DNA of 58,148 bases, filler included, from Jimgerdemannia flammicorona (Eukaryota): assembly GCA_003990765.1 (NCBI GenBank). It is 2 parts of 2 records of this genome, joined end to end, with 100 filler letters (N's around TTAATTAATTAA, not from the genome) between each part and the next. Parts side by side here need not be neighbours in the genome. Positions count along the whole stretch, not along the records: positions 29,126 to 58,148 come from RBNJ01000527.1; 1 more part is not named here. One strand, given 5' to 3'. The position numbers and the translations under genes were made by a program. Numbering within the stretch: position 1 is the first letter of the stretch; every line of letters starts with the position of its first letter. The notes below the pieces were generated by a model. That model made no database searches, was not told the origin of the DNA, and worked only from the letters and a program-made list of their open reading frames with translations. Below are positions 1-58,148 of the stretch, in pieces.

Positions 1-420
1 CCACCCCACCCACCATCCAGTCAGCAGATCCCCCACCAGCTCCTCCCACCTTAATACCTTCTCTCGCAACCCCAACTGCTGCCCCTCCTCAAATACAAAA
101 AGCCAATGTCCTGCCAGGCCCACCTATACTGCTAACACCCACCCTACAGTGAGCCAACTATCCCCCACCCCACCCACAAGCTGAGAGCTTAAGTCCTCCC
201 AGTGACCCCCCTCCCCTACCAGCCAACGCACCACACTCAGTCTATCCCCTATTTCAGCCCAAAATTCCCCCAAGACCTCACACTCTCCCAGTCAATATTC
301 TGGTATCTATATATGACCCCCAGCTTGCCCAACACCATAACACTCCTCGCAGTCAAATTGTCCACCCTCTACTAGATGCCCTGAGTGGAAGTTCAGCATG
401 ACATTCCTCCACAACATTCT
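1..420 (-). mobile_element. LINE (L1/Tx1-like) fragment covering the ORF2 C-terminal region, 5'-truncated; probably inserted into the 5' LTR of E1
   Basis: Collinear with the LINE 3' regions at ~16900-17290 and ~29350-29660/31724-31830 (e.g. gaagttcagcatgacattcctc vs gaagttgagcatgacattcctc). Switches abruptly to LTR sequence at ~421-428. Confidence 0.75.
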
Positions 421-427
421 CAACTAT

Positions 428-2060
428 AGAATACCCTGAACATACTTAGTGAGGCCAATCAAATTGGACAAATCTCAAGCTACTACCAGATTGGCCACCT
501 CCTAGAAGATATGGTTGAATACTATCATGATATAAACATTATCCAGATGTCTCAACATCAGAAACTCATTGCTTGCAAATATTGAGAACTCTTCTATGAG
601 TATAGCACCTTTATTTCCCATCTCTGAGTTACTACTACTGAAATGGTCACTACCCTGTCCTATGGCCAAATCGATGATATGATATAAGAAATTAATCACA
701 AGTATATCAAGTATGTTCAGACTACAGACAGAACCTTTCTACACCCTGATGACTATATCCTGCAAATGTCCCAAATAGGATATGCCATAAAGGATATCTA
801 TAATATAATCTAATTCAACAATGATGAAGCAGAAGACAATAATCCCTCTAATACTAATATGACCTCAAGTCAAAGATATCTGCCAACTCTGATCACTCTG
901 CCAATCTTGCTAATGAACTTACAACAGTTCATAACTACCTATGAAACTTATTGAGACAATGACCACTGGTATAAATACTAACTTGCATTCACTCTCAATT
1001 ACTTCAACTATAATAAAGAGACTAGAGAAAACAATCTGTACCTTCAGACAACTCTCAAGATCAAACCAACCACTCCACCACCCAAGTATAAGCAATATGA
1101 ATTACAGCTGCCAGCTTACTACAACCCCATAACTCATAGTGCTATAACCTATAGAAGGTATGTAGATAGCAAATCTGATGAAAGCAAAAATGATATACCA
1201 CTCCTTCGCCTATCAACTCCATACCTAGCATATGAGACAGACAATGCTATCCTGTGGAATAGTGATGAGTTCCAATGTTTTACTACCTCAGTGAATAGGG
1301 AGAATTAGTCTGCGAACAACTTTTCCTAGACAACTACTTCATCAGAGATAATATCATCAATGGTGATGTCATTGAAGACTACCCAGACAGCATCTAAAGC
1401 TATAAATAGCTTAGCAGTCATAGTATAGTTAGATTAGCCTTATACAATGTGACTGTGAACTGACTTAGCAGTTAGATGATCTCTTGATATATCAGATCAC
1501 ACTTGTACTATATGACTGCATTCTGACTCAGCAAGACACTAAGTACTACATCCATATTCAGTATAGCCTAGATAGCTCCTCACTAGTATAAATACCCCCT
1601 TCTCCAGACCTCAGAATCTCAGACTTAAAAAGACTTAAACATACAAAGAACACTCCTGAATACTTTCCCACAATATCCCTTTACACAACTACTCCTAGTA
1701 TAGCAATATCATGAATAGTGAATAAACCTATTTAATAACCTATAAACCACTCTTAAGTAAATCTGCTCCATTATGAAATTTCCTAATTGAGTATTGTCTG
1801 CAGTGATATACCAATTCAACTAAGCTGACCTTAGTTTCTTGAGCTTTCTGAAATATGGAAAATCCTGAACATCCTGAACTAGTCCAAAAAAGGACTTTGG
1901 TTGAGACATCAATCTGATCTTGAAATCAATAAGTGTAGAGGACATACTCTATATAAAATTGATCTTGACCTTAAGAAGATGGTCTTCCAGAATATCCAGA
2001 ACTTCCAGAAAACCCTTTCAGAACTACATAACAGTTACCCTAACAAGTAACCCTCTTACA
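428..2060 (+). repeat. E1 5' LTR (first ~415 bp not in the window)
   Basis: Aligns with ~8985-10652 and ~30076-31723. Ends ...ctcttaca at 2060. TATAAATA at 1587-1594 and AATAAA at 1721-1726. Confidence 0.9.
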
Positions 2061-2063
2061 ACT

Positions 2064-2075
2064 TGGTAGCAGTGG
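2064..2075 (+). promoter_or_regulatory. E1 primer-binding site (tRNA-iMet-like)
   Basis: TGGTAGCAGTGG lies 3 nt after the LTR end; TGGTAGC is the usual initiator-Met PBS start. Confidence 0.75.
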
Positions 2076-3021
2076 TTTACAATCCAATTCCACTTCAAGA
2101 TACTTTCTCACCCCACAACAAATCCCTCTGAGAATTCCTATAAGTTGGTATAAAGCCCAACCTCTGAACTGGAATTTATTCTAAACCATCTGACAATCTG
2201 GAGAGAATTGAATCTGACATACAAGGACAATTTGACCTCTACACCTACAACAAGTGGGACAAACTTCATTCAAAGAAAGAAATACTCCAGTTAAATCAGC
2301 AGATAGGCAAAACTCTATATACCAAACTCCTTACACTACACCCAGCAAGTCAAGATGAAGAAGGTCTTATAGAAGCCTTCTTTACTCTTCTCAATAAGAG
2401 TTTTATCAGCTTTACAAATCTGAGCAACCTAGAACAACCATCAGCAGTCTTTCTAGCCTTAGTTCCTTACAAAGCCCAAGCCTCTATAGCCAAGTGACTC
2501 AACTCTACAGACTTTCACTACACCAGGACCAAGACTGCATTATACTACTGATTTCAGAACAGCAAGATCCACCATATTCTTAAGGAAGAAGAAAGAGAAA
2601 CCCTTTATCAACAACCTGATCCCAATCCTAAAGTAGGCCCTGCTATAGCTCTATCTGAACCTGAAACCAATATCAAACCAGAATCTAACTTTGAATTAAG
2701 TTCTTCTGAAATTAGATATACAACTGATTCTGTTTACTTTGATGCTGAGCAAACCCAACTATATAGAGACCAAACTGAAGAGGAGGAGGAGTTTCTCAGT
2801 GAATTCGATCCTAGATACACTACTGAAGGAGATGCACCTCCATCAGGACAGAATACATCTACACAGCAACAGACAGCTATCTATTGAGCCCTTACTCCAG
2901 ACCTACAACTATTACTCCAGCAACTTATACAAATCCAAAGAACCCCATCACACTTTGCACCAGTACCTCAAGTAGTACCAGAAATACTACTACCAGTAGT
3001 CTAACTGCCTTAGTAAATAAT

Positions 3022-6000
3022 ATGGCAAACCAACAGATTCTAGACCTCACAGCCCAGATAGCAATAATGGCAGCAACCATTACTGCCCTAGCTGAACAGA
3101 CCTGACCTACTAAAAATCTGAGCCTACCTACCTTCAATGGTACTGCACAAGAAGTCCAAAGCTTCATTAGTGTAGTTGATATCAACTTTGAAGCCAACCA
3201 ATGGACAAATGAGTGAGTTGCTAACTGCCTCCTAATAAACAATCAAGACCACACTCTGGAACAACTCTTTGCTACTACCACAGCCTATGTCTGATGAGTT
3301 GTTACATTCTTCCAAGGACCTACTGAAGAATGGTGGTAAACCCTTCCTGAAAAACCCCTCACATGGGATACCCAACATACAGTAGTTGCCCAGAATACAG
3401 CAAACAATATCCGCCCATCCTACAGCTACTGGACTGAAACAACTCATGATTGCTCAATACTATAGCAAAACCATAATTGCTGAATCTCAAGTAAAACTCC
3501 ACAACCTCAAATTTGATATATATGGCAAGAAAGAATTCGAAATCTTCTATACAAAACTCAAGTCACTTCTGAATACCATTGGCCTAGGATATATTGCCAA
3601 TGATGAAGCATGAAATGGTATAAGAGCAGACCATCTATTCAATACAAAATCCAAATAGCTTACTAGAAAAATCAGAGAACAAGGCCACCCAGTTGATTGT
3701 GATCACCAACAATGGTACCTAGCAAGAATCAAGACCATGGTCAAGCAAATCCTAACAGCTGGACCAATTCTGCCCTGAAGACAATTTAATAACAAGGAAA
3801 AGACTTGGACCAAGAAAGAAGAACCTAAGCATGAAGCATCCCAAGCTCCCTTCACATCCACCTCTTAGATACTCAGAAATCATGAACCCACCCAGCTGAG
3901 TATCTTCAAGAAACTCACTGAAGGAGAAAGGAATGAACTTCGAAGAAGCAGAGCATACTTCTATTGCCAAAAGACAGGACATATGGCCAGTGCCTACCCT
4001 AACTGAAAACCCCAAACAGCAACATGAGCAACTGTTACTACTCTACACCACCTCAATAATCTGACTACCAGAATACTGGACTTTGTCAAGTTAAGGCAAA
4101 CTGCCAAGACCCCAACCAAAGGAAGTCAAAAGGCAGCTAGATATAATCTGTATGCAGCTGAAGAAGCTATAGTTTCCAACCAAGAAATCAAGTAAGTCTA
4201 CACAGGAATCAGTATCCAAATCTCTGAAGGATATGTTAGAAGAATATACTATTGCAGCAGCCTAGCATTGAAAGAACTCTCAGTAGAAGGAAGAGTTATT
4301 GATGAAGATTATACAGGTGAAATTGTTGTCCTCATCTGAAACCATAGTTGGACACTCTTCAAGACTCCATTGGTCTCTGCATTGCTCAGATCTTATTCAA
4401 AAAAATCAAGTCAACCCTGACAGTCAAGGAAGTCTCTGAACTACTGCCCACCATCCAAGGATCTAAAGGATTTAGCTCATCAAACAAGGCTCCAGCCCAA
4501 TCTACCATAAACAAAGAAGAATAATTCTACAAGAAAATCAAAGATAGATATATACTAAGTGGCCAATGTCTCCATGGCATTGGAATGTACTCTTTCTGAA
4601 TGATTGATGATTACTTCTCTTATATCAATGAACTGGCTCAAAGAAGAACCAACAGAAGAAAAGCTTCTATAACCGAAATCACCATCATTAGATCAGACAA
4701 ACTGCTTATACTTCAAGCTTTTGTCAATCAAGCATCTGTCAAGATTATGATAGACAGTGGTGCCTCAGGCAACTTTATCAATGAAGAAACAGCCAACAGA
4801 CTCAAGGTCCTGACATCTCTGATATAACAAACTCAAGTAGTTGTTACAGCTGATAGAACCTCTCATGTCATTAGTAAGGAAGTCTACAACCTGCCCTTCT
4901 GAATTAGTGACTACCAAGTACATGTTACCCTTCAGATCATATCACTTCCTGACAACAAGATCATTCTTGGAACTCCATAGTTAAAACAAAAGAACCCTAT
5001 GATCAATTGGGTAAACTATTCTCTAACCATCAAGAAAGGATGCCACAACTTCAAACTATAAGGTGAAAGGGACCCACTCAGCTCTAGTGACCCTAGATCA
5101 AAGATCACTCATATCAATAAGCTACAGCTCAAAAAATTGGCCAAGAAATACCCTCTCTTTGCCATCTCCATCTGTCCATCCAAAGGAGAACCTGAGAACT
5201 CTGAGAAAGACTTTTTCAAAGTTGACAGCTGTGTCAGACCATTATTCTAGAAATTCTGAGACATATTCCCAAAGAAGCTTCCAAAAGGCCTACCTCCTAA
5301 ACGAGTAGTAGACTATGCCATCAAGACTATTCTAGATACTAAGCCAGCCTTCAAGTCAATCTACCACATGTTTCTGAGAGAAATCAATATACTCAAGAAA
5401 GAAATTGACAAACTCCTAGAACAAGGATTCATCAGATCCAGTATATCACCCTATGGTACACCAGTCCTCTTCATTGTAAAGAAAGGAGAAGACCTATAAA
5501 TATGTATTGATTACCATGACCTCAATGAACAGATCATCAAGAACTATTGCCCACTGTCCAGAATCAATGAAATATTCAATAGACTTACCAACCCACAATT
5601 TATGAGCTCTTTTGATCTCCAAAATGGCTAGTGGCAAATTGCTATGAAAGAAGAAGACATCTACAAGACAGCTTTCCAAACCCACTATGGACACTTCAAG
5701 TTTCTGGTTATGCCTTTTAATTTAACTAATGCTCCTGCAACCTTCCAGATACTGATGAATATCATCCTGTACCTATACCTAGACAAATTTATTGTTGTCT
5801 ATATTGATGACATCCTAGTCTTCAGCAAAACCCTGGAGGAACATCTTGAACACCTTGAACTAGTACTACTGAAACTTCAAGAAAACACAAAACTCAGCAA
5901 GTGTGAATTTCTCTTGAAAGAAATTCAATTCCTTGGATATATTGTCACACCAAATAGAATCAAAGTGAACTCTAGCAAAATCTCTACAATCAAGGATTGG

Positions 6001-8120
6001 CCTAGACCAAAGAAGCTGAAAGACCTCCAGTCATTCCTGGGATTAGCAAACTATTATAGATGATTTGTTGCCAACTTTGCCAAAATCACTCTGTCCTTAC
6101 CCAAATGACTAAGCACAGCAAGAAAGAAGAACAGCCCTGGACCATGAAACAAGAAAAAGACTTCAACAATCTTATAAATTGGGGATCTGAGCAAGATACC
6201 ACCTTTCAAGTACTAAAGAATGCCTTAATAACCACTCTAGTACTTCAAGCAGCAAATTCTGCCCTACCATATGAAGTTACTACTGATACCTCTGACCTAG
6301 CCCTTAGAGCAGTACTTATGCAAGAAGGACACCCTGTGGCCTATCACTCTCATAAGTTCAATAATGCTGAAATCAACTATGTAACTTACAAGAAGAAAAT
6401 GTTAGTTATTGTAAACACTCTGATCAAATAGTGACTATACCTAAAAGGAGCATACTTCACTGTATTGACTAACTACAAGTCATTAGTCAACATCAAGACC
6501 CAGGCTATCCTTTCCTAAAAGTAAGCCAGATGGATGAAAGTTCTCACCAACTTTGACTATGAAATCCAGTATCACCCTGGCAAGGAAAATATTATTGCTA
6601 ATATAATCTCCAGACCACCAATCAAAGAGGTTATCCAAAAATCTCACCTTAGTTACCAATACTATTATGGAACAAATTATTGCAGTATGTGCCAATGATA
6701 AGAAAGCTCAAGTACTCAGAGAAATTCTAAACAGTAATGATACTGACAAGTATACCCAGTATAACTAATACCAACTGAAGGACAATGCTATCTACTATAA
6801 GGACAGATTGTATATTCCAAATAAGCAAGATCTCTGAAGGACTATCCTATTCAAATGTTATGATACCCCTACCACTAGACATTTAGGATTTAACAAATAC
6901 TATAAAGTTATCTCCCAAAACTTCTATTGGCCCTGCATAACAGATCAGCTAAAGACCTACATCACTTTCTGTGATGCCTGCCAATGGAACAAGTCCTCAA
7001 CACTAGCAAAACCTAGCTTACTACACCCCATCCCAGTACCATCCACTAATTGGGAACAAATCTCTATAGACTTCATTATACAACTACCCCAGACCAAGAA
7101 CAAGAAAGATACAATTATTGTCTTTATAGACTATCTCAGCAAACAAGCCTACTTTGTGTCAACTACTACTACTGCAACAGTACCAGACATAGCCACACTC
7201 TTGTTTGACAATATTTTCTGCTATCATGGTCTTCCTAAGATCATTATTAGTAACTAAGATCTGAAATTCACTAGCTATTTTTGGAAAGCCCTCCATGCAT
7301 ACCTTGGAACAAAACTTGCACTATCTACAGCCTTTCACTCTGAAACTGATGGCCAAACTGAAAGAATGAACCAAACTCTGGAACAAATGCTAAGGAACTA
7401 TATTTCCTATAGACAAGATTATTGATATGAATATCTCACCACAGTTAAGTTTGCCTACAATAACAGCAAGCAAGCCTATCTTGGAATAACCCCATTCTTC
7501 ATCAATACTGGACAAAACTCAAATACCCCTCTGATACTTATCCAAACCACTGATGAACCCTCCACAGTTGAAGCTATTGAAGAATTCCTGCTCTGAATGT
7601 GCAATCTAAGCCAGATCACAATTGAGAATTTATTGCAAGCTTAAGAACAACAGTTACAGTATGTTAACCAATACTACCAAGAAGAAACCTTTGATATCGG
7701 AGAAAAAGTTCTACTAGATATTTGAGGATACCAAGTTGATAACCTCAAGCACAGACCTTCTACAAAGCTGAACAGCAAGTTTATCAGACTATTTGAAGTC
7801 ATTGTACAAGTCTCTCCTACTTTCTACAAATTGTGCTACCAGATACTATTAGGATTCACCCTGTTTTTAATATTCAATGTCTCAAGCAATATAATGAAAA
7901 TGACAATAAGCTATTCTCAAACCAGACCACTGAACTACCTGCATATGTCATTATTAATGACCAAGAAGAATACAAAGTTGAATAAATCCTTAACAAATGT
8001 GGCCACAAGAACTATCCAGAGTATCTTGTCAAATAGAAAGGTTATCTGATCCATGATACAACATAGGAACCCAAGACCAATCTCCAGAATGTCACTGACT
8101 TGGTCTAGGAATATAATTCC
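3022..8120 (+). pseudogene. gag-pol: E1 gag-pol (gag, dUTPase, Cys/His module, PR, RT, RH, IN, chromodomain) with many nonsense and frameshift lesions
   Basis: Zn knuckle YFYCQKTGHMASAYP at ~3955-4000; PR ~4700-5060; RT ORF 5644-6063; RH TDTSDLALRAVL ~6280; IN ~6850-7880; chromodomain EEYKVE*IL...EYLVK*KGY...T*EPKTNL ~7960-8120. Confidence 0.92.
4080..4490 (+). pseudogene. dut: dUTPase domain of E1, between gag and protease
   Basis: Decayed motifs: AARYNLYAAE (motif 1 AGYDL), TGISIQI, SSLAL (2), VIDEDYTGEI (3), IAQI (4), QGSKGFSSS (5). Confidence 0.88.
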
Positions 8121-8548
8121 TTAGACAACTGAAACCGAATACTCTGCACCTATCAGTACATACTATATATTACCCTCCTGAATATTATAATTATTATGAA
8201 CCAAATCAAGAACTCAGCAAGACAAAATAAAAGAATACCAACCCTCTAGAAAAAAAGCAAAACTGAAAGCAAGCCTATTCTCCTCATACCACTGATGGGA
8301 AACAAGATATAGATATTTAAGAAGATTCCTTAGAGGAAATTCTCTAGTAGTAAATGATGTGAGAATCACTTCCAGCATACAGCATTGAATACATGACCCT
8401 TTAACATATGAATCTAATGCATTAGGCAACTGTACTATGAGTATGCCACTTTTTGAAAAAAAATGGACTTTACCAGACTTTTGACCTCCCAAATGGTGTA
8501 ACAATACTGGAACAAATTAAGAAGGCCCCAATGAGGATGTCAAAAGCT

Positions 8549-8561
8549 AAGAAGGGGAGAG
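8549..8561 (+). promoter_or_regulatory. E1 polypurine tract
   Basis: AAGAAGGGGAGAG just before the 3' LTR start (tataagcacac, versus tgtaagcacac in the solo LTR). Confidence 0.85.
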
Positions 8562-8562
8562 T

Positions 8563-10652
8563 TATAAGCACACAACCTCTAAGCCACTGAAATGAGATGT
8601 CACTCTCTGAACAAGCCACCAAAATTACATACAACAACTGAACAAATCTGGAAATCACCTACTCAATCATGAAGCTAAGTCAAACCAAAGTTATAGTGTA
8701 CAAAGTTGAGTCAACATAAAGTCATAAAACACAAGATTTATACAAACAGAATCTTACCAATCAGGACCAAATATATATATACCAAGCATCAAGATGCATC
8801 AAAACAGAGAACCAAAACAAATCAAACAAACAACTACAACTTCTGAATATATACAAATATGACCACCAAGATCTATAACTATATCTGTACTGATATTTGG
8901 AATGCCATTGTCAACTGAGCCACATCCCCTCTGCCCCTTATGAATATCCATAGCCTAGCACTCCTCTACTTTGTGGAAGCTTGATGGAATGCCCTGAACA
9001 TACTTAGTAAGACCCACTAAATCAGACAAATCTCAAGCTACTACCAGATCAGCTACCTTCTAGAAGACATGGTTGAACACTACTATGATATGGACATTAC
9101 CCAGATGTCTCAATATCAGAAACTCATTGCCGGTAAACATTGAGAACTCTTCTATGAGTACAGCACCTTTATTCCCTGTCTCTGAGTTACTACTGCCAAA
9201 ATGATCACTACTCTGTCCTATGGCCAAATTGACAACATGATACAAGAAATCAACCACAAGTATATCAAGTATGTTCAGACTATAGACAGAACCTTCCCAC
9301 ACTCTGATGACCATATCCTGCTAATGCCCCAAATAAGATATACTATGAAGAATGTCTACAATATAATCTGATTTGATGATGATGAAGCAGAAGATAATGA
9401 TCCCTCTGATGCTGACATGACCTTAAGCCAAGGATCCCTGTCAACTCTGATTACTCTGCCAATCTTGTCAATAAACTTACAATAGTTCATAACTATCTAC
9501 AAAACTTATTGGGACAATGACCACTGATATGAATACCAACCCGCATTTTACCCCCGATTACTTCAACTATAATGAAGAGACTGGAGAACACAATCTGTAC
9601 CTTCAGACAACTCTTGAGATTGAACTGACCACTCCACCATCTGAGTATGAGTAACATGAATTATAGCCACTAGCTTACTACAACCCCATGACTCATAGTG
9701 CCATAACCTATAGAAGGTATGCAGATAGTGAATCTGATAAAAGTGAAAACAATACACTACTCCTTTGCCCACCAACTCTATATCTAGCATATAAGACAGA
9801 TGATGCTATCTTGTGAGATAGTGATGAAGTTCCAATATATTACTATCTTAGTAAACAGAGAGAATTAATCCATGAACAACTCTTCCTAGATAACTACTTC
9901 ATCAAAGATGATATCATCAATAGTGATGTCATCAAAGACTACCCAGACAGCATCTAAAGCTATAGATAGCTTAGCAGTCATAGTATAGTTAGATTAGTCT
10001 TATATGATGTGACTGTGAACTGACTCAGCAGTTAGATGATCTCTTGATATATCAGATCACACTTGTATATACTACATGACTGTATTCCAACTCAGTAAGA
10101 CACTAAGTGCTACATCCATATTTAGTATAGCCTAGATAGTCCCTCACTAGTATAAATATTCCCTCCCCCAGACCTCAAAATCTCAGACTTAAAAAGACTT
10201 GAATATACAAAGAACACTTCTGAACACTTTCTTATAATATCCCTTTATACAACTACTCCTAGTATAGCAATATCATGAATAGTGAATAAATCTATTTAAT
10301 AACCCACAAACCACTCTTAAGTAAATCTGCTCCCCATTAGATCCCACTCCTAACCCTATCACGAAATTTCCTAATTGGGTATTGTCTGCAGTGATACACC
10401 AATTCAACTAAGCTGGCCTTAGTTTCTTAAGCTTTCTGAAATATGGAAAATCCTGAACATCCAGAACTAGTCTGAAAAAGGACTTTGGTTGAGATGTCTA
10501 CCCAATCTTAAAATCAATAAGTGTAGAGGATGTACTCTATATGAAATTGATCTTGACCTTAAGAAAATAGTCTTCCAGAATATCTAGAACTTCCAGAAAA
10601 CCCTTCCAGAACTACATATATAACAGTTACTCTAACAAGTAACCCTCTTATA
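8563..10652 (+). repeat. E1 3' LTR (~2090 bp) containing a decayed ORFX copy (~8859-9988)
   Basis: Full-length match to the solo LTR at 29662-31723; termini TG..CA mutated to TA..TA. Confidence 0.93.
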
Positions 10653-10807
10653 ATTATTGAGCTTTATTTAGATCTAGATTTCTAGAGATTTATATGTTGA
10701 TAGATATATAGTAGTTCAGTAGAGTTCTATTGATGTTTGATTGCTCTAAGGATAGTAGTGGTAATCTTGTTCTTAACTTGTTCTTGGTATCATTACTGAG
10801 TACTCAT
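10653..10807 (-). pseudogene. N-terminal remnant of ORFX in E2, cut by the E1 insertion
   Basis: MSTQ**YQEQVKNKITTTILRAIKHQ*NSTELLYI aligns with E4 ORFX KITSATQRAIERQWHTTKPPTI and lies just downstream of the chromodomain. Confidence 0.65.
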
Positions 10808-13800
10808 ATTGAGAGAAGGGGGAGTGGGTTATCTATACAGATTTATGTTAGAATATTTATACTTCTTTTTACTGGAGTTATTTAGAGATAGAGATATAAC
10901 TATCTTTTGGAAATTCTCTCAGAATTTCCATTATATTTAATTTTTATATCAGGTTACTACTTCTTCTATATTTGGCAAAAGATTGTCTTCTTTTTTCTAG
11001 GTTATATTATATTTAGGATATCCTTTCCAATTTACAAAATAGTACTGGGTGACCTTGACAGCTCATCTAAATTAGTAATCCTTATAATCAAAGATATGAT
11101 TAACTTCATATTCTGATTGTTGATCAATAATCACTAGATCTGGAGGTGATATAGTTCTTCCTTCAAAGGTATTTGGAGTATATGGCTGAAGTTGAGATAT
11201 ATAAAATAGTAGATAGATCTTTCCTAGTATTGCTGGAAGATCAAGCTTGTATACAATAGGTCTATATTCTTTGAGAATCTTAAATAGTCCAATATAGTAT
11301 AGTCTGAGTTTCTTCTTTGGACTAGTATTACTTAAGGTTAGGTACTGAGTACTGAGTAATACTTGTTCTTCTATTTTGTAGGTAACTTCTCTTCTATTTT
11401 TGTCAGTATATACTATTTGTATCTTCTGTATTTCCATGAGAGTGTCTTGTGTTTGCTAGATATTACTTTGTATAGTTTCAGTAATTTCTTGTACTACTAG
11501 TACTATAATTTGAGTAGTAACTATAGGGGTTCATAGATATTATCTATGGTTCAAGTAGAATGGTGTCATCTTGGTACTTATACTTGGGCTGTTATTATAA
11601 GCAAATTCAGCTAAGGTCAGCTTTTCATCCCAATTGTTTTGCTTATAGCCATAGTAGATACTAAGTATCTACTTTAGACTTCAATTGATTCTTCTGTCTG
11701 ACTATCTATTTATAGATGGTATACTATAGATGTTTTCGGTTACACCTCTAGACTCTTGAAGAGTGCTTGCTAAAAGTTGCTTATAAACTTTATATCTCAG
11801 TCTGAGATAATTGCTAATAGTAGTCCATAAAGGTAGAATATATTGTCAATAAACAGTTGTACTATTTCTAGTACTATTGCTATAGTAATTATTATAATAA
11901 AGTGGGTCTGCTTACTGAGGTGATTGATAAAGACAACAATTGTATCTCTTCTCTTTTTAGTTTTTGGCAATTGGACAATAAAGTCCATATCAATGTGGTC
12001 TCAATTTTGGGTAGGAATTGGTAGTAGTTATAGAGTGCCAGCTAGTATCTGATTGTGGACTTATACCTTTGGCAGATATCATAAGATATAATATAATTCT
12101 TGATGTCTGATATCTTTTTGGACCAGTAGAAGTCTTGAGTGATATTCTGGTATATTTTGTCAAATACCATATATGTAACTGGCTATAGATATATCATAGA
12201 GTTCTTATAGGATTCATAAGTAGATAGAGATATCAGAGATCTAGATTCTTATATTTTCAAGATACATATAATCTATTTTGAATAGACATATTTTTATAGA
12301 CTTTCTTCATAATATTGCTGCCTTCTTTGAGAATTTGTCTGATAGTTTCTTATATATTGGCATCTTTGATATATACTTCCTTGACTTTTTCAAATAGGCT
12401 AGTGATAATATTGCTAATTGTTATAAGGTCTTCATTTTGAGTACTTTAGGAGAGTGTATCAGCTACTTTATTCTTAGTTCCAGAAATATGCTTAATTTTG
12501 ACATTGAAGAGTATGAGGATCTGCATCTATCAGACTTATCTTTCTATGAAAATTGGCTATATCTGAATATATTGGAGAGCTTAATAATCAGTATATCTAT
12601 GCTTATAGAGATTGGATGACAGTAAGGAGTTCCTTGTCTTATATTATATAGTTTCTTTCATACTCATTGAGTTTCTGAGACAGGTAGGTAACAGGATATT
12701 TATGTTAGGTCAGAACTGCTCTAATGGCAATATTAGAAGTATCAGTAATAATTACAAATAGTTCTGTTGAGTCAGGACTGATTAGGATTAGTATATCTGT
12801 TAATATTCTCTTGAGAGTATTTATGGCCATAGTACATATCTCTGTTCATTCTTTTTTGATGTTGGCTCCTTTCTTGGTAAAGCTTATGAGTAGGGCAGTA
12901 ATTGTAGAGAATTCTTGAATGAATCTGCTATAATATCCTGCTAGTCTATTGAATCCTCATAAGAACTTGAGAGTCTTGGGGATAGGCCAATTACAGATTG
13001 CTTGAGTTTTCTTAGAATCAACAGCAATACTATTTTTGGAGATGATATGCCTTAGATATTCAATTTTCTTCTTGAAAAAATAGTATTTCTTCTTTTTTAC
13101 TAAGAGCTTATATTTACAAAGTATGTTAAAAACCATTTGCAGGTGCTGTCAGTAAATAATATTACTTGTACTATACACCAGGATGTCATCCAGATAGACC
13201 AGAATAAAGACTCTAAGATATTTTTGAAAAATGGCATTCATCTATATTTGGAAAATTTCTGGTATATTGGTGAGGTCAAATAGCATTATATAGAATTTAT
13301 AATGGCCAAATCTTATTCAAAAGGCTGTTTTAGGAATATCCTCTTCTTTGATATAAATTTGGTAATATCTAGATACAAGGTTAATGAGTGAGAAGATCTT
13401 GGCCTTATATACTTAATTGAATAGTTTGTCAATTCTTGAGAGTATATATTGGTTCTTAACTGAGATTTTGTTGAGTACTTAATAGTCAATACATATGTGG
13501 AGACTTCTATCCTTCTTATAGATAAAGAGGATTAGTATACTGTATGGTAATTTTAATGGACAGTTGAGTTCTTTATTTGTTAATTCTACTAGTTATTCTT
13601 TGAGGGTCTCCAACTTGAGTTGAGATAATTAGTAGATTCCATGATAGAGAGGGTCACAACTGAGAATAGTTTTGATGCTATATTCTATTGCTCAGACTAG
13701 TAGCAGTCCTTGAGGTTCTTGGAAGATATTTTCATATTTATTGAGTAGTTCTTGAAGGTTGTCTTCCTCATCATCTTCATCTTTTAGAAGCTCAGAAAGT

Positions 13801-14614
13801 TCTTCATTATCTTCTGAGATTTCTTTGACTATATATATATAGATATACTGGTCTGGTTTTCAAATCAACTTCTTCATTTGGATGGCAGAGATGATATTGT
13901 ATCTAGACTTTGGTTTCTTCTTGGTTTGCTCAGGTTGTAGCTTAATATCTCTTAGAGAGATCATGTTAATTCACTAATTGATGTAAGAACTCTTCTGAGT
14001 GAGTAAGAATTTTCCAAGAATGAGATTGTATTCTGAAAGATATGCAATGTGGAAGGTTTGTCTTATAGTATAGTTTCTAAGTTATAGTAATACATTCTTA
14101 CATATCTTGGAAAGTTTCTGTATTGTTCTATTACTAAAAGTAGCAATGTTTCCTTCTGAGTTTTCTTACATTTTAAGGTGGAATTTGTTGGCTGTTTCTT
14201 GATTGAGATAGTATTTGCTTACTCTACTATTAATTAGAACTTCAATAGTATTTCCTTTAATTTTCTCTTATAGATAGATATATTCTGTATTAGTCTTTTA
14301 CCAGATGACAATTGTTTCTAGAGTAGCTTCTTCTTTCCAATCTTATACTTCTCTATCTTCATTATTGATGTTTTTGATCTCTTCATCTCATTATTCTGAG
14401 ATGGTTGGCTTGTACTTCTTAGATTTGAGAACATATGTAATACATTCTCCTATATGTTCAAAACAGTACATCTTGATTCTATGAGGGCATCATCCTGTGA
14501 AGACATATCTATCAGCAATGTACTGGTACTATTTCTGGTCTTGGTCTTGGGTTTCTTCAATATAGACAATCTTCTGTATCTTGGTCTTCTCCTTGATCTT
14601 GTCAGTATACTTTT

Positions 14615-15040
14615 CTGTTAATCCAAAAGCTTTTTCTCCTCTATCAGAAGGTGACAGTTCACTTATTTCTTTTACTTCAAGGTCATTATATATTACTTTA
14701 ATAATAGCTTGTGTGATTCATTTTCCACAGATGATTTTAATAATCTTTTGTTCAGTATTATATAGTAGGACTTTGATTTTACCTTTGAATCTCTGGTCTA
14801 CAATCCCTCCAGCTATACAGAGTTTCTCTTCTCTGGCCAGACTACTTCTTTCTGCAAGGCAGATGTAGATTCCCTTAGGTACTTCTATTTTAATATCTAT
14901 ACTAATAGTTGCTTACTTATCTGATTCAATGGTTACTTCTATACCTAAGTAGAGGTTATAGCTAGTATTAGATTTATATACCTTGTCTGAAATCTTTGCA
15001 GTAATGTAGAATCTCTTGATCTTGATTTTTTCAGAGGTTT
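14615..15040 (-). pseudogene. dut: dUTPase domain of E2
   Basis: IKIEVPKG...LAERSSLA, GGIVDQRFKGKIKVLL, ITQAII, SDRGEKAFGLT. Confidence 0.8.
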
Positions 15041-18000
15041 CTTTAGAGTCATCTTCATCATAATGATAGTGTAGAAGGAGGATGGTCCTTTGTTTATATT
15101 GGTCTTCTTGTTGTGATATTTGTGAGACATATGTCCTCTCTTCTTGTAGTGGAAATATGCTCCTTTCTTCATAAGTTCTTTCATTTCCTTATTGGACAGT
15201 TTCTTGAATAATCCTAGTAGTTTTGAGGACTCATTTCATAATTTGTACTTCTTTTCAAATTGATATCATTTGTCTCCTCTATTGTTGTTTCTGTTATCTC
15301 TTAATCTTTGGACTATAATGATAGTACATACTCAGATAATAGCTTATTCTAGGTACTATTGCTCATATAGATAATCATAGAGTCATTCTTGCTTACAGAT
15401 TTTTTCTGATAATCATCCAGAGATAGTATCAAAAAAATAAACAGCTTGGGTTCTATTTACTATCTATTCTTAGTGGCTATATTCTGCTCTTATAGTATTC
15501 AGAAGAGTTACTAGTCTTGTGGCAAATACTTTGAGATCTTCTTTTCTATTATTATAGAATTATAGATTCCTGAGCTTGGTTCTAGCTTCAGTGATGTAGA
15601 CAGAGCTACAGAACTACTGAATGATTAGCTTCTTTAATCCTATAGTGGCTGGGTGGACTTTATAGTTAGAGTGATTATCATCTCTATTACTTGTAAGGAT
15701 TTCAGTACAGATTTCTCAAGTGAGAGGATATATTTAAAGATTGTACTACTACTGAGCAGCTGTGTCTATGAAATATGTGGTTATCTTTTTTACTTGTGAG
15801 CTTATAGTTATATAGAGGTCTTCAATCTCATAGTGCGCATTATTTTCAAGGATATTTTCTAAGCTTCAGTTATTATTCCAACTATTGGTATAGTAGTTGA
15901 TATCAACTTATCCTATGAATATTATTATTTAGTCTGCTTTATCTTCAAATGAGGTGAGGCAGAGGTCTTTTGTAGGCTTATTTGTTTTGATGCTGAGATG
16001 GAGAGCTTGAGTGAGTATGGCTATTTAGTCAGTCAATACTACTATCTTATTATCAGCTAATGCCATTCTACTATCTGTATTGTCTGTTTGATAGAATGGT
16101 TGAGGTTCTGCTTCTTCAATTACTATTATATGTCAATTGTAGATTAGGGCTGATTCTTTTATAATATTACTGAGATGGGTGAGTTTGTAGACTGGTGGTT
16201 TTAATGGTAATTATTGAGTCTATTATGATCTTGGGTAGACTTGATGTTCTTGGTGGTAGTTCTATAATAGTACTAGGGTCACCAAGATTAGATTCAGGGA
16301 TTTCTTCAATTATTCTTCTAGGTCTGCAAGGATTCCACTAGGTCTGGCAGCTTGTGGCTCTTATTGCTAAATTATTCTTACTTATGTATAGAGAATTTGA
16401 TAGTAGAAGTGGGATTTCTTTTAATAAGCATAGTATCTCTTATAGCTCAGGAAGGCCTTGGCTTTGTAGTAACAATCATTCAGGAGGTAGTTCAGAAAGT
16501 ATTTAGTTATAGCTTTGATGAATTCTTAAGTATACTTTTCATAGAAGTAACTACTAACTAGATTGTTGAATTTTTCCTTAAGTTCAAGGGTATAGGGAAC
16601 TTCTTTGTTGAGTATAAGAAAGGTGTTAAATACTTATTAGATAGTTTCATTTTTTATTTTTTATTTTTTATAGTCACTCAAACTTTGCCATTTATTATCA
16701 GTCTATCGATATAGATATAGTATCTCCTCTCACTACCCAATCCCCATAGGGGAGCCCTCCCCCACACCTTCATATTTGAAGACCACTTTACTACCCATTA
16801 CTCCAACTCTCTCCCCACTCTGCCTACAGATTTTCTCCACCAAGTGATACCTCTGATCACCCTGCAAACCCCAACCAAGCCACTAGCCTATATATAATAA
16901 TGTCCTCTATTAGCCCTTGCCATCTCAACAGCCATACTTCCAAACTCAGGCTCCTCTCTTTCTTAAAAACAAACAACCAGTGATCTGCCAGCCCCATCCA
17001 AACTACTAAAACTCAGCCTACAGTAAGCCACTTCTTTCCCACCCCCTCTCACCAATCTATCCCTCAAATTCTCCCACTGATCCCACTCTCCATCCCCCCT
17101 ATGCATGATACTCAATCAATCCCCAACTGTAAGTCAAAAGTTACTAAGTACTCTGCACTCTCCTAGCCAATGTTCAGGTGTCTGCACAAATCTCTCTTTC
17201 TGTCCTACATTGTAGTACTCCTTATAATCAAAGCTTTCCCCCTTGATAAGGTGGTCTGAGTAGAAGTTGAGCATGACATTCCTCTGCAGCATGTACCATC
17301 AGACCACCCAGTACTTTGATAGTAACCACCACTATATCTCAGCACTCCAGGCCCAAATCCCATTCTAGTCCCACTCCTCTCTGATACCTACCAGCTGCTA
17401 TCTGCTGGGCCATAGATCCTGTCCTGATCCTCTCTGACACTCAATCCTATTGCTAATGTTAAAGTCAACTAGGGGAATGCCCTCTACTAATACTTGGTCC
17501 CATCTCTATATTGCTGGGTCTCAAGGTATCTCTCCTTTATTTCTCTGCCAGCAAATTCCAATGTGGTGTGCCCCATCTGCTACCCTCCACCAGAAGCCTT
17601 TATACTGCATATGTCTATTGTTCTGAAGTCCAATCAAGACCAGTAAATCTCCTGTAGAGCCTCTTGGCAAGAACCTCATCTTCCAGACCTTCTGCATTAG
17701 GGAAACCCAACTACCCCCTCTCAACTCCACTACTCTCTTCAGCCACCATACTCTCAGACAGTACAGCCTCTTCAGAAAATCTACCAGCTTAAGGTCCCCT
17801 CTAACCATCAGTAAAGATAAGATCTCCCAGCTGATCTGACTCCTTCTCTCAACTCAGATCCACCCCTTAATCAATTTCATCAGTCTCTTCACCCCCAGGC
17901 TGGGAAGTCCAGGTAATAAGCCAAATACCATAGCTTTAGCAGCCATTAGGTGTTCAGAATTGAAATATGCCCTACCAGAGACAAGTGGTATCCTCTCTAG

Positions 18001-18637
18001 CTCTACAGAACCTCCCTCTAGATTGCAACTCTCTGCTCACACCAAGGTCTCAGTAGGACTGACCCATATACTGACAGATAAATATCCAAGTACTACACTG
18101 CCTCTCCAGCAGAGACAATTGTTCCAATGATATCTCCTCCCACTAAGCCATTGTCTATCACCATCATTTCACACTTGTACCAATTGAGTTTAGCCCCAGA
18201 GTGCACCTCATACCACTTCACTATCTCCTTAAGCTCCTTGATATCAGTAATTGATCCTAGGTCGACCACTATGTTATCTGCAAAGGCTCCAACTTTCCAC
18301 CCAATTCCAAAAACTGAGAGCCCAACTATCTTCTGCCTAATCCTATCCATCAAAGACTCTAGGGAAAGAGTATACAGAATAGATGACAGGGGGTCCCCCT
18401 GGGGCATACCCCTATCCAGGGAGAACACTACCCCTCTATATCTATTGTATATAAGTACAGCCCTACTCCCTTTCAGTAGGCTGACTATTGCTGACTGAAA
18501 CTGATGAGTTACACCAATTCTATCTAATACCTTCACCAACCAGACCTGCCAAACCCAGTTATATACTTTCTTCTGATCCAGAAAGACCAGTCATCTATCT
18601 AGTTTACAGACTCATACCCCTTCAATAACTCTATATA

Positions 18638-19100
18638 TATAATGGTTCTAGTTTCTTTAAGAGGAAGCAGCTAAATCTGAAAGTTCTAGTTAGCCTAAAG
18701 TAGCTCAAAGAGATACTTAAAGATTCAAGTGTTCTTGAAGGATTTCTGAGAGAAAATATTCTGAGCTTTATTCAGATAAAGGACAAGGATATTTATATAT
18801 GATCTGAAAGAAAGATCTAGAAGGATCTTGGAAAGAAAGAGAAATACCAAGAAATAGGTTCTTGGCAAAGCTGACTAATACTATTCTACAATGTTCTGAA
18901 AGATTCCATAACTAGCTAAGTAAGATACTTGGCATCAAGGAAAGACAAGAATGTTCTAGTAGTGTCTGGGTACTGAGAGAAGATTTTTAAGTAAGTAGAA
19001 GATAGTAGAATATAGTAGAATATTTAAGAAATAATAAGAAAAGACTAACTAAAAGATGTGAAAATATACTAAGACTAAATATGACTGTGAAATTATTATA
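18638..19100 (-). repeat. E3 3' LTR
   Basis: Direct repeat of 24264-24726, adjacent to the PPT. Confidence 0.93.
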
Positions 19101-22100
19101 TCTCTCTCTCCTTAAGAAATAATATACTCATTGAGTTCTTAGATAATATAAGACTAGATATACTTAACCAAAATTTCTCAAACTTGTATCAGTATATTAG
19201 CAGAGATTGACTATCCTTGTATAGAGCAGAGGGTCTATTATCAGATTAATCAACTAAGAGGAGTTCAAACTCAGCTAGTAGCTTTATTTCAGTAGACTTC
19301 TTGTTCATTAAATATTCTGCTAGTTCCGGGGTCTCAAAGTAAACTTCTGATGCATAAGACACTAGTCATTTCTATAGATTATCAATAATTCAAGAAAGTC
19401 ACTATAGAGATTAGACAATGCATTTTGCGTTGAAGTCTTGAACTAGATCTTGAGAGTTCTTGAGATTGACCAGTGGTTCCCAGGTAGCATTATATTCAGA
19501 GTAGCCCATCTACTTGACTAGGTATTCAGAATGGCAGTAGCAGATTTGTTTGTCAAGAATTTTCTCAGCTTCATACTTGATATGATCTTCAATGATCATA
19601 GAGACAGATGGCTTAGGAATTTGACCAGGATAGAGTGACTAGTTCTAGGTCTTGAGGTGTGATATATAAAAGACTAGGTGTACTCTTATGGTTTCAGATA
19701 GCTTGAGGTGATAGGAGGATGTAGAAACTTGTTCAGTAATCTCAAAAGGTCCAATATACTTGGGTTGGAACTTGTTCAAAGAGCAGTTGACTTGAGATTG
19801 TATCTTGAGGTTCTTGATAGACAGTAGGACTTGATCTCTAACAGTATAAGTAATATCATAGTATTTCTTATCAGCATACTTGACTTGATACTATTGAGTC
19901 TTCTGAAGATTCACAGTAGCAATCTTGAGAAGTTCATCCATTTTGTCTATAAGGCTCTTGGTAGTAGAGACTTGTATTTGACTGCTTTTCTTGAAAGAGA
20001 ATAGACTTATAGAGATCTCAGAATCTTGACCATAAAGTAGCTAGAAAGGAAAAGGTCAGTAGATGATTGGATGGCATTATTGTATACAAACTCCACATAA
20101 GTCAAGTAGTGGTCCCAATCATCTTGCTCATAAGAAACATAGTTTCTAAGTATTTGTTCTAGGGTTCTGTTCATGCACTCAGTTTGTCCATCAGTTTGAG
20201 GGTAAAAAGCAGTAGATATAGCCAATTGAGTTTCCAGAGTCTTGAAGAGAGTTAGCCAGGAGTGGCTGGTGAACTTGGGGTCAGGATCACTAATAATTAC
20301 TTGTAGTAGGTCATAGTGATAGAAGATGGACTTGAAGAAGATTCTTGTAATCTTGAGTACAGTAGCATTGGTAGTGGTTGGTTCAGCAACCATAGTCTTG
20401 GTCAGGTGGTCAATGAATACAATGATAGCATCAGCACCAGATTGAGTTCATGGTAGTTGAGTTACAAAGTCTATGGTAACTTGCTTGAATTTCTTGGTGA
20501 GAATTGGCAGTAGTTATAGCAAACTGGTGGGTACTTAGTTGATAGACGTTTTGTACTAGTATAGATCACAGCCAGCAATATAGTTCTTGATTTCCTTGAT
20601 CATACTTGGCCAATAGGATGTTCTTGACAGTCTTCTCAATTCCAAGATGACCAGCAAGAGGAGAGTAATAGTGTTCTTGCAAAATCTTATAGCATAGATT
20701 CATGTTTTCAGGTAGTTAGACTTGGTCTTAATGATAGATCAGATTGTTCTTAACAGTATATATGTATATCCTTGAGCTCATTTGAGAAAACTCTAGTAGC
20801 AACTATATCTTCTTTGTAAGCTTGCCTAATTTGGTCTAGGAATTCTGATGCCAAGGTGACTTGCATGATTGTAATGAGATCAGAGCATCTTGATAAGGCA
20901 TCTGGTACTACAAGTATCTTGCCAGGCTTGTAGATAATTGTCAGGTTGAAGGTTTGAAGCTTAAGGCTCCACTTGGCTTATAGATATAACAGGGTAGATT
21001 GGATGTTAATGTATTTGAGAGATTGATGATCAGTGATGACATCAAACTCAAGTAGCATCATCAGTAATCTAGTGCATATATTATTGCTAGTAGTTCCTTC
21101 TCATGAGTGGCTAGCTTTTGTTCAGCCAGGGCTAACTTGTGGGACTCAAAAGCAATAGGATAGTATTCTTTGCTATTATCTTATAACAGGACTGCTCTAA
21201 TGGCAAAATTTGATGCATCAGTAGTGACTGTAAATTTTAGACCTTAATCTGCATTATGCAGAACTAGAGCATGGGTCAGACAATTCTTGAGTTCTTGAAA
21301 AGCTTGTTGACAGAAGAGGTCCCAGGTATAGGGTACATAGTAGTCTGAGTGTGGGGCCTTTCTCATGAGATTAGTCAGTGGCTTGGCAATACCAGAGAAG
21401 TTTCTGATAAAGTAGCAGTAGTAGCCAGCTAGACTAAGAAAGGATCAGAGTTCTATGAGATTTGACAGAATGGGTCTTTCTTCAATTACTTCTATCTTGT
21501 GTGGGTCTACTTGAATTCCTTATACTGAGATAATGTGGCCAAGATATTCAACTTGTTCCTTGAAGAATTCATACTTCTTGAGCTTGGTATAAAGCTTGTA
21601 TTCTTGCAGAATCTTCAGGACTATTTGAATATGTTTGAGGTGTTCTTCTTTAGTTGTACTAAAGATCAGGATGTCATCAAGATATACCAATAGGAAAATA
21701 AATAGTTGGTCCTTAAATATCTTGTTCATCAAGGTCTGGAATATAGCCGGTATATTGGTGAGATCAAATGCTAAGACCAGGAATTCATAGAGTCCAAAGA
21801 GAGTCATGAACATAGTCTTGGAGATATCTTCTGGCTTGATTTGAATCTGATGGTATCCTGATATAAGGTCCAACTTGGTGAAATACTTGGCATTCTTAAG
21901 AGTATTAAAGATTTGATCAATCAAGGGTAATAGATAGCAGTTCTTGACAGTAAGCTTGTTGAGTGCATGATAGTCTATATATATTCACAGGGTACTATCC
22001 TTCTTCTTGATGTATAAGACTGGTGAGCCATAAGGAGACTTGCTTGGCTGAATGACTCCTCATGTAAGTAGTTTTTCTAGTTTCTTCTTGACTGCTTCAA

Positions 22101-22784
22101 TTTCAAGTAGTGATATATAGTATATATATTTCTTAGGTAGTATAGCTCCTGGGGTCAATTTAATTTCATGATCAACTTCTTGTATAGGTGGTAGACTAGG
22201 TAGCTTGTCTGGAAAGACATCCTTGAATTCTTCTAGTAGTAACTTGATACTTTCATTGACTGATAGTCTCTTGTCTTGTTTCTTGAGATAGATCATTACA
22301 ATAAAGACATGCATTGTCTTCTTGAGTACTCTCTTGTACTATATAGCTGACAGTATTGCAATCTGGGTCTTGCTTGTAGTCTTGTCTATCTTGATAGTGA
22401 TGTTAGCTCTATCTTAAAGTAAGGTAACTTCATTTTTATACCAATTGATATCTGGGTTGTATTTTATAAGCCAGGGTTTTTCTAAGATCAGATCATGATC
22501 TCCTAGTAATATAACCTTGAAGTCTACTCATTCCCAATATTTCTGGATCTTGATGGATAGTTTGGCAGCAATTGACTCAATGGAGTGTAGAGTGCTGTCT
22601 ATAGTAACTATATTATAATTCTTAGATATAGACTTGATGAGAATCTTGAGGTTTTTGATGAGGTTCTGATTGATGAAGTTTACTGTAGCTCCACTGTTTA
22701 TGAGTACTTGAACTTCTTTTCCTTTGACTAGACCTTTGAAAATAAATATAGCTTGAGCTTGATTTTTACTAAGACTTACTGCTT

Positions 22785-23200
22785 AATTACTACTACCAAA
22801 ATCTTTTTGATCTCATTTGGTTTCAGAGAGTTCTTGGACTTCTGTAATCTTGAGTTGACTGGCTTTTTTTAGGATTATTTGTGCAACTTGATCTCCTTCC
22901 TTAACTGTATAGTCTTGATCCTTCTGATTGATAAGTAGAACTTGAACTTGTCCTTGAAAGTCAGAGTTAATGATACCAGTACCTATATCTAAATGATATT
23001 TGATACTGAGTCCTGATTATGGTGCAATTCTAGCACAATGTCCTCCAGGACATTGAACTGTAATTCCAGTATATATCAGAGTTTGGCCCTTGGCTGGAAT
23101 GGTGACTTGTTTGACAGAGTATAGGTTAAGACCAATGGCTCCTTCTGTTTGATATTAAGAGACTGGGCCTTTAGATGAAGCTTCTTGATCTTGAGCTCAG
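22785..23200 (-). pseudogene. dut: dUTPase domain of E3, directly upstream of the protease
   Basis: AIGLNLYS, TGITVQCPGGHCARIAP*SGLS, GIINSDFQGQVQVLL, GDQVAQII, KDFGSS, then PR VLINSGATVNF. Confidence 0.9.
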
Positions 23201-24263
23201 TTTGACTGATAGTAGGATTGATAGATGTGTCTTTGAACAACACAGTGACTAGTCTAGAGGATTCACTAGTCTTCTTAGGACATTTTGTTACAATGTGTCC
23301 TATTTGGTAATAGAAAAAACAAGCTCTGGATTTCTTCAGATAGTCTTTTTCTTCAGGGGTCAGCTTGGTGTTCTTTTTGTTCATAGTGTCTAAGTCCATT
23401 GGTACCAGGCCAACTGTCCTTGGTTGGTTTCTGTGGTGGTTCTCAAAGTAGTTCTTCTTATAGTATTCTGGTTCAAAGCAGTTGCTAAAGGTGATAACAT
23501 CAAATCTATTGGTAATTCTCATGACTTCATTAAGGTTTTTGAACTCTTCTAGCTCAACCTTAACTCATGTGTTTCCCTTCAGACCTCAGACATAGCAGTC
23601 TATCTTTTCATCCTCAGATATTACTGATAGCTCAAATAGGATTAACAAGAATTGTATATTGTAGCTTTGTACAGACTTGAGTTGCTTGATGTTCACTAGC
23701 TTGTCTCTGGCTAGCTTAGTAGCATTAGCAGGCTTGAACTGCTTGTGAAGGGCTCTCTTGAAAGCTTCCCAGTCTCTGATTCATGCATATGAGTATATGG
23801 ATGTAACCATGATATAATTGTGCTACTAGATAGTTACATTTCCTCAGAGAAGTGTGGTGGCAAATTGGACTTGTATATCATCTTCCATTCTTATGAGCTC
23901 AAAGTATTGGTCTAACTGGAAGGTCCATGCATCTGTAGATAGTCCTTCTGGATAGCTGTTGAAGGTATCTGGCTTGAGTGGCTTGAAACTAACTAGTACT
24001 ATAGTAGGATGTAATATACTCATAGTTTGTATTTTCTGCTATTCTAGTTATACTTGAAGTTATTGGATTTGGTGGGCCATAGTATTGATCATATCCTCTA
24101 TACTGAGTTGCTGTCCTCCTGCTTCTTCTGTAGCAGAGGGGTCTAGCTAGTAGACTGACTCTTCATAGCTCATTTTAGATTTGTGTGACTAGTTGTGACT
24201 GTTTTCCGAATTTGTGTGAGGTTTCTTAATAAGGCAAGGTATAATGACACTGCTGCTACCAAG

Positions 24264-24726
24264 TATAATGGTTCTAGTTCTTTAAGAGAAAGTGGCTAAA
24301 TCTGGAAGTTCTAGTAGGCCTAAAGTAGCTCAAAGAGATACTTAAAGGTTTAAGTATTCTTGAAGGATTTCTGGGAGAAAATATTCTGAGCTTTATTCAA
24401 GCAGAGAATAAGGATATTTATATATGATCTGAAAGAAAGATCTGGAAGAATTTTGGAAAAAAAGAGAAATATCAAGAAATAGGTTCTTGGCAAAGCTGAC
24501 TAATACTATTCTACAATGTTCTGAAAGGTTCCATGACTAGCTAAGATAAGATACTTAGTATCAAGGAAAGATAAGAATGTTCTAGTAGTGTCTGGATACT
24601 GAGAGAAGATTTCTAAGCAAGTAGAAGGTAGTGGAACATAGTAGAATGTTTAAGAAATGACAAGAAAAGACTAACTAAAAGATGTGAAAATGTACTAAGA
24701 CTAAATATGACTGTGAAATTATTACA
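24264..24726 (-). repeat. E3 5' LTR
   Basis: Direct repeat of 18638-19100; followed on the minus strand by the PBS. Confidence 0.93.
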
Positions 24727-27700
24727 ATGTACCCAAGCCATGCTATCTCTAATGAGCTAGTCTCCTACAAAGCCCCACTGCTCTACACCCAAGACTTGCT
24801 GGGCCACCTTCTGCAGCCTTGTAACTATCACCTTAGTAACCAACTTTCTGTCCATGTCTAGCAACATCATTGGCCACCAGTTCTTCCAATTCTCTCTCCT
24901 TCTCTTGTCTTTATAAAGCAGTATCACTAGCCCCAGATCCTGCTCCCCCACTCATCTCCCTAACTATAGTATCCAATCACACATTACTATCAGCTCTCTC
25001 AGTACTCCAGGGACTCCTACCATCTGCTTCCAGAAGTCTCAGGGCAGACCATCCTCCTCTGGTGCTGTGCCCAGTATAGTTACAGCAAGAACCTGGTGGA
25101 TCTCCTCCTCCTATACTGGTATTACCAAGTTCCCCAGCCTTTCTGCTTGTGGTGAGTGCCAATCCTCCAGAGCACAGTCAATGGTAGCAGCATCAGCCCC
25201 ATCCTCCTCTTCACTCCATAAACCACTCCATCTCTCCTTTGATGATCCAAGAATATCTTGTATACTATATACCAGCAGACTATCAGAATCTAGTACACCC
25301 TCCTATCTCTGCTTTACTCTCCTCACCTGAAGGGTCCTTGTGAGATACTTTGAAGGCCTTTCTCTTTCCTCCAGCCCCTGCCAATATAGCCATGCTGTCA
25401 AACTCTGCACCTGTGCCTCCTCCACTTTTCACAACACCTGTTATAGTTTCCCAATCTCTATTTTCACCCACATTAATCTCCAGTCCTCTCCCCCCTCCAG
25501 TGCCACCAGACCTGCCCAATCTTCCAGGAGTCTAGTCAGTCTAGCAGAAACCCATCTCACCCTTTTCCTCCTGTCTTCTGGCCACCTTGCCAGCCTCACT
25601 CCAGTAGGTCCTAGCAGCCTCTTTCATCCTCATTCACTGGGCACCAACTGGGGCACCCTCCTGCATCCAGTCCTCTACCTTCTGCTGAATGTTCTCAGCC
25701 CACTTGTCCCACAGTACCTTATCATCTAACAAAGAGAAATTGAGATGCCAATGTCCAGGCCCATCTCCACTCTCCCCAAAATGACCCTGCCCTAGCAGCC
25801 CCCAATGATCTGACCACAGACACCACTCTGCCTTCAGTGACTTCCACACATCCAAACCCCAGTAGCTTACTGTCAGAATCTAGTCAATTCTTATCTCCAG
25901 GCCAGCTGTCCAATGTGTGTATATCCTCCTATCACCCCAGAACCCCCTATCAGTATCCACTAGAGCACTTAGTCTTTCCACTTCCTCCTATACCTCCAGC
26001 CCTCCTCTCCTACCCTCAACCCCCTGCCCTTCATCAGTTCTATCCACTAGACCATATTGAAGTCTCCACCAAGTATATCCACTCCAGCCTCTGCAAGGGC
26101 CCCACTCTCCTGGAGGCCTCTCACCCAATCTACATACTTACTCCATACAGCAGGGCAGTAGCAGGAACCCACTGTAACTGGCTCCCACCCTGTTCATATC
26201 TACTCTCCCCAAACCAGCCTGTCTCTCCAGCTCCTCACATTACATATCTCCCCCCTGCCTCTCCAAACCAGAATTCCAATCTTGCTCTTCCAAACTACCT
26301 CACCTCCCCATTTCTTTGTCCATTCCAGTCTATTTAAATCATCCTCACATCTGACATCCTACAAAAGGAAGATATCAGCCTCCAATCTCTTTAGCTAAAT
26401 AAAAATATTTCAATGTTGAAAAGAACCCCATAACCCATTTATGTTCAAAGAAAAAGTATTGATTATACTGTTCATAAGGAAAATTATGTGATATCAAGTA
26501 TATCCTCTACTGCTCTATATTCATTGCCTTCTGTGCTATGTCCAGATTATATTCAGCAGACACCTCCTCCTCTTCAGCCCTCTTAGCCTCCAATCCAACC
26601 AGTAGTTCAGTCATCTCTCCATCCTCCTTTTCCTTAAAATCTTCATAATACTCCAGGCAGACCTCTTGCCAGAGCTATAATTCATGATGTTTAGCCCAAC
26701 AGTAGGTGGCCTGCTCACCAGTAATAACTGCCAGCTCAGCCTCCCTCTCCTTATCTACCTTATACCCTTCTTCTTCTAAGTATACTACAAGTATTTCTGC
26801 CTTCAATGTCACCACCACTCCATTGTCCCACAGGATCTATGTCCAATGCTCATCACTCATCACTCTAAGGTCTACTTCCCCCAACTCTTCAGCCACTAAG
26901 TTATTCATTATCTGATATATCCAAAGTAGGTTCTCCACCTTCTTCCTCTCTGGAGTCGCTGGCCTTCCTCTATCCAGTATTGTGGTATCAGCCTCTACAC
27001 TCACAGACTCATCCCACTCCTCCTCTGAGATATCCACCAATTCCTCTTCACCAGCTGCTATCACCAGTCCCCCCTTCACCACATCAAGAACTCTGAAATG
27101 TACTTACTGAGCCCCATACATTAATACATCCCTGCCACCCAGTCTCTTGCAGCTGGTCTCTACCTAATAAGAGGAGAAGATATATTCTCTCAAATCTCAA
27201 ATATACCATCCTTATACAGGTTCTTGCTTGGCATCTTCCTGGCCTTCTTCAGACCCACCTCTTTATTCCCTCCACTTCCTCTAGCCCAGATACTCACCTT
27301 GGTACCTCCAGTATCTCCACTACTACCAGTGTTCCTCTTTGCCCCTTTCTCATTTTTTGCCATCAACTCTCTCTGCCTCCTGCATTCTTGGGACCTCTCC
27401 CACATCTCCTTTTTTAACATGGACCTGCTTCTCATCAATAATCTCCAGGTGTGTTGACTCCACAAATATCTTTCAAGCCTTTGCCCTCTACTCTACCATA
27501 TCACTCAACTCCTCCAGTACCTCTAACAAGTCCTCTTTCTCCTCCTCACTCTCCTTCACCCTCATCACCTTATATATGATGGCTCTCTACATCATCACTG
27601 AAGATCAGTCCTGAGTCTTCTCAGTAGTCTCCCTTTCTACCAACCAAATCTGGATATCAACATCCCCTATCTAAAAGGAGGTTCCTTCCCACACTCTGAA

Positions 27701-28794
27701 CTCTATATCAACTATCTCTCTATACTTAGCCTTGACTTCTCTACTCTCCTCTGTGTCTCTACTATGATCACTATAGGAACTCTTTTCACCAGAAGCTGCA
27801 CCACTCTCAGGTCCCACCTCAGGCAGTATGTCTTTGAGATACACACCTCTCCAATAGTCAATCCAGCCTTCAATGTATCCTTCAATGGCCCAGCCTCCTC
27901 AAAGCCCACCTCTACCCCTTCTAGGCCCCTCAGGAACTTAATTGATGCTTTGCCACCCATCTGCTTTACAATTAGCCTCAGGACTATTTTTGCTATCACT
28001 GCCAAGCCCCAGAAGTACAAAGTGACTATGAACTCTGAAATCAACTTCTTGAGTAATGGGGCCACTGCCAGTCCCATTACACCATCAGCTAGGTTACAGG
28101 CCTCATGCTCTTCCCACAACTCAGTTCACTATCAGCAATTCTATCTAGATTTTTTTCCAGATTGTCCATTATACTCTTATCAGCAGTTATTCCTTCAGCC
28201 ACTATACTGCCAGCCCCCCTACTCTGGCTCCCTCTGGCTACTGCTGCCCTGTATTCTTTGCTATCTCCTTACCCCTCCTCAGTCAGTCCTCCAGTCCAAT
28301 CACTAGTGGTCTCCCTTTCATCTTATCTGTAAAGCTCACCCTCCCAATCTCCTGCCCTCCAACACTGCTCTCTCCCCTTCCTTGTCTGCCCACCAGCAAG
28401 CCTCTCATGCTTTCCCCCAAGCCTAGGCCCCTCCCCACATACTACCAATTGAATACACTTAGGCCTCTCTGCCCAGTACATATCTCAGAACACTCATTAC
28501 TCACTATATTACTAGTATTATTTCTCCAAAAACTGTGTCATGAGTGTTGTTGAAAGATTGTATAACCTGACTGTTACTGGAGAAAGGATGGCTATTTGTT
28601 AGATAGTTTCATTGTTAAGTTTATCAAACTCTTCTTGGCTAGTGTGGGGTTTGATCTACTTGGTGATAATTCTATTAGCTTCTTTAGCTTAAGTCTGGAG
28701 AGTATCTAGGGTGAAGATGTTTCTTGGCTATTGCTGTCAATATTGGTAGTATTGGCTGGTCTAATTGTCTATAGTATTCTTAAAGGAGGGTTGC

Positions 28795-29025
28795 TTTTTT
28801 TTTTTTTTTTTTTTTTTTTTTCAAAATTTTTTTTTTTTTTTTTTTTTTTAGTTACAAACTTTTATTTATTACCAAACCATCTATATTATACTAATACAAA
28901 TAAACCCCTCACCCAATATCACAAGAAAGCCTCTCTCTCTTAATATCATTCTCTCAAAATGCTACCATTCTCTCTGCCATCTTGATCCTCCTCTCACTTT
29001 TCCTACAAATTATCTCCTCTAGTTG
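28795..29025 (-). mobile_element. 3' end of a further LINE-like insertion, truncated by the gap
   Basis: Long T-run (poly(A) tail) at 28795-28849 with AATAAA just upstream on the minus strand; purine-rich sense strand like the other LINEs. Confidence 0.55.
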
Positions 29026-29125
29026 NNNNNNNNNNNNNNNNNNNNNNNNNNNNNNNNNNNNNNNNNNNNTTAATTAATTAANNNNNNNNNNNNNNNNNNN
29101 NNNNNNNNNNNNNNNNNNNNNNNNN
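29026..29125. other. Assembly gap with artificial linker (44 N + TTAATTAATTAA + 44 N)
   Basis: Exactly 100 bp and symmetric, with a six-frame stop spacer at 29070-29081. Confidence 0.95.
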
Positions 29126-29661
29126 TTTTTTTTTTTTTTTTTTTTTTTATAGTCCCTTGGACTCCATCTTTATTACCAGTCTATGAATAAGTATACAATA
29201 TCACTACCCACTATCTGATCCCCATCGGGGGGCCCCTCCCCACCTCTTCATATATAAAGACCACTCTCTCACCAACAACTCCAACTCTCCCACCACTCTG
29301 ACCACAGATTTTCACCACCAAGTAGTGCCTCCGACCCCCCTGCAGCCCCCAACCAAGCCACCAGCCCATCAAGGTATCCTCCATAAGGTACTACCACCAT
29401 GATAACTGGCTCCCCAAGCTCTGTCGCCTCTCCTCCTCAAATACAAATAGCCAGTGACCAGCCAGCCTAACCCAAATAGCCAATGCCCAGCCTAATCCAC
29501 TCTTCCCCTACCCCTCCTATCAATCAATCCCTCAGGTCCTCCCACCTCTCCCGTACATCATCATCCCTACGCCTTACTCCCAAGTGGTCCCCAATGGCCT
29601 GCCAAAAGTCTCCCAACACCTCACACTCCCCTAGCCAATGTTCCGGCATCTGTACAAATTC

Positions 29662-31723
29662 TGTAAGCACACAACCTCCAAGCCACTGGAATTATATGTC
29701 ACCCTCTGAACAAGCCACTGAAATCACACATGACCCTGAATAAATCTGGAAGTCACCTGCTTGATCACGAAGCTGAGTCAAACTGAAGTCACAATGCACA
29801 AAGCTGAGTCAATACAAAGTCACAGAACACAAGATTTATACAAATGGAATCTTACCAATCAGGACTAAATGCATATATACTGAGCACCGAGATGTGTCGA
29901 ATCAGAGAACCAAAACAAACAACAACCACAACTTCCAAACACACAAACATGACCACTGAGATCTACAACCATATCCATGCTAACATTTGGAATGCCATTG
30001 TCAACCGAGCTACACCCCCTCTACCCCTCATGAATATCCATAGCCTAGCACCCCTCTACTTCGTGGAAGCCCAATGGAATGCCCTGAACATGCTTAGTGA
30101 GGCCCACCGAATCGGACAAATCTCAAGCTACTACCAGATCGGCCACCTCCCGGAAGACATGGTCGAACACCACTACAATACAGACATTACCCAGATGTCT
30201 CAACACCAGAAGCTCATCGCCCACAAACATCGAGAACTCTTCTACGAGTACAGTACCATCATCCCCTGCCTCCGAGTTACTACCAGCAAAATGGTTGCTA
30301 CCCTGTCCTATGGCCAAATCGATGACATGATACAAGAACTCAACCAGAAGTACCTCGAGTATGTCGAAATCACAGACAGAACCTTCTCACATCCCAATGA
30401 TCACATCCTGCAAATGCCCCAAGTTGGATACACCATAAAAGATATCTACAATATAATCCACTTTGATGAAGATGAAGCAGAAGACAATGATCTCTCCAAT
30501 GCCAACATGACCTCTAGCCAAGGATCTCTGCCAACCCTGATCACTCCGCCAACCTTACTGATAAACTTACAACAGTTCATAACTGTATACGAGACTTATT
30601 GGGACAATGACCACTGGTACAAATACTAACCTGCATTCATCCTTGATTACTTCAACTACAATGAAGAGACCGGAGAACACAACCTGTACCTTCAGATGAC
30701 CCTTGAGATTGAACCAACCACTCCACCACCTGAGTACGAGTGACATGAACCACAGCTACCAGTATACTATAACCCCACAACTCACAGTGCCATAACCTAT
30801 AGAAGGTACACAGATAGTGAATCCAATGAAAGTGAAGACAATACACCCATCCTTTGCCCACCAACACCTTATCCAGCATATGAGCCAGATGATGCTATCC
30901 TGTGAAATGGAGATGAAGTTCCAATGTACTATTACCTTAGCGAACAAGGAGAAGTAATCCGCGAACCATTATTCCTAGATGACTACTTCATCAGAGATGA
31001 TGCAATCGATGGTGATATCATCAAAGACTATCTAGCAGTGCCTAAACCCATAAATAGCCTAGCAGTTATAGTATAGTTAGATTAGCCTTGTATGACATGA
31101 CTGTGAACTGACTCAGTAGTCAGATGATCTCTTGACATGTCAGATCACACTTGTACTACGTGACTGCATTCTGACTCAACAAGGTACTTAGTGCTATATC
31201 CATATCTAGCATAGTCCAGATAGCCCCTCACTAGTATAAATACCCCCTCCCCCAGACCTCAGAATCTCAGACTTGAACACACACAAGAACATTCCTGAAT
31301 ACTTCCCCACAATATCTCTTCACACAAATACTCCTAGTATAGTAATATCATGAATAGCAAATAAACCTATTCCATAACCCACAAACTACTCTTAAGTAAA
31401 TCCGCTCCCTGTTAGGTCCCACTCCTAACCCCATCACGAAATTTCCTAATTGGGTATTGTCTGCAGTGATATACCAATTCAACTAAGCTGGTCTTAGTTT
31501 CTTGAACTTCCTGAAATATGGAAAATCCTGAATATCTAGAACTAGTCTGAAAAAGGACTTTGGTTGAGACGTCAACCCAATCTTGAAATCAATAAGCGTA
31601 GAGGACATACTCCATATGAAATTGATCTTGACTATAAGAAAACAGTCTTCTAGAACATCTAGAATATCCAGAAAACCTTTCCAGAACTACGTAATGGTTA
31701 CCCTAAAAAGTAGCCCTCTTACA
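29662..31723 (+). mobile_element. Solo LTR (2062 bp) of the E1 family
   Basis: TGTAAG...CTTACA termini; 5-bp TSD aattc/aatcc; the flanks rejoin to continuous LINE sequence; no PBS or internal region. TATAAATA at 31235-31242 and AATAAA at 31360-31365. Confidence 0.95.
29844..30629 (+). CDS. ORFX inside the solo LTR, 261 aa of unknown function; the ancestral frame probably ran to 31076 (up to ~410 aa) with an acidic, Tyr-rich tail
   Basis: Open frame. The TAA at 30627 is CAA in the E1 3' LTR, and two later TGA codons correspond to CAA/TAA (implying CGA) and TGG in the other copies. Similar to post-integrase ORFs of E4 and E5. Confidence 0.75.
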   Translation: MESYQSGLNAYILSTEMCRIREPKQTTTTTSKHTNMTTEIYNHIHANIWNAIVNRATPPLPLMNIHSLAPLYFVEAQWNALNMLSEAHRIGQISSYYQIGHLPEDMVEHHYNTDITQMSQHQKLIAHKHRELFYEYSTIIPCLRVTTSKMVATLSYGQIDDMIQELNQKYLEYVEITDRTFSHPNDHILQMPQVGYTIKDIYNIIHFDEDEAEDNDLSNANMTSSQGSLPTLITPPTLLINLQQFITVYETYWDNDHWYKY

Positions 31724-34454
31724 AATCCCCCTTCTTGTCCTACATTATAGCACTCTTTGCAGTCAAAGCAGCCCCCCTACAACAAGGTGTCCTGAGCAGA
31801 AGTTAAGCATCACATTCCTCCTCAGCACATGCCACCAGACCACCCAGTACTTCGGCAGCATCCAATTTTCACTGTAGCACTCCAGGTCCAAACCTCATAT
31901 CAGTCCTACTCTTCACCAATTCCAACTCCTTGCCAACTACTAGGCTACAGATCCTGGCCTGGTCCCTTTTGGCATTCAATGCCATTACTAATGTTGAACT
32001 CCAGTAAAGGCATGCCTCTCAGAAGAATACCATTTCATCTCCACATTGCTGGGCCCCAAGCCCTCTCCCCCTCATCCCCTCACCAGCGAATACCAATGTG
32101 GTGTACCCCCTCAGCTATCCCCTACCAGAAGCCTTTATATCTCAGTTGCACAGTATTCTGAAGCCCAACTAATGAAAGAAGATCACCAGTCAAGCCTCTT
32201 GGTGATGTCTGCCACTCCCATATCTTCTGCAGCAGGGGAACCCAGCCCCCTCCACGCAACTCCACCACCCTCCTCAGCCCCCATGCCCTCAAGCAGTGTA
32301 GTCTTTTGGGGAAGTCCACCAGCCCAAGACCACCTCTCGCCACTGGTAGGGACAAAGTCTCCCAACCAATCTGACTCCATTGCCAACCCAAATCCATCCC
32401 TTGGCCACCTTCACCAATCTCTTCACTACCCAGGCTAGGAAGTCCAGATGATAAGCCAAATACCACAGCTTCAGCAGCCAGTATATATTCGAAATTGAGA
32501 TTCTTCCTGCCAGAGAGAAGTGTCTACCCCCCCAATCCCGCAGGTCCTCCTCCCAAATTCCAATTCTCTGCTCCCACCACAGCCTGGGCAAAACAGACCC
32601 ATAGACTGACAAATAGATGCCCAAGTACCGCACTGCCTCTCTGGTGGGGACAATTGTTCCAATAACTTCGCTGCCCACCAGGCCATTGCCCAGTACTATT
32701 GTTTCACACTTGTGCCAATTCAGCTTCACCCCAGAGTTCTCCTCATACCACTCTACTGTCTTCTGGAGCTCCTCGACATCTGCAGTCACTCCCAAACCAA
32801 CCACCATATCGTCTGCAAAGGCTCCAACCTTCCAGCCAACTCCATAGATAGAGAGTTCCACAATCCTCCACTGAATTCTGTCCATTAGAGGTTCCAAGGA
32901 AAGAGCATACAAAATGGGGGACAGTGGGTCCCCCTGGGGCACTCCCCTACCCAGAGGGAATGCTACCCCTCGATGTCCATTACATATGAGCACAGCCCTA
33001 CTCCTTTCCAGTAGGCTGACCATCGCCGACCGAAATGGGACCAGAACCCCAATTCTATCTAATACTTTCATCAGCCATACTCACCACACCCAATCGTAAG
33101 CCTTCTCCTGGTCCAAGAAGACAAGATGCCCATCTAGTCCACAGGCTCGAGCACCTTCAATAATTCCATGTACCCAGGCCATACCATCTCTAATAAGCTG
33201 ACCCCCTATGAAGCCCCTCTGCTCAACACCCACAATTTGCTGGGCTACCTTCTGTAGCCTTGCGACCACCACCTTAGTCACCAACTTTCTGTCCATATCT
33301 AGCAACATTATCGGCTGCCAGTTCTTCCAATCCTCTCACCTTCTCTTGTTCTTATAAAGCAGCATCACCAGCCCAAGATCCTACTCCCCCACCCATCTCC
33401 CTGACTGCAATATAGAGTCACACAGTGCTGTCAACTCCCCCAACATACCCAGGACTCCCACCATTCGCTTCCAGAAGTCCCAGGGGAGGCCATCCTCTCC
33501 AGGCGCCATACCCGAGGCTGTTGCAGCAAGAACCTGGTGGATCTTGTCCTCCTTTACAGGTGTCACCAGGTCACCTAGTCCCTCAGCTTATAGTGGGTGC
33601 CAATCTTCTAATATTTGGTCAATGGCTGTAGCATCTGCCCCACCCTCTTCCTCACTCCACAACCCACTCTATCATGCCTTCAGTGTTCCAAGAATGTCCT
33701 GTACACCATGCACTAGTACACTATCCAAGTCGAGTACCCCTTCCCACCACTGCTATACCCTTCTCGCTCGAAGTGTCCTTGTGAGAAACTTGGAAGGCCT
33801 CTCCCCTTCCTCCAGCCCCTGCCAATGAAGCCGTACCACCAGGCCTTACACCCTAAACTCTTCCTCTTCCCGCAGCACCTATTGTAGTTCCCCAATCTCC
33901 ATCTTCACCCTTGTTATTCTCCAATCCTCTTCTCTCTCTACTACTGCCAATCTCACCCACTCCTCCAGGAGCCTAGCTAATCTAGTAGAAGCCCAATGCA
34001 CTTTCTGCCTTTACTGCTTCTCAGCCACTCTGCTAGCCTCACTCCAATACATCCTGGCCATCTCTTTCATCCTCATCCACCGAACCCCAATCGTGGCCCC
34101 TTCCTGCTACCAATTCCCCACCTCCAGCTGAATGTCTTTCACCCACTCCTCCCACCAGGACTCATCATCCAGCAAGGAGGAATTTAGGCACCAATGTCTA
34201 GGCCCATCACCACTTCCCCCAAAACACCCCTGTCCCAAGAGGCCCCAGTGATCTGACCATGGACACCATTCTACCTCTAGCACCTTCCAAATATTGCAGC
34301 CCCAACAGTCAACCATCAGAATCCAGTCAATCCTTGTCCCCAGACCTCCAGCCCAATGCGTATATACTCTCCTGTCCCCCCAGTACCCCCTACCAGCATC
34401 CACCAGTGCTCCTAGCCTTTCAACCTCCTCCCTGTGGGAGAGTTTCAGTACACC

Positions 34455-34920
34455 CTCAACAACAAAACTTAATAATCTCTCTTTCTTCTCTATCTCATCA
34501 ATTAATGGTTAAACCTTCTTTATTGTTATTACAATTAAAACCTTCTTTTTTAGTCATAATATTTTTTTTACAAAAAAAAAAAAAAAAAAAAAAAAGCAAC
34601 AGATAGTGATTCAATCTCATCTGCTACTGCCTTTTTGATTAAGAGTTCTATACTGAAAAGGTCAATCAAAATTTTCTTTATTTTTAGCCTTAACTAAAGC
34701 TTCCTTAAAAAATTTCTTTTTGTTGCATTCTCAGTCAGCAGTTTTTTTATCTAGTTCTTTTTGCATTAAATTGAGAGCAGTCTCAACAACAAAACTTAAT
34801 AATCTCTCTATTTTTTTCATCTCATCAATTAATGGTCAAACCTTCTTTATTATTATTACAATTAAAACATTCTTTTTTGGTCATAATACTTTTTTTATGA
34901 AAAAAAAAAAAAAAAAAAAG
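34455..34920 (+). repeat. Two ~140-bp direct repeats (34455-34596, 34782-34920), each ending in poly(A)
   Basis: ctcaacaacaaaacttaataatctct...tcataata(t/c)ttttttta followed by an A-run occurs twice, 327 bp apart. Confidence 0.85.
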
Positions 34921-35019
34921 CTTCAATAATTAAAGAAATTAAAGAAGTAGAGAGAGTGTGGGGAAGAATAATAAAAAATTTACGGACAAAGCGAAAGTAA
35001 AGAAAACATGATACCCGAG

Positions 35020-35071
35020 TGACGTCAAATGTTCACTTTGTCTGGTTTTGTTGCAGCACGCCCCATATAAG
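35020..35071 (+). promoter_or_regulatory. Putative Pol II promoter: CRE palindrome and TATA-like box
   Basis: TGACGTCA at 35020-35027 and CATATAAG at 35064-35071, followed by an A-rich leader and ATG at 35169; CpGs are retained here. Confidence 0.45.
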
Positions 35072-35168
35072 CCCCCAGCAAACTTTCTCCACACAACAAC
35101 AACAAAACAATCCAAGCACACTCCTCAAAAAGAAACCAACCCTCTCTTTTAAAAAACAAAAAACAAAA

Positions 35169-35730
35169 ATGGAATCTGCCACTACCCGCACCAAGCAAAC
35201 TCTCGCCATCACTGGTAGCGACAGCTACCTCGGCCACTGCATTGCTGCCTAAATGGCCGCGATTGCCACAATGAGTGCCGCATCCACGTCCTGTGCTGTC
35301 ATGAGAAAGACTGCAACAATTTGAGGGACTTGAGCGCAGAGATCATTATAAGTGTTCATTGGTGTTGGGATTACAAGTCGATATGTATCCACGTGACTTT
35401 ACGCCAATTCGTACGACATCATTATTCACAGCGCACGATTTGTATTATGAATAAACTGTTTCTTCTGTTCGTCACAACATAGGTTATGAGCCCCGCTAGC
35501 GACTGAGTGGCTATATGAGCCCGGTCAGCGGATAACTCTACAACAATTGGCATATTTTATTTTTATTTTTTATAATTATTTGATGAGGATGGTAATGTAA
35601 ATGTCCTTAAATAGGAAATAGACTATGAGGACCGCAAGTCCCTCCGCCGTGCCTTCTATGGCTGCGAGTGGGGAATTGACCATCGAGGCTATGGAGAGGG
35701 AGGATGATCGCCATTCTCATGATGTCCACG
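35169..35730 (+). pseudogene. Rossmann-fold NAD(P)-binding (NmrA-like/atypical SDR) gene fragment
   Basis: MESATTRTKQTLAITGSDSYLGHCIAA* (beta1 plus glycine loop), then in a shifted frame RIHVLC...LRDLSAEII, a probable intron, and EIDYEDRKSLRRAFYGCEW (typical DY-x-D-x-x-SL-x-x-A-x-x-G). Confidence 0.6.
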
Positions 35731-35909
35731 TGAGCTTCCAAAACTCAATATTCTGTCGTGATCTGGATGGTGATTTAGTGATTTAGTCGCTAACGGTCCC
35801 TCAGTTCACTTTTCAGAATCAGCGCCGAGTCCAACGACAGGGGGCTCAGGAATCTCCACAAATTCAGGGAGCTTGATAGATTCCATGGTAGGGGGGATCT
35901 GAACCAGAG

Positions 35910-37163
35910 ATGATTTCAATACTATATTCCACTGCTCATGTGAGTCCTGAAGAACACCCCCCACCGAAAAAGAAAACTCTCCCAATTGAGCTGATATGTG
36001 AGATTATCAACCTCATTAACAAGGATATAGATATGAATCCCCTCGACGTGATCGCCAGTGCACTTGTCTCAAAGATATGGTACTCACATGGAGCTAGTTT
36101 GACAATCGCACACAGACATGTCTGTTCCAAACTCGAAATTTTCCCTCCAATTGGCAGTGTTGATATTACACGGCTTCTAAATCTCTTTATTGAATCCAAA
36201 CACGTCCGTGCAGACTTTCACAAGGACATAAGGATTGTTTCCGTCAATTTCACTAAATACGACGATAGCCCCGACAACGAAACACAGTTCAAAGAGCTGA
36301 AAGAATCTCTGCTGACAGTATTTAAATTGGAACCCCCTAATCTTAAAAAGCTTGAATTTTGTTGTCGGGGGAGCGACACACCCAAATTCCTGAGTGTCGA
36401 ATTTCCAATATTAATTAGGCAGATCAAATCCATGCCTCAAATTCACCAGATATTATTTCTCATGCTCAAAAATCCCAAAACATCTGATTTCAAAATACTT
36501 GTAGATGTGCTCTCATTTCAACTGAAAAGTTTGACATTGCATCAGTTTTGTTTGAGGGAGGAGGTTTGCGAAAGTCTTCAAAAATGCACAAAGTTAGAAT
36601 ATATCTCTTTCATTGACATGGCCATCCCATTTGTAAATTCGGTATTAAAATTTTGGCCGGATTTCCGTTACTTCTGCTATATGAACCAAACAAGCGATGA
36701 CACTGGCCTAGCCGCTGCTTTGTGGGTCTTACCTATCAAATGTATTGAGGTCAACCACATTGCAGTTCACTCAAAATCTATCAGCTTGAAGACAATTCTG
36801 TTTCTGTTGTCCTCTTATCCATTGATGACTACGTTGGAACTATCGAACAATCTAATTAACAATACCATTATAAAGACCATATTGCTCTGCAACCGAGGTC
36901 TCAAGGAGATTATATTCCAATACAACGCAATCACAGGTGACATTACGGTTGATGATGTACATGATGGTTGGCCTCAGCTTCGGGAACTATACCTGACTTA
37001 TTCCCCAGATCTTATTCCAAATTTCTTTGAGCTAGTAATCCCGAAATATGTAAGCCTTAATTACGTTACTGTCCTGGAACATTTAATTAGCAACCATTTT
37101 GTTGTGGCAATAATGTTGCAATATGGATTTGTTAAACAATTCCATCATTCCTGGACCCGATAG
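35910..37163 (+). CDS. F-box-like plus RNI-type leucine-rich repeat protein (417 aa, intronless)
   Basis: LPIELICEIINLI...ASALVSKIWY is F-box-like; repeated LxxLxL motifs (NLKKLEF, QLKSLTL, KCTKLEYISF, WPQLRELYL). Confidence 0.8.
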   Translation: MISILYSTAHVSPEEHPPPKKKTLPIELICEIINLINKDIDMNPLDVIASALVSKIWYSHGASLTIAHRHVCSKLEIFPPIGSVDITRLLNLFIESKHVRADFHKDIRIVSVNFTKYDDSPDNETQFKELKESLLTVFKLEPPNLKKLEFCCRGSDTPKFLSVEFPILIRQIKSMPQIHQILFLMLKNPKTSDFKILVDVLSFQLKSLTLHQFCLREEVCESLQKCTKLEYISFIDMAIPFVNSVLKFWPDFRYFCYMNQTSDDTGLAAALWVLPIKCIEVNHIAVHSKSISLKTILFLLSSYPLMTTLELSNNLINNTIIKTILLCNRGLKEIIFQYNAITGDITVDDVHDGWPQLRELYLTYSPDLIPNFFELVIPKYVSLNYVTVLEHLISNHFVVAIMLQYGFVKQFHHSWTR

Positions 37164-37249
37164 CCAGATTAGTAATTTTACAAAACAGAACAATCTCCAG
37201 TTCAATATATAGTTACACATAGCATATACAATAAAGGAATATTCGGTGT

Positions 37250-38330
37250 TCCGGAATATTCTAAGATTCATAAATATATTGATTGGAATATTGAAATCGC
37301 AAAATGGCGATGGACTTGCCTCCAGAAATTCTGTATAGCGTGTTCTAATACACATACCTTGCAGGGAAACTTTTTACCGATCTCGTTTCTCTTTTTCTTG
37401 TTTGTCGACAATGATTATTAATCGCACTTGAGCATTCCGATAAACTCGAAAATTCAATATTGTTGGAATCTGTAGGAGTAAACTGGTGCATGGGAATTTA
37501 AAGATTTCAATAGACCTGAATATAATCCGAGAGGAACCTTTTGGATTCTTTGCATTACCTTTGCCTGCATTACAAGGAATTGAAATTTGATACACTAATG
37601 ATAGTGGTCAACTGTTCGTTGTGGAGGATGTCACCCACATGCAATGACTATTCATCATGCTAGATTCAAAAGTGTGTCATTTTAACCTCCACATATAAGG
37701 TAGAAGATATAGACACATCTCCCTAATTATTGACTACATTTCATTCCGCCTTAGACATCTCAGCCTGGCTAATATACTTGTAGACAACTGAATGCAATAT
37801 GCACTGACAAAATGTCAAAACCTACACCATTTTGAGATAGGGATTGATGGAAACAATGACTTAGATATACTAGGTACATAGCCTTTACTATTCACAACAA
37901 GATTGTGGTATGTTCAAGTCATTACCAATAGGTTTCAAGATCTGTGGTAAGCACTACACATATGTGAATAGTATTGGAAACTGGAAGCATTGCATCTGGT
38001 GTCATATTCTGCAGCCTTAAAACAAATAATTGAAATTCAAATGGGAGACCTAATGGTTTCCAAACAGGAATGGACAATATTGAAATATTTGTATTTGGAC
38101 AATTCTATTCCTGGCTGTTGTACAACCACTTTTATTCAACATATGCTTTCACATTCCCCAAATTTGGAAATATTGTAGATGCTAAAGAGTCCCAATACTG
38201 ATGTCCTACTTCAGGAGCAGCTAGAGAGGCTAGGGTTTGAAGAGAATGAGCTTTCCTAGTATGTTTGGAGATGTTATTTTGCTTTCCATATCCCTTCATG
38301 GGATTGTCTTATCAATTCATTAACTTCATT
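37250..38330 (+). pseudogene. Decayed LRR-protein paralogue
   Basis: Broken frame with RLRHLSL, LTKCQNLHHFEI, KLEALHL, EWTILKYLYLD, SPNLEIL*ML; several stops; boundaries approximate. Confidence 0.55.
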
Positions 38331-39329
38331 TTGTTAATATGAATAATAAAAGAGACTCAATTTAAGGGGAAGTTCTGCAAAAGTTGTGCCAAGATGTAAT
38401 TTGGATTCTCAACAATATGAATATTTAAAAATATTTCCAAAATATTTATGCAAAGGATAATAATAAGATCAGCTGAGGCCCAATAGAGAAGGGAAAGAGA
38501 AATTGGAGGAAAACTTTTATCAACAAGGACACCAAATATCTATACCGCAAAGTGAAAGGTTATGGATGGGGATGCCATTTTTTAATTTTGTATAATTTGA
38601 AAAATCTGAGTATTTATATGAGAGCTTAATATGTATTATTAAATTGAATAGGCAATTTGTTATAAAATATTTGAGATTATTAAGGGGCTTTTTACAATAA
38701 TAAGTCTGAATTGTAATGATTTAATATGATACTGCAATTGACAATACACTACAAATAATTTGCTTCATTTCCTCGAAATGGTGATGTCTATATCTCTCTG
38801 CCCCTGGAAATGTGTACAATATTAGCAACAAAATTATCTGTTGACTATCACTTAATATAATATAAATACATGAAAGCCCAGTCAGTATTCAGTTAGTTGG
38901 ACTCAAATATTATAAAACTATATCCAGAAAGTAGAAATTTAATGATGTAAAATTGTTTTCACTATTCAAAGCCAAATGAAGATCAATTAGATAGCTTTGA
39001 AGTGATACTCTGTCTTCAATGGGAGGCACAGACATCAGTGATTAGATTTAAGATTTAATTCAAATATAGTAATTATATAATTACTTATAGTTATTTTTGA
39101 AAGGAATTTCATGATACCATTCTGGACTTTCACTATTTCTGGTAAGTTGATTCAATATTAGTGAAAATTCCAAGATGTTCTCTGAAACAACAACCCCTGA
39201 CTGAATGATAAGGATAAAGTTTAGGAAAAGGTTCTAGTATAAATACTTCTATAGAACATTCCCAATGACAAATAGTAGTCAATAAATTTGAACAATTTTG
39301 ACTCATAACTTTAAATAATATAGCAAACA

Positions 39330-40534
39330 AAGCTCTATTGCAACAGATTTCTCTGGAGATTGTGGGTAATATTATGCAATACTTGATGCCCGATGGCATC
39401 ATCTCTCCTTTTTCACTCGACCTCTTCACCAGCTTGCTGGTCTGCAAGGCCTAGTATCAAGAGGCAATTAGGCTTTACCCATGTAATATTACAGTCTTTC
39501 CACCTCTGAATCTTGCAAAGGTTTTTGATATTATAAGGCTTGCCACCCTAATTGTGTATTCCAAATCATTAGATTTAAATTTCTACAAATGCTTAAAGGT
39601 TATCTACATTGATCTCACTCTTATCTACTACTGCGATATCTCTCACAGTGACTTTGAGCAACTTATGAATAGTATCAAAGATATTCTTTACATAATACCT
39701 CCTAACCTCATACAAATTATTGTAAATATGGCGAATGAATTACTATATTATGACTCCTCCAATACTCATTTTGCCCTCGATCAGCTTCATAGAATAAAAG
39801 AACAATGTGATATGATTTCAAAACTGTCTGTTAAAGAATGTTGAGTAAAAGGTACCTTCTATTTTGAAGACATTCTTGCTTCTCTCTCCTGGAAGGTAAA
39901 GACTTTATCTTTATCACATATGAAGACTTTTAGAACTTTAGAACAATACACAGCCTTGGATGACCTTTATCTCTATAAGGTCAACATTGGCCACTTATAC
40001 CATATTGCGAATAAGTAGTCAAAACTACAATTGTTTACTTATGTCAATGAGGGATCTTGTAAGTTGGAGGCAGTATTTTATACAATTGGTATCAGGTATC
40101 CAAACTTGACTTTTGTCTTGATCATCTCACAGAATTCCAATACTTCCCAAGCTTCAAGTGCATTATTTGGGTTTCTGTTACACAACTGTTTAAAAATCAG
40201 AACAATAATATTTTGCAACATTAACACAATTGATGACAGTGTATTAGAAGAATTGCTGAAGCTACTCATGCTCCAATTTGTGTATTTCAGCCACTGCAAA
40301 TTTATAGGAGAGAATACTGGTGTTGAATGCAAGAAGTACATTTGGTCAAAACTTCTAAAGCTTGTAATTCAAAATTGCCCTTTACTTTCACTAATATTCA
40401 TTGACAATATTGTTACTTAATGCAAAAGACTTAATGAAGTCATGCTCCTAATCTATTTTGAGAGTGATGAATATGATGTGAGATAAACAATTTTTCATAG
40501 CAGAGAAAAAGATAGATTCAGAAAGGCAGTCTAA
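39330..40534 (+). pseudogene. F-box/LRR paralogue of 35910-37163, inactivated by in-frame stops
   Basis: One frame (includes ORFs 39554-39844 and 40031-40420): ISLEIVGNIMQYL...LLVCKA*Y...VFPPL...DIIRL...NFYKCLKVIYID aligns with LPIELICEII...LVSKIWY...IFPPI...DITRL...DFHKDIRIVSVN. Confidence 0.8.
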
Positions 40535-40715
40535 AGGACTAGTGGGGATCATAGGAGAACAAATTACATATAAATATTTATATGTATATTCAAAATAAAC
40601 TACTTATTTGATTCCTCATTCTCTATCTCTTGATAACTGGCCTCTGGCAATAAAACAAAATTAACATTGTATCTTCTGCATTTTAGGTGGTGCTTTTCGG
40701 TTCTACCATATATAT

Positions 40716-40877
40716 GGGTTAGTCATAACAGAGATAAACCATGTATGCAGGTTGGTCATGATAGAGATAGACTGTGTGTATGAGTTGGTTATGATAGAGA
40801 TAAACCATGTACACTAGTTTGTTATATCTGAGATACCTGTACATGTGGGTTTGTCATGCTTGAGATAACCTGTATGC
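40716..40877. repeat. Minisatellite, ~33-bp unit x5
   Basis: Consensus approximately GGGTTGGTCATGATAGAGATAAACCATGTATGC, head-to-tail. Confidence 0.8.
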
Positions 40878-41287
40878 ACGTTATGTGTGAGATCTAAAAT
40901 CCTCATTGATGATCATCCCATTGATTTTCTATAGTACAGAAAGATTTTCATATAGAAAAGTAGCAAGCATAGAGATTGGATGTAATCTAAAAACAGGCAG
41001 CTTGCAGAAGTTAGAAGGTAAAAGAGATAGAACTCAAAACTCAAATATAAGAGACTATAACTTAGAGCTCATTTCCATTTTCTATGAATTATAACTTTGC
41101 TAAATGAGTTATTGTCTTTTAAGGAAATGAGATTGGCTCTGAGGTCTCTGAAGCTGAATATAATGCTGGCCACACTGTATCTCTCTGGTAGGTTCTATAG
41201 TATAAGCAGCAAGACTTATCATATAAATAGTACCTTGATTTATGTAATGATTGAAACTTTGAGGCTCTCCAAGTAGATTACAAATAT

Positions 41288-41433
41288 TGTAATCATGTGA
41301 TTTATGGTCCATGTCTATGGATCAGATGACCCTTGGCTTGAGATTCATAGAAGATATATACTATAATCTCAAAGAATTGTGTTAATCATATGATACATAG
41401 TCCATTGTCTACAGATCAGATGACCATGGCTTG
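41288..41433. repeat. ~55-bp imperfect direct repeat, two copies
   Basis: taatcat..gat..at.gtccat(t)gtcta..gatcagatgacc.tggcttg at ~41288-41341 and ~41377-41433. Confidence 0.7.
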
Positions 41434-43135
41434 TCTTTATCTCTTATATTAAATAAATTAAATTTTCTCTCATATTAAATAAACTCTTGACAAAAATAAT
41501 TATATTGATCTATAGTTTCAATGATAGCATTTAGAGAAATCAATCATCTATCTTGCATGTCAAAATTTATTAAAAAAAAACTGTAGTGAATAATAACTCA
41601 ACTAATCCTTAATATTCATATTTATCTCTGGAAGTATTTTGAATCATCCATATAGTTATGTTTTTTGTTTTGTTTTTTGTTTTTAAATAAACTTTTATGG
41701 TAATTTTTGCCATTCATAATATTTTAACAAATAATTTATCTATCTATTGTGATATTAAACATTGATGGTTTTATATTAGAATCTCTAATAGGACCCTTTT
41801 CAGTAAGACATTTATGAAGTCTACTAAAATACTCTAAGTTGAATTTTTTCAGCTTATTAAAAGAAAGGTTACAGATATTCTATAAATTCACTTTGGTACT
41901 CAAAATTTGGTAGATATAGGAAACCTTTAGTACAAAACCTCTTGTATTTATAAGGAGAACTTTTGCCTTCTTTGGAGTAATTGAATTCATAGATAGTGAT
42001 AGCATCAACATAATGTTATTCTGGAGCACAAGATGTAATACTCATAGTGAAATGTTGTTGGAACTCCTCAACTTAGAGTAGTGATATCAGAAATGGTAGT
42101 ATGCAGTTGTAATGTTGGAGTAATCACTCTTTGGGAGAATACAAACTATATTTTGCAAAACTTCCACTGTAGTCTTCATATGGTATCTAAATGAATCATC
42201 ATTGGTAAGATGGAACTTTGGAATTTTAAATTGATAGCTTCTAATGCTATTTAACATTATTTTAATTATGGTCAATATATATCTCCATAAATAATTTTTA
42301 GTTACTACTATAAGCTAATGATCCATCAATAGTACAAGATTATTCAATATCATTATACAATATTTCCATTAGACTGATGCTTCTTTCCTGGCTTTCAAAA
42401 GCTCTCTAACTATTACTAGTAAGGCTTCCAGAACTGTAACTTTGTTTCTCACTACCAATGACAAGCCTTCCCACCTCTCTCAGAAAATCTTTTCACCTCT
42501 ACAATATGCTGTCAATAGGTGTCTTTATGAACCTTGGGTATCTGTAAGTAGTTCAGATTATACTGAAGAAAGAACTATCATCAAAGGTAATTTGGAAATT
42601 GCCACCATACATTTTCAACCTCACTCACTCATAGTCTGTCTCCTCCAGTAACCTTACAACTGATGTAATGTTTCATGTAATAGTAATAGAAAAATCAATA
42701 TCTGGAGATCCTGTGGATTATATTTCAGTAGTGAATTGCATTATTAGAATTCTACAATATAGTCATTATATAAAGACAGATATGGATTTATAATTCATAT
42801 ATGCTGAGAAGCTGACAAACAACAGTATTAGTTAGAACAAATAAGATTCAGGAGTTGGAATACAGCATTGGGAAAACACCAATCAGATTATACTATAAGA
42901 TAAAGAATATATTATGCTATACTAATAGAATATGATAAACATGAAAATAGTCTTTTAAATCTAACCTAATTCACTTTTCAAGAGGTTGTAAGTTTTGATT
43001 TATAAGTATGCCCAGATTTGCTACTCCTCTTACAGTTTATCAATTATTTTCTAATTGATGCACACTCATTCTGATAAAAAAGGTAGCATAGATCAAGGTC
43101 AAGCAGAATCAAGTAGAATCAAGCATAGTTGTGGA

Positions 43136-43174
<39 letters not shown>
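43136..43174. repeat. (ATT)n microsatellite
   Basis: About 13 perfect ATT units. Confidence 0.95.
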
Positions 43175-43235
43175 GAGATATTTTTTTATCATATTATATA
43201 TATATAAACTACTTATTTACTTGCAACCTATCTAT

Positions 43236-43713
43236 TGTAATGTAGCGGATGCTTACTCTTGAAAGTACGTCAGATTTCTGTATCTTGAAAACTTGACTGT
43301 TCTGACTCTCGCAGAGTCTCTTGAAGTGGCAGGGGAGGGTGGGTGAGTTCGCAGTGTATCTGCCTGCAGGCTTATTAGTTCCTTTACTATCTCTTTTGCT
43401 TTTGAACTATTTCGATCTGAGGTTTATTCACTCAAAGATACTGGGTTATTTATACAAGTTTGCTAGCTATGAGAGGGTGGCTAAGTAATAAATGAGTCAT
43501 TTGGACTTTGTCGAAACATTTGGACAATGTCTAAACACTATACTAAATCGGGGTATCTGATTTGGATAATGTCTAAAATTTAGACAATGTCTAAGAAATT
43601 AGACAATGTCGAAATCGAGAACTGCTAACTATAATGCTATACTACTTTGGGAATGGGTGTGATCAAGTGTCTATTCCCTATTTCCTTCTTCCAAATCTGG
43701 CTGTACCATCACA
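43236..43713 (-). repeat. E4 3' LTR
   Basis: TGTAA...TCACA; TATAAATA on the minus strand at 43447-43454; direct repeat of 49461-49936. Confidence 0.95.
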
Positions 43714-43750
43714 ACTTCCTCCTGAATGGATGGTCTTGTCCCTGAGGCAT

Positions 43751-44212
43751 CTATTCAAACTCCCAGGCTTCAATGGTCTGTATGGTCTTGTACTGTGCAA
43801 TTTGCTGCATGACTGTTTCCCAATGATGTCTTCTTACTTTCTCGAAGTCAGTAGGAGTTACTCCTCTCAGATGGTCTATTGCTGCTTCATCTTCTCGGAA
43901 TAACTTGTGGATCCTTTTGGCAATAGTGATCTGTGAGTAGGAGAGTTGACACTCGGCAATCCAGTCCTCTTTGGTCTTTGCTGGATCCTGATTGAGCACC
44001 TGTCCAAGCTTGAAGTACTCTTGGAATTCTGCCCGATATTGATAGGCTCTAAAGTGAGAGATCCAAGAGAGATGAGTCTGCACAATACTCTGAATATCCT
44101 CATAGTATAGCTCTATGGTCGGAGGCTTGGTGGTGTGCCATTGTCTTTCAATGGCTCTTTGGGTAGCACTAGTGATCTTGAGTGCCATCATGGTACTTTT
44201 GTTACTGGCCAT
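43751..44212 (-). CDS. E4 ORFX: intact 153-aa accessory protein of unknown function between integrase and PPT
   Basis: Uninterrupted ATG-to-stop ORF; looks soluble and helical with no signal peptide or TM segment; motif similarity to the E1, E2 and E5 ORFX. Confidence 0.8.
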   Translation of the reverse strand: MASNKSTMMALKITSATQRAIERQWHTTKPPTIELYYEDIQSIVQTHLSWISHFRAYQYRAEFQEYFKLGQVLNQDPAKTKEDWIAECQLSYSQITIAKRIHKLFREDEAAIDHLRGVTPTDFEKVRRHHWETVMQQIAQYKTIQTIEAWEFE

Positions 44213-44214
44213 GA

Positions 44215-47200
44215 TATTTCTTGAGTCAGTTTCAGTGAATGGTAGTGGGGATTATTGTGCCTGAGGGTTTTCATAGCCAAAAGGTGGTCCCTTTTATATC
44301 TTGCACAAGGTAAGGTCCTTCCCACTTGGGCTCCAGTTTTCGTGACCATGAAGCTTCTACCATGTTCCAATACACCAGGACCTTATCTCCTATCTTGATA
44401 ATCTCCAAGGGCTTGTGGATCTTTTCTGCATTCCTCCATTGTAGTGTCTGTGCCTTGGTTATGTAATCCTCAGCCTTCTTCCTGATTTGGTGTAGTCTCT
44501 ATATTTTTATGTCCATATGTTTCCATACAGCATCTCTATTGGATGATAGGGTTCCTTGAGAACATTCTTCTCCAAACAGCATTTCTCGAGTGGTAAAGTG
44601 GGTGCCTTGTGATCGGATATCCCGGAGAGCAGATAATGCTATTGGCAGATAGTGATCTCAGTTCTCATAGTTATCACAGATCTTGGCGATAACATTCTTG
44701 AGGGTTTTGTTGGTCCTTTCTACTTGTCCATTTTCTTGGGGGTGATAGGCTGTGGTCTGAATGTGCTAGATCTTGTACTTCTTGTAGAGAACCTCAAAGA
44801 GCTGGTTCACGAATTCTGTTCCTCTATCTATAGTTACTTATGTTGGGGTCTTGAACCGGCAGATGATTTCCTTGTGGAAGAAATCGGCGATTGACTGTGC
44901 ATTGGCTTCCTTGAGGGGTCCTGCTTCTATCCACTTCGTAAAAAGGTCTATGATGATAATAATGTATTGGTTACCAGTTAGGGTCAAGGGTAGAGGGCTG
45001 ATTACATCCATTGCTATATGGGCAAATGGTACTGGTTCTATGTGTGCTGATCCTGGGGCTTGATTCCATTGGTCTTGTTTCTGTTTCTGGCATTTGTCGC
45101 ATGTTTTGCTGAATTGTCTGATATCTTCCTCCATCCCTGGCCACCATATTGTTCTTCTTACCTTGTCATGTGTATTCATTCCTCCTAGGTGGCCAAGTTC
45201 ATGTACTGATTTCATCGCTTGCTCCTTCTTGTGTTCTGGTATGACCAGTAGTTTTCCTTTCTTCAGTATTTCTCTGTCGGTTTCGAATTGTTTCCATATC
45301 CTGTTGATAATCATTTGTGTCCATTCTTTCAGATGTTGGGGCATCTTTCACTGTCCCAGGTATGTGATGATTCTGTAGTAGAGCTCCTTATTTATGATTG
45401 ATTTGTTGGTTGGAGGTCTGTGAGAGAGCATCTGCATTGGAATTTGTTCTTCCAGGGCGGTGCATGATGGTTACATCATAGGCTTATAACTTCATTATCC
45501 ATCTGGCATAGATTCCCTTGGGTTGTCCAGTTATCAGTAGCTAGGTGAGAGCTGAGTGGTCCATCTGGATGGTGAAGTGTCTTCCGGCCAGATAGTAGTG
45601 GAACTTTTCCACAGCCCAGATGACTGCAAGGCATTCCAACTTGTAGGACTCATATTCTTTTTCAGTCCCTCAGGTTCCACAGCTAAGATATGCAATGACA
45701 TACTCTTTTTTGTCTTCTTTTTGAGCCAGGACTACTCCTAGTCCCTGTGCACTTGCATCCATCTGAAGGATAAATTCTTGGGTCCAATTGGGTCATCTGA
45801 GGATGGGTGCCTGAGTTAGTCTGATCTTGAGTTCGTCAAATGCTTTTTGTTGTCTGCCAGTCTACTGAAACTTGGTATCCTTCTTGTTGAGTTCATAGAT
45901 TGGACCTGTGATGTTGGAGAATCCTCTAATGAATCTGTAATAGTAGGAGGCAAGTCCCATGAAGGCTTGGGCTTCTGTAACAGTAGTGGGCCTTGGGTAT
46001 ACTGCTACTGCTTGTATTTTGAGAGGGTCTGTGTGTGTTCCATCTCGATTGATAATATAGCCAAGATAGGAGATCTCGATTTCTGCAAACTTGCACTTCT
46101 TGGGTTTGATATAAAGGTCATATTGTCTTAGTCTCTCCATTATCTGCTGTATGTACTGCAGATGTTCCTCAGGTGTCTTGCTGTAGATGATTACATCATC
46201 GATATAGACCATCATCTATCTTCCCATGTCATAGTAGAAGATTTTGTTCATCATTCGCTGAAAGCTTGCTGGTGTATTGCACATTCCGAATGGCATTCGT
46301 AGGTAGATGTAGGTTCCATCTGAAGTGATGAAGGCTGACTTTTCACTTGCCATTTCTGTGAGTCCGATTTGGTGGAATCCTGAGTATAAGTCCAGGGTGC
46401 TGTAGTACTGTGCTTCATCTCCCAGTATTATAAGGATGTCACTGATAAGTGGCAGTGGTTGACAATCCTTCTTGGTAACTGCATTGAGCTTTCTGTAGTC
46501 GACACAGAGCCTTGGGGCAAATTCTCCAGGTTTGTTTCCTTTTTTTGGGGCTAGTATGACTGGTGAAGACCAGAGGCTACTGGCTTCTTTGATGATACCA
46601 GCTTCTTCCATCTGCTTGATTTCTTCTCTGAGCCATTCTCAGGAGGCTGGCAGGACAGGTCTTGCCTTCTGGTAAATTGGTTCAGTGTCTCCAGTATCTA
46701 TCTCATAATAGTAGTGTGGGGTCTTTCCCTTGATATTCTTGAAATCCGTGGCAAGGACATCCTCGAATTTGTGGAGTATTTTCTTGAGTTCCTCCTTGAG
46801 TGGGAATTTGTCTCCAATGGTATAACTGTGCTTGCTCGTGTTTTCCTCCTTCTTATGCTTGAGTTTAGTGATCTTGGTGCTGGCAAATACTCCTCTTCCT
46901 GTGGATCCGAATCCTTTCTTTCCTCTTTTCATTTCCTCCAGATTCTTGACTTCTATGATCCTTGGCTGTATGATTGAGAAGATCAACATCTGTGCCAATT
47001 GGTCCTTCTTCTTGACTGGGAATGGAATTGTAGGATTGTGGTTCCTAGCAATGAGTAGAATTTCTCCAGTATAGTCTGAATCAATGACTCCTCCTTCGAT
47101 TGTGATTTCACTTCTAGCCAGGCTGCTTCTTGTCTTGAGAATCCTGACATGATTCTTTGAGATGGTCATCTCTAGTCCAGTTGTGAGTAGGGTGGTTGTC

Positions 47201-49348
47201 TGGGGTTCAAGTACAGTATCTTCCACTGTAGCGATGTCCATTCTGGCTGTGTTTTCTGACTTGTATTCTGGCAAGACTGTATCAGGGTGGATCTTTCGAA
47301 TCTTGACCTTGATTTCTTCTTCATCATCACTGTCCTCTAGGAGGGCTGGTGGTTCATCATCTTCCTCCTTCTCTTCTTCCCTGATCTGTTTTTCGAGAGC
47401 TTCCTGGCTTCTTTTCTGGTAGATCTTCCTGGTTCTGATGGTGCACTGGTAGCAATCATTGATATGCTCCATACAGTACATCTTGATTCCATGAGGACAG
47501 ACTCCTTGTGGGGCATAACCTTCTGTGATCTTCTTGCACCATTCTTCTTCACTCATCTATCCAACTTTCTTCTTCTTTGGGGTAGTCACTATATAAGCTT
47601 CCTCTTGCTTACTCTCTTCTTCCTCCATATCGGGCAGGACTCCTTTGTTGATGTTGATGGGAATTTGTATCTTCTGTCCCCAGTAGATGATCTGCATCTT
47701 CTGAGCATTGAGATCGATTACTGCCTTGGCTTTGTGAAGCCATTGATTGCTGATGAGGATGTCATAGTTGGTGGCATTGGTTACGATTACATCTACTGGG
47801 ATTGTTGCTCCTCCAATCTTGATGGGAACATCTTGGATCTTTCCCAGAGGTGTGGCTCTTGTGCTATCAGCTGTGATGAATACTAGCTTAGTTGCTTCTT
47901 CCACATCCCAATCTAGGCAGTCTGCTGCCTTCTTACTAAGGAGACATCCTCCTGCTCCTGTGTCAATGATGGCTTTAAAGACTTGATCCTCAATTTGGCA
48001 TATTGCATAAGCAGAGGTTTTGCGATTGTCCTCACTTTCTTCTCCTGAGTCCTCTTGAACATTATTGGCCTCAGTTATCTTCCATCCTTGTTCCTTGGTT
48101 GTTTTGGCAAGTCCAAACCTCATTTGCTGTCTGAATGTTGGGATTTCTGCGAGCTGACCAAAGGTTGCATTGACCTTTTATTGACTGAGATCCTTGAAGA
48201 TATCATACTTGAAGGTCTTGGTCTTGCGAAGCTTCTTTTCTTTTTCTCCTTCACTGGCTGGAGTGGTTCCTCAGATGATATCTTGAACTGCTTGCTCCAG
48301 CTTGATATCCTGGTCCATCTCTTCAGCTTGGCTTTCTGTGTCAGTTTCCATCTGCTTTTCCACTGGGTTCTTCTTGGGTCTTCCTGGTGGTCTCTTGTAG
48401 GGTTCTTTGCAAGCATCCTTCTTGGTGGTCTGAGCAGGATAGGCCTCCCATTCCTCTTCAAAGGTGATTGTATTGGCCTGCTCCTTGTTTTGTGTGGCAT
48501 TGCTTAGTTGAGCCTTGCATTTGGTTTCACTCATACATTCATAGGAGTAGTGGTCTTCTTCTCTGCAGCTGTAGCAGGTACCTTTCTTCTTGTCTGAGGT
48601 GGTGGTAAACTTCTGAACAGGGTGGCAATCTCTTCCTCTGATTTCCTTTACCATATCTCCCAGGTGGGCGGTCATTTCAGCAAACCTTTTGGTGAGTTCC
48701 TCCATAGGGTCACTGTTCTTTTGCTGCTCTGTAGCTTTTGACTGAGGTGTGTTTCAATTGATCATTGTGGTGGGGATCATACTGGTTGTCTCGGGTACCT
48801 CGATTCTGACTCCTGTAACTCTCTCCATTATATAGTCTCATGGATGTCTGGCTATCCAGTATCGCTGAGCATAGGTGACCTTTTGTGGCAGATCCAGAAT
48901 CACTGGTGATGAGCAGATGGCCATGGCTATTTCTAGATAGACTCCTTTCATGAAGGTTACTTCGGCTACTTGATCTCGGATAGTAGCAGCATAATCTGCA
49001 AGGATTATCTGATATTGAATTCTGGTATAGAATGTGTTTGGATTCTCACTCATTCCTTGGCACGTTGTGTTGAGCTGATCCTTCAGGGCTTGCTTGATCT
49101 CGTCTGTGTAATATGTGTTTCGGAGCCAGGTCTTCTGTGCCATCAGTATGGCATCGGCATCATTTCCTGCATGGGTTGCGGCTGTGAATGCTGCTCTGGC
49201 AGGGCCTCATAGGCTGAAGGGCATGAGGCTACTTGCTATGCTGCTGTCAGAGTCCTTACAGCAGCATACTGCTCAAAATCGTCAATGAAGGTGATGATTG
49301 ATTCATCTGAGGTATATCCATGGAATACTAGTGGTCTCATATCCATCT
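44215..49348 (-). pseudogene. gag-pol: E4 gag-pol, with nonsense lesions
   Basis: CYSCREEDHYSYEC; IIDTGAGG; ORFs 47557-48123, 46639-47556, 46216-46611 and 45862-46215 share one frame, separated by single TAG/TGA codons; YIDD; IN HHCC and core in 44838-45344; WEGPY ~44320. Confidence 0.93.
46880..47315 (-). pseudogene. dut: dUTPase domain of E4, between PR and RT
   Basis: TARMDI, TGLEMTI, TRSSLA, GGVIDSDYTGEI, DQLAQMLI, RGKKGFGSTG. Confidence 0.95.
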
Positions 49349-49460
49349 TGTCTGGGTATTGGGGCTCAGTTTGTATGGTTGTTCAGATAGTGGTAGTTGT
49401 TTATTGTTTAGCTTGAAAGTGAGGAATTCGTCTTGAATCACCAGCCAATGGGCACCAAGT

Positions 49461-49936
49461 TGTAACGTAGTGGATGCTTACTCTTGAAAGTACATCGGAT
49501 TTCTGTATCTTGAAAACTTGACCATTCTGACTCTCGCAGAGTCTCTTGAAGTTGTAGGAGAGGGTGGGTGAGTTCGAAGTGTATCTGCCTGCAGGCTTAC
49601 TAGTTACTTTGCTATCTCTTTGCTTTGAACTATTTCGATCTAAGGTTTATTCACTCAAAGATACTGGGTTATTTATACAAGTTTGCTAGCTATGAGAGGG
49701 TGGCTAAGTAATAAATGAGTTATTTGGACTTTGTCGAAACATTTGGACAATATCTAAATGCTATACTAAATTGAGGTATTCAATTTGGATAATGTCTAAA
49801 ATTTAGATAATGTCTAAGGATTTAGATAATGTCAAAATCGAGGACTGCTATCTATAAGGCTATACTACTTTGGGACTGGGTGCGATCAAGTATCTATTCC
49901 CTATTTCCTTCTTCCAAATTTGGCTGTACCATCATA
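49461..49936 (-). repeat. E4 5' LTR
   Basis: Direct repeat of 43236-43713, adjacent to the PBS. Confidence 0.95.
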
Positions 49937-50945
49937 CTATACAAAGATATTATACTTATCAGATTTGTTAAATATGAACTTGTTAAGTAGTACAAGTAGA
50001 GTAGGACTCAGAATAGATACTGGTAGCATAAGTATATCTATTACAATAGTTATAACTATGACTATTCTTATAGTAGTATCAATAATAATAAATAGATAGT
50101 ACTCTTAAATAAATTGAATTAATTCAAATCAAATCATTTTAGGGATAATTCAAATTAAATTGAATTGAGGGTCTAATTTAAATTAATTGATAATATATAA
50201 ATTATACATTATTAATCTTATATCATCAATCTACATATATATTCAAATAATCTATTTATTTATTTATATTTCTATTCTGAATAACTTATTCAAGACTTGT
50301 ATATCTGGCCTTAGCATTTATCATCTAATGTAAGTTATTATATATATAGTCTTTTTCTTTAAAAAAAGATCAGAGATTGATAAATCAAGATGCTGACAGA
50401 TCTTGAGAATAATATAATATATTTTACCATATCTTTTATAATTATAGTAAGTTTTAAGAAGATGATCTCTTGGCTTTAGAGTGATAGGGAGCAGGGCAGG
50501 TAGGGGTAGGGCAGATAGGAGAAGAGCAGACAGGGGTAGGGCAGGCAGAGGCAGAATAGGTAGAGGTAGAGACAGCTGAAGAGATAGCAGAGACAGCTAG
50601 AGTAGCTACAGCCAGAATGGCTGAAGTGGCTGAAGTAATCAGAGTAACTGGAGCCAATACTGAGACTAAGACTAGGACTAGAGCAGTAGTTAGAACTAGA
50701 GCAAAAGCTTAAAAAGCAATAGCAGAGAGGTAATAGTAGAGACAGCCTGAGGAGCAATAGTTGAGATAAACTGCTTAAGTACTTTCTCAATCATTTTCTT
50801 CTATAGCTTATATTTATATTTAGTAGTCTCTTTTCTATTATCATTTAACCAAATAATAATCATTCCAATTATTACATTCAGATTATCAAAATACTATAAG
50901 AGATAATTTAGATAATTTCAAAGATTAGTTGCCATTTTGTTTTTA

Positions 50946-50977
<32 letters not shown>

Positions 50978-51007
50978 GATGGTAGCTTAGATAGCTTATT
51001 TATAATA

Positions 51008-51432
51008 GCTAACAAGTAAGCCCCAAGAGGTGCTGAGAGCTTTGAATATACATTATACTGAGAGCTTCAAATATGTATGATACTAAGAGTTTTAGTTAGT
51101 AGTGATATAATAAGCAAGTCAATACTAGCCAATAAGTAAGCCCTGAGAGTATTAAATATAATACTAAGAGCTTTATAAACAAGTTAGAAATAAGTCCCAA
51201 ATTAGTGATATAGCTTTGCAAGCTTTGAATATAATATTGAGAGTATTAGCTAATAAGAGAGTTTTGAGAGCTTTGAATATAGTACTAAGAGTACTAGCCA
51301 ATAAGTGAGAGCTTCAAATATGATACTAAGAGCTTCAGATAGTAATGTAATAAGTTAGCCAAAAGTGAGCAATATGATATAATTAATGCTAACCAATAAG
51401 GGACCTGAGAGCTTTAAATATAAACTGAGAGC
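51008..51432. repeat. Cluster of degenerate short repeats (GAGAGCTT(C/T)(G/A)AATA and TAGCCAATAAG units), possibly hAT subterminal repeats
   Basis: Many copies of gagagctttgaata/gagagcttcaaata and (t)agccaataag, lying 3' of the hAT transposase relic. Confidence 0.55.
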
Positions 51433-51594
51433 AGTATGTTTATTAGAAATTATATTTGAATATTATAATATATCTGTGAATTATCAATATCTCATATTAC
51501 TTATAATAACTTAATATATATTTATTTAGTATTTTGAGATTATTTTGAGATTAGCTAGCTTATTATTACTATATCTTTAAACATATATATATAT

Positions 51595-52550
51595 TTACAA
51601 ATTGTTTTAGAGTTTAAAGTACTCCTTTTAGATACTATAAGATCTTTATTACTTAAAAATACTCTCTCTATAAGTGCACTTGTTGCTGGGATAGCTAAAT
51701 AGTTATATATCATTTTTGCTAGATTTGAATAATCTCTACTATGGCCCTAATGTTCCCAATGAATTAAATTAAATTAGGAAATAAATAATATTTTGAATTA
51801 GATCTATAATATTTCAAATTAGACCAACTTATTTACTACTAAGATAATGTAACAACTCTAAGTTAAAAATTAATAGTTTTACTTTTTAAATAACTATCTA
51901 ACTCTTTCTCAGAATTTTTTATCAGTTTTTGTCTTTTGTTGAATATATATTCAGATAGCTCAGTATCAATATCATCATTATCATCAATATTGATATTAGC
52001 TTCTATTTCAGAACTTATATAATAAACTGATGGAGGGGTATAGTTTTTATTATAAACTATATAAACTATTCTTTCAGCTACTTCAATCTATATAGTTTAC
52101 CAAATATGGTTTAAATAATATTATAAGTTAAGTCTGAGATTAAGAACAGATTTTTATTCAAAAAATAAAATAAATTTCAAATTGAATATATAGTTCAAAA
52201 TTTTGAAATAGTTTTCAGTATTAAGTAAATTTCGAAATATTTACTTACCAGTATCAATATAATAAATTGGATGATCTGTCTATGAATAGTATTTCTCTGA
52301 CTTATCAATAATTGCTATTAGTACCTATTTAATGAGAGTACTCAGCACTTTTGATTCTTTTGTTTTTGCTATACAATTTTGAAATACTTTATCATTATCT
52401 TCCAATATATTCAGTAGAAAGTTATAAATTGGAATAGTAGAATAAATTATTAGATATTTTTGCTAAGTTGCAAGATTTATTACATATTGAAAGCTCTTTA
52501 ATATCACAATGATATCTTTTAGTAAATGCCAAGTATATTGTGGTATTGGT
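51595..52550 (-). pseudogene. hAT-superfamily transposase, C-terminal part, cut by the E5 insertion
   Basis: WHLLKDIIVILKSF...TIPIYNFLLNILED, KSEKYYS*TD, VLNLRLNL (LDPR motif), and dimerisation domain YSNLAKMIYNYLAIPATSALIERVFLSNKDLIVSKRSTLNSKTI; intron-like GTAAGT donor near 52248. Confidence 0.85.
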
Positions 52551-53024
52551 TATGTATAATGAACTTTGACTGCACGGCTCAATGTGTGCCACTGGTGAAG
52601 TGCATGATGTATAACTGAATGCGTTCGCGATGATTATGGGTCGATGGTCACATGACAGATCGTTCGATTCATGCGGTAATAATAATAGCAGGAGATCGTT
52701 CGACGATGGTGGCTCAATTGTTTAGTGGATGAGGTCGTTTGATTGTTCAATAGCTCAATATCCAGTAGAAAAGGGCATTCCTGGTGGTGATTAACTTGGC
52801 GGCAAACTTGAATTTATGCAGCAATGGTCTTGACGGTCTTGCTCTTTATGTAGTCAATTAAAGCGGTCTGTGGCGCAGTAGGTCGGGAAACAGAGGTTGA
52901 CGGCTCGCTCGTCCGTCTTGACTTTAAATGGTTCATGGCGGTTGTTTGGGTCTTTGGCAGTGGTCTTCTCTTTGGCGGTCTAGTATCCTTTGGCTGGGTA
53001 TCCTTGGGTTTCTGGGTCTTGAAT

Positions 53025-53100
53025 CTCGAATGGCGGTCGAATGGCGGCGGTCCGAATGGTGGTCGAATGGTGGTCGAATGGCAGTCGAATGGCAGCAGTC
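53025..53100. repeat. 11-bp tandem repeat (GGTCGAATGGY) x~6 in the E5 LTR
   Basis: ggtcgaatggcggcggtccgaatggtggtcgaatggtggtcgaatggcagtcgaatggc. Confidence 0.85.
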
Positions 53101-53433
53101 GGGTAACGTTTTCTTTCTTTCTGTGGCAAGAGAAAATTCTTTAACTCAAACTTCTGAGCGATCCATTGCTCTAGGTTGTTATCTTGTTCTCAGAATTTAT
53201 CCGGTCTCTTGGAGGCAGTGGTTTCTTTGTAATCCTTTTTACTTTTAAACACAAGCTGACTGAGGTTTATTCACTCTAAGAATATGGGTTATTTATACAA
53301 GTTTGCTAGCTATGGGGGAGGGGGCGCGACTAAGGCTAAGGTATACTATATTGTGGTGAACTTTGCTATGCTATTAGCTTGCATAATACGAGGTGCAGGC
53401 TATTGTTTACTACAGATTGGGTTATAGGGGATA

Positions 53434-53637
53434 GCAACGCTGGATTCGGACCTGCTGACAAAATGCTGAAAACGGTGGTACTGAGTAGCAACACTGGATT
53501 CAGATGGGCTGACATGATACGATGATTGTTGCTAGAAGTGGTTGTGGAGGGTGGCAACGCTGGATTCGGACCTGCTGACAAAATGCTAAAAACGGTGGTA
53601 CTGGGTAGCAATGCTGGAAATGGACTTGCTGACAAAA
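53434..53637. repeat. ~80-bp direct repeat with a 120-bp period in the E5 U3 region
   Basis: gcaacgctggattcggacctgctgacaaaatgct(g/a)aaaacggtggtactg(a/g)gtagcaa at 53434 and 53554. Confidence 0.9.
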
Positions 53638-53743
53638 GCTGGGTTCTCATGGCTGATGAGCGGTACTCTAGAGGAAATAGTACCCTTCATCCATGGCAGG
53701 CAAATCTTGCTGGGTTGTGATTTCTTCTTCATCATATCTCTCC

Positions 53744-54730
53744 TCAAAGGGGGGAAGCACCGGCCAAGAGGTGAGGGGGGTAGAAAAGTGGCCAGTCATC
53801 TTCAACAACATTCTCCAACCCTTGAACAGCTTGAATGTGGACAGAGGACTGATAGACTCTCTGTTGCTCCTCTTCTTCTTCTGAAGACTTGTCAGTTTCA
53901 GTGTCAGAGTGGGTTTCTTCAGGGGCAGGGCCTTGGAGTTCTTGGGCCTCCTCTTCAAAGACAGGAACTTCTTGGGCTTCTTCTTGATTCGGTTCCCAAA
54001 TGATGAGGTGTGAATTGTGGCTGACTGGGTGGTGGGTAGTTGGGGTAGCTCTAATGGGTACCTCTATAGTGATGGGCGGTCCTTCAAATATCTCCATAAG
54101 ACTCATTAGGTGACCTTGATGGTTGTCTCGGAGTGGGGTGGTGTGGAAACCTGGCTGAGTAGGTTCGGTTTGTTGGCTTCCTACAGCGATACAGTTGCTG
54201 CCAATAGCATTGGCTACTTCAGATTCTATCCAGTCAGCATCTTCGGTTGATAGGCAGGAGAGGCTACCAGCTGTTACACCTTGCAAGTATGCTATAGCCC
54301 AGGGAATATAGTGGAAGATTTGGTGGACACAGAGGGCTCTCTTGATTAGCCGGCTGGTGGTTAACATTTCGGCAATGAGGTCTTCCTGGTCGTCTTCTTG
54401 AGGCTCATTGCGAAGGCAGTGTCCGATTTCATAGTCATGCCAGAGGGTCATTCATTTGGTAGTATCTTTGAGTTGTTGGGTTATTATATACCAGTAGTTG
54501 ATGAAGTGTCCAAGGTCCTCAGTGTAGAAGTTCAAGTATTCGGAAGTATCTGGGTGCCAGATGGCCTTCTTGATAGCTTCAAAGATCAGGGTCTTTGAGC
54601 CAGGCAAAGGGGTAGAGTGGCAGGAGGTCTGGTTGGTTCAGCGAATGGGAGGCATTGTGTGGTGGGTACTTGGTTCTTTGGTGCCGATCCTTGAGGTGGA
54701 GTATGGTTCCTTAAATAACGTGGTCTTCAT
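53744..54730 (-). pseudogene. E5 ORFX (~328 codons with two in-frame TGA; 235-aa open part 53744-54451) with an acidic tail
   Basis: In-frame ATG at 54730 and 54655; IFEAIKKAIWH...FYTED...YEIGHCL...ALCVHQIF...AIAYLQGVT aligns with E4 ORFX. Confidence 0.75.
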
Positions 54731-57700
54731 TTAGGCTCAGATCATCTTGTCTTCTTTTGGGATGATCACCTAATGGGTCAGGCTGTCTATTTGATTGTCA
54801 TGCCATTATGTTGTCTGATCTTAGCAGTCACCAGTACTCCATTGTCAATTGTGTATGTCACATCTGCCCCTTGCAAAATTAGAGCCGTCCTCAGTGGTGA
54901 GGGTTACACAGAGTTGGGTAGTCTTAACTCCAGGGACGAGCGGAATGCTGGTGCATTTGTGAGGACTGGCCATCCTTGTCTAGGGCGAGGGCTCCCATAG
55001 TTGCAGCTGGGGGTTCAAACCCATTGGAAATAGTATTACTTGTAATCCGAGGCAATTTCTAAGTAACAATGTCTGTCACGTGGATGGGCTTGAGTCTGGT
55101 TCCAACGTTGTTGGCTTTCTTGAGTTCCAAGTGAAATGTCCATCATATCTCCAGTGGAGATGACACAGACAGAGTGATCAGGATTGTTTAAATGCATTTT
55201 GCTTCTCTTGAGTAGTAGAGTCTTATTTGGTTGTGATGTATGTATCTTGGTCTTGAGTATAACTCCATCCAAGGTCTTGAGTTGATAAGTGTGGTTCGAG
55301 AATACTTGATGTATGAGATAGGGGCCTTTCCATTTTGGTTCAAGCTTGGCACTCCAATTTCCTTCTATGATAGTACGGTACACCAGAACCTGTTGTCCAA
55401 TGAGCAGGGGTTCGAGGTCAGCTTTGTGGTTGTAGTATCTCTTTTGTCATTCTTGTGCCTTGGCGATAAATCCTCGCTTGCTGGTGTATGTTGTATAACT
55501 GGGTGATCTCTTCTGTGACTCGTTTGGACAGATCTAGCTGGACTGGTTCAGTAGGATCTTGTGCTTCTTGGCCATACACCAAATAGAAGGGGGTCTGTTG
55601 GGTAGCGGTTGCCTTAGAGGTATGGATGCTGAACAGAATTGCTGGTAGATAGATGTCCCAGTTTAGTTGATCTCCGGTTCTACTGAGACCTCGCTTGATG
55701 GTCTGGTTCATTTGTTCAGTGAGTCTATTTGCCTGTGGGTGGTAGGCTGTTGTTGGTCGTAGCTTGATCTTGAAGTTGCTCGCAAAGGTCTTCATTGCTT
55801 GGTTGACAAATTCTCGATCTTGGTCTGTAATGATTTCCTTGAACACACCATGGCGGCTGAAAATTTCATTATACAGGATCCCAATAATTGTCTGGGCATT
55901 GGCAGTCTTGATGGCAAAGACTTCAGGCCATTTTGTCAGGTGGTCTTCGATAGTGAGGATGTAGTGTCTTCCTCGGCTGGTTACTGGTAGGGGTCCAATA
56001 ATGTCTATTCCTAGTCTATGAAAGACTCCAACTGGTGCTGCGATTGGTATTAATGGTGCTCTGTTGGTAGGCTTTTGTCAGTATCTTTGGCAGGTATCAC
56101 ATTGTTGAATGTGTGTTGAAATTTGTTTTCTCATTTGGGCCACCAGTATCGCTTCTTGATTCTTGCAATTGTGGTACCAATTCCTCGGTGTGCATTTTGG
56201 TCATGATTTGTTGTCAGGATCTTCAATATTTCTTCTTCTCTTGGAACTCAGGTGTACTGCTCTCCTTATGTTCTCCAAAGTTCGCTATCGCCTTCTTGGA
56301 ATTTCTTGAAATTCCTTTGGATAAACAACTTGTGGGCTGGTTGGATTCCTTTCTTGAAGCTTCTATGGTGCAGACTCCAGGTGAGGGCGAGGCGCAATTC
56401 TTGGTTTATTTGGGTGAGCGGGAAGCAGCCTTCTCTTGTGGGGGCTCCTTCCCTTCTTGTTGGTTTCATGGGATTCTTGACAGGGTATTGATGTTGCAAT
56501 TCTTAGCACCTTTCTTGTAGACAATAGTGAACTGATATTCTTGCAGAGACATGATCCATCTAGCGAAGATTCCTGAGAGCTCCGGCTTGTTGAACAACCA
56601 TTGTAGAGCTTGATGGTCAGTAATGAGGGCAAATCTCTTTCCCAAGAGATAGTGTCGGAAGTGGTCCAGAGCCCAAACTACTACTAGGCATTCCAACTTA
56701 GTAGCTCCATAGTTCACTTGTGTTTCATTCGCGGCCTTACTAGCATATTCGATAACATGCTCCCTCTTCTGGTCATCTTGCTGAGACAGAATTGATCCAA
56801 GTCCTAAGGCTGAGGCATCAGTTGCCAGGATGAATGGTTTGCCAAAGTCTGGTCGCACCAGGACAGGGGCTTCGGTAAGGGCCTTCTTGAGTAGGTTGAA
56901 TGACTTTTGTTGTTCTTCTTTCCAGTAGAATGGTTGGTCCTTCTTGGAGATATCTCGGAGAGGTGCTGCCTTATCTGAAAACCTTGGGATGAATCATAGA
57001 TAATAGGATGCTAGCATAAGGAAGGATAGGGTCTTCTTTGCTGAGGTCGGGGTTGGGTAGTTCTTGACTTTCTCCACCTTGTGGGGGTCGGCATGTGTTC
57101 CTTGAGCTGAGACAACATATCCCAGATATTCGACTTGATGTTTTCTGAAGAAGCACTTCTTGGCATTGAGTCTGAGTCCTGAATTTCGAATGGTATTGAA
57201 TACTTCACGGAGGTCTTGCAAATGCTGCTTGAATGTCTCAGAGTAGATGATTTCATCATCTATGTACACTAGAACATTTCTTCCAATGAGGTTCCAGTAG
57301 ACATAGTTCATCATTCGTTGGAATGAGGTGGGTGCATAGCAGAGTCCAAAGGGCATTCATAGGTATTCATACTGTCCTCGTCTGGTGATGAAGGCCGTCT
57401 TGCAGATATCTTCTTTAGCAATGGGTATTACTTGGAATCCTTGGAACTGGTTGGTAGTGGTCATGTATTTGGCTTTTCCAAGAGCATTGATGAGGTCATC
57501 AATTCTTGGTAGTGGGTAGGCATCTTCTGTGGTGACTTTGTTGAGTTTTCTGAAATCCACGACTAATCTCCATCCTCCTTTCTTTGGTACTATGATTGCT
57601 GGTGAAGCCCAGGGGCTTGATGATGGTCTGATGACTCTATTTCGTAGCATTTCATCTATGTGTTGTTGTTCGAATTCAATCAGGTGATGTGGTGTTCAGT

Positions 57701-58148
57701 AGGGTCATTGTCGGATTGGTCTTGCATCTCTAGTATGTATAGGGTGTTCTCCATATTGATATGGTGGGAAGTTATCATATGTGGTGGTAAATATATCTTT
57801 GTACTCCTCTATCAACTCCTGTATCTGTTGTTGCTGGTCCTTGGTTAGAGTTGTCTCAATGTCGACAGCTTTGATTGCTGAATTTGCTGAGTCTTCCTCC
57901 CTGGTACCGTCAGTCTCACCAGAGAGGGCTTGCCATTTCCCAAGAATTCGAAGACTTCTTCCTTGTAGGTGTCTATCAGTGGTTCAAAATATCCCAATGT
58001 TGTTCCCTTGGGGATAGTTATCACTTCGAAGCCCGAGTTTCTGATAGGGATGTGGATCGGTGACATCTGGTCATGAATTCGTTCTTCAGCCAGGAGGATG
58101 TGGTATTCCTTTTGAAGCTCCAGTGATGGTGCAAATATCAAGTTGTTT

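Follow-up and report, generated by a model that had tools for sequence, protein, structure and literature searches.

Introduction

Retrotransposon LTRs are usually regarded as regulatory DNA without coding function, and their solo forms as promoters or inert remains; repeat masking also keeps LTRs out of gene prediction. Among the closest described parallels to the locus reported here is MMTV sag which, like the open reading frame that we term ORFX, is a protein ORF placed wholly in the LTR, 5′ of the LTR promoter, and duplicated with the LTR. MMTV is, however, a vertebrate betaretrovirus, whereas the host element of ORFX is a fungal-type chromovirus, and no sequence relation between the two was evident with Pfam. 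Lentiviral nef and spumavirus tas/bet are accessory genes located 3′ of pol/env and reaching into U3, and foamy viruses use an internal promoter for tas/bet, which resembles the one proposed below for ORFX. These genes overlap U3 in part and their spliced or internal-promoter RNAs have been mapped experimentally, whereas ORFX lies wholly in the LTR, is known from sequence alone and shares no homology with them. In the literature searched, MMTV provided the only LTR-embedded ORFs, publication elsewhere being possible. The phrase "LTR ORF" occurs there mostly in MMTV papers.

Plant LTR retrotransposons carry additional ORFs (aORFs) that, like ORFX, are conserved within a family beside gag-pol, have no assigned function and are often orphans (PMC7264820). 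The accessible part of that article locates them between pol and the 3′ LTR, or 5′ of gag, and contains no mention of an aORF inside an LTR. A plant-type aORF of the internal region does not describe the present case, ORFX being found wholly inside three LTR copies. The Ty3/Gypsy backbone with chromodomain and dUTPase encountered here is also that of PosPlaTy3 of Postia and of Phanerochaete and Tuber elements (PMC2864245). The Figure 3 legend of that article marks an "add. ORF" of unassigned function in some elements; its accessible text places none of them in an LTR, a comparison by text that leaves room for a similar case in the figure. Cassandra TRIMs resemble this LTR in that a gene module, there 5S rDNA-like and with its own promoter, is duplicated with the LTR (bioRxiv 10.1101/2023.07.14.548913). 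As set out in the accessible part of that preprint, the Cassandra module belongs to a plant non-autonomous element and comes from an RNA gene of the pol III type, of which it is a fragment, whereas ORFX is a protein-coding frame.

Results

A decayed chromovirus and a genuine solo LTR

We analysed a 58,148-nt stretch of Jimgerdemannia flammicorona DNA, hereafter the window, made of two joined parts of assembly GCA_003990765.1. The sequence-only reading had noticed an LTR of ~2.06 kb occurring three times in it. Indeed, the window contains three copies of an E1-family LTR of 2,062 bp with termini TGTAAG…CTTACA, as follows.

29662..31723, + strand: solo LTR, E1 family, 2,062 bp, with TGTAAG…CTTACA ends
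8563..10652, + strand: 3′ LTR of the full-length element
426..2060, + strand: 5′ LTR, from LTR position ~412 on

The 3′ LTR is 82.9% identical to the solo LTR over 2089 aligned bases, and the 5′ LTR 81.1% identical over 1661 bases. The window lacks the first ~411 bases of the latter, since the family X repeat, in an uninterrupted copy, adjoins it at position 425; the 5′ LTR is cut short by a nested element. The E1 LTR family is abundant in four sequencing runs.

The region between the 5′ and 3′ LTRs was translated by reading through stops in the three + frames and scanned with Pfam, which, together with the motifs next to the LTRs, resolved the following features.

2061..8562, + strand: internal region of a Ty3/Gypsy chromovirus, with every frame broken
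within 2061..8562, + strand: gag with a CCHC-like knuckle (Pfam, read-through translation)
2064..2075, + strand: PBS-like TGGTAGCAGTGG, starting 3 nt past the 5′ LTR end, with 2 bases, AC, between
~4103-4352, + strand: dUTPase (Pfam, read-through translation)
~4663-5038, + strand: protease, RVP_2 (Pfam E 8.7e-06)
~5542-5946, + strand: reverse transcriptase (RT), RVT_1 (Pfam E 3.8e-22)
~6180-6554, + strand: RNase H, RT_RNaseH_2 (Pfam E 1.1e-20)
~6826-6996, + strand: integrase zinc domain, Integrase_H2C2 (Pfam E 1.7e-11)
~7971-8117, + strand: chromodomain, Chromo (Pfam E 2.3e-05)
8550..8561, + strand: polypurine tract (PPT) AGAAGGGGAGAG, directly 5′ of the 3′ LTR

The pol order in 2061-8562 is thus PR-RT-RNase H-IN with a C-terminal chromodomain, and a PPT matching that of the element (…AAGAAGGGGAGAGT) occurs 5′ of position 29662 in the loose ends of six contigs of sequencing run X2. 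Direct TG…CA LTRs, a target-site duplication (TSD) at the solo copy, PBS, PPT, pol order and chromodomain identify the element as a decayed Ty3/Gypsy chromovirus. An Rfam scan of the whole window returned no matches.

The copy at 29662-31723 is bordered on both sides by a short repeat:

29657..29661, no strand: left TSD, AATTC, 5 bp next to the solo LTR
31724..31728, no strand: right TSD, AATCC, matching the left copy at 4 of 5 positions

The LTR flanks 29414-29659 and 31721-31998 match 16940-17191 and 17186-17463, respectively, and are contiguous in X-family paralogues at 17186-17191 and at about 312; the paralogous empty site reads AATCT at the TSD position. Similarly, one contig of sequencing run X18 joins 29654 to 31730, as an empty site would. 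The TSD and the two uninterrupted paralogous sites establish 29662-31723 as a genuine solo LTR.

Reconstruction of ORFX from its three copies

Each LTR copy contains a recognizable version of ORFX:

29949..31045, + strand: ORFX of the solo LTR, a pseudogene interrupted by stops at 30627, 30741 and 30903 and lacking 1 nt near 31035, a loss private to this copy
8859-9957, + strand: ORFX of the 3′ LTR, interrupted by 11 in-frame stops and shifted by an extra nucleotide at 9546
427-1397, + strand: ORFX of the 5′ LTR, without its first ~43 codons in the window, interrupted by 8 in-frame stops and shifted by the loss of 1 nt near 1267

In the solo LTR the frame is open over 29949-30626, or from 29844 if an upstream ATG is used; the 261 open codons originally counted there correspond to an ATG-to-stop ORF at 29844-30629, which measures 273 codons from stop to stop. 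The codon differences at the three solo stops on which that first reconstruction relied were recovered as well: codon 30627 is TAA in the solo and 5′ LTRs and CAA in the 3′ LTR; codon 30741 is TGA, CAA and TAA in the solo, 5′ and 3′ LTRs, respectively; and codon 30903 is TGA in the solo and 3′ LTRs and TGG in the 5′ LTR. Rebuilding an ancestral ORF from the copies therefore holds, but the proposed length of ~410 aa with an end at 31076 does not. Both other copies, like the homologous protein P0001 (see below), end in …DYPDSI*, which places the ancestral stop at TAA 31043-31045; the solo LTR bypasses it through its private deletion near 31035. The ancestral ORF thus has 365 codons (29949-31045) rather than ~410. 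At the other end, the frame 5′ of ATG 29949 is unconserved, with a 6-nt and a 2-nt indel between the solo and 3′ LTRs. Because of this, and because a second homologue, P0002, starts at the equivalent residue, 29949 is a more likely start than 29844.

All three ORFX copies in the window are pseudogenes, and they died by C-to-T decay in a RIP-like context. The sequence context of the changes specific to single copies is CpA and CpC; decay confined to CpG was rejected, since a CpG is involved in only 18 of these 148 changes.

Evidence for coding and purifying selection

Over 29949-31046 of the solo LTR, the ORFX frame contains 3 stops in 366 codons, compared with 10, 17, 23, 25 and 33 in the other five frames, and the 273-codon ORF is longer than the longest ORF in each of 1000 dinucleotide-preserving shuffles of the LTR (mean 96.5, maximum 193). 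These figures bear on the simplest alternative, namely a frame that is open by chance or through skewed composition and was never translated. The + strand is indeed C-rich and G-poor (GC skew −0.29 to −0.46) and therefore expected to carry fewer TGA and TAG codons, and the predicted protein has no known domain and a low-confidence fold. However, no composition-preserving shuffle attained the solo ORF length, the other two + frames, subject to the same skew, hold 17 and 33 stops, and both the codon-position test and the open-frame homologues described next speak against a chance origin. We consider this reading already close to refuted, and its probability minimal.

The codon-position test was a three-way LTR comparison over 30075-31034, scored by parsimony on three sequences, and the mutation process behind it includes parallel hits, such as the TAA at 30627 common to the solo and 5′ LTRs. 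The deep branch separates the solo LTR from the 5′/3′ LTR pair, and changes private to either LTR of a single element (copy-specific changes) represent post-insertion mutations. On the deep branch, 59 of 106 changes affect third positions and 54 are synonymous versus 46 nonsynonymous, whereas among copy-specific changes the third position accounts for 54 of 148, with 48 synonymous versus 96 nonsynonymous or stop (Fisher's test between the two classes: p = 0.003 for third positions and p = 0.0015 for synonymous changes). The deep-branch excess persists without CpG sites (p = 0.004), and the trend is alike when the ORF halves are taken apart (p = 0.08 and p = 0.012). The excess vanished when the test was repeated in the two wrong frames, and 3′ of ORFX the deep-branch changes are even over codon positions (18, 17 and 19). 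Within ORFX, no indel is common across the deep branch, and each of the three copies has one private 1-nt indel. Together, these patterns show a coding ORFX that purifying selection maintained during the divergence of the family. Because the excess sits on the branch separating two LTR insertions, selection acted on ORFX inside the LTR.

Searches of 5.8 and 1.84 billion proteins, covering near, shorter and longer length classes and an HMMER profile, revealed two open-frame homologues of ORFX and none beyond them. P0001 (247 aa) is 62% identical and 79% similar to ORFX, has Q, Q and W where the solo LTR carries its three stops and terminates in …YPDSI, whereas P0002 (128 aa) is 88% identical and its start, MTTEIYN, coincides with ATG 29949. 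Both derive from ~1-kb contigs, and their comparison with ORFX was made at the protein level. The suggestion that the LTR embeds a protein-coding gene is thus upheld by the codon-position test and these homologues. In metagenome contigs, a pattern search with the ORFX alignment produced 224 pattern matches, none of which was confirmed, and a conserved LTR 18-mer hit 16 loci, none retained as an LTR relative; in blastn against the solo LTR, locus L002 alone matched, over 20 bases at the 18-mer site, while the remaining 15 gave no match at E ≤ 1e-3.

Within the window, tblastn matches of ORFX, P0001 and P0002 were confined to the three LTR copies, on which ground a gag-derived origin of ORFX was rejected. 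ORFX might also be a passenger, captured by the LTR from the genes of the host or from another mobile element and of no use to the element that carries it, in which case the constraint would predate capture or reflect hitch-hiking. In keeping with this idea, ORFX is unlinked to gag, pol and env families and unlike the rest of the element or window, and the accessible part of PMC7264820 documents that retrotransposons can transduce host sequence. The same source, however, reports transduced genes as one or few copies, whereas ORFX belongs to an abundant family and occupies all three LTR copies, which are 17-19% diverged. Moreover, the synonymous and third-position excess maps to the branch between two LTR insertions, and protein searches found no host homologue of any length. 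A transduced host gene was rejected on the grounds of copy number, family abundance and this lack of a homologue, and we regard the passenger explanation as a whole as decidedly improbable.

Position of ORFX within the LTR

Three further motifs frame ORFX in the solo LTR:

29872..29880, + strand: TATA-like CATATATAC, candidate ORFX promoter, ending 69 nt 5′ of ATG 29949
31235..31242, + strand: TATA TATAAATA, candidate core promoter for genomic RNA, identical in all three LTR copies
31360..31365, + strand: AATAAA, candidate polyadenylation signal, kept in all three LTR copies

In every copy, including the solo LTR, ORFX is wholly inside the LTR and 3′ of the PPT, and it had been correctly placed upstream of the TATA at 31235 in each of them. 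The ATG lies 287 nt past the LTR start, which the PPT adjoins, and the ORF ends ~190 bp 5′ of this TATA, which is followed at a spacing of 125 bp by AATAAA, both motifs being 3′ of ORFX. This location, ~290 bp past the PPT-side edge of the LTR and ~190 bp before the TATA, argues that ORFX probably belongs to U3. The order of TATA and then AATAAA agrees with general LTR layout as given in the accessible part of PMC3601003, which also cautions that RNA data are required to set the U3/R/U5 borders and that LTRs may contain several TATA boxes and alternative TSSs.

The latter statement leaves a place for an R location. A TSS at the TATA-like motif 29872-29880 would put ORFX in R: transcripts would start at ~29900-29945 and end after AATAAA 31360, R would span ~1.5 kb, and ORFX would be a leader ORF before gag, repeated at the RNA 3′ end. 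The motif does end 69 nt 5′ of the ATG, the 3′ LTR retains it as ATATATATAC, and the stretch from it to the ATG is A/C-rich and free of ATG. Against this, TATAAATA is the element that is identical in 3/3 copies and precedes AATAAA by 125 bp, in the usual layout, and an R of ~1.5 kb would be, to our knowledge, far longer than any described. Sequencing contigs point weakly in the same direction. Two runs, classed as RNA by guess, had a summed contig depth of 1079-5945 over 31314-31487 versus 0-31 over ORFX, a weak hint, as contigs show neither starts nor levels; the step at ~31314 would fit a transcription start 3′ of ORFX. The corresponding depth ratio in two DNA runs was about 2-3. We therefore rate an R location as rather unlikely. 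Of the 20 sequencing runs listed for the window, the best had a share of 0.23 and none was recorded as RNA. Contig joints included no canonical splice leading into ORFX, and those that skip 29726-29817 and 30358-30469 look like copy variants.

ORFX as a putative accessory gene duplicated with the LTR

The reading that we favour, and hold to be probable, is that this chromovirus family possesses an accessory gene, ORFX, contained in the LTR, most likely in U3, and duplicated upon each insertion. Reverse transcription, by copying U3 to both ends, would generate two ORFX copies per new insertion, and LTR-LTR recombination would leave one of them in a solo LTR; both consequences follow from the presence of ORFX in the LTR and the authenticity of the solo LTR. 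The earlier idea that insertion duplicates the gene and recombination retains it is accordingly sound in structural terms, but the copy left in this solo LTR is not complete, given its 3 stops and frameshift. Genomic RNA would start after TATA 31235 and be polyadenylated after AATAAA 31360. ORFX itself may be driven by a separate promoter within the initial ~290 bp of the LTR, with the TATA-like motif at 29872-29880 as candidate, and use the LTR poly(A) signal.

Such an own promoter, combined with the LTR poly(A) signal, would make each LTR a self-contained expression unit. Extended further, the LTR would be an autonomous cassette composed of its own promoter, a 365-codon gene, the element promoter and a common poly(A) signal, and every LTR, solo ones included, would be a dispersed unit for a trans regulator (transactivator or anti-silencing factor) of the whole family, with ORFX transcription crossing and modulating the element promoter. 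We put this extended version forward as speculative and on balance unlikely. Were it true, solo LTRs would be functional gene copies rather than debris.

For the E1 family, a selected protein gene in the LTR alters the non-coding view of LTRs. ORFX dosage would scale with LTR number, the gene would outlast the element body, and a fungal retrotransposon would possess a 3′ accessory gene akin to those of complex retroviruses.

The predicted ORFX protein

The ORFX product is an acidic orphan without recognizable family or confident fold. Pfam assigned no family at E ≤ 0.1 (the best, RAMP, at 0.15, is under its cut-off), and a PDB sequence profile search gave nothing below E 0.25; neither approach revealed a homologous relation with Sag, Nef or any further accessory protein known from retroviruses. 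In the ESM Atlas, P0001 had no usable match (pLDDT of its own model, 0.39), and the clusters matched by P0002 at 0.90-0.93 were unnamed or unrelated, with recognition below the bar. An AlphaFold2 model of ORFX reached a mean pLDDT of 31.7 and a pTM of 0.20. A simple Kyte-Doolittle hydropathy scan, run without a dedicated predictor, found no hydrophobic segment (maximum 19-residue mean, 0.94), by which an env-like third ORF was rejected; Sag, by contrast, is a type II membrane glycoprotein.

The protein has a pI of 4.0-4.4 and a GRAVY of −0.5, and is predicted to combine a helical N-terminal half with a very acidic, Tyr/Pro-rich C-terminal half (pI 4.0). A regulator, for instance a transactivator with an acidic activation region, is a tentative assignment that we deem possible yet short of likely. 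If the protein does regulate transcription or silencing, it would bear on the shaping of TE-rich fungal genomes. P0001 starts at an internal Met, residue 115 of ORFX, so the N-terminal third may be absent from the gene in some lineages.

E1 is a decayed chromovirus family with three LTRs in the window

The window is made up of a mosaic of decayed retroelements, one of which, E1, is a Ty3/Gypsy chromovirus with all frames broken. Between its paired LTRs, gag carries a degenerate CCHC knuckle, and Pfam matches in the internal region correspond to dUTPase (E 2.3e-13), RT (3.8e-22), RNase H (1.1e-20), an integrase zinc domain (1.7e-11) and a chromodomain (2.3e-05), with an aspartic protease also detected. 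The E1 LTR terminates in perfect 6-bp inverted repeats (TGTAAG…CTTACA).

E1 LTRs and adjoining motifs
29662-31723, + strand: solo LTR, 2,062 bp, reference for the LTR comparisons
8563-10652, + strand: 3' LTR of the full-length element, 82.9% identity to the solo LTR over 2089 bases
426-2060, + strand: 5' LTR, 81.1% identity to the solo LTR over 1661 bases
2064-2075, + strand: PBS-like TGGTAGCAGTGG, after the 5' LTR
8550-8561, + strand: polypurine tract (PPT) AGAAGGGGAGAG, abutting the 3' LTR start

The window lacks the first ~411 bases of the 5' LTR, and an uninterrupted copy of the LINE-like family X reaches position 425; from this abutting copy we infer truncation by nested insertion. The E1 dUTPase (4103-4352, +) lies before the protease. 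A second Gypsy element, on the minus strand and bounded by ~300-bp repeats (43392-43691 and 49615-49914, 92% identical), has its protease (47560-48177) preceding the dUTPase (46642-47556). A fungal survey describes dUTPase placement as variable among fungal chromoviruses (PMC2864245). Elsewhere, a 423-codon open frame (35892-37163, +) yielded no Pfam match.

AATTC and AATCC border the solo LTR, two other family X copies (at 17186-17191 and near 312) have its left and right flanks directly joined, and one contig of sequencing run X18 passes from 29654 to 31730 with no LTR in between; this is therefore a genuine solo LTR. Six contigs of run X2 have loose ends that read …AAGAAGGGGAGAGT ahead of 29662; this sequence is the PPT found in full-length relatives and identifies 29662 as the true LTR start. 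A further X2 contig, of depth 2, runs from 31353, just before AATAAA, back to 29662; in another genome, a new LTR may follow a truncated one at this joint, as a nested insertion or in tandem. Diverged family X copies occupy 1-425, 16691-18193, 24278-25880, 29169-29661 and 31724-34323 and include minus-strand RT ORFs at 32292-33080 and 18096-18590. The solo LTR sits within one of these copies, and the truncated 5' LTR borders a different one. Two runs of 44 Ns (29026-29069 and 29082-29125), at positions within the joining filler, precede the solo LTR by ~540-640 bp.

The LTR encloses a long reading frame, now decayed

The solo LTR holds an ORF, ORFX, of 261 codons from ATG to stop (29844-30629; 273 from stop to stop), a length that 1000 dinucleotide-preserving shuffles of the LTR never equaled (mean 96.5, maximum 193). 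Its frame runs on to about 31045 with only three interruptions, so that 29949-31046 contains 3 stops in 366 codons, as compared with 10-33 in the other five frames. ORFX aligns in frame across the three LTR copies, and each solo stop is a sense codon elsewhere: CAA in the 3' LTR for 30627, and CAA and TGG in the 5' LTR for 30741 and 30903, respectively. The sequence-only reading, which had reported this ORF and its stop-codon differences in all three LTRs, thus stands in that respect, whereas its ancestral ORF of up to ~410 codons ending at 31076 gives way to a shorter one. Upstream of ATG 29949, indels of 6 and 2 nt separate the solo and 3' LTRs, so the frame is not conserved there. Near 31035, the solo LTR has a private 1-nt deletion; the missing base is present in four X2 contigs (depth 22.5 of 26.5), and the 5' and 3' LTR copies both end …DYPDSI-TAA, equivalent to 31043-31045. 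With a start at ATG 29949 and this stop, the reconstructed ancestral ORFX comprises 365 codons. All three copies are now pseudogenes, each with one frameshift, and carry 3 stops in the solo LTR, 11 in the 3' LTR and 8 in the 5' LTR (323 codons).

ORFX evolved as a coding sequence

Paired LTRs are identical at insertion, so that differences specific to one copy gauge how the sequence decays neutrally under local mutation. We used those of E1 as the neutral control in a three-way parsimony analysis over 30075-31034.

Changes in ORFX by branch
Copy-specific, post-insertion (n=148): third positions 54; synonymous to nonsynonymous-or-stop 48:96
Deep branch, solo versus LTR pair (n=106): third positions 59; synonymous to nonsynonymous 54:46

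The third-position bias anticipated for a genuine ORF is indeed evident in the three window copies (59/106 deep versus 54/148 copy-specific changes). The two classes differ in codon position (Fisher, p 0.003) and in synonymous versus nonsynonymous changes (p 0.0015), in a test that involves three sequences, parsimony and some parallel hits, and in which the deep branch includes the solo copy's own decay, diluting the signal. The synonymous excess persists without CpG-touching sites (p=0.004) and disappears or reverses in the wrong frames; both halves of ORFX show it, the ratios being 12:8 deep versus 10:21 copy-specific (p=0.08) in one and 42:38 versus 38:75 (p=0.012) in the other. Deep-branch changes 3' of ORFX are even over pseudo-positions (18, 17, 19).

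Searches of 5.8 billion proteins (three length classes) and, by profile, of 1.84 billion representatives returned exactly two relatives. P0001, an open frame of 247 residues, covers the C-terminal two thirds of ORFX with 62% identity and 79% similarity, reads Q, Q and W where the solo copy has its three stops, and ends …YPDSI. Since 8 of the 148 neutral changes created stops, a P0001 drifting neutrally at such distance would be expected to carry several; it has none. P0002 (128 residues, 88% identity) begins MTTEIYN, matching ATG 29949, and, with codons read by eye, the majority of its residue changes relative to the solo copy fit G-to-A or C-to-T decay of the latter (R to H, Q or C; D to N; E to K; A to V). 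Collectively, the coding status of ORFX is well supported.

Copy-specific C-to-T changes on both strands of the paired LTRs (426-2060 versus 8563-10652) depend strongly on the next base.

Sites hit by C-to-T changes
CpA: 89/343 (26%)
CpC: 36/195 (18.5%)
CpG: 5/10 (50%)
CpT: 9/456 (2%)

This decay looks RIP-like or the product of another context-dependent deamination; its CpA and CpC context rules out a CpG-only process. CpG observed/expected reaches 0.43 for the solo copy of the ORF but falls to 0.08-0.10 for the paired LTRs and to 0.04 for the internal region, the solo copy being the least affected. The paired LTRs have diverged about twice as fast in the ORF part (15.4%) as in the R-U5 part (8.1-8.7%).

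ORFX probably lies in U3

ORFX starts 287 nt into the LTR, and 189 nt separate its end from a TATA motif.

Candidate signals in the LTR
31235-31242, + strand: TATA motif TATAAATA, kept in 3/3 LTR copies
31360-31365, + strand: AATAAA, kept in 3/3 LTR copies
29872-29880, + strand: TATA-like CATATATAC, ending 69 nt before ATG 29949, kept in the 3' LTR

This is the layout usual for LTRs, with TATA first, then R and the poly(A) signal; the source describing it adds that sub-region borders need RNA data and that several TATA boxes are possible (PMC3601003). Two small runs, X10 and X18, whose RNA nature is a guess, have summed contig depths of 1079-5945 over 31314-31487 and of 0-31 over ORFX, although contigs can show neither starts nor levels; the same ratio is ~2-3 in two DNA runs. 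This step gives a weak hint of a transcript start near 31300. Together with the TATA/AATAAA order 3' of ORFX, it makes a U3 location probable. Should CATATATAC, which is followed by an A/C-rich stretch without ATG, be the true start of the genomic RNA, ORFX could instead fall in R. We prefer to read CATATATAC as a possible promoter of ORFX itself. A 6-kb intron, as for a spliced subgenomic RNA, would be unusual in fungi.

These same two runs, X10 and X18, show contig depths of hundreds to thousands over the predicted R-U5 (31314-31661), and mostly tens over the rest of the LTR and flanks (up to 158 in one flank bin). Small RNAs, or plentiful short transcripts initiated in the LTR, might account for this.

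Our literature search found LTR-embedded ORFs reported almost only for MMTV sag. A review locates the additional ORFs of plant LTR retrotransposons either upstream of gag or in the stretch from pol to the 3' LTR (PMC7264820), the bdelloid ORF3 paper makes no mention of ORFs reaching into LTRs (PMC5408684), and a figure of a fungal survey marks some elements with an 'add. ORF' whose function is unknown (PMC2864245). ORFX would thus have the U3-gene layout of retroviruses, here in a fungal-type chromovirus and with an unrelated orphan protein that belongs to no known accessory-gene family.

The predicted ORFX protein is acidic

Pfam, PDB profile and ESM Atlas searches revealed no family, solved relative or Atlas neighbor. 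With pLDDT 31.7, the AlphaFold2 model is too poor to use, although it predicts helices across the first ~140 residues. A hydropathy scan detected no hydrophobic segment, ruling out an env-like identity. The protein is acidic overall, its C-terminal 247 residues (pI 4.05) being rich in D, P, Y and E, and its tail (…EPLFLDDYFIRDDAIDGDIIKDY) mixes acidic with bulky hydrophobic residues, a composition that we take to resemble acidic activation regions. On these features, one might tentatively guess at a regulatory role, as a transactivator or other trans-acting factor for the E1 family, to which we give a rather low probability. By eye, residues ~234-250 (30648-30698, DYFNYNEETGEHNLYL) and ~326-342 (30924-30974, MYYYLSEQGEVIREPLFL) have a common Tyr/acidic-rich pattern, with beta-strands at both in the low-confidence model, and may form an internal repeat.

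Follow-up and report, generated by a model that had tools for sequence, protein, structure and literature searches.

ORFX, a probable accessory gene shared by three Ty3/Gypsy lineages of Jimgerdemannia flammicorona and a candidate regulator of its own LTR

The window analysed here is a stretch of 58,148 nucleotides from Jimgerdemannia flammicorona (GCA_003990765.1), in which two parts are joined by 100 filler letters; positions 29,126 to 58,148 come from RBNJ01000527.1. One of its Ty3/Gypsy elements, E4, bears an intact ORF, termed ORFX, which follows the integrase and precedes the polypurine tract and 3' LTR. E4 is composed of the following features.

43751..44212, minus strand: E4 ORFX, an intact ORF of 153 codons plus stop (ATG at 44212, stop at 43751-43753)
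43714..43724, minus strand: polypurine tract CAGGAGGAAGT, 26 nt past the ORFX stop and directly abutting the 3' LTR
about 43236..43713, minus strand: 3' LTR, with five dyad repeats GACATTGTCYAAAT at 43499-43610
44214..49206, minus strand: gag-PR-dUTPase-RT-RNaseH-IN, decayed, with 21 in-frame stops (codons aligned to L001)
49445-49458: primer-binding site, next to the 5' LTR
49461..49936, minus strand: 5' LTR, sharing about 92% identity with the 3' LTR

The C-terminal piece of the integrase is at 44271-44498, and downstream of the dyad repeats in the 3' LTR is a conserved TATAAATA...AATAAA core. The order integrase, ORFX, polypurine tract agrees with the env position that the initial annotation had assigned to this ORF, the frame is open for 153 codons as it had stated, and the peptides that it quoted from E4, E5 and E1 are present in the sequence. 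The ORFX copies of the window belong to dead elements. E4 pol carries 21 stops over about 1,670 aligned codons, which gives a chance of about 0.15 of finding none in 153 codons, so the openness of the E4 frame is uninformative by itself. Database relatives of E4 ORFX are 65–81% identical to it, and it scores 178 with the family HMM in the six-frame translation of the window. In one sequencing run (word share 0.19, contigs only), 318 contigs of diverged copies together cover the whole of E4, with no joints; such contigs carry no information on expression.

A nearly intact relative of E4 lies on a metagenome contig (L001) and contains a gag-PR-dUTPase-RT-RNaseH ORF of 1281 codons. The ATG of its ORFX at 5795 overlaps the end of the integrase gene at 5838, sharing the last 44 nt in a different frame; such a start inside the integrase end characterises the E4/L001 type. 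The polypurine-tract/LTR arrangement is that of E4 and recurs at each end of L001. When the E4-family alignment was applied to metagenome contigs, one locus was confirmed out of 305 pattern matches, and none of the 167 pattern matches in viral contigs was confirmed. Over 153 ungapped codons, the E4 and L001 genes differ with pN 0.211 and pS 0.815 (pN/pS 0.26); their nucleotide identity is 67%, distributed over the three codon positions as 0.745, 0.83 and 0.431. In the two other frames the ratio is 1.0 and 1.6, with 6–9 stops in each. The value for ORFX is near that of gag-to-RNaseH between the same two elements (pN 0.173, pS 0.702, ratio 0.25), and is far from the ratio of about 1 that had been named as the outcome that would speak against a gene. 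ORFX diverges faster than RT: E4 and L001 share 66% identity in ORFX and 74% in RT, and E4 and E5 about 25% and 46%. The pN/pS calculation covers E4 against L001 and the LTR copies of E1 (below). We conclude that ORFX is very probably a real gene kept by selection and, judging from these sequence comparisons, probably one that works as an accessory gene in these Gypsy elements.

A second element, E5, contains a longer homologue.

53744..54655, minus strand: E5 ORFX homologue, a long form with an acidic tail and two in-frame TGA stops
53432..53617, minus strand: four CCAGYRTTGCYA copies, in the presumed U3 of the E5 3' LTR

The E5 ORF proper begins at 54655 (MPPIR), not at 54730 as annotated before. 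Its intact relative P0009 has 325 aa, and the 3' ends of the two differ. With its 5' LTR beyond the edge of the window and an ambiguous alignment to E4/L001, E5 offers no basis for placing the LTR start.

The third lineage, E1, is a chromovirus in which ORFX is located inside the LTR.

29662..31723, plus strand: solo E1 LTR of 2.06 kb (TGTAAG...CTTACA, flanks AATTC/AATCC), inserted in another retroelement
29844..30629, plus strand: open part of the E1 ORFX homologue, 261 codons from the ATG, within the solo LTR
8563..10652, plus strand: 3' LTR of a full-length E1 chromovirus, with the polypurine tract AAGAAGGGGAGAG just upstream
8710-9954, plus strand: decayed ORFX copy in this 3' LTR, with 8 stops in 229 codons
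426..2060, plus strand: 5' LTR of the same element, its 5' part unaligned, followed by the primer-binding-like TTGGTAGCAGTGG
430-1394, plus strand: decayed ORFX copy in this 5' LTR, with 5 stops in 183 codons

Since the E1 polypurine tract is upstream of ORFX, the entire gene lies within the U3 of a 2-kb LTR. The env position thus does not extend to E1, and the E1 copy that had been cited as downstream of integrase (29844-30629) sits in a solo LTR. Homology of this copy to the protein P0012 continues in frame up to 31031, through one stop. LTR copies 3 and 2 of E1 give a pN/pS of 0.32 in frame, compared with 0.56 and 1.09 out of frame; this pair was used because window positions 1-425 fail to align with the other LTR copies, which makes the value for copy 1 unreliable. 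The E1 host carries a chromodomain (Chromo, 28.1 bits at a cutoff of 25.1), whereas E4/L001 and E5 are without one, and E1 has a primer-binding site different from that of E4. The mixture of chromodomain and non-chromodomain hosts described in the initial annotation is therefore borne out, with the exception of E2, its second chromodomain host, which is unsupported as a family member. On the minus strand, the E2 'remnant' at 10727-10789 is a 20-codon piece that the family HMM misses, and 3.3% of 400 random 290-nt windows score equally against E4.

The relationship between the E4 and E5 proteins is evident from pairwise comparison (BLASTP E 2e-5; Smith-Waterman score 76 against 30.2 +/- 5.3 for shuffles, z 8.6, with 0 of 1000 shuffles reaching 76) and from alignment of the two families (hhalign E 3.3e-5, probability 72%). 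In contrast, pairwise comparisons of E1 with E4 and E5 are not significant: BLASTP gives E 0.11 and 1.2, the scores are reached by 132 and 162 of 1000 shuffles (z about 1), and alignment of the small families by hhalign yields E 0.09 and 0.2. E1 is joined to the family by a profile of 16 sequences, which contains no E1 sequence and matches E1 over 140 columns with a probability of 88% and E 2.9e-6. The score of 41.8 exceeds those of 100 column shuffles (mean 12.4, maximum 17.7) and 100 block shuffles (maximum 21.0). In a six-frame search of the window, the HMM of the same profile finds E1 at 29901-30353 (i-E 7e-7) and its other copies at 8844-9257 (i-E 2e-4) and 454-699 (i-E 3e-4). Two further matches were rejected as noise, namely a tblastn match of E4 at 17092-17229 (E 0.058), which the profile does not recover, and an HMM match at 23259-23441 (i-E 0.58), which sits within a Gag-like ORF. 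By sequence comparison, the ORFX family thus spans three lineages rather than the four first proposed, with E1 included by profile only, and is common to Gypsy lineages whose reverse transcriptases are just 31–46% identical. Related Gypsy elements of the window, such as that at 18.6–24.7 kb, are without ORFX.

A HMMER search of 1,835,955,588 representatives returned 11 proteins at E <= 0.001, all of them unnamed metagenome proteins of 40–342 aa and none fused to pol. All four members of the P0021 cluster have exactly 154 aa, and relatives down to about 20% identity hold open frames of 149–342 aa. ORFX is on the pol strand in E4, E5, E1 and L001. In E4, L001 and E1 it lies on the sense strand, 3' of pol and within the element boundaries, and purifying selection is seen between E4 and L001 and between the E1 copies; these are the positional and selective properties of the accessory ORF3 class.

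The claim that the shared family is unannotated is upheld by searches of Pfam, PHROGs and PDB sequences. Twenty members compared with Pfam and PHROGs at E <= 10 gave nothing consistent, the sporadic matches being two each to HTH_Tnp_Mu_2 (best E 0.031) and to RAMP. At that threshold Pfam matched none of the 20 to DUF3102 or to a ParB family, and a profile search of PDB sequences, also at E <= 10, returned no ParB chain, Plexin-D1 being the sole match (E 0.095). The ESM Atlas yielded unnamed clusters and mixed families for E4 and no usable match for the E5-type N-domain. The highest 19-residue Kyte-Doolittle means are 0.17–1.07 in all 10 family proteins tested, compared with a usual threshold of about 1.6 for a TM segment, in keeping with the earlier statement that ORFX is not Env. 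An origin as a Gag duplicate was rejected (family profile against the 400-aa L001 Gag: hhalign E 0.66, probability 0.08%); the Gag-like ORF of another element matches with E 0.0033 and a probability of 9.8%, on a degenerate zinc-knuckle-like YYQIGH string. A full-text literature search, with a scope that stops short of the supplement listing ~150 fungal Gypsy structures (PMC2864245), found no description of the family.

An AlphaFold2 run on an alignment of 10 sequences gave an unusable model (pLDDT 50.9), and the pLDDT rose to 87 once E1 and distant rows were added; the final model, from 20 sequences, has a mean pLDDT of 87.4 and a pTM of 0.79 and consists of helices only, as the family had been described before. 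The shared part of ORFX is thus predicted to be an all-helical domain of about 140 residues. Residues 81–105 of the model have the geometry of a helix, a 3-residue turn and a helix, and the second helix (92–105) bears a conserved basic patch, A-K/R-R/K-x-H. The homodimer model, which was folded without an alignment (pLDDT about 64), scores 0.40, whereas the best of three controls scores 0.00. In calibration, the dimer mark was reached by 21 of 30 one-chain pairs and none of 23 single-chain proteins from microbes, and by 17 of 29 and none of 30, respectively, from eukaryotes. At least 73% of contacts recur between the dimer runs, the partner has a pLDDT of at least 63, and the predicted interface is symmetric, comprising residues 40–72 and 84–94. 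As a prediction, the model supports binding of ORFX to itself as a homodimer.

Foldseek found no match at E <= 0.001 in PDB or BFVD. Among the best 50 of 48,161 chains, only two are confined to residues 61–152, and both are DNA-bound helix-turn-helix domains. The weak resemblance to DUF3102 that had been suggested is not backed by the sequence searches, and is seen as a weak fold echo at rank 37 in BFVD (TMq 0.42, probability 0.38); the echoes of ParB/VirB and of DUF3102 have scores within the noise range for helical models. The first 150 residues are near neutral and not basic, with a net charge of -3 to +1 in nine of the 10 tabulated proteins. The tails of the four long forms (P0009, P0017, P0018 and E1 copy 3) have net charges of -14 to -29. 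These acidic tails are long and poorly conserved; they are present in E5- and E1-type proteins and absent from the 153-aa E4 type. An acidic composition does not by itself establish activation.

The U3 regions contain dyad repeats that are candidate ORFX sites. Each E4 LTR has five, with a GACA-T-TGTC core (19 matches compared with 1.5 expected), the presumed U3 of E5 has four, and the 5' LTR of L001 has four with a TGCCA-AA-TGGCA core. In E4, E5 and L001 they are all upstream of a TATA/AATAAA core common to the three. The motifs, which were defined after inspecting those same sequences, vary even from one LTR of L001 to the other. The repeats could equally be sites for host factors.

Taken together, we favour a reading in which ORFX is a selected accessory gene that encodes a dimeric LTR-binding regulator, and we give this whole statement, mechanism included, a probability of roughly 0.35. 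ORFX would dimerise via its long central helix (residues 40–73), and the dimer would present two helix-turn-helix-like units, each formed by helix 81–88, a turn and helix 92–105. The dimer would bind the lineage-specific dyad repeats in its own U3 and thereby regulate LTR transcription, and the acidic tail of the long forms may be an activation region. The role of transactivator or silencing suppressor put forward in the initial annotation is likewise a proposal. Against the mechanism stand the near-neutral domain, the lack of an acidic tail in the E4 type and the lack of a helix-turn-helix match in sequence.

The strongest competitor retains ORFX as a real accessory protein and has it act through protein-protein contacts instead of DNA binding, which we regard as possible though somewhat unlikely. 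ORFX might serve as an adaptor or antagonist for host factors in silencing, chromatin or restriction, or a helper in nuclear entry or integration-site choice, with the acidic tail as a mimic or bait. The selection and family evidence is the same for this explanation as for the LTR regulator. The near-neutral helical domain, the long, acidic and poorly conserved tails and the lack of a sequence link to DNA-binding families in Pfam and PHROGs all suit it, and the faster divergence of ORFX than of RT fits an interface in conflict with the host. However, the only sub-domain fold echoes among the best 50 listed are DNA-bound helix-turn-helix domains, the basic patch is conserved on helix 92–105, and U3 contains dyad repeats.

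The LTR-regulator reading can be extended to a circuit like that of Tas. ORFX would then be a dimeric helix-turn-helix transcription factor acting on fast-evolving repeats of its own U3, in an autoregulatory circuit of env-less Ty3/Gypsy retrotransposons; the recognition helix would evolve together with its LTR sites in each lineage, and in one chromovirus lineage the polypurine tract would have shifted, taking the whole gene into the LTR, with the result that even solo LTRs carry ORFX. As a joint statement with both co-evolution and the shift, this is an unlikely, tentative proposal.

It is improbable that ORFX is a particle-associated or RNA-binding helper of Gag in packaging or reverse transcription. 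An all-helical protein with predicted self-association, always encoded as a separate ORF and beside the polypurine tract and U3, could serve such a role, but it has no similarity to the L001 Gag (hhalign E 0.66), its weak match to a Gag-like ORF (E 0.0033) falls on the degenerate YYQIGH string, its domain is not basic, and related Gypsy elements such as that at 18.6–24.7 kb manage without it.

We hold equally doubtful an explanation in which the E4/E5 family is real and the ORF in the E1 LTR is unrelated or not a gene, the profile match being an artefact of composition or helix periodicity; the family would then be limited to one non-chromodomain clade. It draws on the chance-level pairwise comparisons of E1, on the small-family hhalign values of 0.09 and 0.2, and on an E1 alignment of four rows, two of them decayed, with two of the three E1 copies full of stops. 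However, the 140 columns matched by the E1-free 16-row profile (E 2.9e-6) are collinear, and none of the 200 shuffles came within 20 score units. The HMM recovers all three E1 copies and nothing comparable elsewhere in the 116 kaa of six-frame translation, and E1, together with the other distant rows, lifts the AlphaFold pLDDT from 51 to 87. The in-frame pN/pS of E1 is 0.32, and a 62%-identical relative is open for 247 aa in the same frame. Lastly, a nonfunctional ORFX, its frame open by chance or via overlapping non-coding signals, is compatible with the E4 copy of the window, which belongs to a dead element and has a chance probability of openness of about 0.15, but is already disfavoured and highly improbable given the frame-specific third-codon-position pattern with pN/pS 0.26 over 153 codons, the frames of 149–342 aa kept by relatives down to about 20% identity, and the confident AlphaFold fold.

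LTR retrotransposons are usually portrayed as gag-pol machines; to our knowledge, they seldom carry extra genes other than env-like ORFs, and hardly any such extra gene has been assigned a role. The ORFX family is new in that it is absent from Pfam and PHROGs, yet under purifying selection about as strong as that on gag-pol. Its two layouts, before the polypurine tract and wholly in U3, illustrate how an accessory gene can come to belong to the LTR, as in some retroviruses. If ORFX regulates its own LTR, a simple retrotransposon would possess a retrovirus-style regulatory circuit, which would account for the arrays of dyad repeats in U3 and would offer a handle on how elements escape from host silencing or tune it. 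Annotators of repeat-rich eukaryotic genomes and soil metagenomes can apply the family profile to proteins now labelled 'hypothetical'.

Retroviral accessory genes that are located in U3 or run into it include MMTV sag, foamy-virus tas/bel and HIV nef. E1-type ORFX resembles them in that it lies 3' of pol, with the whole gene inside the U3 of a long LTR. Foamy-virus Tas, which has an acidic activation region, binds DNA and transactivates its own LTR; by analogy, this is the architecture proposed for the long ORFX forms. ORFX differs from the retroviral U3 genes in that it has no sequence relation or demonstrated fold relation to them and that its hosts are env-less Ty3/Gypsy elements. The modelled helix-turn-helix geometry at residues 81–105 and the predicted dimer recall ParB/VirB/KorB-type proteins and DUF3102; unlike these, ORFX is eukaryotic and retroelement-borne, and no sequence match links it to them.

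Among fungal Gypsy elements, the Boty-like elements of Botrytis cinerea have an extra gene, brtn (Zhao et al. 2011, cited in PMC8365987), which is likewise an additional unannotated gene. By the title cited in PMC8365987, brtn is antisense, whereas ORFX is on the sense strand. Some fungal Gypsy/chromovirus elements contain an extra ORF of unknown function, and in some families a dUTPase between PR and RT (PMC2864245); the likeness to ORFX is one of description, since the passages concerned give no sequence, position or family for that ORF. A further parallel is provided by the ORF3 genes of bdelloid-rotifer LTR retrotransposons, which occur across diverse types of retroelement (Rodriguez, Kenefick & Arkhipova 2017, PMC5408684). 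As presented in the relevant passages, these too are third ORFs past pol that are not always Env, the same type of ORF occurs in unrelated LTR lineages, and some of the hosts also carry a dUTPase, as E4 does. The bdelloid ORF3s in those passages are recognisable as a GDSL esterase, a DEDDy exonuclease or a paramyxovirus-like F protein, whereas ORFX matches no family in Pfam or PHROGs; compared with the ORF3s described there, ORFX is a small helical domain that in one lineage is encoded within the LTR.

Two direct repeats, a primer-binding-like site and the order of the domains around ORFX, the accessory reading frame 3´ of integrase, define the Ty3/Gypsy element E4:

~43236–43713 and 49461–49936, (-) strand: LTRs, two direct repeats ~92% identical
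2 nt inside the 5´ LTR: primer-binding-like TTGGTGCCCATTGG
between 44841 and 48177: Pfam domains, in the order protease, dUTPase, RT, RNase H, integrase zinc finger and core
44271–44498, (-) strand: integrase C-terminal piece, with ORFX next
44251–43751, (-) strand: ORFX frame, stop to stop, 166 codons open
first ATG at 44212, (-) strand: ORFX protein, 153 aa, starting MASNKST and ending WEFE
43714–43724, (-) strand: polypurine tract CAGGAGGAAGT, adjoining the 3´ LTR

The ORFX stop lies 26 nt before the polypurine tract. E4 is dead, with pol in many pieces and 21 in-frame stops among the codons aligned to an intact relative. The chance of 153 codons staying open at the pol stop rate is ~0.15 (our own arithmetic), so the intactness of the E4 ORFX says little alone. 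A dUTPase lies between protease and RT in E4 (window 46642–47556, (-) strand; Pfam E 2.6e-23), and a protease-dUTPase-RT layout is reported for some fungal Gypsy families (PMC2864245).

Of 16 candidates for the E4 ORFX in the protein collection, five are relatives at E ≤ 0.01; they are 65–81% identical and all unnamed or 'hypothetical protein'. A nearly intact sister of E4 is present on L001, a metagenome contig of 6479 bp. Its main ORF of 1281 codons (774–4619) contains a zinc knuckle, protease, dUTPase (residues 648–775; Pfam E 2.7e-28), RT and RNase H; its integrase occupies one frame, interrupted once by a stop, and its ORFX is full length, with the ATG (5795) located 44 nt inside the integrase end (5838) in another frame. 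The E4 and L001 ORFX align over 153 codons with 0 gaps and 67% nucleotide identity, and the identities at codon positions 1, 2 and 3 are 0.745, 0.83 and 0.431, respectively (pN 0.211; pS 0.815, saturated). The initial annotation had named dN/dS among its checks, and the comparison bears the gene out: pN/pS is 0.26 in the ORFX frame and 1.0 and 1.6 in the other two frames, which contain 6–9 stops each. For the same pair, pN is 0.173 and pS 0.702 across gag-to-RNase H, with omega at 0.17 and 0.09 in the integrase pieces. Judged from these alignments, purifying selection has acted on ORFX about as strongly as on gag-pol, and we regard this as the decisive evidence that ORFX is a genuine gene belonging to the element lineage. 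At 1–42, ahead of its 5´ LTR, L001 also holds the tail of another ORFX copy and a polypurine tract, and the U3 repeat arrays differ between its two LTRs (see 6256–6479); tandem elements, a recombinant or an assembly chimaera could explain these features.

ORFX had been proposed to be shared by four Gypsy lineages. Kinship between E4 and E5, both non-chromodomain elements, is upheld by BLASTP (E 2e-5 over 108 residues), by Smith-Waterman alignment (z 8.6; score reached by 0 of 1000 shuffles) and by hhalign of the two families (E 3.3e-5, probability 72%).

54655–53744, (-) strand: E5 ORFX, with two in-frame TGA stops

The 3´ end of this copy differs from that of its intact 325-aa relative P0009, one of three database relatives among 46 candidates. 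The ORF of E1, a chromovirus, cannot be joined to E4 and E5 pairwise (BLASTP E 0.11 and 1.2; Smith-Waterman scores reached by 132 and 162 of 1000 shuffles), and hhalign of the small families returns E 0.09 and 0.2. An E4+E5 profile searched against 1.84 billion representative proteins returned 11 proteins at E ≤ 0.001 (40–342 aa, 0 fused to pol), including the distant members P0017, P0018, P0019, P0021 and P0022. The resulting profile of 16 rows, from which E1 sequences are absent, has a collinear match of 140 columns to the E1 alignment (probability 88%, E 2.9e-6). The re-run score of 41.8 compares with a mean of 12.4 (sd 2.2, maximum 17.7) for 100 column shuffles, a maximum of 21.0 for 100 block shuffles and 10.0 for the reversed alignment. 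E1 membership thus stands by profile and not pairwise, and the E1 ORF is very probably a remote ORFX member. In the six-frame window, the 16-row-profile HMM picked up the E4 and E5 ORFX and each of the three E1 copies; nothing else scored better than i-E 0.58. The proposed fourth carrier, a 20-codon remnant in E2, is unsupported: it was not found by this HMM, and as good a match to E4 comes up in 3.3% of 400 random windows.

The E1 ORF had been placed in the env position, downstream of integrase; it lies inside the LTR, and each of the three E1 copies is itself an LTR. After the terminal CTTACA of copy 1 come a primer-binding-like TTGGTAGCAGTGG and gag-pol, in that order. Copy 2 starts directly after the polypurine tract AAGAAGGGGAGAG, past the integrase and chromodomain (Chromo 28.1 bits vs cutoff 25.1) of the element of copy 1. 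The copy cited by the initial annotation is the third:

29662–31723, (+) strand: E1 copy 3, with ends TGTAAG...CTTACA as in the other copies and near-identical 5-nt flanks

Copy 3 is a solo LTR. It splits another retroelement into two halves, displaced by about the length of the LTR. This 2.06-kb LTR is nested within ~29169–33080; the retroelement halves match 16691–16891 and 17894–18193, with an offset difference close to the LTR length, and RT pieces lie at 32292–33080 and 18096–18590, (-) strand. Two N runs of 44 each (29026–29069 and 29082–29125) are located just upstream.

The E1 ORFX is wholly within the LTR, with its ATG ~180 nt in, which by position is U3. There are therefore two ORFX layouts: before the polypurine tract (E4 and L001), and after it (E1), which puts the gene inside the LTR. 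Only the solo LTR is open, for 261 codons from the ATG; in the full element, the ORFX of one LTR has 8 stops over 229 codons and that of the other has 5 over 183. The database relative P0012 is 62% identical, and its alignment extends the intact E1 ORFX to at least 31031 (~396 codons). The comparison of copies 3 and 2 gives an in-frame pN/pS of 0.32, against 0.56 and 1.09 for the other two frames. TGA accounts for 9 of the 13 in-frame stops in the decayed copies (window 430–978 and 8850–9536). Decay in the E1 LTRs and E4 is mostly by transitions, which suggests cytosine deamination, methylation-linked or RIP-like; E4 compared with 318 related contigs of run X1 gives 511 transitions and 61 transversions (our own sums). 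Just 5´ of the E1 ORFX ATG is a 31-nt unit in ~2 copies (29766–29832; also 8660–8720), each with TGAGTCA, the AP-1/Gcn4 site; the units could be an internal promoter element for the LTR-borne gene.

RT-RNase H identity of window elements to L001
E4: 74%
E5: 46%
Gypsy element at 18.6–24.7 kb, ORFX absent: 39%
E1: 31–37%
E2: 32%

ORFX identity declines along the same series, from 66% to about 25% and about 17%. This parallel is consistent with an old gene that was inherited vertically and lost in some lineages; its capture by one lineage from another is possible. Elsewhere in the window, C-rich, strongly skewed stretches at 24720–28550 and 31796–34600 (GC skew -0.3 to -0.5) have repeats in common that are 72–80% identical, and their long ORFs have 0 Pfam matches. 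A 423-codon ORF at 35892–37163, (+) strand, and more ORFs at 37900–40420 lie in AT-rich DNA and resemble host genes; they seem leucine-rich-repeat-like in our own reading, and Pfam assigned them no family.

None of 10 ORFX proteins has a transmembrane or signal-like segment (maximum hydropathy ≤ 1.07), and the predicted fold is helical, both as initially annotated. AlphaFold2 with a 20-row alignment (mean pLDDT 87.4, pTM 0.79) places helices at 2–23, 40–73, 81–88, 92–105, 109–114, 120–124 and 128–151. L73, A98 and F105 are at least 90% conserved, an A-(K/R)-(R/K)-x-H patch recurs on helix 92–105, and E5- and E1-type proteins bear acidic tails (net charge -14 to -29). Known-family libraries gave no match, in keeping with the earlier description of an unannotated family, and Foldseek gave 0 matches at E ≤ 0.001; the suggested DUF3102 resemblance retains a faint structural echo, with no sequence support. 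The two-copy model scores 0.40 (best control 0.00). Among microbial proteins, 21 of 30 solved homodimers attain the scoring mark and 0 of 23 solved monomers do; for eukaryotic proteins the counts are 17 of 29 and 0 of 30. At least 73% of contacts recur between runs (pLDDT ≥ 63), and the interface, made of helix 40–72 and residues 84–94, is symmetric. The model supports a homodimer, favouring binding and stopping short of showing it.

What the analysis shows is a sense-strand gene that is under selection, sits at the 3´ end of the element RNA and encodes a helical fold. The predicted homodimer would present two helix-turn-helix-like units to dyad-symmetric DNA, for which the candidate sites are repeats in the U3 of its own element: five with GACA-T-TGTC per LTR in E4, four of CCAGYRTTGCYA in E5, and in L001 four TGCCA-AA-TGGCA repeats (5´ LTR) and an 18-nt array of 4.5 repeats (3´ LTR). 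All are upstream of a TATAAATA...AATAAA core conserved across E4, E5 and L001. With the acidic tails of the long forms, the dimer would resemble a self-encoded LTR regulator, by analogy with foamy-virus Tas. We tentatively put a dimeric regulator of its own LTR at roughly one in three. However, the U3 motifs were picked after inspecting the same sequences, and the repeats could be sites for host factors; the ORFX domain is not basic, and E4-type ORFX has no tail. A protein-protein adaptor or host-factor antagonist is a slightly weaker candidate; a particle or RNA helper is improbable, and that ORFX is not a gene is very hard to reconcile with its frame-specific pN/pS.

Full-text literature searching did not find the ORFX family, the database relatives of which are all metagenomic and unnamed; the supplements of PMC2864245 could list carriers. 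New here are the protein family, its fold-level description and the unusual move into the LTR. Additional ORFs are already known from LTR retrotransposons: in bdelloids, retroelements share ORF3 types (PMC5408684), fungal Gypsy elements are drawn with an 'add. ORF' of unknown function (PMC2864245, Figure 3 legend), and Boty elements have the antisense gene brtn (cited in PMC8365987).

Follow-up and report, generated by a model that had tools for sequence, protein, structure and literature searches.

A conserved Cys/His module in the protease–dUTPase linker of dUTPase-carrying Ty3/gypsy elements

In a stretch of DNA from Jimgerdemannia flammicorona (58,148 nucleotides, analyzed whole and referred to here as the window), three gypsy pol genes carry a short Cys/His unit next to dUTPase, in two different domain orders. 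Is this unit a domain in its own right, what might it do beside dUTPase, and does its occurrence in both orders mean that it has moved between lineages? We found that the module exists, that its ligand positions are conserved, that it belongs to no named family, and that its position is constant. The best reading of these results is that one group of dUTPase-carrying Ty3/gypsy elements has the module as an integral component of Pol, lying in the linker between protease (PR) and dUTPase in whichever order the two occur.

The module and its host elements

We recovered all three module peptides of the initial annotation, in elements E4 (minus strand, 47556-47443), E2 (minus strand, 14519-14415), and E1 (plus strand, 4516-4626). 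The features on which the analysis draws are as follows.

49460..49914, minus strand: E4 5' LTR, sharing 92% identity with the 3' LTR
48274..49206, minus strand: E4 gag remnants with a CCHC knuckle at ~48.5 kb (zf-CCHC 19.2 bits, just below the 20.8 cut-off)
47560..48177, minus strand: E4 aspartic protease with a D-T-G-A active site (RVP_2, E 1.4e-9)
47557..47559, minus strand: E4 TAG stop between PR and module
47413..47556, minus strand: E4 module, residues 1-48 of a 305-aa open frame
46897..47280, minus strand: E4 dUTPase (PF00692, E 2.6e-23), ~48 aa 3' of the module, with an acidic linker between
45865..46638, minus strand: E4 reverse transcriptase (RT), with one in-frame stop
44841..45347, minus strand: E4 integrase, comprising the HHCC finger and the beginning of the core (Integrase_H2C2, E 6.4e-18)
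43235..43691, minus strand: E4 3' LTR
4103..4485, plus strand: E1 dUTPase, 5' of the module, with a frameshift near 4363-4372
4516..4626, plus strand: E1 module, decayed, interrupted by two stops and with Tyr codons (TAC, TAT) in place of the final two ligands
4729..5010, plus strand: E1 protease (I-D-S-G-A-S), 3' of the module
14616..15176, minus strand: E2 dUTPase, 5' of the module
14415..14519, minus strand: E2 module, decayed, interrupted by two stops and with a Tyr codon (TAT) in place of the final ligand
22441..23151, minus strand: E3 dUTPase (23151-22789) followed directly by PR (22722-22441), module absent

E4 has the parts of a dUTPase-carrying Ty3/gypsy LTR element (LTRs, gag CCHC, retropepsin, dUTPase, RT, RNase H, and an integrase with HHCC), and the related database proteins P0002-P0009 and P0057 share its domain set. 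The two domain orders that had been described were both borne out: E4 reads gag-PR-module-dUTPase-RT, and E1 and E2 read gag-dUTPase-module-PR-RT. In E1 the order begins with a gag CCHC remnant before dUTPase. The PR of E2 was not detected by tblastn, and its remnant, near 14249 between module and RT, was recognized by eye only. E3, as annotated, has dUTPase without the module, with ~22 aa separating dUTPase from the PR that follows. The E4 module is separated from PR by the TAG codon; because P0037, which is 77% identical to E4, reads Trp at this position (R-W-M-S-E-E-E-W), PR and module of E4 formerly lay in a single reading frame.

All module copies in the window are dead. The suggestion that Cys codons decayed by G>A change fits the codons found, which are TAC and TAT in E1 and TAT in E2 where E4 has TGC. 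The E4 and E2 modules are 46% identical over 35 aa (E 3.9e-6, tblastn inside the stretch), and the E4 module scores 40.2 (i-E 5e-14) against a local module HMM of which E4 is itself a row. A loose core pattern, C-x-H-[GRKN]-[IVL]-x-[IVMLF]-[YF], matched three times in the six-frame translation, each time at one of the homologous module sites; among 200 mononucleotide shuffles it matched not at all in 173, once in 26, and three times in one. The strict pattern, which includes the C-x2-C tail, matched only E4 in the stretch and none of the 200 shuffles.

Family members, ligands, and predicted fold

A module profile search of 1.84 billion proteins returned 36 matches at E<=0.001, comprising 31 family members, three RanBP2-finger proteins, and two low-complexity sequences. 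All ten proteins that we looked up came from environmental assemblies, and their naming went no further than 'dUTPase'. When residues 1-60 of the module were compared with longer proteins through a word index, no match emerged. Scanning metagenome DNA with a five-row alignment yielded 61 pattern matches and from these three confirmed loci; when the ORFs were read, L002 was the sole true module, and L001 and L003 were discarded as chance matches.

The claim of a conserved Cys/His unit held, and the ligand set first proposed for it did not: the conserved set is C-x-H...C-x2-C, corresponding in E4 to the putative zinc ligands C20 (47499-47497), H22, C35, and C38 (47445-47443). In a 27-row alignment C20, C35, and C38 are invariant, and position 22 has 23 His and four Cys. 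Among 37 instances in 36 database proteins, 26 are C-H-C-C, one is C-C-C-C, and six belong to a C-x2-C variant with all ligands; the rest are three that lack one ligand and one that is partial. The module spans ~40 residues with the consensus W-x3-F-[KR]-K-x2-C-P-H-G-[IV]-R-F-Y-S-P-E-D-x-C-x2-C, spaced C-x-H-x10-C-x2-C in the main type and C-x-H-x12-C-x2-C in E4. The middle Y-C-x-E-H is limited to the subtype formed by E4, E1, E2, P0037, and P0055, in which the loop reads Y-C-x-E-H-x-N-D in E4, E1, and E2; its Y-C-x-E part is also common to the C-x2-C variant (P0004, P0005). C7, C28, and H31 of E4 are extra, subtype-specific residues; a second zinc site built on them was considered and dropped, as just three ligands can be named.

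As the initial annotation had stated, no Pfam model reaches its cut-off on the module, in E4 or in the 27 members, and the module is neither a gag CCHC knuckle nor an integrase HHCC finger. PF00098 (zf-CCHC) was absent among the matches of the 27 members at E<=1, and the module's spacing differs from the C-x2-C-x4-H-x4-C of gag zf-CCHC. The integrase HHCC models PF17921 and PF09337 did not match the module; integrase HHCC fingers have the form H-x3-7-H-x23-32-C-x2-C and lie at the integrase N terminus, and that of E4 is a separate feature at 44841-45347. zf-C5HC2 (PF02928) was rejected as a candidate, since it gave 18.1 and 17.7 bits in E4 only (1 of 27 members), below the 22-bit gathering cut-off. 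A sequence profile search of the PDB produced a single chance match, to a plant defensin (E 0.22).

The module is likely to bind zinc. Independent AF2 models of the E4 type (pLDDT 77.9) and the main type (pLDDT 73.8) have the same topology: a helix, a bridge pair around the first knuckle forming a hairpin, and a second helix starting from C-x2-C. The DSSP strings of both models are compatible with a treble clef, a class that takes two ligands from a knuckle and two from the first turn of a helix. One zinc would probably be held by the knuckle Cys and His on the short hairpin together with the Cys-x2-Cys that opens the C-terminal helix, in a treble-clef-like arrangement; we regard the chances of this fold being correct as about even. 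Fold searches with the two models turned up no interpretable neighbor. With Foldseek at E<=10, the E4 model drew no rows and the main-type model a single one, at E 9.6. The highest VIA-align Z was 2.9, reached by the E4 model, while the main type had no match at Z>=2. The ESM Atlas gave no usable look-alike of either type.

The three RanBP2-finger proteins among the profile matches (P0033, P0047, and P0056; PF00641, E 1e-25 to 1e-27) raise the question of whether the module is a diverged zinc ribbon of the RanBP2/NZF type (PF00641), a class of finger that binds single-stranded RNA or ubiquitin. Like that ribbon, the module has two knuckles ~10-11 residues apart, and hhalign sets both knuckles in register, at a probability of only 17% against a six-finger RanBP2 protein. 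PF00641 matched none of the 27 members at E<=1. The first knuckle of the module, unlike that of the ribbon, is C-x-H, and the module lacks the Trp-x-Cys and Asn that are invariant in the RanBP2 family signature. Both AF2 models also predict a helix from the second Cys pair on, a place where the zinc ribbon, made of two beta-hairpin knuckles, is not known to have one. We consider such an origin very improbable.

Position in Pol and lineage history

Wherever both flanks are visible, which is so in nine cases (E4, E1, E2, P0003, P0004, P0005, P0008, P0029, and P0057), PR and dUTPase enclose the module. Its occurrence in both domain orders extends beyond the window, with dUTPase preceding the module in P0055 and following it in many other proteins. 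A search based on P0055 for full-length dUTPase-module-PR elements returned a single protein, P0064, which has the order PR-dUTPase and lacks the module.

It is conceivable that the module serves PR, as a zinc-stabilized flank that places cleavage sites or delays PR dimerization, and that dUTPase is a mere neighbor. The module is 29-41 aa from PR, on either side, in E4, E1, P0004, P0005, and P0058, and the C-x2-C variant (P0004, P0005, P0058) is always at the PR border of the linker, with ~30 aa between it and the preceding PR and 160-170 aa between it and the dUTPase that follows, so the module is not always near dUTPase. PR is, however, 100-564 aa away in P0003, P0008, P0057, P0042, and P0029, and in E4 and eight of the 11 listed module-before-dUTPase cases the module ends 27-64 aa 5' of dUTPase. 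In the L002 contig, moreover, the module is in frame with an integrase chromodomain 5' of it, and no PR can be seen. A function for PR is thus a distinctly improbable account of the module.

Many close relatives that bear dUTPase have no module (P0002, P0010, P0018, P0019, P0023, P0025, P0026, P0064, P0011, and E3), indicating that it is dispensable, and the linkers around it vary greatly, from 30 to ~600 aa. Both observations would suit a variable linker with chance Cys and His residues and no domain at all. Such a linker is nevertheless scarcely credible, given 31 members found by blind search with four positions kept and two models with pLDDT > 70.

The initial annotation had inferred a mobile module shuffled between lineages, that is, a cassette moved by recombination between unrelated gypsy lineages in the same genome, with the two orders reflecting lateral transfer. 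Module and RT similarities are indeed at odds. The E4 module is closest to that of the dUTPase-first P0055 (55% identity), followed by E2 (46%), and is 12-35% identical to the other 25 of 27 rows; the E4 RT is 51% identical to that of P0005 and 37-38% to that of E1. In the RT tree, the dUTPase-first clade (E1, E2, E3; SH-aLRT 96) adjoins a module-less PR-dUTPase clade (SH-aLRT 96), and the module needs four state changes. The join between these two clades is, however, supported by just 80, and the RT data do not reject a single clade containing both module-bearing groups (cost 1.6 log-likelihood units, p-AU 0.23). Because Y-C-x-E is also found in the C-x2-C variant of P0004 and P0005, and P0005 lies outside the main-type group of the PR-first RT clade (P0004 having no row in the RT tree), the form seen in E4 may be the ancestral one. 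At 35 aa the module is too short for a reliable tree, and within the window the module occupies no other place in Pol. The fixed position between PR and dUTPase and the p-AU of 0.23 mean that the module need only have been gained once and lost twice, with PR and dUTPase rearranged once; shuffling is not required, and we consider it unlikely. The dUTPase tree, built without a cellular outgroup, has 15 of 28 inner branches below 80 and is too poorly resolved to show whether the dUTPases of the two orders go back to one acquisition.

Proposed role and related systems

We propose that the module, as an integral component of Pol, is probably a structural zinc domain, and that its leading candidate role is as an adaptor of dUTPase that would remain joined to the enzyme after processing. 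The N-terminal half is net positive in 25 of 27 rows, averaging +2.8, and has a conserved Phe in 19 of 27; the C-terminal half is net negative in 25 of 27. Within the particle, the basic, aromatic N-terminal half might hold dUTPase on RNA/cDNA or on some partner protein, a tethering function that we put forward tentatively. As a counterpoint to tethering, the conserved tip of the hairpin, S-P-E-D-E, is acidic, which is atypical of nucleic-acid-binding surfaces. Tandem modules in two or three copies occur in P0029, P0038, P0039, P0060, and P0063; tandem copies are usual for binding fingers. A complex prediction of E4 module, E4 dUTPase, and zinc, made with the alignment unused and without controls, gave a score of 0.00 and a mark of 0.34; these values do not support a contact, nor do they speak against one.

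A bolder version of this proposal seems improbable to us. The module would then be a new portable nucleic-acid-binding zinc domain, evolved by fungal gypsy elements independently of the gag nucleocapsid, that holds dUTPase on the reverse-transcription complex, travels with dUTPase (before PR, after PR, and perhaps, as in L002, after the integrase chromodomain), and has been passed between distant lineages by recombination.

Two known systems resemble the arrangement described here. In the nucleocapsid (NC)-dUTPase fusion of betaretroviruses such as Mason-Pfizer monkey virus (M-PMV), a flexible linker likewise connects a zinc-finger module with the dUTPase of a retroelement; the M-PMV fusion binds oligonucleotide, and the finger part binds nucleic acid and recruits the enzyme to the replication complex (PMC1802613). 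There the fingers are CCHC knuckles of gag (C-x2-C-x4-H-x4-C), and a frameshift makes the connection (PMC1802613), whereas the fungal elements have their own gag CCHC and in addition a Pol module, C-x-H...C-x2-C, on either side of dUTPase. The Juno LTR retrotransposons of bdelloid rotifers are described as carrying PR-dUTPase and then 'an extra Zn knuckle', which is similarly an accessory zinc knuckle adjoining dUTPase between PR and RT (PMC5408684). Unlike the fungal module, the Juno knuckle occurs in an animal host, and the wording of the paper suggests an ordinary knuckle (PMC5408684).

Fungal gypsy elements are themselves reported to carry dUTPase at varying places (the Pol N terminus, the PR-RT interval, and the C terminus), among them the dUTPase chromoviruses PosPlaTy3-3, -4, and -5 of Postia placenta and elements of Phanerochaete and Tuber (Tmt1) (PMC2864245). 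These resemble the E4 group in being fungal Ty3/gypsy elements with a variably placed dUTPase; a zinc module beside dUTPase goes unmentioned in that text, in which the word 'zinc' does not occur (PMC2864245).

The module is a genuine, if modest, extension of the parts list of gypsy elements. Its value is limited: the copies in the window are dead, close relatives can do without it, and its role is inferred. Retroelement polyproteins have few accessory domains, most of them already catalogued, and a conserved, probably zinc-binding domain that the family libraries do not name shows that this inventory has gaps in early-diverging fungi. A profile of the module would improve the annotation of the long, otherwise blank spacers between PR and dUTPase, and the module offers a handle on the old question of why retroelements carry dUTPase and how they keep it where cDNA is made.

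A Cys/His module in decayed Ty3/gypsy elements

The Ty3/gypsy LTR retrotransposons clustered in the window, among them E1 to E5, are decayed. The feature under study is the CHCC module, a putative zinc mini-domain of ~40 residues with candidate ligands C20, H22, C35, and C38 (E4 numbering). The relevant features are as follows.

43235-43691 and 49460-49914, strand -: E4 long terminal repeats (LTRs), 92% identical to each other
upstream of the protease, strand -: E4 gag, carrying a CCHC knuckle
47560-48177, strand -: E4 aspartic protease (PR), followed by a TAG stop
47557-47559, strand -: E4 TAG, abutting the ATG that opens the module frame and mimicking a stop/start junction; a decayed Trp codon, judging from the database protein P0037
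after the TAG, strand -: E4 open frame of 305 aa, beginning M-S-E-E-E-W-C
strand +: E1, with a gag CCHC remnant, dUTPase (4103-4485), module (4516-4626), protease (4729-5010), and reverse transcriptase (RT)
strand -: E2, with dUTPase (15176-14616), module (14519-14415), a protease remnant (~14249), and RT
E3, with dUTPase (23151-22789), a gap of ~22 aa, and protease (22722-22441); no module

In the 305 aa frame of E4, the module occupies residues 1-48; an acidic linker connects it to a dUTPase (PF00692, E 2.6e-23), after which RT begins. The remainder of RT, RNase H, and an integrase with an HHCC finger lie downstream. The E2 protease remnant near 14249 was recognized by eye only and was not detected by tblastn, and E5 leaves the window before reaching the corresponding region. 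The module sites and domain orders in the initial annotation proved correct at every point that could be checked (E4, E1, and E2, and E3 as lacking the module).

All of the elements are enriched in A on the strand that encodes them, with an AT skew of +0.12 to +0.21 across plus-strand E1 and -0.10 to -0.31 across the minus-strand elements. The E4 LTR pair differs by 36 substitutions, of which 28 are transitions, in both directions. Positions 24000-37200 are GC-richer (0.41-0.52) and hold open frames of 197-423 aa; runs of N occupy 29026-29069 and 29082-29125.

Within the window, 35 aa of the E4 and E2 modules align with 46% identity (E 3.9e-6). A six-frame translation contains the core pattern at three places, which are the three homologous sites; in 200 shuffles it was absent from 173, and it occurred once in 26 and three times in one. 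The last two ligand positions are TAC and TAT in E1, and the last is TAT in E2, which is what G>A decay of Cys codons, suggested earlier for E1, would produce. P0037, which is 77% identical to the E4 frame, has Trp at the position of the E4 TAG. This alignment indicates that the TAG ahead of the module reflects decay and is not an original stop, and that the E4 protease and module once formed a single frame.

Signature and identity of the module family

Using the E4 frame as query, we retrieved 26 dUTPase-bearing polyproteins, six of which contained a related motif in the spacer between protease and dUTPase. A profile of seven spacer stretches was then searched against 1.84 billion representatives (E<=0.001) and returned 36 proteins, which inspection and a Pfam scan sorted into 31 members, three RanBP2-finger proteins, and two low-complexity proteins. 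The consensus is W-x3-F-[KR]-K-x2-C-P-H-G-[IV]-R-F-Y-S-P-E-D-x-C-x2-C. C20, C35, and C38 are invariant in a 27-row alignment; at position 22, 23 rows have His and the other four have Cys. Among 37 instances in 36 database proteins, the ligand set is C-H-C-C in 26 and C-C-C-C in one; six are a C-x2-C...C-x-C variant that keeps every ligand, three have lost one ligand, and one is partial. As the HMM used for this census was built from 27 of the counted rows, the count describes the family and is no test of it. Two or three copies stand in tandem within one spacer in P0029, P0038, P0039, P0060, and P0063.

The conserved ligands differ from those of the consensus first proposed. Its Y-C-x-E-H part is confined to E4, E1, E2, P0037, and P0055 (the E4 subtype); the Y-C-x-E portion also appears in P0004, P0005, and P0058, which have the C-x2-C variant. 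E4 has three further Cys/His residues on strand -, C7 (47538-47536), C28 (47475-47473), and H31 (47466-47464). All three are conserved in P0037, and P0055 and E2 keep C28 and H31 without C7. These three residues are the only candidate ligands that can be named for a possible second metal site in the E4 subtype.

A Pfam scan of 27 members found no model at or above its cut-off, and so placed the module in no named family. Below the cut-off, zf-ChsH2 (a rubredoxin-like ribbon) matched four of the 27 (best E 0.0016), and zf-C5HC2 matched E4 only (17.7 bits versus a cut-off of 22). A PDB sequence search gave one match, by chance; two module queries of the ESM Atlas gave none; and hhalign against a RanBP2-finger protein placed the knuckles in register, but with a probability of only 17%. 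AlphaFold2 models reached a pLDDT of 77.9 with E4 as first row of the alignment and 73.8 with the main type first, and both predict a helix at the N terminus, a bridge pair flanking the C-x-H knuckle, and a second helix from C-x2-C onward. Judged from this order of elements rather than from coordinates, the predicted fold can be read as treble-clef-like. In a fold search, the best Z was 2.9 for the E4 model, the main-type model matched nothing at Z>=2, and Foldseek returned no useful match with the module models.

Position in Pol and descent

In all nine cases with both flanks visible (E4, E1, E2, P0003, P0004, P0005, P0008, P0029, and P0057), the module has protease on one side and dUTPase on the other. 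In most PR-first members the protease is 100-564 aa before the module and the dUTPase 27-64 aa after its end; in the C-x2-C variant these distances are ~30 aa and 160-170 aa. Outside the window, dUTPase precedes an E4-type module in P0055 (55% identity). The metagenome contig L002 (116-1291, strand +) encodes, in one frame, a chromodomain (PF00385, E 9.3e-11), one stop, ~370 aa, and, where the contig ends, a module of the main type. It is possibly a third context, and hints that the module may precede a C-terminal dUTPase placed after integrase. In Postia families, the place of dUTPase in Pol varies among the N terminus, between PR and RT, and the C terminus (PMC2864245); the main text of that paper does not mention zinc.

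Other Cys/His-rich motifs occur near these dUTPases. In P0008 and P0009 the spacer between protease and dUTPase is very long (about 560-630 aa) and contains C-x4-C-x8-9-H-x2-C, with basic residues after it, repeated four or five times (P0008, residues ~880-1100; P0009, ~845-1025); these repeats had no Pfam match at E<=0.001 and may represent a second unnamed finger in this spacer. P0024, P0016, and P0020 carry such motifs 50-150 aa upstream of dUTPase (in P0024, C-x-C-x6-H-x8-C-x2-C at residues 240-270), none of them detected by the module HMM.

The initial annotation had pictured a mobile module shuffled between lineages. Both domain orders do occur, but shuffling is not needed to explain them. 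In an RT tree of 24 rows (RT matches <180 aa left out), E5, E4, P0002, P0005, P0057, P0003, P0008, P0007, and P0009 formed a PR-first group (SH-aLRT 87), and E1, E2, and E3 a dUTPase-first clade (SH-aLRT 96), which was joined at support 80 by a module-less PR-dUTPase clade (support 96). Module presence requires four changes on this tree. The E4 module is nearer those of E1, E2, and P0055 than other PR-first modules, whereas RT gives the opposite relation, so transfer between lineages is possible. However, a tree uniting the PR-first and dUTPase-first groups was not rejected (p-AU 0.23), and on it one gain and two losses suffice. The disagreement between the E4 module and RT would also be covered if an E4-like form were ancestral and the main type derived, as could be the case; the dUTPase tree was too weakly resolved to help on transfer versus inheritance. 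A single simple translocation cannot convert PR-module-dUTPase into dUTPase-module-PR. A cassette with a module on both sides of dUTPase might have moved and later lost one copy, an idea consistent with the tandem copies; we saw no element with both.

A proposed adaptor for dUTPase

The N-terminal half of the module has a net positive charge in 25 of the 27 rows and contains Phe in 19. Two features argue against a simple nucleic-acid clamp, namely the acidic S-P-E-D-E tip and the dispensability of the module in relatives: dUTPase occurs without it in P0002, P0010, P0011, P0018, P0019, P0023, P0025, P0026, P0064, and E3. On the basis of the basic, aromatic N-terminal half, the arrays, the constant dUTPase neighborhood, and two precedents, we propose that the module would form a structural zinc site and serve as an adaptor for dUTPase. 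The precedents are the nucleocapsid-dUTPase fusion of Mason-Pfizer monkey virus, reported to bind oligonucleotide (PMC1802613), which resembles the proposed module-dUTPase pairing, and the "extra Zn knuckle" described after dUTPase in rotifer Juno elements (PMC5408684), which likewise sits beside dUTPase.

We found no description of the module in the portions available to us of the literature on retroelement dUTPases, fungal gypsy/chromovirus elements, and Endogonales genomes (including PMC2864245, PMC2774666, PMC5408684, and an Entomophthora preprint); Novikova and Blinov (2008) and the PMC2864245 supplements fall outside this scope and may be relevant to that statement. The sequence comparisons indicate that the module is real and conserved, a zinc-type mini-domain of the retrotransposon polyprotein that has so far gone unnamed. 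Accessory zinc fingers adjoining retroelement dUTPases are a known kind, of which the module is a new form.
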